A DNA stretch of 27,494 nucleotides, taken from the NCBI GenBank assembly GCA_049972095.1, contig JBMFKQ010000023.1:1-27494 (forward strand), in the 5' to 3' direction. Below the pieces are notes generated by a model. The model ran no database searches, was not told the DNA's origin, and saw only the letters and a list, made by a program, of their open reading frames with translations. Shown piece after piece: positions 1 through 27,494 of the stretch (position 1 is the first letter of the stretch; each line of letters opens with the position of its first letter). The stretch comes from Elusimicrobiales bacterium. GTDB taxonomy: Bacteria; Elusimicrobiota; Elusimicrobia; Elusimicrobiales; UBA9959. Position numbers and translations under genes: made by a program.

Positions 1-2
1 GT

Positions 3-68
3 GATCATACTTTGTATGTATCAACAGAAACAGTTGTGGCGGCTTACTCGTGGAAACCTGTTTGGTAA
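3..68 (+). CDS. 3' end of an upstream gene (DHTLYVSTETVVAAYSWKPVW*)
   Basis: Frame open from the window edge to TAA at 66-68; too short to identify. Confidence 0.35.
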   Translation, partial: DHTLYVSTETVVAAYSWKPVW

Positions 69-133
69 CTTCAATAGAAAGGTAATGAAAGCAAATTAAA
101 GAAGAGGCAAAAGAAATAAAAAAGGGGGAGGTT

Positions 134-247
134 ATGTTTAGCAAGCTGAAGTGTTATTTGTTTGTTCTATTAACAAATCATCCTTTTATATTCATAATTC
201 AGCATCAAAAGACAGATGCTATAGGTGTTTATAGGAAGAGTTTATGA
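134..247 (+). CDS. Small 37-aa ORF (MFSKLKCYLFVLLTNHPFIFIIQHQKTDAIGVYRKSL), possibly a leader or gene remnant
   Basis: G-rich SD-like run (GGGGGAGG) just before ATG 134; its TGA (245-247) overlaps the ATG of the next gene (ATGA). Confidence 0.4.
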   Translation: MFSKLKCYLFVLLTNHPFIFIIQHQKTDAIGVYRKSL

Positions 248-1533
248 GCCAGGTGAATAAGCAAATAGAGATTCTACCTTTAATCTTTATTTTTACGGCT
301 TATTCCTATTGCCAATTACAGGAGGTTCAGCCAACCTCTACTGTTTATGCTGTTGATGTTGCAACTATAACTGAGAATTCTCTTCTGAATGTCTTTATAG
401 ATTGCAAGTACTGTGACGAGGATTTCATTAAAAATGAAATCACATTTATCAACTATGTTAGAGATAGGTATGAAGCACAGATACATATATTGATTACAAC
501 ACAATACACAGCCTCTGGAGGTATAGAATACACTTTGGAGTTTATAGGTCAGAAAGATCTTATTGGAGTTAATGATACATTAAAGTTTACCACCGGACCA
601 TTGGATACGGAGGATATAAAACGCAAGAAGCTTGCAAAGATGATTAAAACAGGGCTTATCCGATATGTCGCCAAAACCCCTGTTATTGATGATATCTCAA
701 TATCCTATAGCAGAAAGGAAAAAATAAAACCCGCAAAAGATCCCTGGAATAACTGGGTGTTTACTATATCGCTTGATGGTAATTTTAGTGGGGAGAAATC
801 AATAAAGAGTCATTCCCTTTCAAATTCCATACGTGTAAATAGAATAACAGAGGATTGGAAGATTAAATTGAATAGCTATGTGAATTATAACAAGGATAGA
901 TTTCAAATATCAAATAACTCAATTACAAGCATCTCAAGGGCATACAGTTTTTCTGGCAGTGTGGTTAAAAGTATGAATGATCACTGGTCTAGTAAGGTTG
1001 GTGGGGAGGTAGAATCAAACACATATAATAATATTAGATTGAGGTATAGCATTGGCCCAGCGATTGAATACAGCATTTTTCCATATTCTCAGTCAACAAA
1101 GAAGATGTTGTGTCTTCGTTATGAGTTGGACTTTATCTCAGCAAAGTATGATGAAGAGACAATCTATAACAAGACCTATGAAAACCTATTGCAGGAAGAG
1201 CTGGGAGTTAGAGTTGATGTTAATGAGAAATGGGGGACAATTGGTGGTGGGATATTTCTTTCGCATTATTTTCATGATTTTAGCAAGTATAATCTAAATT
1301 TCAACTTAGGACTGTCGATTAATATTGCGAAAGGATTTTCATTTAATTTTTTTGGGCTATATTCACAAGTCCATGATCAATTATCGCTGCCAAAAAAGGG
1401 TGCATCAGATGAGGAGATACTGCTTAAGCGCTCCCAAATTGCAACTAACTACCGCTATACCACATTTATTGGGATAAGTTATACATTTGGCTCTATATAT
1501 AGCAACATCGTAAATCCGCGATTTGGCAGTTAA
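244..1533 (+). CDS. Conserved hypothetical exported protein, probable outer-membrane beta-barrel with N-terminal soluble domain
   Basis: Signal-like N-terminus; VFIDCKYCD and YVRDR segments; C-terminal two-thirds show alternating aromatic/hydrophobic beta-strand pattern ending ISYTFGSIYSNIVNPRF. Confidence 0.7.
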   Translation: MSQVNKQIEILPLIFIFTAYSYCQLQEVQPTSTVYAVDVATITENSLLNVFIDCKYCDEDFIKNEITFINYVRDRYEAQIHILITTQYTASGGIEYTLEFIGQKDLIGVNDTLKFTTGPLDTEDIKRKKLAKMIKTGLIRYVAKTPVIDDISISYSRKEKIKPAKDPWNNWVFTISLDGNFSGEKSIKSHSLSNSIRVNRITEDWKIKLNSYVNYNKDRFQISNNSITSISRAYSFSGSVVKSMNDHWSSKVGGEVESNTYNNIRLRYSIGPAIEYSIFPYSQSTKKMLCLRYELDFISAKYDEETIYNKTYENLLQEELGVRVDVNEKWGTIGGGIFLSHYFHDFSKYNLNFNLGLSINIAKGFSFNFFGLYSQVHDQLSLPKKGASDEEILLKRSQIATNYRYTTFIGISYTFGSIYSNIVNPRFGS

Positions 1534-1582
1534 GATATGCATTTTCATATGCATTTTTAAAATATAGTCTGGGAGAAAATAG

Positions 1583-1861
1583 ATGTCAAGGATGATCACA
1601 CTTATACTTCTGGTTATAGTTTTAGCCTTTGCATCTTATATTACATTTGATTCTAAGTATATAAGAAGCGGAAGTATTGTGGAGATCAGAAAAGATGCAA
1701 TAGTTGTTCAAGGTAGAAGCCCTTATGAGCCTGCTTATGTTTTGCCTATTGATGAAAGATCTCGTGAGAAAGCACAAGACAATCAGGTGAGTAAAGGTTT
1801 TATCATAAGAATGATTTTTATTATGCCTTTTGTTGTTTTACATAAGGGAGTGTTTATTTAA
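1583..1861 (+). CDS. Small membrane-anchored hypothetical protein, possibly truncated or chimeric
   Basis: GGGAG SD before ATG; hydrophobic N-terminal anchor; stop overlaps the convergent gene's stop. Confidence 0.45.
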   Translation: MSRMITLILLVIVLAFASYITFDSKYIRSGSIVEIRKDAIVVQGRSPYEPAYVLPIDERSREKAQDNQVSKGFIIRMIFIMPFVVLHKGVFI

Positions 1862-2739
1862 AAATAATTTAGATATTGAAACAATGAAAATATTATGAAC
1901 ATCTGGTGTGCTGAAAGTAAGCCTCTTATCTCAGCGGTCTTGCGATTACCAAAGGTATTATAGCGAAGCTCAAACTTTAACCCTTCTTTTATCCATACCT
2001 CAAATCCATTTGTGCCAAGAAACCTTTTATTTGTTCTTATTGTGAAATCACCAAGGGTATAATGCTCTCCAAATAAACTACTGCTTATAAGGTATTCATT
2101 ATCCTCGAATGAAAAATTCCGCTTTTCAATTCTTAATGCCGTATTTTCACCCTCGACATAAATCAGGTTTCCCAGAGTCGTAAATCTTAGAGAACCATCG
2201 CTGGGTGTTTCTGATTTTTTGTCCGCTTTGATATTCTTGAAAGAGTTTGAGGCAATTTTTAGATGTGCGAAATAATTTGAAATGACTTTTATTACTGATA
2301 GTTCCTGTGAGTCAAAGATTGAGTTGAATTTGATATCCATTGAGTTAAAACCATGTATTTTTTCAAATTCTATTTTTCTGTCTTTATCTGCAATTGTTAG
2401 TTTTTGAGTATTTCCAAAAACAAATTTTTTCATAAGCAATGGATTTGAATAATCATAGTTTTTATCCATAAACTGTCCCGTGATTTCATATTCTATCTCT
2501 GATGCATTAGGCCAAGGGGTTCTGTTTATCATCTGGAGGTCTATGTTTTTATTACTATTTGCCCAGCCATAAATCCTAAAGGAATCAGAAAATATGTTTT
2601 CTATCTTAATATTTATCTTGTTATCATTTAATCCTTTATCCTGAGGTCCGGTTTCTGCACTATACAGAGCATTAATCAAGTTAAGGTTTAAAAGAAATAT
2701 TATTTAATACAGAATTATTTTTATTGGTTTCTTTGTCAT
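1858..2739 (-). pseudogene. Secreted beta-rich hypothetical protein interrupted by an in-frame TAA in the signal peptide
   Basis: AAGGTGAG SD and ATG at 2739 read MTKKPIKIILY*IIFLLNLNLINALYS, in frame with the 273-aa ORF 1858..2679; TAA at 2706-2704. Confidence 0.6.
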
Positions 2740-2777
2740 AGTCTCACCTTATCTATCTAATTTTTTATCAGTTATTT

Positions 2778-3449
2778 TTATATAAGAGGTTTTGTCTTTT
2801 GTATAAGCTGAAATGATCTATCGTAAACATCCCTTACCAATATATAGGTTATGTCCCTTGAGATTCTTGATATCTCATAAGTAGTCCATATTGCCTCATA
2901 ATCTATAATCCTGCTGTCTATTAAACTAACAGTATATGTAAGTTCTATTAGTTGCTTTCCAATGTCAAACTGCCATCTCTTTATAAGAAATTTTACATCT
3001 TTGTTTATATCGTTTGTAATCTTATAAAGATCTTTATCCCTTCCAACAATTTTAAGTAGATCTACCAGTTCATTGTCCAGGCTTACAACATCGTCATAAT
3101 ATTGTAATAACTTATCCATCGTATTTCTGGACTCCATCAAGAACAAACTATTGTAATTGCCAGTCATTGCTATATCACTTGCTCTTGATATTAATCCACC
3201 TATATCATCTTTAATCATTACAGCTCTACTATCAAGATCTCTTATTTTATCTATAATCCTATCAAACACAAGATTAACATATTCACTTCCTTTATCCAAC
3301 TTCATTTTTATGTTTATATCTGCAAGTGCTATATCTCTATTAACTGTAACACTAATATCAGAGTTTGCTTTAAGCACATCCAGAGATTTTGATTCTGCAT
3401 TTAGTATGAATGGTGTTATGATTATCGATAGCATTATTAGTTTTTTCAT
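2778..3449 (-). CDS. Secreted alpha-helical hypothetical protein
   Basis: AGGAGG SD; classic Sec signal MKKLIMLSIIITPFILNA-E; helical periodicity. Confidence 0.75.
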   Translation of the reverse strand: MKKLIMLSIIITPFILNAESKSLDVLKANSDISVTVNRDIALADINIKMKLDKGSEYVNLVFDRIIDKIRDLDSRAVMIKDDIGGLISRASDIAMTGNYNSLFLMESRNTMDKLLQYYDDVVSLDNELVDLLKIVGRDKDLYKITNDINKDVKFLIKRWQFDIGKQLIELTYTVSLIDSRIIDYEAIWTTYEISRISRDITYILVRDVYDRSFQLIQKTKPLI

Positions 3450-3494
3450 ACCCGCCTCCTAACTAAGTTTTATCTGATTATTCTAAGATTATTA

Positions 3495-3547
3495 AGTGCC
3501 ATCGGTCCTAATGATAATGAATTTTTTGGACTATTCCATTGGTCCTA
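3495..3547. promoter_or_regulatory. Two GGTCCTA-containing putative operator sites upstream of the 3449 gene and cstA
   Basis: AGTGCCATCGGTCCTA (3495-3510) and TATTCCATTGGTCCTA (3532-3547); similar to motifs at 5419 and 6615. Confidence 0.45.
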
Positions 3548-3625
3548 TAAGTATTTTTTAATCTGAGGATGTTTTTTTAAGTATTGAGAAGATCAAAGAG
3601 AATCTGAAAGGTAATAAGGTTGTGT

Positions 3626-3654
3626 TTGATATTTTCTCAAAAAAGTTATATATT
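3626..3654 (+). promoter_or_regulatory. Sigma70-type promoter of cstA
   Basis: TTGATA-17 bp-TATATT, then GAGG SD and ATG 3669. Confidence 0.5.
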
Positions 3655-3668
3655 TTAATAGAGGAAAT

Positions 3669-5309
3669 ATGAATTCATTGGTTATTGCTGGGTTTGGATT
3701 AATTTTTTTTGTAATCTCTTATCTTTTTTATGGTAGGTATCTTGAAAAATTATGGGGGATAGATAAAAACAAAATTACTCCTGCGTTTGCAAAGAAGGAT
3801 GGGGTTGATTATATCCCTGCAAAACACTGGTTAATTCTTTTTGGGCACCATTTTTCATCGATCGCAGGGGCTGGACCTATTTTGGGGCCTGTTATTGCTG
3901 TATGTTTATTTGGATGGGGCGGTGCTTTATTATGGATTATTCTTGGCTCAGTTTTTCTTGGAGGAGTTCATGATTTTTCCTCCCTTTTTTTGAGTGTAAG
4001 AAATGAAGGACAGACAGTTGGAGATATAACAAAAAAGGTTCTTGGAGATAAAAGCAAGATTCTCTTTTCTCTTTTCTTATGGTTTTCTTTAATCCTTGTG
4101 GTAGGTGTTTTTGCGGCGGTAACTGCTAAAACATTTACAGAACAGCCAGAGATTGTAATTCCAACATTTTTTCTCATATTTGATGCAATAATTTTTGGCT
4201 TTCTTGTCTATAAGAAAAATTTTTCAATATTCTATTCAACAATTTTATGTCTTTTTTTACTTTTTTTATTTTTTATCTTTGGAAAGGAGATACCAGTTGT
4301 AATAAAAATTGGGAATCCTTTAAAGATTTGGATTTCAATACTTCTTGTTTATTGTTTTTTTGCAAGTACTTTGCCAGTTAATATACTTTTACAGCCAAGG
4401 GACTACCTTTCTTCATTTATCCTTTTTTCAGGTATTTTATTTGGATATATTGGTCTTATAACTTCGCATCCAAAAATTAATGCTCCCTTTTATATATCTT
4501 TTTTTTCTGAAAATGGTTCTTTATGGCCTATGATGTTTGTTATGATTGCATGTGGTGCTATAAGCGGATTTCATTCACTTGTCTCAAGTGGAACAACATC
4601 AAAACAGATTGCAAATGAAACTGATATAAAAAAAATTGGTTATGGTGGAATGCTTACAGAAGGGCTTTTATCAATCCTTGCTTTATTATGTGTCTCTGCA
4701 GGTCTTTTTTGGAATAGTCAATTTCCTGAACTTAACTATCCTAATTTAATGAAAAGGGGTGACTGGATAGGAACTTTTGCAACTGGTTATGGATGTATTT
4801 TAAAAAGAATATTTGATGTAAAAATAGGGAAGCTTTTTGCAATTGTTATGATAAATAGTTTTGTTCTTACAACCCTTGATACAGCAACAAGAATAACAAG
4901 ATATATAACACAAGAGCTTTTTGGTGAAACATTTAAGATAAAATTTTTAAAAAACAGATACATTTCTACTTTGATTGTAATTATTTTTTCAGGATATCTT
5001 GCTTTTGGAAGCTGGCAGAAGATATGGCCTGTTTTTGGTTCTTCAAATCAACTTGTAGCAGGTATTGTTTTACTTGTTTGTAGTTGCTATCTTATGATGA
5101 GAGGGAAAAATCCAATTCCCACTTTGATTGGCTCTATTTTTATGTTTTTGACTACAATGACTGCTTTAACAATTAGTATGGTCAATTTTTACAAAAATAA
5201 AAATTTTCTTCTTGGAAATATAAGCTTAATCTTGATCTTACTTTCAATCTTTATGATAAACGAGGGGATAAAGATTCTAAAATCTAAGGCTAAAAAGGCA
5301 CCAGAATGA
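3669..5309 (+). CDS. cstA: Carbon starvation protein A family transporter (peptide/pyruvate uptake)
   Basis: TPA..K.DGVDY.P, LFGHHFSSIAGAGPILGP, IACGAISGFHSLVSSGTTSKQ, GYGGMLTEG, TTLDTATR, IWPVFGSSNQL motifs; many TM helices. Confidence 0.95.
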   Translation: MNSLVIAGFGLIFFVISYLFYGRYLEKLWGIDKNKITPAFAKKDGVDYIPAKHWLILFGHHFSSIAGAGPILGPVIAVCLFGWGGALLWIILGSVFLGGVHDFSSLFLSVRNEGQTVGDITKKVLGDKSKILFSLFLWFSLILVVGVFAAVTAKTFTEQPEIVIPTFFLIFDAIIFGFLVYKKNFSIFYSTILCLFLLFLFFIFGKEIPVVIKIGNPLKIWISILLVYCFFASTLPVNILLQPRDYLSSFILFSGILFGYIGLITSHPKINAPFYISFFSENGSLWPMMFVMIACGAISGFHSLVSSGTTSKQIANETDIKKIGYGGMLTEGLLSILALLCVSAGLFWNSQFPELNYPNLMKRGDWIGTFATGYGCILKRIFDVKIGKLFAIVMINSFVLTTLDTATRITRYITQELFGETFKIKFLKNRYISTLIVIIFSGYLAFGSWQKIWPVFGSSNQLVAGIVLLVCSCYLMMRGKNPIPTLIGSIFMFLTTMTALTISMVNFYKNKNFLLGNISLILILLSIFMINEGIKILKSKAKKAPE

Positions 5310-5418
5310 GTTTTGGAAGGAAAAAATTAACTCAAAACAGCATTTCTATTTTATTATATGAGTGTAGTTTGAGGATAATTTGCTATCTAATTCTACAATG
5401 ATAAGCCTATCATACCCA

Positions 5419-5474
5419 AAGGTCCCGAAGACCTACCCTGCCCATTGGTAGATAGACATAGATAATTTAGTCCC
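5419..5474. promoter_or_regulatory. Putative operator motif upstream of the GDPD gene
   Basis: AAGGTCCCGAAGACCTA (reverse complement TAGGTCTTCGGGACCTT) at 5419-5435, and TTTAGTCCC at 5466-5474 abutting TTGAGA. Confidence 0.4.
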
Positions 5475-5509
5475 TTGAGAATTTTAAAAAGCTATATTAG
5501 ATCTGAATT

Positions 5510-6604
5510 ATGTATGTTATGAAAAATTTGATTTTTCTCATAGTGATGTTAAATGCTGTTTTAGTTGAAAGTGGTGAGTGGTATGATTTACATATTCAAA
5601 AAGATTCAAACAGCAAAATAGATATACCACATCCCTCCTATAGAATTGATGGAAACAAGGATTTTTTTATGATTGCTCATGCAGGTTCTCCATTAAAACA
5701 GCCGGAAAATACTATAGAAGGTCTTGAAGTATCTATAAAAGATGGAGCAAATGCATTAGAAGTAGATCTTTCTATGACATATGATTATGAGATAGTTTTG
5801 TGGCATGATTGGGATCCTAATTCTTTAGTCTCTATAGCAAGACAAAAAGGTTTAGAGGGTTTCAAATATCTACCGTTTTGTCCCGATGCTACAAGCAAAT
5901 ATAGAGTTCCGGTAGATAGATTGAAATATAAGGATTTTATAAGAGAGTATGGTTATAAATTAAAAGATACAGATAAAAAACTGGAGTATAAGATTCCAAC
6001 AATAGAAATATTTTTGGAGTGGTTACATAATAAAAAAAGTATTAAATTTATATATTTGGATGTCAAGTTTCCTTCTAATTACCGTAAGACAAATAGGATT
6101 AAGTATTTTGTGAAAAAAATGAATAGTTTATTAGAAAGGTATGATTTGATTGATAAAGCTGTTTTATTTACCCCTTACGATTCTATTTTTGATGAAATGG
6201 TTAAGGTTAAAAATTTTTATGGTTTAAAGGTTAGATTAGGAAGAGATATGGAAATACCACCGGATTTAGTTAATATACCTGTAGAATTAAATCCCATGAA
6301 GGCTTCTGGAAGAGCAATAGTAATAATTGATCAATTTGTTGATAAACTAGATAAACTAATAAAAAATAGTTGTGAATATATAGCAGTAGGCAGGCCCACT
6401 AAATTAACTCTTGTAGGTGGGTGGTATACATACAAAAAAATTATAGATAGATTAGTGAAGAAAAAGGAAAAAATTAGTAGTAATATCAAAATAATTTGCT
6501 GGACAATAAATGACCCTAAAGAGATTAGAGAGCTTTACAATAAAGGAATAAATGGGATAATGAGTGATGATGTCAGCGTTATAGCAAGGTCATTATCTTT
6601 CTAA
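5510..6604 (+). CDS. Secreted glycerophosphodiester phosphodiesterase (GDPD) family protein; start may be ATG 5519
   Basis: IAHAG...PENT, ALEVDL, LWHD, YLDVK, WTIND, GIMSD motifs of the GDPD TIM barrel; signal peptide. Confidence 0.85.
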   Translation: MYVMKNLIFLIVMLNAVLVESGEWYDLHIQKDSNSKIDIPHPSYRIDGNKDFFMIAHAGSPLKQPENTIEGLEVSIKDGANALEVDLSMTYDYEIVLWHDWDPNSLVSIARQKGLEGFKYLPFCPDATSKYRVPVDRLKYKDFIREYGYKLKDTDKKLEYKIPTIEIFLEWLHNKKSIKFIYLDVKFPSNYRKTNRIKYFVKKMNSLLERYDLIDKAVLFTPYDSIFDEMVKVKNFYGLKVRLGRDMEIPPDLVNIPVELNPMKASGRAIVIIDQFVDKLDKLIKNSCEYIAVGRPTKLTLVGGWYTYKKIIDRLVKKKEKISSNIKIICWTINDPKEIRELYNKGINGIMSDDVSVIARSLSF

Positions 6605-6614
6605 GAAGGGAAAG

Positions 6615-6636
6615 GTATAGGTCTTTGGTCCTATAC
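6615..6636. promoter_or_regulatory. Palindromic operator GTATAGG-TCTTTGGT-CCTATAC
   Basis: Perfect 7-bp inverted arms ending 18 bp before the -35 box of the PLD gene. Confidence 0.55.
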
Positions 6637-6654
6637 TGATGGGTAAAATGGGAC

Positions 6655-6683
6655 TTGACATATATTACCTTGTAAGTTAAGAT
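6655..6683 (+). promoter_or_regulatory. Sigma70-type promoter of the PLD gene
   Basis: TTGACA-17 bp-TAAGAT, followed by AAGGAG SD and ATG 6702. Confidence 0.65.
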
Positions 6684-6701
6684 TTAATGAAGGAGATTGT
6701 T

Positions 6702-7964
6702 ATGAAAAGGAGAAATTTTTTCTGTTTTTCTTGGCTTTTGACAGCAAGCTTTGTAGTGTGTGAGTCTCTTTTTTGTGAGATCAAATCTCTTGATAAAAAT
6801 ATAGTTTATGAAAATTTTTCTGTTATGGTAGATGTTGATATTCATAAGAATATTCCTCAACCAAATATATCAAGGTCCTATTCAGTTTCAAGAAGTGAGG
6901 TAGGGGATTTTTCATCCATTAAAGGTTATGCTTTCTCTTATATTAATAACCTAATAGTTGATGCTATAAATGCAAGTAAATCTACAGTTGATTGTATGAT
7001 ATATAGCATACAAATGAAGGATATCCCTGATGCGCTAATAGCAGCAAGAGATAGAGGTGTAAGGATAAGGATTATAATAGATGAAGGACATGTCTATCCT
7101 AAGCCTGATGCTCAGATAAAAAGGTTGATTAATGCTGGTGAGGGTATTGAGGTTAGAACATTGAGAGGGACTCAAAGCTACGGCGTTATGCATAATAAAA
7201 TAACCATCCATGATAAATCACTTGTAACAACAGGCTCTTATAACTGGACATTTGCAGCAACATTTTCAAACTACGAAAATATTATAACAACAAGAGAACA
7301 CTATTATGTTGATGGCTATGTCAGATATTTTGAGTGGATGTGGTCTAAAGCAAGAACGATTGCTCAAGGCCCTTCCCAGAATCTGCCATATGGATATTAC
7401 GGCACACCACCCCAGTCACCAGCAAATATAATAACCTTAAATGGTGTGAGTGTTCCTCTTTATCTTTTTTCTCCTGGATCTGATACTGAAAATAAACTTG
7501 TGTCTCTAATAGATGCAGCAAACACAACCATTGATGCTGTAACATTTACTTTTTCATCTAAACCTATAGCTGATGCAATAATAAGAGCACATAAAAGGGG
7601 TGTTAAGGTGAGATTCCTTCAAGATAAGGATATGGCAAAATCTAGCGCTATGGCAAAGATGGTTTTTGATGCTGGGGTTCCGTTCAAATGGATGGGTGGG
7701 AGGAATGATAAAGGATCTATGCATAATAAGTTTATAATACTTGATGGTAAGGTTCTTGGAACAGGCTCATATAATTTTACTACCAATGCGAGTGTTAATT
7801 CGTTTGAAAATATTATATTTACAAATGATCAGAGTGTTATAAATGCCTATGCTTTGAAGTTTGAATGGTTTTATTCTCAAGCCCAGCCTCCTCAATCTGT
7901 TGATGAGTTTGATGAGGTTGATATTTCAAAGGATTTGCTTAATTCTGAAAAGGAGATTGATTGA
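6702..7964 (+). CDS. Secreted phospholipase D / Nuc-type nuclease superfamily protein with two HKD domains
   Basis: MHNKITIHD...TGSYNWT...NYEN and MHNKFIILD...TGSYNFT...SFEN; signal peptide; AAGGAG SD favours start 6702 over 6687. Confidence 0.9.
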   Translation: MKRRNFFCFSWLLTASFVVCESLFCEIKSLDKNIVYENFSVMVDVDIHKNIPQPNISRSYSVSRSEVGDFSSIKGYAFSYINNLIVDAINASKSTVDCMIYSIQMKDIPDALIAARDRGVRIRIIIDEGHVYPKPDAQIKRLINAGEGIEVRTLRGTQSYGVMHNKITIHDKSLVTTGSYNWTFAATFSNYENIITTREHYYVDGYVRYFEWMWSKARTIAQGPSQNLPYGYYGTPPQSPANIITLNGVSVPLYLFSPGSDTENKLVSLIDAANTTIDAVTFTFSSKPIADAIIRAHKRGVKVRFLQDKDMAKSSAMAKMVFDAGVPFKWMGGRNDKGSMHNKFIILDGKVLGTGSYNFTTNASVNSFENIIFTNDQSVINAYALKFEWFYSQAQPPQSVDEFDEVDISKDLLNSEKEID

Positions 7965-7996
7965 TATTTGAAACACTTTTCATAGCTTACAAAAAT

Positions 7997-8025
7997 TTGA
8001 CTTCAAAATCAATAATTTGTATAAT
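7997..8025 (+). promoter_or_regulatory. Sigma70-type promoter of the DUF4912-GH57 operon
   Basis: TTGACT-17 bp-TATAAT. Confidence 0.7.
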
Positions 8026-8080
8026 CTTTCTCAGATGGGTAATATAACCTTATCTATAATCATATAATAAAGGAGAGAAA

Positions 8081-8938
8081 ATGACTTCCGGAAAGATGGG
8101 TCCTGATCAGGAACCTGATTATGATTATAAATCACTGCCCGAGGGTTACGGTAGTACTGAGGCAGTTCTCCTTCCAAGGGATCCTTACTGGATGTATGTT
8201 TATTGGGAGATTACAGAGAATTCAATTAAAAATCTTATCTCTTCTATAGGGCATGAGACATTCTCAAAATCAAAAAGGATTCTAAGAGTGTATGAGCTTG
8301 ATAAAAATGATAATCCTGTTTCATATACTGATATACCAGTTATTTTTGAGGCGAAAAATTGGTATGTGAATGTAAAGGAGTGTGGCAAGACATATATGTG
8401 TGAAATAGGATTGATGATGCCTGATGGAAGGTTTGTAGGGATAGTTAAAACAAACAAGGTTTCTCTTCCAAAAGCAGGTGTCTCAGATGTTATAGATGAG
8501 AAATGGATGATTGTCAACCAGGAGTTTGAAAAACTTCTTGAGATATCGGGGGTTGACTATATAGGTAAAGGCTCGGCAGAGATTGCAAAATCACTTGCTC
8601 AAAGGTGGGAGATGCTTAGAAGTGTATTTTCAAGAATCTCGTCATTTGGAATTTCGTCCTTTTCATCGCAGGCAGTGATGAAGGAAAAATATGAAAAGGA
8701 GAGGTTTTTTTGGCTTGTAGCTGACTGTGAGCTTGTAGTTTATGGCGCAACTCAACCTGATGCTTCTCTTTATGTTGGTGATAGGAAGGTGAAGCTTAAT
8801 CCTGATGGAACATTTGCTCTTAGATATGCTTTGAAAGAAGGGGATACAACTATTCCTATTAAAGCTGTTTCTAAGGATGAATCTATGTCGAAAGGGATAA
8901 CCTTTAAAATATCAAGAGAGACAAAAAAAGATGAATAG
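8081..8938 (+). CDS. DUF4912 domain-containing protein
   Basis: LP.GYG...VLLPRDPYWMYVYWEI, NWY, FWLVADCELVVYGATQPDA, LNPDGTF; typical partner upstream of GH57 branching enzymes; AAGGAG SD. Confidence 0.85.
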   Translation: MTSGKMGPDQEPDYDYKSLPEGYGSTEAVLLPRDPYWMYVYWEITENSIKNLISSIGHETFSKSKRILRVYELDKNDNPVSYTDIPVIFEAKNWYVNVKECGKTYMCEIGLMMPDGRFVGIVKTNKVSLPKAGVSDVIDEKWMIVNQEFEKLLEISGVDYIGKGSAEIAKSLAQRWEMLRSVFSRISSFGISSFSSQAVMKEKYEKERFFWLVADCELVVYGATQPDASLYVGDRKVKLNPDGTFALRYALKEGDTTIPIKAVSKDESMSKGITFKISRETKKDE

Positions 8939-10538
8939 CGAAAAGGGTTATCTCTGCCTCGTTCTTCATGCACATCTGCCTTTCGTAAAACATCCAGAAT
9001 ATAGCGATTTTCTTGAAGAGGATTGGTTTTTTGAGGCAATGTGTGAGACATATATCCCACTTCTTGATGTTTATGAGAGATTGTCCAGTGAAGGGGTTGA
9101 TTTTAGGGTTACTATGTCTCTAACCCCACCACTGTGTAATATGATGGCAGATCCCTTGCTGAATGAGAGATTTAAAACCTATGTTTATAAGAGGATAGAG
9201 CTGTGCGAAAAAGAGATTTTTAGAACTAAGGATACTCCTTTTTACAAAACTGCTTGTATGTATCTGGAAAGGTTTAAAAGAATAAGAGAGCTCTATGAGG
9301 ATTATTACCACGGCAATGTTATAAATGGTTTTAAAAAGTTTCAGGATGCTGGAAAACTTGAGATAATAACCTGTTGTGCAACTCATGGTTTTCTTCCACT
9401 TCAAGTCAAGAGGGAAGCAGTAAATGCTCAGATTAAAATAGCAACAGATGATTACAAACAGAGATTTGGTCGGATGCCAAGGGGTGTATGGCTTAGTGAA
9501 TGTGCTTATAACCCGGGGGATGATTATTTTTTAAAAGATTATGGCATAAGGTTTTTCTTTCTTGAGACTCATGGAATACTATATGGCACACCAAGACCAA
9601 GGTATGGAGTTTATGCACCTGTTTATTGCCCAAGCGGTGTTGCTGCATTTGCAAGGGATATGGAGAGTGCTCATCAGGTGTGGAGTGCTGAGATGGGGTA
9701 TCCTGGGGATTATAGATACAGGGAGTTTTATAGAGATGTTGGTTATGACCTTGATTATGAATACATAAAGCCATACCTTCACTCTGATGGGATAAGGAGA
9801 AATGTTGGGATAAAGTATCATAAGATAACTGGAAAAGTCTCGTTAGGTGAAAAGCAGCCTTATGATCCGGATGATGCAAGAGAGGTTGCAGCAATTCACG
9901 CAGGCAATTTTATGTTCAATAGAGAAAGACAGGTTGAATATCTTTACAGCTTTCTTGGAAGGAAACCTGTTGTTGTTTCTATGTATGATGCTGAGCTTTT
10001 TGGACATTGGTGGTTTGAGGGCGTGTGGTTTTTGGAGTATCTTTTTAAAAAGATTTATTATGATCAAAAAAACATCAAGATGATAACACCTATTGAGTAT
10101 CTTCAAATATATCCAGATAATCAGATTGTTCAGCCAATAATGTCAAGCTGGGGGGATAAGGGTTATAATGAGGTTTGGCTTAATGGTTCAAACGACTGGA
10201 TATATCGTCATCTGCACAAAGCAACAGAAAGAATGATTAACCTTGCAAATAGGTTTTACAACACATCAGATCCTCTAATTATAAGAGCCTTGAAACAATG
10301 TGCAAGGGAGGTTGTTTTAGCCCAAAGCTCTGATTGGCCTTTTTTGATGACCGTTGGCACAGCAAAAATATATTCAACAAGAAGATTTATTACTCATATT
10401 CAAAGATTTACAAAGTTGTGGGAAGGGCTTGAGAGTGGAAGCATTGATGAAGGTTTTCTTGCTGACTGTGAGTGGAAGGATTCAATATTTGCTGATATAG
10501 ATTGGAAGGCATTTTCAACCTATAGCCTTAAAAATTAA
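8931..10538 (+). CDS. GH57 family 1,4-alpha-glucan branching enzyme (DUF1957)
   Basis: LVLHAHLPFV, EEDWFFEA..ETYIPL, ATHGFLPL, WLSECAY (nucleophile E), YDAELFGHWWFEG (acid/base D), AQSSDWPF. Confidence 0.93.
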   Translation: MNSEKGYLCLVLHAHLPFVKHPEYSDFLEEDWFFEAMCETYIPLLDVYERLSSEGVDFRVTMSLTPPLCNMMADPLLNERFKTYVYKRIELCEKEIFRTKDTPFYKTACMYLERFKRIRELYEDYYHGNVINGFKKFQDAGKLEIITCCATHGFLPLQVKREAVNAQIKIATDDYKQRFGRMPRGVWLSECAYNPGDDYFLKDYGIRFFFLETHGILYGTPRPRYGVYAPVYCPSGVAAFARDMESAHQVWSAEMGYPGDYRYREFYRDVGYDLDYEYIKPYLHSDGIRRNVGIKYHKITGKVSLGEKQPYDPDDAREVAAIHAGNFMFNRERQVEYLYSFLGRKPVVVSMYDAELFGHWWFEGVWFLEYLFKKIYYDQKNIKMITPIEYLQIYPDNQIVQPIMSSWGDKGYNEVWLNGSNDWIYRHLHKATERMINLANRFYNTSDPLIIRALKQCAREVVLAQSSDWPFLMTVGTAKIYSTRRFITHIQRFTKLWEGLESGSIDEGFLADCEWKDSIFADIDWKAFSTYSLKN

Positions 10539-10633
10539 GGGGTTATCTCCCTCACACTTCCAAGAGGATTTCTATTTCCTTTGGTGATTCAAATGGACTT
10601 TTATCCCTTTTGAGAAAGTCTTATACAAGTTTT

Positions 10634-11002
10634 TTATTCTTTTTCAAGTAGTGCTTTGACCTTTGCAAGAAGTATATCATTTTCAAAGGGTTTTGTGAGA
10701 TATTCATCGGCACCATACTCAAAACCCTGTATTTGGTCATTAACCATTGCTTTAACTGTAAGCATTATAACTGGAATGTCAAAAAGCTCTTCATCCTCTC
10801 TTATCTTGCTTAGAGTTTCAAATCCATTTAAATTTGGCATATTGACATCAAGTATTACAAGGTCATATTTTTCGATTTTAAGTTTTTCCAAACCATCCAC
10901 ACCATCCTTTGCAGTGTGAACCTCATATCCATTGTCTTCAAGAAGCTCTTTAACAAGATGTCTGAATATAACATCATCATCCACCACAAGAATCTTTTTC
11001 AT
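10634..11002 (-). CDS. Single-domain (CheY-like) response regulator receiver
   Basis: ILVVDDD, DLVILDVNMP, MLT, YLTKPF; all phospho-acceptor residues intact; GGAGG SD. Confidence 0.93.
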   Translation of the reverse strand: MKKILVVDDDVIFRHLVKELLEDNGYEVHTAKDGVDGLEKLKIEKYDLVILDVNMPNLNGFETLSKIREDEELFDIPVIMLTVKAMVNDQIQGFEYGADEYLTKPFENDILLAKVKALLEKE

Positions 11003-11020
11003 ACACCTTCCTCCAAGATG

Positions 11021-11716
11021 TTATTTTCCTTCATAAATATATCCTGTCCCCCATATGCTTTTTATCTTTGAAGCAAGTGGGGGAACGGCATCTTTTATCA
11101 TCTGTATGTGTTTGTCTATAATCTGCGGTGTTACTCTGTCAAGCTTCTCTGAATAAACTATTGATGCTATTTTATATCTTTCAACCTTTTTACCTTCATT
11201 TGATATCAGTATTGCAAGTATTGCAGTCTGTTTTTTTGTGAGCTTATAGTCTTTATTATCTACCGTGATTTTAAAATTTTCTGTATCAAGAATAGTACTT
11301 CCATCCAGAGATGTGATTTTTTGTTTTTTTGTTTTTTTAAACTCAGCTCTGAAAAGTGCTATTACCTTTGCAATTATAAGGTGAGGATCTTGAGTGCTAC
11401 TCATAACATCAACTGCCCCATTTATTATTATTTCATATATATCCGATACTGAGAGATTTGCGTTATGAAGAAATATAAATTTTACTGTTGGATATCTATC
11501 AATAAGTCTTATTATCTCATTCTTGCTTTCTTTTTTTATCTCATATATACTTACTGCAAATTCTTGCTGTGAGTTTATTTTTTCAAGCATATTTTTATAA
11601 TCAGTTTCAGTATTGAAAATAAAACCCTTTATACTTCTTATCTCAAGCAAAGAGGATATTTTTTCTGCTATATTTTTGTTGGTGAAGATTAATATATTCT
11701 TAAACAAAAATTTCAT
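11021..11716 (-). CDS. OmpR/PhoB-type transcriptional regulator with degenerate (pseudo-)receiver
   Basis: C-terminal winged helix (LTKKQTAILAIL...IDKHIQMIK...IKSIWGTGY); receiver-like N-terminus lacks the DD pair, the acceptor D and the conserved K. Confidence 0.75.
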   Translation of the reverse strand: MKFLFKNILIFTNKNIAEKISSLLEIRSIKGFIFNTETDYKNMLEKINSQQEFAVSIYEIKKESKNEIIRLIDRYPTVKFIFLHNANLSVSDIYEIIINGAVDVMSSTQDPHLIIAKVIALFRAEFKKTKKQKITSLDGSTILDTENFKITVDNKDYKLTKKQTAILAILISNEGKKVERYKIASIVYSEKLDRVTPQIIDKHIQMIKDAVPPLASKIKSIWGTGYIYEGK

Positions 11717-11771
11717 AAAAAATTCATCATTTTTTCATGATTTTTTACACTACTTATATTATACTATAAAT

Positions 11772-12818
11772 ATGAGATCAAAAATTTTCATCTATCTTCT
11801 CATTGTATCATTTCTCTGTGTGAGGAGAAATTACTGCTTTGTCTCATCTTCGTCTGATTATGAGCTTTTAAACTCTAACATACCAAACTCCTCCTCGATC
11901 TCACAAGGAAATAGTTTTTTTACAGAAGGCTGTTTGGGACAGAATATTGCAACTGATAATGTTAGAAAGAGTAGTGATTACGTAGTGAGAAATGGATTTT
12001 ACAACCCGGCTCATTTCCAGTTTCAAAAAAAACTTCCTGGAGTATATCAGTGGAGTGATGAGAGAAGTGTTGTGTTTGCTCAGGATTCTGTTGATCTTGA
12101 TAGGTTTGATATATTTTGGAGAGAAAAAGATATTACAGATGGAGATGATGTTGCACAGGCAACGAGAAAGATTTCAATGATAAAGGGTGTTGAAATACCA
12201 TCAGTTGAGTCTTTTGAGTTTGCTTGTTTTAATGAAGAGGATTTTACAACTAAATTTGCAAAACCAGCTAAGCTCAGAATTAAGGTTAGCGATACAGACG
12301 GGGATGGATATGTTGATGGTAGTAATAAGGTAAAACTTAAAACTCTTGAAGGTTATATTTATGACAGTGAATACAAACTCTGGGCAAAAGCATTTTCAAG
12401 CAGGGTGAGTTATTATGGAACTGTTGCATTTGTTGATTTTGAAACACTGTCAGGCGGATTATTTGCAATAATGGGTGATATTGATACAAGTGTTAAGGAT
12501 GTATATGCATTTCCAGTGCCATTTAGACCAAATGGTCCAAAAGCAGGTAAGTGTCCAGGATGTACAGGAACAGATGAAGATGGGATTGTTTTTTACAACA
12601 TTCCACAAAAGGGATACATAGAGATATACACTGTTGATGGAAGGATTGTTAAAAAACTTATCATTGATAATCCACCGGATAGCAAGATAAAGTGGGATAC
12701 AAAGAATGAGGAGGGGGAAAAAGCGGCAAGTGGCGTATATATATGGCGGGTTGTGTCTGAAAGCTACATGCCGGGTTATAAGAATACAAAGACAGGAAAA
12801 CTGGTAATAATAAGATAA
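11772..12818 (+). CDS. Secreted protein with FlgD-Ig / T9SS type-A-like C-terminal sorting domain
   Basis: Likely start ATG 11772 (MRSKIFIYLLIVSFLC signal); DTDGDGYVDG Ca-binding-like loop; VYAFPVPFRP...IEIYTVDGRIVK...KWDTKNEEG...ASGVYIW...KTGKLVIIR. Confidence 0.8.
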   Translation: MRSKIFIYLLIVSFLCVRRNYCFVSSSSDYELLNSNIPNSSSISQGNSFFTEGCLGQNIATDNVRKSSDYVVRNGFYNPAHFQFQKKLPGVYQWSDERSVVFAQDSVDLDRFDIFWREKDITDGDDVAQATRKISMIKGVEIPSVESFEFACFNEEDFTTKFAKPAKLRIKVSDTDGDGYVDGSNKVKLKTLEGYIYDSEYKLWAKAFSSRVSYYGTVAFVDFETLSGGLFAIMGDIDTSVKDVYAFPVPFRPNGPKAGKCPGCTGTDEDGIVFYNIPQKGYIEIYTVDGRIVKKLIIDNPPDSKIKWDTKNEEGEKAASGVYIWRVVSESYMPGYKNTKTGKLVIIR

Positions 12819-12828
12819 AGGAGGTAGT

Positions 12829-13719
12829 ATGGAAAGGATGAAATCGCTAATGATAGCGATCATCGTCACCTGCATAGCAGTTATGGTAAACACTGCTTAT
12901 GCAGAATACAACAGGGGTGCTAACAACTATGGAGACGATAATGGAACTGAGTTTGGCGCTCAGGATGACCTTGTTGTGCTTGGAACTCAAGGCAACTGGT
13001 TTGACCCTGATGTTGAGATATATGGTTTCACCATATTTGGCTCAACAGTGGGTGTGACACCCAAAATATCCCCATCAACTGGAAGTGTATTTATAGGCGG
13101 GAACCTGCAGGTTGAATCTACTGCATATATCAAAGGGCTTGAGATACCTCAGGCTGGTGACATATCAAGCCTTAAGTTTCCAGGAGGTACTGCAAGAAAG
13201 GTACTTAGAATGAGGTCAGATGGCTATGTGGAGTTTGCAGATCCAAATGATCTTGGGGTTGCTGGCGACAACCTTGGAAATCACATAGCCACAAAGACAC
13301 TTGATATGGCTGGGTATGATATAATCAATCTAAAAAATCTTCAGTTTGGAAATGCTAACCTTATTATATCAACTAACTCAGCAAACTTTGGTGGTGCGGG
13401 TTCTGCAGTTTATATATCAACAAATGTGGATGTAAAAGGAGAGATCCGTGTAGGCAGTGATGCAACAATCATCAGTAGTGCAACAATAGGTGGGACTCTT
13501 GGGGTCACCGGCGCAGTAACACTATCAAATAACCTTACTGTAAATGGAGATACTACTGTAAAGGGAAATACTACTATTGGTGATAATTCAACAAATACCC
13601 TCACAATAAAGCCCGCGGCTGTGAAGCTTGGAAACCTTTCTGAAGCTAATAGCAAAGTTGAATACAAAGATTCTGATGGTAATAAAACTGTTGCTTTTTT
13701 CATAAAGAAAGTAAGATAA
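12829..13719 (+). CDS. Secreted fibre/adhesin-like beta-repeat protein
   Basis: AAGGAGG SD; signal peptide ending AYA-E; GDNLGNHIAT motif; G/T/V-rich beta-helix-like repeats (GGTLGVTGAVTLSNNLTVNGDTTVKGNTTIG). Confidence 0.7.
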   Translation: MERMKSLMIAIIVTCIAVMVNTAYAEYNRGANNYGDDNGTEFGAQDDLVVLGTQGNWFDPDVEIYGFTIFGSTVGVTPKISPSTGSVFIGGNLQVESTAYIKGLEIPQAGDISSLKFPGGTARKVLRMRSDGYVEFADPNDLGVAGDNLGNHIATKTLDMAGYDIINLKNLQFGNANLIISTNSANFGGAGSAVYISTNVDVKGEIRVGSDATIISSATIGGTLGVTGAVTLSNNLTVNGDTTVKGNTTIGDNSTNTLTIKPAAVKLGNLSEANSKVEYKDSDGNKTVAFFIKKVR

Positions 13720-13747
13720 AGGTTGCTTTGAACCAAAAAAGGGAAGT

Positions 13748-15031
13748 ATGATTCTTAAAGGAATAAGAAGAGGATACAAGGCAGAAGCAAAATGGCTCAT
13801 CTTTAGCTTTATGCTCTTATTCTTTTCTCTATCTAACCTGTTAGCTGAGATACCTGTTAAGTTCATATACCAGGGAAATCTGAGAGAGAAGGGGATCCTT
13901 GTAAGTGGGATAAGGCAGATGCAGTTTAAGGTATATGATTCAACATCATCCTCAACACCACTGTGGGTTGGACCCGTAGTTGATGTTTCAATATCCACAG
14001 GGGTTTTTAGAGTTGTTGTTGAACCTTCTCTTTCAAGAGGTGATCTTAACAAGGTTCTTTATCTTGAGTTAACAGTTAATTCTCAGACATTATCACCAAG
14101 AGAGCAGATACTTCCATCAGTCTATGCAATTAACACACTTTATCATGAGGGCAAAAGGTATCATACTTCTTCATCCACCCCTTCTGATGCTAATGCGGGG
14201 GATCTGTGGTTTAATACAAATGAGAATATACTCTATTACTATACTGGAGCTCAGTGGATTGGTGTCTCAGTTTCGAGTTCTCCTTCACCACATCATCTAT
14301 CTCATGAGCCAGGTGGTGATGATCTCATAACAAGGCTCAGCACCATTACATTTGAAGGAAGCATAATAGTATCAAGCAATAGCTATATTACAACCACAGG
14401 AGGCATACTTAATGTCTCAACAAACACCACCATTACCGGATATATTAGTGTTTCATCATATGTTTATGCATCGGGTTTTTCAGGTGATGGTTTTCTTATA
14501 ACAAATATAAACGGAGCAAATATAAGGGATTCAACTATGCCTCCTTCGAAGCTTACGCCGTGTTCAAATGGTCAAACGCTTATTTATAACGGCTCTTCAT
14601 GGGTTTGTGGAAGTATAAGCTTAGTTGCTGAAACAGATCCCTGGTCAATTCATAATTATTTTATCACCTCAAGCTCACAGACTGCATCCTTCTGGGTTTC
14701 AAGTGGAACTGTTGAAAGTTTCTATGTTTTAAACAATCTTGATGTTTATCAGACAGCAAGATTCAACCCCTCTTCAAATGGACTTTTTATAACATCATCA
14801 GGAAATGTTGGAATAGGAGATCCAAATCCTTTGAATAAGCTTTCAATAAAGGGGGATGTGAATATTGACAGTGGTGGAAAGGATGCATTGACAATTACTC
14901 CATCAGCCAATGTTGGTATTGGAGTTGATAACCCATCTTCAAAGTTTGAGGTTGTTGGAGAGGATCAGCCAGGAATGATAACTGTTTATAAAGCAGGTGA
15001 TAAACGGATAGGATTTTTTAGAAGGAAATAA
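13748..15031 (+). CDS. Secreted phage-tail-fibre-like trimeric adhesin
   Basis: Signal peptide; IPVKFIYQGNL N-domain; GDLWFNT...LYYYTG..W, HHLSHEPGGDD and ETDP motifs; two NVGIG..NP..K repeats. Confidence 0.72.
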   Translation: MILKGIRRGYKAEAKWLIFSFMLLFFSLSNLLAEIPVKFIYQGNLREKGILVSGIRQMQFKVYDSTSSSTPLWVGPVVDVSISTGVFRVVVEPSLSRGDLNKVLYLELTVNSQTLSPREQILPSVYAINTLYHEGKRYHTSSSTPSDANAGDLWFNTNENILYYYTGAQWIGVSVSSSPSPHHLSHEPGGDDLITRLSTITFEGSIIVSSNSYITTTGGILNVSTNTTITGYISVSSYVYASGFSGDGFLITNINGANIRDSTMPPSKLTPCSNGQTLIYNGSSWVCGSISLVAETDPWSIHNYFITSSSQTASFWVSSGTVESFYVLNNLDVYQTARFNPSSNGLFITSSGNVGIGDPNPLNKLSIKGDVNIDSGGKDALTITPSANVGIGVDNPSSKFEVVGEDQPGMITVYKAGDKRIGFFRRK

Positions 15032-15085
15032 AATGCAACAAGATGAGGAACAAAGATTAAAATGGCTGTGAGTAAGGGATGAGCT

Positions 15086-16804
15086 ATGCGATGGGTAATA
15101 CCAAAACTAATTATCTATACCTTTCCTGTGTTAATACACCTGATTGTCAATACATCTCTTTTTGCTGGATCAGCTGGTGTAAGTGGAGCCTTGTTTTTGA
15201 ATTATTCTCCCTCTGCAAGGGCATCTGCCATGGCAAACTCCTTTTCAAGTGTTACTGATGATGTTTTTAGTATTTACTACAATCCTGCTGGACTTGTTAA
15301 TGTCGAGCAAGTTGAAATAGGAGCCTCGTATATAAAATCATTTGAGGATATGTCAAATCAATATCTTTCAGTTGCCTACCCTTATAAGCCCGGAAGGATT
15401 TTAGGCTTTGCCTTTCAGTCTTTTTCAAACGGTGATATTCAAGGCTATGATGCAATGGGTAGCCCAACAGGTAAGGTTGATACATCAAATAAGGCTGTTA
15501 CTTTTTCATACTCAAAGGCTTTTACAAAGGATGAGATAGAAAGAGCTGTTCTTGAAGGCGGTGTAAACCTTAAGTATATTTCCCAGACCCTTGATGGAGC
15601 AGGTGCTTCAACATTTGCGTTTGATGTTGGTGCTATATATAATATAAGGCCTGATAAATACTGGTTGAAAGATGTTCCGGCTCAAGAGGTTCGTCTTTCA
15701 GCTATGATAAAGAATTTTGGACCTCCTTTAAAGTTTGACAAAGAACCAGCACCACTTCCCTTTTCTTTTGTTTTTGGTGGTTCTTGGGTAAGTCATCCAT
15801 GGGGAAAACACAGGCTTGTCTTATCCCTTGATAATCTTATTTCCTACGATGACAAATATAAGCTTCTTTTTGGAGCTGAATATTTTCTTTTTCAACTTCT
15901 TTCAGTTAGATTTGGTTATGAAACATCAAAGAGTGTTGGAAGATCTGTTAGTTTTGGAGCGGGTTTTAGGCTTTCTTTTGTGGATATAGATTATTCCATT
16001 GGAGATTATGGGGATCTTGGTAATATGCATAAAATAAACATAGTTGTAAGATTTGGTGAAAAAAGACCCACTCAACCACTTATGGGAGAGGTTGCAAGAA
16101 TAAAGGAAGCAAAACAGATAGCACCTAAGGAAAAAATAGAAAAACTTGAGCTTTTTGCATCTGACTTTATAAAGCTTGCAGAGGATGATATAAATAAGGC
16201 TGATTATGTTTCTGCGATAGATCATATAAAAAAGGCTTTCAACCTTGAGCCTTCTTTTAAGAAAACTAAATGGGAAAAAATCCTTGAAAGGCTACAGAAG
16301 CTTGTCTCAGAACTGAAACTTGACACAACACCAAGAAAACTTGAGATAATCAAAGGTAATGATGAACAAGCAAAGCTTGCTCAAAATGTTATAAACGAAT
16401 GGCTTAACCTCAATGACAAAAAGGCATATCTCCTTGCTCATATAATGTATGGCACAAATCCAAAAGGCCCTACTGTTTTTGAAGAGCTTTTACAGTTTAT
16501 TGCCAAAGAATATGGATTTGCTTTAAGAACTGATGAGTTTCTTGCAAAAGAGGCATGGATAGTCTATAAACTCAAGAAATCAGCAAATTACTTTTATCTA
16601 AAGCAATACAATATGATTGTGGAAAACTGTTCAGAGATAATATTGATAGATCCTCAAAACTATGTGGCACTCACACGCCTTGGTTCTGCTTACTTTATGC
16701 TTGGGGACAAAGATAAGGCAAGATATTATTATGAAAAGGCTCTTGAAATAAATCCAAATGATGTGGTTACTATAGAGTTTATGAGAAAACAGGGGTGGAG
16801 ATAA
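15086..16804 (+). CDS. PorV/PorQ-like (FadL-superfamily) outer-membrane barrel with C-terminal TPR region
   Basis: GALFL...SARASAMANSF...DDVFSIYYNPAGL N-motif; barrel strands ending IDYS...DLGNMHKI; TPR ALTRLGSAYFMLGDKDKARYYYEKALEINP. Confidence 0.82.
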   Translation: MRWVIPKLIIYTFPVLIHLIVNTSLFAGSAGVSGALFLNYSPSARASAMANSFSSVTDDVFSIYYNPAGLVNVEQVEIGASYIKSFEDMSNQYLSVAYPYKPGRILGFAFQSFSNGDIQGYDAMGSPTGKVDTSNKAVTFSYSKAFTKDEIERAVLEGGVNLKYISQTLDGAGASTFAFDVGAIYNIRPDKYWLKDVPAQEVRLSAMIKNFGPPLKFDKEPAPLPFSFVFGGSWVSHPWGKHRLVLSLDNLISYDDKYKLLFGAEYFLFQLLSVRFGYETSKSVGRSVSFGAGFRLSFVDIDYSIGDYGDLGNMHKINIVVRFGEKRPTQPLMGEVARIKEAKQIAPKEKIEKLELFASDFIKLAEDDINKADYVSAIDHIKKAFNLEPSFKKTKWEKILERLQKLVSELKLDTTPRKLEIIKGNDEQAKLAQNVINEWLNLNDKKAYLLAHIMYGTNPKGPTVFEELLQFIAKEYGFALRTDEFLAKEAWIVYKLKKSANYFYLKQYNMIVENCSEIILIDPQNYVALTRLGSAYFMLGDKDKARYYYEKALEINPNDVVTIEFMRKQGWR

Positions 16805-16865
16805 ATGGGATTAAAGGCGAGGGTGCAATAAGAAGATAATTGGATCTAATGTGAAGGAGCGAAGA

Positions 16866-17810
16866 ATGGAGTTTCTTGTGGTAATAGGTGTTCCGGCAAT
16901 ACTTCTTCTTCTTGTGGCTGCTTTTTTGATTGTGAGTCAGACAACGGCGTTTGTCCAATCAACATTTTTTTCTCAAAGGCAGAGGTTTACAAATCAGATT
17001 ATACAGCAGTATATAAATCAGATTGCACTTGCTCAATCTCAAATATATCAAAAATCTAAACAGCTCGAGGATCTCTCTAAAAAGCTTATAATGTCAAACC
17101 AGGAGCTTGAGAGATTAAACGAGATGAAATCAAAGTTTCTTTCAATGGTTGTTCATGATGTAAGAACACCACTTTCTTCAATAAAGGGTTTCAGCGAACT
17201 CGTCTTAAAAAAGGTTGATGATCCAAGGCTTAAAGACTATACAAAAAACATTGTTCTTGCCTCAGAACAGCTTGGAAGGCTTATTAGTGACCTTACAGAT
17301 CTTGCAATGATTGAAGCAGGAAAGCTAAAGATAGAGAAAAAGGAGTTCTACTATCCTGATGCACTTATTGATATTCTTCCTTCAATGAAAATAAATGCTG
17401 AAAAAAAGGGTGTTAATCTTATTGTTGGTGAGATTCCTGAAAACTGCTATGTTGTAGGTGATAAATTTAGATTATCTCAGGTTATTATGAACCTTTTAAA
17501 TAATGCAATAAAATTCACCCCACCTGGTAAGAGTGTTGAGATATTTTTCAAAAGAGAAGGAAATTTTATCTTAACGGTTGTAAGAGATGAGGGCATAGGT
17601 ATTCATAAAAGCGAGATTAAAAAGATCTTTGAAAAATTTTATCAGGCGAAATATCAGAAGGATGAGAAGCTTAAGAAACAGGGATGGGGACTTGGCCTTT
17701 CAATTGCTCAAGAGATAGTAAGACAACATAATGGTGAGATATGGGCCCAAAGTGCGGGGCTTGGAAAAGGCTCAACTTTTGTATTCAAAGTAAAGGCAAT
17801 CTTTAAATGA
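16866..17810 (+). CDS. Membrane-anchored histidine kinase (HisKA + HATPase_c) without an extracellular sensor domain
   Basis: One N-terminal TM, coiled coil, H-box VVHDVRTPL, N-box NLLNNAIKF, G1 DEGIGI, F-box IFEKF, G2 GWGLGL; AAGGAG SD favours ATG 16866. Confidence 0.93.
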   Translation: MEFLVVIGVPAILLLLVAAFLIVSQTTAFVQSTFFSQRQRFTNQIIQQYINQIALAQSQIYQKSKQLEDLSKKLIMSNQELERLNEMKSKFLSMVVHDVRTPLSSIKGFSELVLKKVDDPRLKDYTKNIVLASEQLGRLISDLTDLAMIEAGKLKIEKKEFYYPDALIDILPSMKINAEKKGVNLIVGEIPENCYVVGDKFRLSQVIMNLLNNAIKFTPPGKSVEIFFKREGNFILTVVRDEGIGIHKSEIKKIFEKFYQAKYQKDEKLKKQGWGLGLSIAQEIVRQHNGEIWAQSAGLGKGSTFVFKVKAIFK

Positions 17811-17863
17811 TTTTTAATATTAAAGAAAAAAAATTGTAATATAATTTATGATATGATATAGGT

Positions 17864-18613
17864 ATGAAAATAGATAAAACAACACTGATTGGGATATTAA
17901 TGTTTGTTGGAGTTATAGGATATAGTTATGTTGCAGGAGATCTTCCTCGTGTAATTTTTAATCTTCATGCATTTCTTGTTGTTATAGGGGGAACTTTGAT
18001 AGCGACATTCATCAGCACTCCTTACCGATACCTTAAAAAAACATTGACTTATTCTTATCTCTTTTTGAAAGAGGGAGATGAGTCAAAGCCTCAAGAAACA
18101 ATTTCATATATAGTTGAGATAAGTGATAATGTGAGAAAGCAGGGATTTAGAGCTTTGAGGGATGTAGATCCAAATATCGCAAATGGTTTTGTTAAAAGGG
18201 TGAGTGATGCAATAGTTGAATATGCAGATATGCAGTTTATAAAAAGTGTTATGGAACAGGAGATTAATAATAATTTTGATGAGATAAATGAGGTTTCAAA
18301 TGTGTGGAGGGTTATGGCAGTTCTTGCTCCGATGTTTGGACTTGTTGGGACTCTTATTGGAATAATAGGGGTTCTTAAGGAGATATCAAATCCTGAAATG
18401 GTAGGACCTTCAATGAGTGTTGCAATAACATCAGCATTTTATGGCATATTTCTTTCAAATGTGATTTTTACTCCAATTGCAAATAAGATAAGAACAAGGG
18501 CGATAATGCATCTTAAATTCAAAGCAATGGTACTTGATGGGATGCTGGAAATAATGAAAGGGTCTGTTGGGTTGATGATTGAAAGAAAGCTTAAATCTTA
18601 TATTGATATGTAA
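17864..18613 (+). CDS. motA: Flagellar-type stator A subunit (MotA/PomA family)
   Basis: D.TTLIG, AFLVVIGGT, cytoplasmic RKQG loop, APMFGLVGTLIGII, GPSMSVAITSAFYG...PIANK; 4-TM layout. Confidence 0.9.
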   Translation: MKIDKTTLIGILMFVGVIGYSYVAGDLPRVIFNLHAFLVVIGGTLIATFISTPYRYLKKTLTYSYLFLKEGDESKPQETISYIVEISDNVRKQGFRALRDVDPNIANGFVKRVSDAIVEYADMQFIKSVMEQEINNNFDEINEVSNVWRVMAVLAPMFGLVGTLIGIIGVLKEISNPEMVGPSMSVAITSAFYGIFLSNVIFTPIANKIRTRAIMHLKFKAMVLDGMLEIMKGSVGLMIERKLKSYIDM

Positions 18614-18622
18614 GATGGTTAT

Positions 18623-20152
18623 ATGAAAAAAAAAGCGAGATATAGAATTTTAGAATTTAAAGCCCTGTTTTATGTTGTATTCTTTATCTTTCCAATAACT
18701 CTTTATCTTTCATCGCAGGAGGAGGTAGTTGAAAACAAGGCAAGATATGAAAATTTCCTTTCAGGAAAGCTCGAAAATGCTTTAACAAAGATCCTTGGAC
18801 CCAATCAAGTTAAGGTGTTAGTTGATGTCACTATGGATTACAGCAAAATTGAGAAGGTGGAATATGAAAGGAATAAAGAAAAAAAGGAATCACTTAAATT
18901 TTCACTTGAAAAAGAAGCAGGAGATATAAGTGGTGTTGAATATCTTATGCCTGGTTTTCAAGTTCCAACCATAGCTACGAAGGAAGATGATTTCCCGAAA
19001 TCTTATACAAAACAGCTTCTTATCCCATCAAATATGATTAAAAGAATAAAGGTTAGCCTTATAGTAAATGAAAATATAAATAACCAGATGGTATCCGCAA
19101 TTACAGATATAACCAAGCAGGTGCTTTCTCTTGATGAAAAGAGAGGCGATCAGGTTATTGTTATAAAATCATTCTTTGCACCAATGTGGAAGACAATATG
19201 GTATGATCCGCAATCATTTAATTTTATAATGAGATACATAATATTATCACTTGTAGGAGTTATTAGTCTTTTGATTGTAGCAATGGGTTTTTTAAAGCTT
19301 GCAAGCGCTATGAATACAATGGCAAGGGTTCATCAAACTCATCAGATAACAATGGAGGTTAATCCTGGACAAGGACAGGGTTTATCACCTCAAGGAGTAG
19401 TAATTCCTGACATGAGCAAACCACAGGGTTTCATAGAAGGAGCAAAAATATCCTCTGAGACAGCAGAAGAGAATGCAGAAAAGGTTTATTTTAATGTAAA
19501 ACCATATCAGATAGATGCTCTTGTGAGTCTTATGATAAAGGAAGATCCATCGAATGTTGCGATAGTTGTTGATCATCTAAGGGATGATATTAAAAAGGAG
19601 TTTATATCAAGACTTCCAGAGAATTTTGTGGCAGAGGTAATAAAAGGACTTTCTCAGATAAGATTTATTGATAAGGATACGATTTTGACTCTTAAAGAAG
19701 AGCTTGAGGCAAGACTTGATGGTGTTATTGGGGGTGTTAGAAATACTATAGAGCTTCTCTCACACATGGGGTGGCTTGAAAAATCAAGGATTGTAAAAAA
19801 TATAGAGGTAAAATATCCTGAACTTTATCTTGAGCTTAAAAAACGCATCCTTCTTTTTGATGATCTTGAGTATTTTCAACCAGAAGAAATATCCATAATA
19901 GTATCCTCAACAAACATTGAAGACTGGGCTAATGTCTTTTCTATTATGAATGAGGGTTTGAAAGATAAGTTAAAAGCTGAGTTATCCTCTACAGCATGGA
20001 AGATAATAGAAGAAAAGTCAAAGGGAGAAATAGCAAAGGATAAGATTGAATCATCAATATCGGCGATAATGAGTTCAGTTGAAAAGCTTATTTCTGAGGG
20101 AAGAATAAAAAAACCTGAAATAAAGATTGAAGGTTTTATAAACAAGGAATAA
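18623..20152 (+). CDS. FliF C-terminal ring-building domain / TM / FliG middle and C-terminal domain fusion
   Basis: aa ~40-186 FliF-RBM3-like (KLENALTKILGPNQVKVLV..MDY, IKRIKVSLIVN, DEKRGDQVIV...F); TM ~201-224; FliG-like EDPSNVAIVVDHL, GGVRNTIELL, ILLFDDL, EKLISEGRI. Confidence 0.8.
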   Translation: MKKKARYRILEFKALFYVVFFIFPITLYLSSQEEVVENKARYENFLSGKLENALTKILGPNQVKVLVDVTMDYSKIEKVEYERNKEKKESLKFSLEKEAGDISGVEYLMPGFQVPTIATKEDDFPKSYTKQLLIPSNMIKRIKVSLIVNENINNQMVSAITDITKQVLSLDEKRGDQVIVIKSFFAPMWKTIWYDPQSFNFIMRYIILSLVGVISLLIVAMGFLKLASAMNTMARVHQTHQITMEVNPGQGQGLSPQGVVIPDMSKPQGFIEGAKISSETAEENAEKVYFNVKPYQIDALVSLMIKEDPSNVAIVVDHLRDDIKKEFISRLPENFVAEVIKGLSQIRFIDKDTILTLKEELEARLDGVIGGVRNTIELLSHMGWLEKSRIVKNIEVKYPELYLELKKRILLFDDLEYFQPEEISIIVSSTNIEDWANVFSIMNEGLKDKLKAELSSTAWKIIEEKSKGEIAKDKIESSISAIMSSVEKLISEGRIKKPEIKIEGFINKE

Positions 20153-20155
20153 ATT

Positions 20156-21187
20156 ATGCCGGAAGAAAGATCAATATTTTCAAGGCTAAAACCCATAAAT
20201 ATAGATGAAGAAAAGGAGGAAAACCCTTCTCGTTTTCAAGAAGCATCATCTCAGAAACTCTCCTCATTGAGTGATGTATCCATAAAAAATGATATAGTAT
20301 TTCTTAAGGAAAAGATATCTTCAATAGAAAAAGCAATCTCTGAGTTATCAAAAAGTCAGCTATCTTTAACACCATCTCAAGTTAGAGAGGAAATACTTTT
20401 AGCGATAAAAGGTGTTATAAATGAGGAGTTTTTAAAGATATTCTCAGCTTTGGATAAAAGTGTAGAACAAATCATTGTCAATAGCGTAAGTTCATTGAAA
20501 TCTGAGATTATGAAAATGGTTGATGAGGAGATTAAAAGTTCAATAGATAAAAATCTTTGGGTTATAGAAAGTTTAAAGAATATTAGTTCAGAGGATTTTA
20601 AAAAGCTTGAAGATATGTCAATTAAACTTGACTTTATTGCAAAGCTCTATGATAAGATAGAAAGCTTTGAGGATATACCAAAATGCTTGAGAGATGATAT
20701 GACATCGGAGTTTAATAAGATAACACAGAATATTCAGAATATATTTGTCAGTTTTAAATCAGAGATGCTTGATGAAATTTCAAAAAATATTGAAAAAATA
20801 ACCTATGACAAGCTTTCTGAAATAAAGAATGGATTAATAAGTAGATTTGATGGAGTAGAAAATAGCATTAAACAGGAACTAACGAAAAATACAGCATCAG
20901 TCTCTAATGACTTGCATCTTATTTTAAAGGAAACTGATGATTTGAGTAAGTGTGTTAGTCATATATCAACTATGGTAAAAAAGATTACAGAAGTCCAGGC
21001 TGAGATGATAGAAAAGGAGTTAAAAAGTCTTGAAGTGACTTTCAGAGATCTAAAGAATAAGCTTCTCAGTGAGGAAGAGCTCAAGAATTTAGTTTCAATT
21101 AAAAAATACTCTGGTGTAATGATTGATATAGAAGCAAGAATAAAGCGCATTGAGAGTATTATAGCCTCTATTATAAAAAAATCTTAA
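20156..21187 (+). CDS. Cytoplasmic alpha-helical/coiled-coil hypothetical protein
   Basis: K/E/I/S/L-rich amphipathic helical pattern; no signal peptide or TM; 3-bp and 6-bp gaps to neighbours. Confidence 0.8.
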   Translation: MPEERSIFSRLKPINIDEEKEENPSRFQEASSQKLSSLSDVSIKNDIVFLKEKISSIEKAISELSKSQLSLTPSQVREEILLAIKGVINEEFLKIFSALDKSVEQIIVNSVSSLKSEIMKMVDEEIKSSIDKNLWVIESLKNISSEDFKKLEDMSIKLDFIAKLYDKIESFEDIPKCLRDDMTSEFNKITQNIQNIFVSFKSEMLDEISKNIEKITYDKLSEIKNGLISRFDGVENSIKQELTKNTASVSNDLHLILKETDDLSKCVSHISTMVKKITEVQAEMIEKELKSLEVTFRDLKNKLLSEEELKNLVSIKKYSGVMIDIEARIKRIESIIASIIKKS

Positions 21188-21193
21188 TCTGAC

Positions 21194-21883
21194 ATGGCAA
21201 TATACAGAATAAGAAAAGATGAGCTTGAAAATCAACTGAATAAATCTGCACTTTGGGCTATAACATATGGAGATTTAATGAGCTATTTAATGATATTCTT
21301 TCTTATACTTTTTTCATTTGCCATAGCAAAATCAGATAGGACGAAGCAAAGAAAATATGAGGCATCTCTTATAAAAATTCAGCAAGCCTTTGGTGGTGAG
21401 GTAGGTCATGAGTATCTTGAAAGGAAAAAGCAGGAGATGAACGAGGAGGATTTTGGAAAAAAGCTTGAGGAACTCAAAGAAAAAAGTGCAAAAAATATCT
21501 TTGAGGTTGAGATAAATGAAAAAAGAGTAAAACTTACACTTAAAGAAGGTATTCTTTTTGATTCTGGAAGTGCAGTTCTTAAATCTCAGGCTCAAAATAT
21601 ACTTTTACCTGTGATAAATGAGTTGAAAAAATTGCCAAATGATATTGTTATTGAAGGGCATACGGATAATGTCCCTATAAAAGGAGGACGTTACGCTACA
21701 AATTTTGAACTTTCTATGGCAAGAGCATATTCTGTTATAGAATTTATGAGAAAAAATGGAATTGACCCAAGACGCTTAAGTGGTATAGGATATGGTGAGT
21801 GGAGACCAATAGCAGACAACTCAACACCTGAAGGAAGATCTAAGAATAGAAGAATTGAAATAACACTTATAAGGAAGGATTAA
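21194..21883 (+). CDS. motB: Stator B subunit (MotB/PomB family) with OmpA-like peptidoglycan-binding domain
   Basis: WAITYGDLMSYLMIFFLIL with conserved Asp27; EGHTDNVPI, NFELSMARA, GYGEWRP, RSKNRRIEI. Confidence 0.92.
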   Translation: MAIYRIRKDELENQLNKSALWAITYGDLMSYLMIFFLILFSFAIAKSDRTKQRKYEASLIKIQQAFGGEVGHEYLERKKQEMNEEDFGKKLEELKEKSAKNIFEVEINEKRVKLTLKEGILFDSGSAVLKSQAQNILLPVINELKKLPNDIVIEGHTDNVPIKGGRYATNFELSMARAYSVIEFMRKNGIDPRRLSGIGYGEWRPIADNSTPEGRSKNRRIEITLIRKD

Positions 21884-24090
21884 TTTTTTTGCTTTAAATC
21901 ATAGAGATAGTTTTTTGTGTGAAAGTAGAAATGAGGAAGTGATAGTTTTTTAAATACTCTGTCAATTTTTATAATATCATCTTCTTGCAGTTTTTTCTCA
22001 AATATCATTTTTGCAAACTCTGGCATAAGAATTAAAAGATCATTTGAAGGCTCAAAATCTATTTTAAAGTTTAATTTATTAAGTTTTTCAAGAATACCTT
22101 CAATCTTATCTATTACAGATAAATCATGTCTCTTTATAAATCTGATTATAGAAGAGTTAATAAAGCTTTTAAAATGGTAGCTTATATCTTCATAAAGATT
22201 TTCCTCCACCATTAATGGATATATTTGAGCAATTTCTATAAAAGAGTTTAATTTGTTTTCTATTTCTTCTATCTCTTTTTGTTTTATCTCAGTTAGTATC
22301 AGTTTAAGTAACTCAAGCTGAGCTGGCGTATTAAAGTCATATATTGAGAAAATGTTTGAAATTCCATTGATCTCAGCTGATATTTTTATTCTTTCTAATG
22401 ATGAGAGATCTAAATTTATTTTTAAATTGAACAAACTGCCATCTCTCTTTTTTATTTCACTGGATACCCCGCAAACAAAACCTTGAGTATTACATTTCTT
22501 TATATCTATACTCCATATTGAGTTTTGATATGCATATTCATTTCTAAATAAACTTTTTAATGTTAAATAAACAGCTGTTTTTTTATCATCCATTTTACTT
22601 TTCTTAACAAGCTTTTCATAAACACCTCTTCCATTTTTAAACTCCGAAAAATTTGAAGGGGCAAGTTCAAGCAGTGATATAAATCCCTTTTCTATTCCTC
22701 TGTATCCAAGTTCATCAGTAATCTCTGATGCTTTCATAGCATTTTTCATTATAAGCTGTGACTCTATCCTTGATATATCATTAAAAAACCAGCCGCAACT
22801 TATGCGTGAAAGAGACTTATATCTAAACATCTCAAGTATCTTTAATGCCCTTTCTTTGTTTCCTTTTGTGTTTTCTTTAAGGTGTTTTGAGAAGAATTCC
22901 TCATCTGATATCTTTCCGTTTATTAAATCTATATACTCAATTATAGATGCAAGATTATCTTTGAATAATTTCTTTCCCTCTTCTTCAAATATATCATTTA
23001 CTACTTCACTTAGCCAGTTAACCGCAGCTCTAAGTCCTCTTCTCCATTCTGTTGAGTATTTACCTTCATCTCCGCATGGACATCCTCCACTCCATCTCCT
23101 TATACCATGCTCACAACTCCAGCTTGTTCCCTGACCATCAGGTCCAGGATTGAGTTGGCATATAGCGTAAACTTGTGATTTTTTTAGATACTGGTATGCT
23201 GATATAACCATAATCTCACGCTTTGAAAGTTCATGCCTGAATGTATGTGCTAAGGTTAGATCTGCAAACTTTTGATGATGTCCAAATGTCTCACCATCAC
23301 ATGCTATTACAAGTATATCAGAGTTCGTTTCCAGATATCTATGCTTGAGTTCCTTAGAGAATATCTCTGAGTTGAATGTTATATTGTTGAATGCGACTTT
23401 TTTTGAAAGGATATCATCGTATGCTATTATATCAATAAATCTTGATTGAATATAACTTCCATCAGTTCTATCATACCATCTATAGATTTTATTTGGAAGC
23501 ACAGGTATTTCTTTTTTTGTATCTGGATCAAAGGCTTTTAGTATCTGATGAGGAGAGAGTATGATGTATTTTATTGATGAATCTATAAGTAGCTTTAAGA
23601 CATCTTCATTCACTGCGCATTCTCCAAGCCACATTCCATAAGGTTTTGAACCAAATCTAAACTCAAAATCCTTTATACCCCAGTTTATCTGAACTATCTT
23701 GTCAAGAAACGAGTCAAGAGGTAATATTGTATGATTGTATGCTTGAGCCATAAAGTTGAAGCATGAGTTTTTGGTTTTATTAAATGTTCCTGTTATCTTT
23801 TGATAATAATATGGATATTTTTTTTCAATCCATGAAAGAATAGTAGGTCCGAAATCAAGGTTAAAATATTCGCAGTTATTTATTATCTCAATTATTTCAC
23901 TCTGGTTATCATAGATCCTTGCATAGAGATTTGGAAAATATGATTCCATAGCTATTCTATGATTCCAGTTATCGTAGGGTTTTGAGGTATAGTCAATCTC
24001 TATTTCTCCGGTATATGGGTTTTCTCTTGGAGGTTGATAAAAGTGAGTGTGTATTATTAAATATTTGTTATCTTTGATTTTTCCATCCAT
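21880..24090 (-). CDS. GH57-related glycoside hydrolase, DUF3536 family
   Basis: HTHFYQPPRENP, NWNHRI..ESY, AQAYNHTILPL, GMWLGECAV, DGETFGHH, SWSCEHG..RW, SCGWFF; AGGAG SD. Confidence 0.88.
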   Translation of the reverse strand: MDGKIKDNKYLIIHTHFYQPPRENPYTGEIEIDYTSKPYDNWNHRIAMESYFPNLYARIYDNQSEIIEIINNCEYFNLDFGPTILSWIEKKYPYYYQKITGTFNKTKNSCFNFMAQAYNHTILPLDSFLDKIVQINWGIKDFEFRFGSKPYGMWLGECAVNEDVLKLLIDSSIKYIILSPHQILKAFDPDTKKEIPVLPNKIYRWYDRTDGSYIQSRFIDIIAYDDILSKKVAFNNITFNSEIFSKELKHRYLETNSDILVIACDGETFGHHQKFADLTLAHTFRHELSKREIMVISAYQYLKKSQVYAICQLNPGPDGQGTSWSCEHGIRRWSGGCPCGDEGKYSTEWRRGLRAAVNWLSEVVNDIFEEEGKKLFKDNLASIIEYIDLINGKISDEEFFSKHLKENTKGNKERALKILEMFRYKSLSRISCGWFFNDISRIESQLIMKNAMKASEITDELGYRGIEKGFISLLELAPSNFSEFKNGRGVYEKLVKKSKMDDKKTAVYLTLKSLFRNEYAYQNSIWSIDIKKCNTQGFVCGVSSEIKKRDGSLFNLKINLDLSSLERIKISAEINGISNIFSIYDFNTPAQLELLKLILTEIKQKEIEEIENKLNSFIEIAQIYPLMVEENLYEDISYHFKSFINSSIIRFIKRHDLSVIDKIEGILEKLNKLNFKIDFEPSNDLLILMPEFAKMIFEKKLQEDDIIKIDRVFKKLSLPHFYFHTKNYLYDLKQKN

Positions 24091-24271
24091 AGAAACTCCT
24101 TTTTACTCATAGGATATTTTATGCAATTTATCATAATTTATCATTAGCTCATAATCGTAGCTTTTTTTATTTTTCATTATGTCTATTGTTACAGAGACTA
24201 CATAATACACACATGTTTAGATACTCTTTCTGAATATCCGCGCATTTGCTAGTAGCATAGATATCTCTATT

Positions 24272-25465
24272 TCATATATATATCCTTCTTATTTTTATCC
24301 ATATTAAGCTTGTAAGTGTGATTGCTGCTGAAATTACAGCGCTTATTAAGAAAGGAGTAGATGGGCTGAATCTATCCCAAAGTAAGCCTGCTATTATGCT
24401 TGAAAAAAGAAGTGATATTCCTGTAAGCGAATGATAAACTCCCATTGCTGTGGCTCTATTTTCTTCCTGGGTAAGTGATGATATTACTGCCTTTGCAATA
24501 CCTTCGTTTAGTGCTCCATAAAGACTATATACGGCAAATGCGGCTGTTATGGTTTCTTTTGTATTTGCAATAGAAAACATCACACATACTATAGCAAAAA
24601 CCAAAAAACCTGAGGTGAAAAGTTTAGCTTTACCTAATCTGTCTGCTAAAACTCCTGCAGGAGTTGAAAGAATTGTATATAGGATGTTGTAGAAAAAATA
24701 GACCCATATAACTCCAGATGTTGAAAAGCCAGTTTTTTTAGCCTTCATTATAAAAAAAGCATCTGAGAATTTAAAAAGAAAGAAGATAGTGCTAATTGTT
24801 ATAAAGATCTTAAAATCCTTTGAAAAGGAGAAAAGACTAATTCTTTTATTTATTTCAAGATTAGCATCATTGTTGTTTTTTTCTGAGATGTATTTTATCA
24901 GTATAAAAACTCCCGCCAGAGCAGGGATGAATGATATTGTAAATATGTATCTGTATGATGATGGGGTTTCGCCAAGTTTCCATATGAGTAGAAGCGTTAT
25001 GAGTGGTCCTATTGCGGCACCAAGCGTATCCATAGCTCTGTGAAAACCAAATGCTTTTCCCCAATGTTGTTTAGAAACTGATGATGCGATAAGAGCATCT
25101 CTTGGAGAGGTTCTTATCCCTTTTCCAACTCTATCTATGAATCTTGCAAAAAGCACGAGATACCATGATGATGCAACAGCCATAAGTGGCTTTGATACTG
25201 AGGAAAGTGAGTATCCAAGAACTACAAAAGATTTTCTCTTTTTGAATTTGTCGCTCAGATAACCCCCGTAGATTTTAAGTATGCTTGCCGTTGCTTCAGC
25301 AATTCCTTCTACTAAGCCTATGATTGACATAGGAGCATTTAGCACTGAGTTTAGAAATATTGGAATTACAGGGTATAGCATTTCACTTGATATATCAGTC
25401 AATCCACTTACTATACCAAGAACAACAACATTTTTGCTTAATCCTTCTTTAAATTTACTAAGCAT
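24272..25465 (-). CDS. Major facilitator superfamily transporter
   Basis: S.LTDISSEM, GLVEGIAE, GYLSDKFKKRK (motif A), RFIDRVGKGIRTSPRD, AFGFHRAMDTLGA; about 12 TMs; AAGGA SD favours ATG 25465. Confidence 0.92.
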   Translation of the reverse strand: MLSKFKEGLSKNVVVLGIVSGLTDISSEMLYPVIPIFLNSVLNAPMSIIGLVEGIAEATASILKIYGGYLSDKFKKRKSFVVLGYSLSSVSKPLMAVASSWYLVLFARFIDRVGKGIRTSPRDALIASSVSKQHWGKAFGFHRAMDTLGAAIGPLITLLLIWKLGETPSSYRYIFTISFIPALAGVFILIKYISEKNNNDANLEINKRISLFSFSKDFKIFITISTIFFLFKFSDAFFIMKAKKTGFSTSGVIWVYFFYNILYTILSTPAGVLADRLGKAKLFTSGFLVFAIVCVMFSIANTKETITAAFAVYSLYGALNEGIAKAVISSLTQEENRATAMGVYHSLTGISLLFSSIIAGLLWDRFSPSTPFLISAVISAAITLTSLIWIKIRRIYI

Positions 25466-25584
25466 AATATCCTTCTTATTAAAACTATATTTTACAATAC
25501 CTGTTTCATAACTTGAAATACAAAATCCGACATTCAAAATTCAAAATTTAACATTTCACATCTCACTTTTTGTAATATTTATTT

Positions 25585-26310
25585 ATGGCACACTTTACTG
25601 ATGAATATTTAAAGATACCTGAAAATCACTGGTGGTATGTAACACGAAATGAGATAATTTATCTGCTTATTGTTAAATATTCAAATTCAGATAACCCCTG
25701 TGTTATTGATGTTGGATGTGGTTGTGGATTTCTTGTTAAGTATCTGCATAAAAAAGGAATTAAGGTAAAAGGGGTTGATAGCAATAGATCATTTGTTGAA
25801 TATGCAGCTAAACTTGGGGTTGATATTGATGTTGGAGATATAGAAAAAGGTATCAAAACCTATAATAAATACGATGTTGTCATACTTTCAGATGTAGTTG
25901 AACATACAGATACCCCTAACACTATTATTAGAAATGCTTTGCTACTTCTTAAAGAAAATGGAATATGTATAGTTTTTGTTCCAGCATTTATGTTTTTATG
26001 GTCGTGGCATGATGTGATTAATTTTCACAAAAAAAGGTATACTCTTTGTGAGCTTGAAAGGCTTTTAGTTTCACAGGGGTTAGATGTGGTTTTTTCATCA
26101 TACTGGAATTTTTTTTCTTTTTTCCCAACTTTTATTGTTAGGATTTTTAAAAAGGTCTTAGGTATAAAGACTCCTGATTTCTATTCATTTTCACCTTTTC
26201 TAAACTCTTTTATAATTTTTTTATTAAGATTTGAGAATCTTCTTATAAAAAAAGGTTTTAAAATGCCTTTTGGGGTTAGTGCTTTTTGTGTTGGGGTTAA
26301 AAATCAATAG
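25585..26310 (+). CDS. Class I SAM-dependent methyltransferase
   Basis: HWWY..R N-motif, VIDVGCGCG SAM motif, DVVEH, VPAFMFLWS.HD...H..RY. Confidence 0.9.
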   Translation: MAHFTDEYLKIPENHWWYVTRNEIIYLLIVKYSNSDNPCVIDVGCGCGFLVKYLHKKGIKVKGVDSNRSFVEYAAKLGVDIDVGDIEKGIKTYNKYDVVILSDVVEHTDTPNTIIRNALLLLKENGICIVFVPAFMFLWSWHDVINFHKKRYTLCELERLLVSQGLDVVFSSYWNFFSFFPTFIVRIFKKVLGIKTPDFYSFSPFLNSFIIFLLRFENLLIKKGFKMPFGVSAFCVGVKNQ

Positions 26311-27173
26311 GTCTTTTTTATTGCAGTTATATCCTCATTAAAATATCCGCTTTTTATTGCTTTTTCAAAAATACTTTTCAAAAATTCTGTAGCATATATT
26401 TTTAAGTTTTTTTCCTCTGCTGCTTTTATTATATATCCTATATCCTTTGTTATGTTTTTAATTGAAAAGGATGTCTCAAAATTATCATAAATCAGATTAT
26501 ACTCTTTTCCTCTAAAAAAACCGCAGTTTAGAACAGGACTTTTCTTTAATGTATCAAAAAGAAGCAACGGATTAATACCTAATTTTTTTGAAAGCAGTGT
26601 TGCCTCAGTAATTCCTACAGTCATAAATGCAATGATGAGGTTAACAGAAAGTTTAAGTGCTGTGCTGTTTGGAACTTGTCCGGTATAGATTACTTCTCCG
26701 CCCATTGAAAGAAAGATTTTAGAAAATTTTTCAACATCTCTTTCCTCTCCTGATGCAAGTATCAAAAGTTCTCTGTTTTCTGCTTGTTTCTTTGAACCTA
26801 CAACAGGACAATCAAGAAATTTTATGCCCCTTTTTCTACATTCAACATCAATGTATTTGGAAAAATCAAAGCTTATTGTAGACATATTCACAATATAGTT
26901 TCCTGCTTTAAATCTTGAAAATATGCCAGCTGAACCCTCTATTACATCTCTTAGGGCATCATCATTTTCAACCATAATTATTACTGCCTCAACCATCTCT
27001 GCCATTATAGAAGGTGATGGTGCAATACTACAACCTTCCTTTTCAAATTCAAAGCACTTGGTTAAAGTCCTGTTATAAATAACAGGTTTATATCCATCCT
27101 TTATAAGATTTTTCAACATCTCCTTTCCCATTATTCCAAGTCCTATAAAACCAAGTCTAAAAGGAAGTTTCAT
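26304..27173 (-). CDS. NAD(P)-dependent beta-hydroxyacid dehydrogenase (3-hydroxyisobutyrate/GarR family)
   Basis: GFIGLGIMG Rossmann motif, NMSTIS, FLDCPVVGS, catalytic LKLSVN; GGAGG SD favours ATG 27173. Confidence 0.9.
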   Translation of the reverse strand: MKLPFRLGFIGLGIMGKEMLKNLIKDGYKPVIYNRTLTKCFEFEKEGCSIAPSPSIMAEMVEAVIIMVENDDALRDVIEGSAGIFSRFKAGNYIVNMSTISFDFSKYIDVECRKRGIKFLDCPVVGSKKQAENRELLILASGEERDVEKFSKIFLSMGGEVIYTGQVPNSTALKLSVNLIIAFMTVGITEATLLSKKLGINPLLLFDTLKKSPVLNCGFFRGKEYNLIYDNFETSFSIKNITKDIGYIIKAAEEKNLKIYATEFLKSIFEKAIKSGYFNEDITAIKKTY

Positions 27174-27223
27174 ACAAACCTCCAACAGGATATTTTCTTA
27201 TCATATAATTATGTTAATACATT

Positions 27224-27493
27224 TTATATCTGATAACAAAGCATAAGCTTTTTTTCTGTTATATCATATCTTGAAAATCCATATCCATTGTAGATGTTAT
27301 TTATAACTTCAATATACTCATTAGAATCACCAAACCATATTGAACCACTTAACGAGTAGAGATATACTCTTATAAAAATGCTTACAACAATCATCAAAAT
27401 AATGTGTTTATGTATGTTTTTTTTATGGCAGTATTTATTATATAACTCTAAAATAGCATATGATATAAAAAAGTTCAGGATTATTTCGCATGG
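27224..27493 (-). other. Edge-truncated ORF or fragment resembling the N-terminal part of a GT-C (ArnT/PMT-like) membrane glycosyltransferase
   Basis: Frame open from the edge: ...HIILMIVVSIFIRVYLYSLSGSIWFGDSNEYIEVINNIYNGYGFSRYD...* (TM, then R, then D..Y pattern). Confidence 0.3.
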
Positions 27494-27494
27494 C

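Follow-up and report, generated by a model that had tools for sequence, protein, structure and literature searches.

A flagellum-independent FliF–FliG rotor and MotAB stator module associated with a T9SS-like outer-membrane carrier in the Elusimicrobiota

Organization of the locus

The window analysed here comprises positions 1–27,494 of contig JBMFKQ010000023.1 from Elusimicrobiales bacterium GCA_049972095.1, an assembly that is 96.5% complete and is termed G000 below. Nine open reading frames on the forward strand span 11772–21883 with intergenic gaps of 10, 28, 54, 46, 53, 9, 3 and 6 bp, and both their coordinates and domain searches bear out the nine closely spaced, co-directional genes of the preliminary description. 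The 46-bp gap becomes 60 bp if the kinase begins at the next ATG, which is where kinase homologues start. The features are:

10634–11002, − strand: CheY-like single-domain response regulator (Response_reg, 113 bits), divergent from the operon
11021–11716, − strand: OmpR-like regulator with a degenerate receiver (Trans_reg_C, 35 bits), divergent
11772–12818, + strand: signal-peptide protein with a T9SS-like C-terminal sorting domain (CTD) (FlgD_ig and TIGR04183); variable neighbour
12829–13719, + strand: secreted fibre-like protein without a CTD, with repeats common to relatives' proteins; variable neighbour
13748–15031, + strand: secreted fibre-like protein without a CTD, with weak tail-fibre PHROG matches; variable neighbour
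15086–16804, + strand: PorV-family barrel with a TPR tail (NF033709, PorV_fam, 160 bits, cut-off 90); core
16851–17810, + strand: histidine kinase with one transmembrane (TM) segment and no sensor domain (HisKA and HATPase_c); core
17864–18613, + strand: MotA stator subunit with four TM segments (PRK09109, 158 bits); core
18623–20152, + strand: rotor protein, a FliF–FliG fusion (YscJ_FliF_C, FliG_M and FliG_C, all above cut-off); core
20156–21187, + strand: soluble, fast-evolving coiled-coil-like protein without TM segments; core by position
21194–21883, + strand: MotB stator subunit with an ion-binding Asp and an OmpA-like wall-binding domain (MotB_plug and OmpA); core

The conserved core consists of the PorV-like barrel with its TPR tail, the sensorless histidine kinase, motA, the fusion of FliF (RBM3) to FliG (M and C), the coiled-coil protein and motB, and G000 contains a second operon of this kind. 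The kinase, which the preliminary description listed but to which it assigned no role, is part of this core. Outside it lie the CTD and fibre genes, whose presence varies; because few comparable loci carry homologues upstream (a fibre gene in 5 of 24, a CTD gene in 2 of 24), their proposed place in the core is not supported. An Rfam scan of the window gave no match. The promoter scan found 51 sites, compared with 47.6±6.4 in shuffles, and listed none in 17811–17863, on which it is uninformative since it would miss a −10-like hexamer lacking a −35 element.

The tail of the CTD protein matches FlgD_ig and T9SS type A models weakly (E values of 6e-4 and 1.5e-3, both below cut-off) and a CTD profile built here, which contains this protein itself, at E=1.7e-16; an orthologue lies at the same place in a relative's locus (L032). 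Repeats of the 12829–13719 protein are shared with proteins of 1259–1603 aa upstream of L032, L039 and L156, and the upstream proteins of L032 and L039 match tail-spike/virion PHROGs. The N-terminal domain of the 13748–15031 protein recurs in the 1603 aa protein of L032 (E=5e-48), in L156 and L175, and in a 1110 aa protein of G000's own C2. The label 'fibre-like' draws on phage tail-fibre PHROG matches that are weak and, of the two proteins, were obtained with 13748–15031 only, and a Pfam search of both gave no family above cut-off. The best homologues of the 10634–11002 receiver among the fetched loci have E values of 1e-34 to 1e-38, one with 52% identity, and these sit between the PorV-TPR and kinase genes in four relatives' loci (L155, L162, L167 and L172); judged by sequence, this receiver is the probable partner of the operon's kinase. 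L032 likewise has a divergent regulator where the window has its OmpR-like one, which is a possible output of the system and not a conserved component.

Rotor and stator proteins

The rotor protein comprises a probable signal peptide, a FliF RBM3/collar region (residues 31–186), a TM helix placed by hydropathy (206–224), a linker and FliG M and C domains (296–499). Both parts of the fusion named in the preliminary description are recovered by Pfam and by fold (6scn_A, Z 14.8, r.m.s.d. 1.8, 100 aligned; 1qc7_B, Z 14.8, r.m.s.d. 1.3, 87 aligned), but its FliF portion is RBM3/collar and one TM helix only, and FliG_N is missing. The closest solved relatives of the MotA protein are MotA/PomA (E=1e-33), and the ion-binding Asp is retained in 60 of 63 aligned MotB rows. 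The elements by which a flagellar motor core is recognized are present, namely FliG M/C with FliF RBM3 and MotA/MotB with the ion-binding Asp and a wall anchor. Family searches with the coiled-coil-like protein gave nothing above cut-off and an Atlas search only leads below 0.9; its place is filled by a gene of similar or greater size in most loci.

In sequence alignments of the charge pairs the window keeps R90 and has Arg for E98, Thr for R281, Glu at 288 and Lys at 289. The R90-equivalent of MotA is basic in 52 of 55 sequences, and in the window's type, termed type A, the E98-equivalent is Lys or Arg. In the torque helix of this type Gln predominates at the D288-equivalent (48 of 61 rows, some of them duplicates) and Thr or Ser at the D289-equivalent, and the EHPQ site of FliG reads EDPS in the window's rotor protein. 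The E98–R281 pair is described as important for torque in PMC4030992; R281 is also missing in 3 of the 9 flagellar FliGs of this phylum, so that flagellar copies vary too.

A dedicated carrier barrel

The 15086–16804 protein is predicted to form a 14-strand barrel with a helical tail (pLDDT 82.7). PorV is its best fold match (by Foldseek 8gl6_F, E=2e-14, and 6h3i_F, E=7e-12), and it falls below the cut-off of the PorV equivalog model itself. By family profile and fold it is a PorV-family carrier barrel, one of the features by which a T9SS is recognized. Its TPR tail of ∼245 residues is predicted to be periplasmic, and the whole protein holds one Cys.

Exclusion of three TPR-only false rotor assignments from 82 rows left 79 fusions. 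PorV lies on the same strand and ≤3.5 kb upstream of 64 of these, with seven further fusions at contig edges (64 of the 72 with enough context), and 8 of the 79 have no PorV within this distance. Among type-A fusions PorV is found at 35 of 47, with 11 at contig edges. Nearly all motor-adjacent barrels (62 of 64) are 504–678 aa long and they cluster according to rotor type. Of the remaining PorV paralogues in G000, 7 of 10 are 307–358 aa; the motor-adjacent barrels are dedicated long paralogues. TPR-tailed barrels occur in 21 of 22 fusion-positive genomes and in 0 of 19 'fusion-negative' genomes, at least two of which are assembly gaps. Two genomes considered as SprA-bearing but motor-less (G013 and G022) were ruled out by a coiled coil–motA–motB tail at their contig ends. 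Complex prediction with the TPR tail (residues 326–572) and RBM3 (31–190) scored 0.03 against a mark of 0.32, which is uninformative either way.

Independence from the flagellum

The preliminary description had found no other flagellar genes in the window, and profile and tblastn searches extend this to the whole assembly. The export-gate model FHIPEP has no match in G000 and is positive in four flagellated control genomes, Flagellin_N likewise has none with a positive control, FliMN_C reaches only E=0.059, below cut-off, and tblastn with same-genus flagellar export, rod, hook and filament genes gave no match. Hence no flagellar regulon wanting its own fliF, fliG and motAB, which the preliminary description had named as evidence against its proposal, was found in G000. 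Chemotaxis genes were likewise not found in G000 (96.5% complete), and CheW occurs in 4 of 41 genomes, G000 not among them.

Across the phylum FliG_C is present in 128 of 301 genomes versus 8 of 301 for FlhA. The fusion system is separate from the flagellum, since five of the eight FlhA genomes additionally have a fusion-length FliG ORF and the nine flagellar FliGs separate from 84 fusion-type rows with an SH-aLRT of 97 in quick LG+G4 and FastTree trees of FliG sequences of this phylum only. There are up to five copies per genome, reading frames are open and without stops in all matches listed, and gene order is conserved across dozens of families, the loci compared being best matches and related by descent. 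Relatives retain PorV and the kinase beside the motor genes, rather than the unrelated neighbours that would have spoken against the proposal. The paralogous type B carries flbD in the order flbD-motA-motB, has a c-di-GMP-I riboswitch before PorV at 3 of 3 PorV starts scanned, and often has CTD cargo of ∼1,800–3,300+ aa upstream; in the non-flagellated genome G009 a whole che operon lies 137 bp behind it.

The kinase and its fusion to the rotor

The window's kinase shares 46% identity with the N-terminal part of protein P0007. A kinase is found at 42 of 47 type-A fusions, with three more at contig edges. In-frame fusions of kinase and rotor protein are seen in seven full-length and one truncated cluster representatives as well as in loci L170, L173 and L154. 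In the fused form a segment resembling a signal peptide still separates the kinase from RBM3, and the two may therefore be cleaved apart. No kinase lies between barrel and rotor gene in the 42 type-B loci, which come from both ends of the phylum, and type C has an additional kinase-like gene along with three receivers. Upstream of type-A loci there are mostly response regulators and kinases rather than adhesins.

T9SS-like components

G000 encodes a SprA-like protein of 1750 aa that matches TIGR04189 in three stretches (133 bits, E=6.5e-39, cut-off 200). SprA_N is present in 20–75% of members of its Atlas neighbours, and a single-sequence PDB search gave no real match. The gene lies near neither motor operon. 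G000 also has 12 PorV matches and 9 CTD-like proteins; FlgD_ig is above cut-off in three proteins, the window's CTD protein being below it, and most CTD cargo adjoins its own short PorV, distant from the motor genes. GldM was found in 0 of 301 genomes and GldK, GldL and GldN have no match in G000, but no control genome passed these models and absence is therefore unproven.

A SprA-like translocon is present in 282 of 301 genomes of the phylum. It persists in two families of small genomes that nearly lack FliG (SprA-like in 95 of 97 and 45 of 60; FliG_C in 1 of 97 and 1 of 60), which we infer to be host-associated, non-motile lineages. Two genomes from these families were checked; FlgD_ig proteins are present in them and the MotB plug is absent.

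Discussion

These results support a conserved rotor–stator module that is independent of the flagellum and linked to a T9SS-like carrier of the outer membrane. Conserved linkage, domain folds and the lack of flagella uphold the preliminary suggestion of a repurposed minimal rotor–stator tied to such a carrier. As to its function, we favour, at just under an even chance, an ion-driven envelope motor that works on a dedicated carrier barrel and on surface cargo and is coupled to the kinase in the window's type. Wall-anchored MotA/MotB stators would push on a presumed ring of the FliF–FliG fusion, with RBM3 outside, FliG inside and the single TM helix between, and so generate torque. Lacking an export gate, rod or switch, the ring would transmit force to the operon's PorV-family barrel via the TPR tail, either by direct contact or through a linker, and the barrel could in turn move cargo that the SprA-like translocon has exported to the surface. 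The action would resemble that of Bacteroidota SprF/SprB on a moving track, with a rotor of the flagellum type, and would result in surface motility or in pulling on adhesins. In the window's type the ring may be coupled to the sensorless kinase and the CheY-like regulator, which would report or control the state of the ring.

Several observations weigh against this envelope motor. The window's type has a remodelled torque helix and few adhesins upstream of its loci; a fixed ring could only spin the carrier in place, and no track protein of the GldJ/K/N type was found in G000; the PorV linkage has the exceptions and assembly gaps noted above; CheW is rare; and PilB/PilT-type ATPases (eight matches in G000) are an alternative source of surface motility. 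More tentatively still, the system may represent a third kind of surface motor, in which a one-protein FliF–FliG rotor with MotAB drives a PorV-TPR carrier, together with an adhesin exported by the T9SS, across the outer membrane or around it while a rotor-bound kinase reads the load. If so, it would be a flagellum/T9SS hybrid of long standing in the phylum and would rank as the simplest FliG motor in nature.

A somewhat unlikely alternative is a trans-envelope mechanosensor, whose output is a signal and not movement: surface contact of barrel-bound cargo would load the ring and stators, and the kinase would read this load and phosphorylate nearby regulators. The prevalence of the sensorless kinase in type A and its in-frame fusion to the rotor protein in relatives are consistent with this, as are the cognate-looking receiver within the operon in four loci, the extra kinase-like gene and receivers of type C, and the fact that the torque residues are most changed in type A. 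However, the 42 type-B loci have no kinase in this position, kinase and RBM3 may be cut apart, and the kinase could instead be an input controlling the motor. Mechanosensing may be particular to the window's type, and would be compatible with type B serving as a motor for motility.

The preliminary description also proposed that the motor takes the place of GldLM in secretion. As a general energizer of T9SS-like secretion that replaces GldLM/GldKN, the ring would eject carrier and cargo from the SprA-like translocon, in keeping with the SprA-like gene, the PorV and CTD-like proteins and the unmatched Gld models of G000 and with the single track that powers both gliding and secretion in Bacteroidota (PMC12635249). 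We consider this improbable. The motor is not a general replacement, because SprA-like translocons persist in the two families almost without FliG; motor-less relatives already suggest that CTD cargo is displayed normally without it, and neither sprA nor most CTD cargo lies near the motor genes. It could energize export of one dedicated large cargo. We give an equally low probability to a static ring or conduit that, as in SpoIIIAG, scaffolds the barrel and coiled-coil protein, with MotAB serving assembly or tension without continuous rotation. RBM3 does match SpoIIIAG (Z 8.5, r.m.s.d. 3.8, 104 aligned; TIGR02830 weak), FliM/N are absent and the EHPQ site is altered, but FliG_C and MotA/MotB are kept together phylum-wide with the stator ion-binding residue intact, and the FliF fold matches far better (Z 14.8). 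A decaying flagellar remnant with chance neighbours, or a type IV pilus helper as suggested by Uzun et al. (10.1101/2022.07.08.499144), is very improbable and largely refuted by the FliG/FlhA distribution, the PorV linkage and the FliG tree. A full flagellar regulon does occur in a genome of the same genus (G001, 60% complete), and G000 has pilus-type ATPases, but the frames are open, multiple and conserved in order, they co-exist with true flagellar FliG, and general annotation, as distinct from a pilus-specific search, recognized no pilus genes in the conserved gene order.

Comparison with known systems

We found no description of this operon in the literature searched. The RBM fold is shared with SpoIIIAG and EscJ-PrgK (Z 8.4–8.9), including an inserted beta region in SpoIIIAG, but these have no FliG or stator partner and FliF is by far the better match. 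Orphan motAB, flbD and fliG appear as KEGG counts in non-flagellated, free-living Elusimicrobiota in Uzun et al., where their role is called 'enigmatic' and tied to gliding or twitching; the FliF–FliG fusion, the operon, the PorV link, the kinase fusion and SprA are unmentioned in the available part of that account. The module is a candidate for the movement of non-flagellated, including magnetotactic, Elusimicrobiota.

The T9SS has been described as restricted to Bacteroidota and powered by GldLM. In common with Bacteroidota T9SS/gliding (SprA, PorV, SprF/SprB, GldLM, GldJKN; PMC12635249) there are a SprA-like translocon, PorV-fold barrels, CTD-like cargo each with a dedicated carrier, and a carrier with a periplasmic tail encoded with an ion-driven motor. 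In contrast, here GldLM/GldKN have no match, the SprA homologue is below the family cut-off, the carrier has a 245-residue TPR tail and not a short twin-cysteine tail, and the motor is of the FliG/MotAB type. Where a SprA-like pathway is maintained in the absence of both GldLM and this motor, the question arises of what powers it.

With the flagellar motor core the module shares the RBM3/collar and FliG M/C folds, flagellar-type MotA/MotB with the ion-binding Asp and wall-binding domain, and, in the paralogous operon, the order flbD-motA-motB (FlbD/SwrD). It differs in that the FliF of the fusion lacks RBM1/2, FliG_N is missing, the torque helix is altered, a barrel and a kinase are linked to it, and G000 has no export gate, FliM/N, rod, hook or filament. 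To our knowledge, FliG rings are known from flagella only. Here a natural minimal rotor has been kept by most families of the phylum in the absence of a flagellum, and it is connected to both a T9SS-like carrier and a kinase; it bears on the evolutionary combination of rotor, stator and secretion modules and provides a testable model for a flagellar motor core acting without its export apparatus.

Operon and source genome

The window's operon is a real, conserved hybrid of a flagellar motor core and a T9SS-like carrier, with a putative function. The nine co-directional genes of the preliminary description are borne out by reading the open reading frames of the window, with intergenic gaps of 3–54 bp. 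Profile scans gave the first gene a weak match to a T9SS-type sorting tail and the second and third no family over the cut-off; then follow, in order, PorV_fam with TPR, HisKA with HATPase_c, MotA, one 509-residue chain containing YscJ_FliF_C, FliG_M and FliG_C, a coiled-coil-like protein and MotB. The features discussed, in the window unless stated (G000, the window's own genome; G009, another Elusimicrobiota genome), are:

11772–21883, +: nine-gene operon (type A, with kinase)
15086–16804, +: PorV-like barrel with TPR tail
18623–20152, +: FliF(RBM3)–FliG(M,C) fusion, the rotor protein
20156–21187, +: coiled-coil gene
10634–11002, −: single-domain receiver
G000 C28:3633–8885 (L082): SprA/Sov-like protein, 1750 aa
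G000 C31:1445–5096 (L046): second (type B) motor operon, apparently one part of it
G000 C15:33010–36364 (L078): the same, apparently the other part
G009 L191:8767–17360: complete che operon behind a type-B motor operon, then an FtsA/MreB-like gene

The window is an entire contig of a 1.44-Mb assembly (completeness 96.5%). Named relatives of the rotor protein come from Elusimicrobia records or 'bacterium' in 50 of 50 loci, and one fused homologue carries the NCBI label Elusimicrobiota. The GH57 genes flanking the operon (a GH57 branching enzyme with a DUF4912 protein at 8081–10538, and a second GH57/DUF3536 gene at 21880–24090, convergent on motB) are ordinary glycogen metabolism with no relation to it.

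A motor system that is no flagellum

Models for FlhA, flagellin and FliM/N, all positive in flagellated controls, found nothing in G000. When ∼60 kb of flagellar and chemotaxis genes from a genome of the same genus was searched against G000, nothing related to the motor matched except the two motAB pairs and the second fusion. Other matches were to the F1 ATPase, sigma factors, kinases, receivers and a single sugar-phosphate isomerase-like gene. The window's motor system is no flagellum. In the same genus, contig C22 of G001 (L047, L079, L080; genome 60% complete) carries a full flagellar and chemotaxis regulon with a GC content of 25–26% at the two of three loci measured, and is either real or mis-binned.

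Across 301 genomes of the phylum, FliG_C occurs in 128 and FlhA in 8, of which 5 also hold a fusion-length FliG ORF. Two large families have FliG_C in 1 of 97 and 1 of 60 genomes, and outside them it is found in 125 of 143. A fast, hand-rooted tree of 93 FliG M–C domains, all from Elusimicrobiota, separates 9 flagellar domains from the 84 others (SH-aLRT 97) and places the window FliG inside a 23-row group, type A (support 100). Two FliG-only ORFs (L054, L069; 292 and 308 aa) group with type A, their FliF part lost; that of L069 stands behind motA–motB without PorV.

Conserved gene order and dedicated barrels

Fusion loci were collected as best matches and are related to one another, so that the linkage counts are descriptive rather than statistical. 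After removal of three false rows, 79 chains of at least 400 aa remained, 64 with a PorV-family gene on the same strand no more than 3.5 kb upstream; 7 lay too near contig ends, and of the 8 with none, one has a PorV ∼4 kb upstream and in two others the gene is divergent or downstream. Another set of 47 type-A fusions, which overlaps the first in part, showed PorV in 35 (11 at contig edges, 1 without), the kinase in 42 (3 edge, 2 without) and motA directly upstream in 36 (4 edge, 7 without).

Judged by sequence, the motor-adjacent barrels are dedicated paralogues: 62 of 64 measure 504–678 aa, against 307–358 aa for 7 of the 10 other PorV paralogues of G000, and in a FastTree barrel tree with several long branches the type-B (38) and type-C (5) neighbours form one group each and type A two. 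The window barrel was modelled with 14 strands and a TPR tail, its best match being PorV; because the strand number is even, the tail would lie in the periplasm. Among 41 genomes, the type-A tail occurs in 15 and the type-B tail strongly in 18; either tail is present in 21 of 22 genomes with a fusion and in none of the 19 fusion-negative ones, of which at least two are assembly gaps. A further operon type (L096, L102, L105–L108, L123–L126) has two tandem motB genes. In distant families, a protein of 1,550–2,100 aa, TPR-ended in the two scanned, stands between fusion and coiled-coil gene (L089–L094, L098, L100, L101, L103, L116).

Kinase and receiver

Among the best 150 cluster representatives from a profile search, 15 long ones were scanned; 7 proved to be full kinase–RBM3–FliG chains and 1 was truncated. 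Several belong to clusters with multiple members, the kinase part of a fused chain is 46% identical to the window kinase, and the fusion is also present at the DNA level (L170, 829 aa). The best homologues of the window's divergent receiver lie inside the operon in four loci. At the level of gene arrangement, these two observations answer the concern that the motor quartet might be a separate unit, and they indicate that the kinase is part of the machine. A promoter scan gave 51 sites, about as many as in shuffled sequence (47.6 ± 6.4), and has no weight for the question of a shared transcript. A mechanosensor with the kinase as its output is the strongest of the alternatives and fits the window's type best, yet we consider it unlikely overall.

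Variable neighbours and the type-B operon

The fibre and CTD (T9SS-like C-terminal sorting domain) genes are variable neighbours: of the 24 type-A loci, window included, that offer 5 kb of context or more, 5 have a fibre homologue upstream and 2 a CTD gene, and in many type-A loci regulators replace them. At G000 C2:66016–69869 a 170-aa CTD protein precedes a 1110-aa fibre-like protein without CTD, a pairing as in the window at 11772–15031; small CTD proteins may be adaptors for such fibre-like proteins.

Type B carries flbD, with very large CTD proteins upstream in 27 of 42 loci (manual count). A c-di-GMP-I riboswitch directly precedes PorV in three type-B loci (L046 of G000 itself, L056, L066); the scan was negative for the window, L032, L039 and L078. 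The G000 type-B operon appears split between C31 and C15, its parts comprising the riboswitch, PorV-TPR, FliF–FliG–TPR, a long coiled coil, flbD, motA, motB and a conserved 238-aa protein. In a single case, G009 (no FlhA match), cheY-W-W-R-Y-B-A begins 137 bp behind the type-B coiled-coil gene; CheW occurs in only 4 of 41 genomes.

T9SS-like background

The 1750-aa protein scored 133 bits (E 6.5e-39) against the SprA model, below the cut-off of 200, and its Atlas neighbours carry SprA_N in 20–75% of their members. G000 has 12 PorV matches and 9 CTD-like proteins, six of which (1041–2424 aa; C7, C11, C12, C15, C18, C24) stand directly before their own short PorV and resemble type B T9SS cargo–carrier pairs. 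No GldK, L, M or N was found in G000, nor GldM among the 301 genomes, by models lacking a positive control. T9SS membership of the hybrid is a candidate assignment.

The preliminary description had offered energised secretion as one role for the motor. SprA matches are present in 282 of the 301 genomes. The two small-genome families nearly without FliG, which we infer to be host-associated, have them in 95 of 97 and 45 of 60 genomes. Secretion parts kept without the motor argue against a general secretion energiser, which is improbable, and favour a dedicated role. In two genomes of the first family FlgD_ig proteins are present and the MotB plug was not found. SprA matches also occur where neither GldM nor FliG was detected, and the T9SS-like pathway there may draw its energy elsewhere. 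On C1 of G000 (L087:6569–8272) an ExbB/TolQ, ExbD/TolR and TonB/TolA-like trio could likewise energise processes at the outer membrane.

Rotor and stator

In flagella, RBM1/2 hold the export gate and the EHPQ site of FliG binds FliM. The rotor model (pLDDT 74.8, pTM 0.36, collar insertion poorly modelled) matches Salmonella FliF RBM3 at residues 31–186 (6scn_A, Z 14.8, rmsd 1.8, 100 aligned) and FliG at 296–499 (1qc7_B, Z 14.8, rmsd 1.3, 87 aligned). The first of its two hydrophobic segments ends, in the alignment, in a small-residue motif followed by a conserved Gln and resembles a signal peptide that is cleaved off. The mature protein would then probably cross the membrane once, with RBM3 outside and FliG M and C inside, and without RBM1/2 and FliG_N. 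The rotor protein has EDPS at the EHPQ site and retains the Gly-Gly linker.

The MotB Asp is kept in 60 of 63 aligned rows and the MotA R90-equivalent is Arg or Lys in 52 of 55. The E98-equivalent is Lys/Arg in type A, and the torque helix of FliG carries substitutions, which places torque generation by the window's type in real doubt. According to PMC4030992, R90–D289 serves stator placement and E98–R281 torque. R281 is absent from 3 of 9 flagellar FliGs of Elusimicrobiota, so the altered residues are no proof of torque loss. A static ring is about as improbable as a general energiser, and a relic or pilus helper is very improbable.

Proposed function and comparison with known systems

The hybrid is apparently undescribed so far: the literature searched, mostly without subscription papers, yielded no description of this operon, of its fusion protein or of any T9SS in Elusimicrobiota, and the accessible text of PMC12204202 and PMC7031533 describes none. 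Uzun et al. (10.1101/2022.07.08.499144), in the part available, record that free-living Elusimicrobiota lacking flagella have motAB, flbD and fliG, whose role they term 'enigmatic'; Supplementary Fig. S2 of that paper may be relevant to the distribution. We tentatively favour, at somewhat less than even probability, an ion-driven ring that applies force to the carrier barrel dedicated to it and to cargo at the surface, the ring-to-barrel link being suggested by gene order and shared history. SprF, according to PMC12635249, is a dedicated carrier linking SprB to a moving track; the ring would act on its own barrel, and hence the surface cargo, much as SprF couples SprB to that track.
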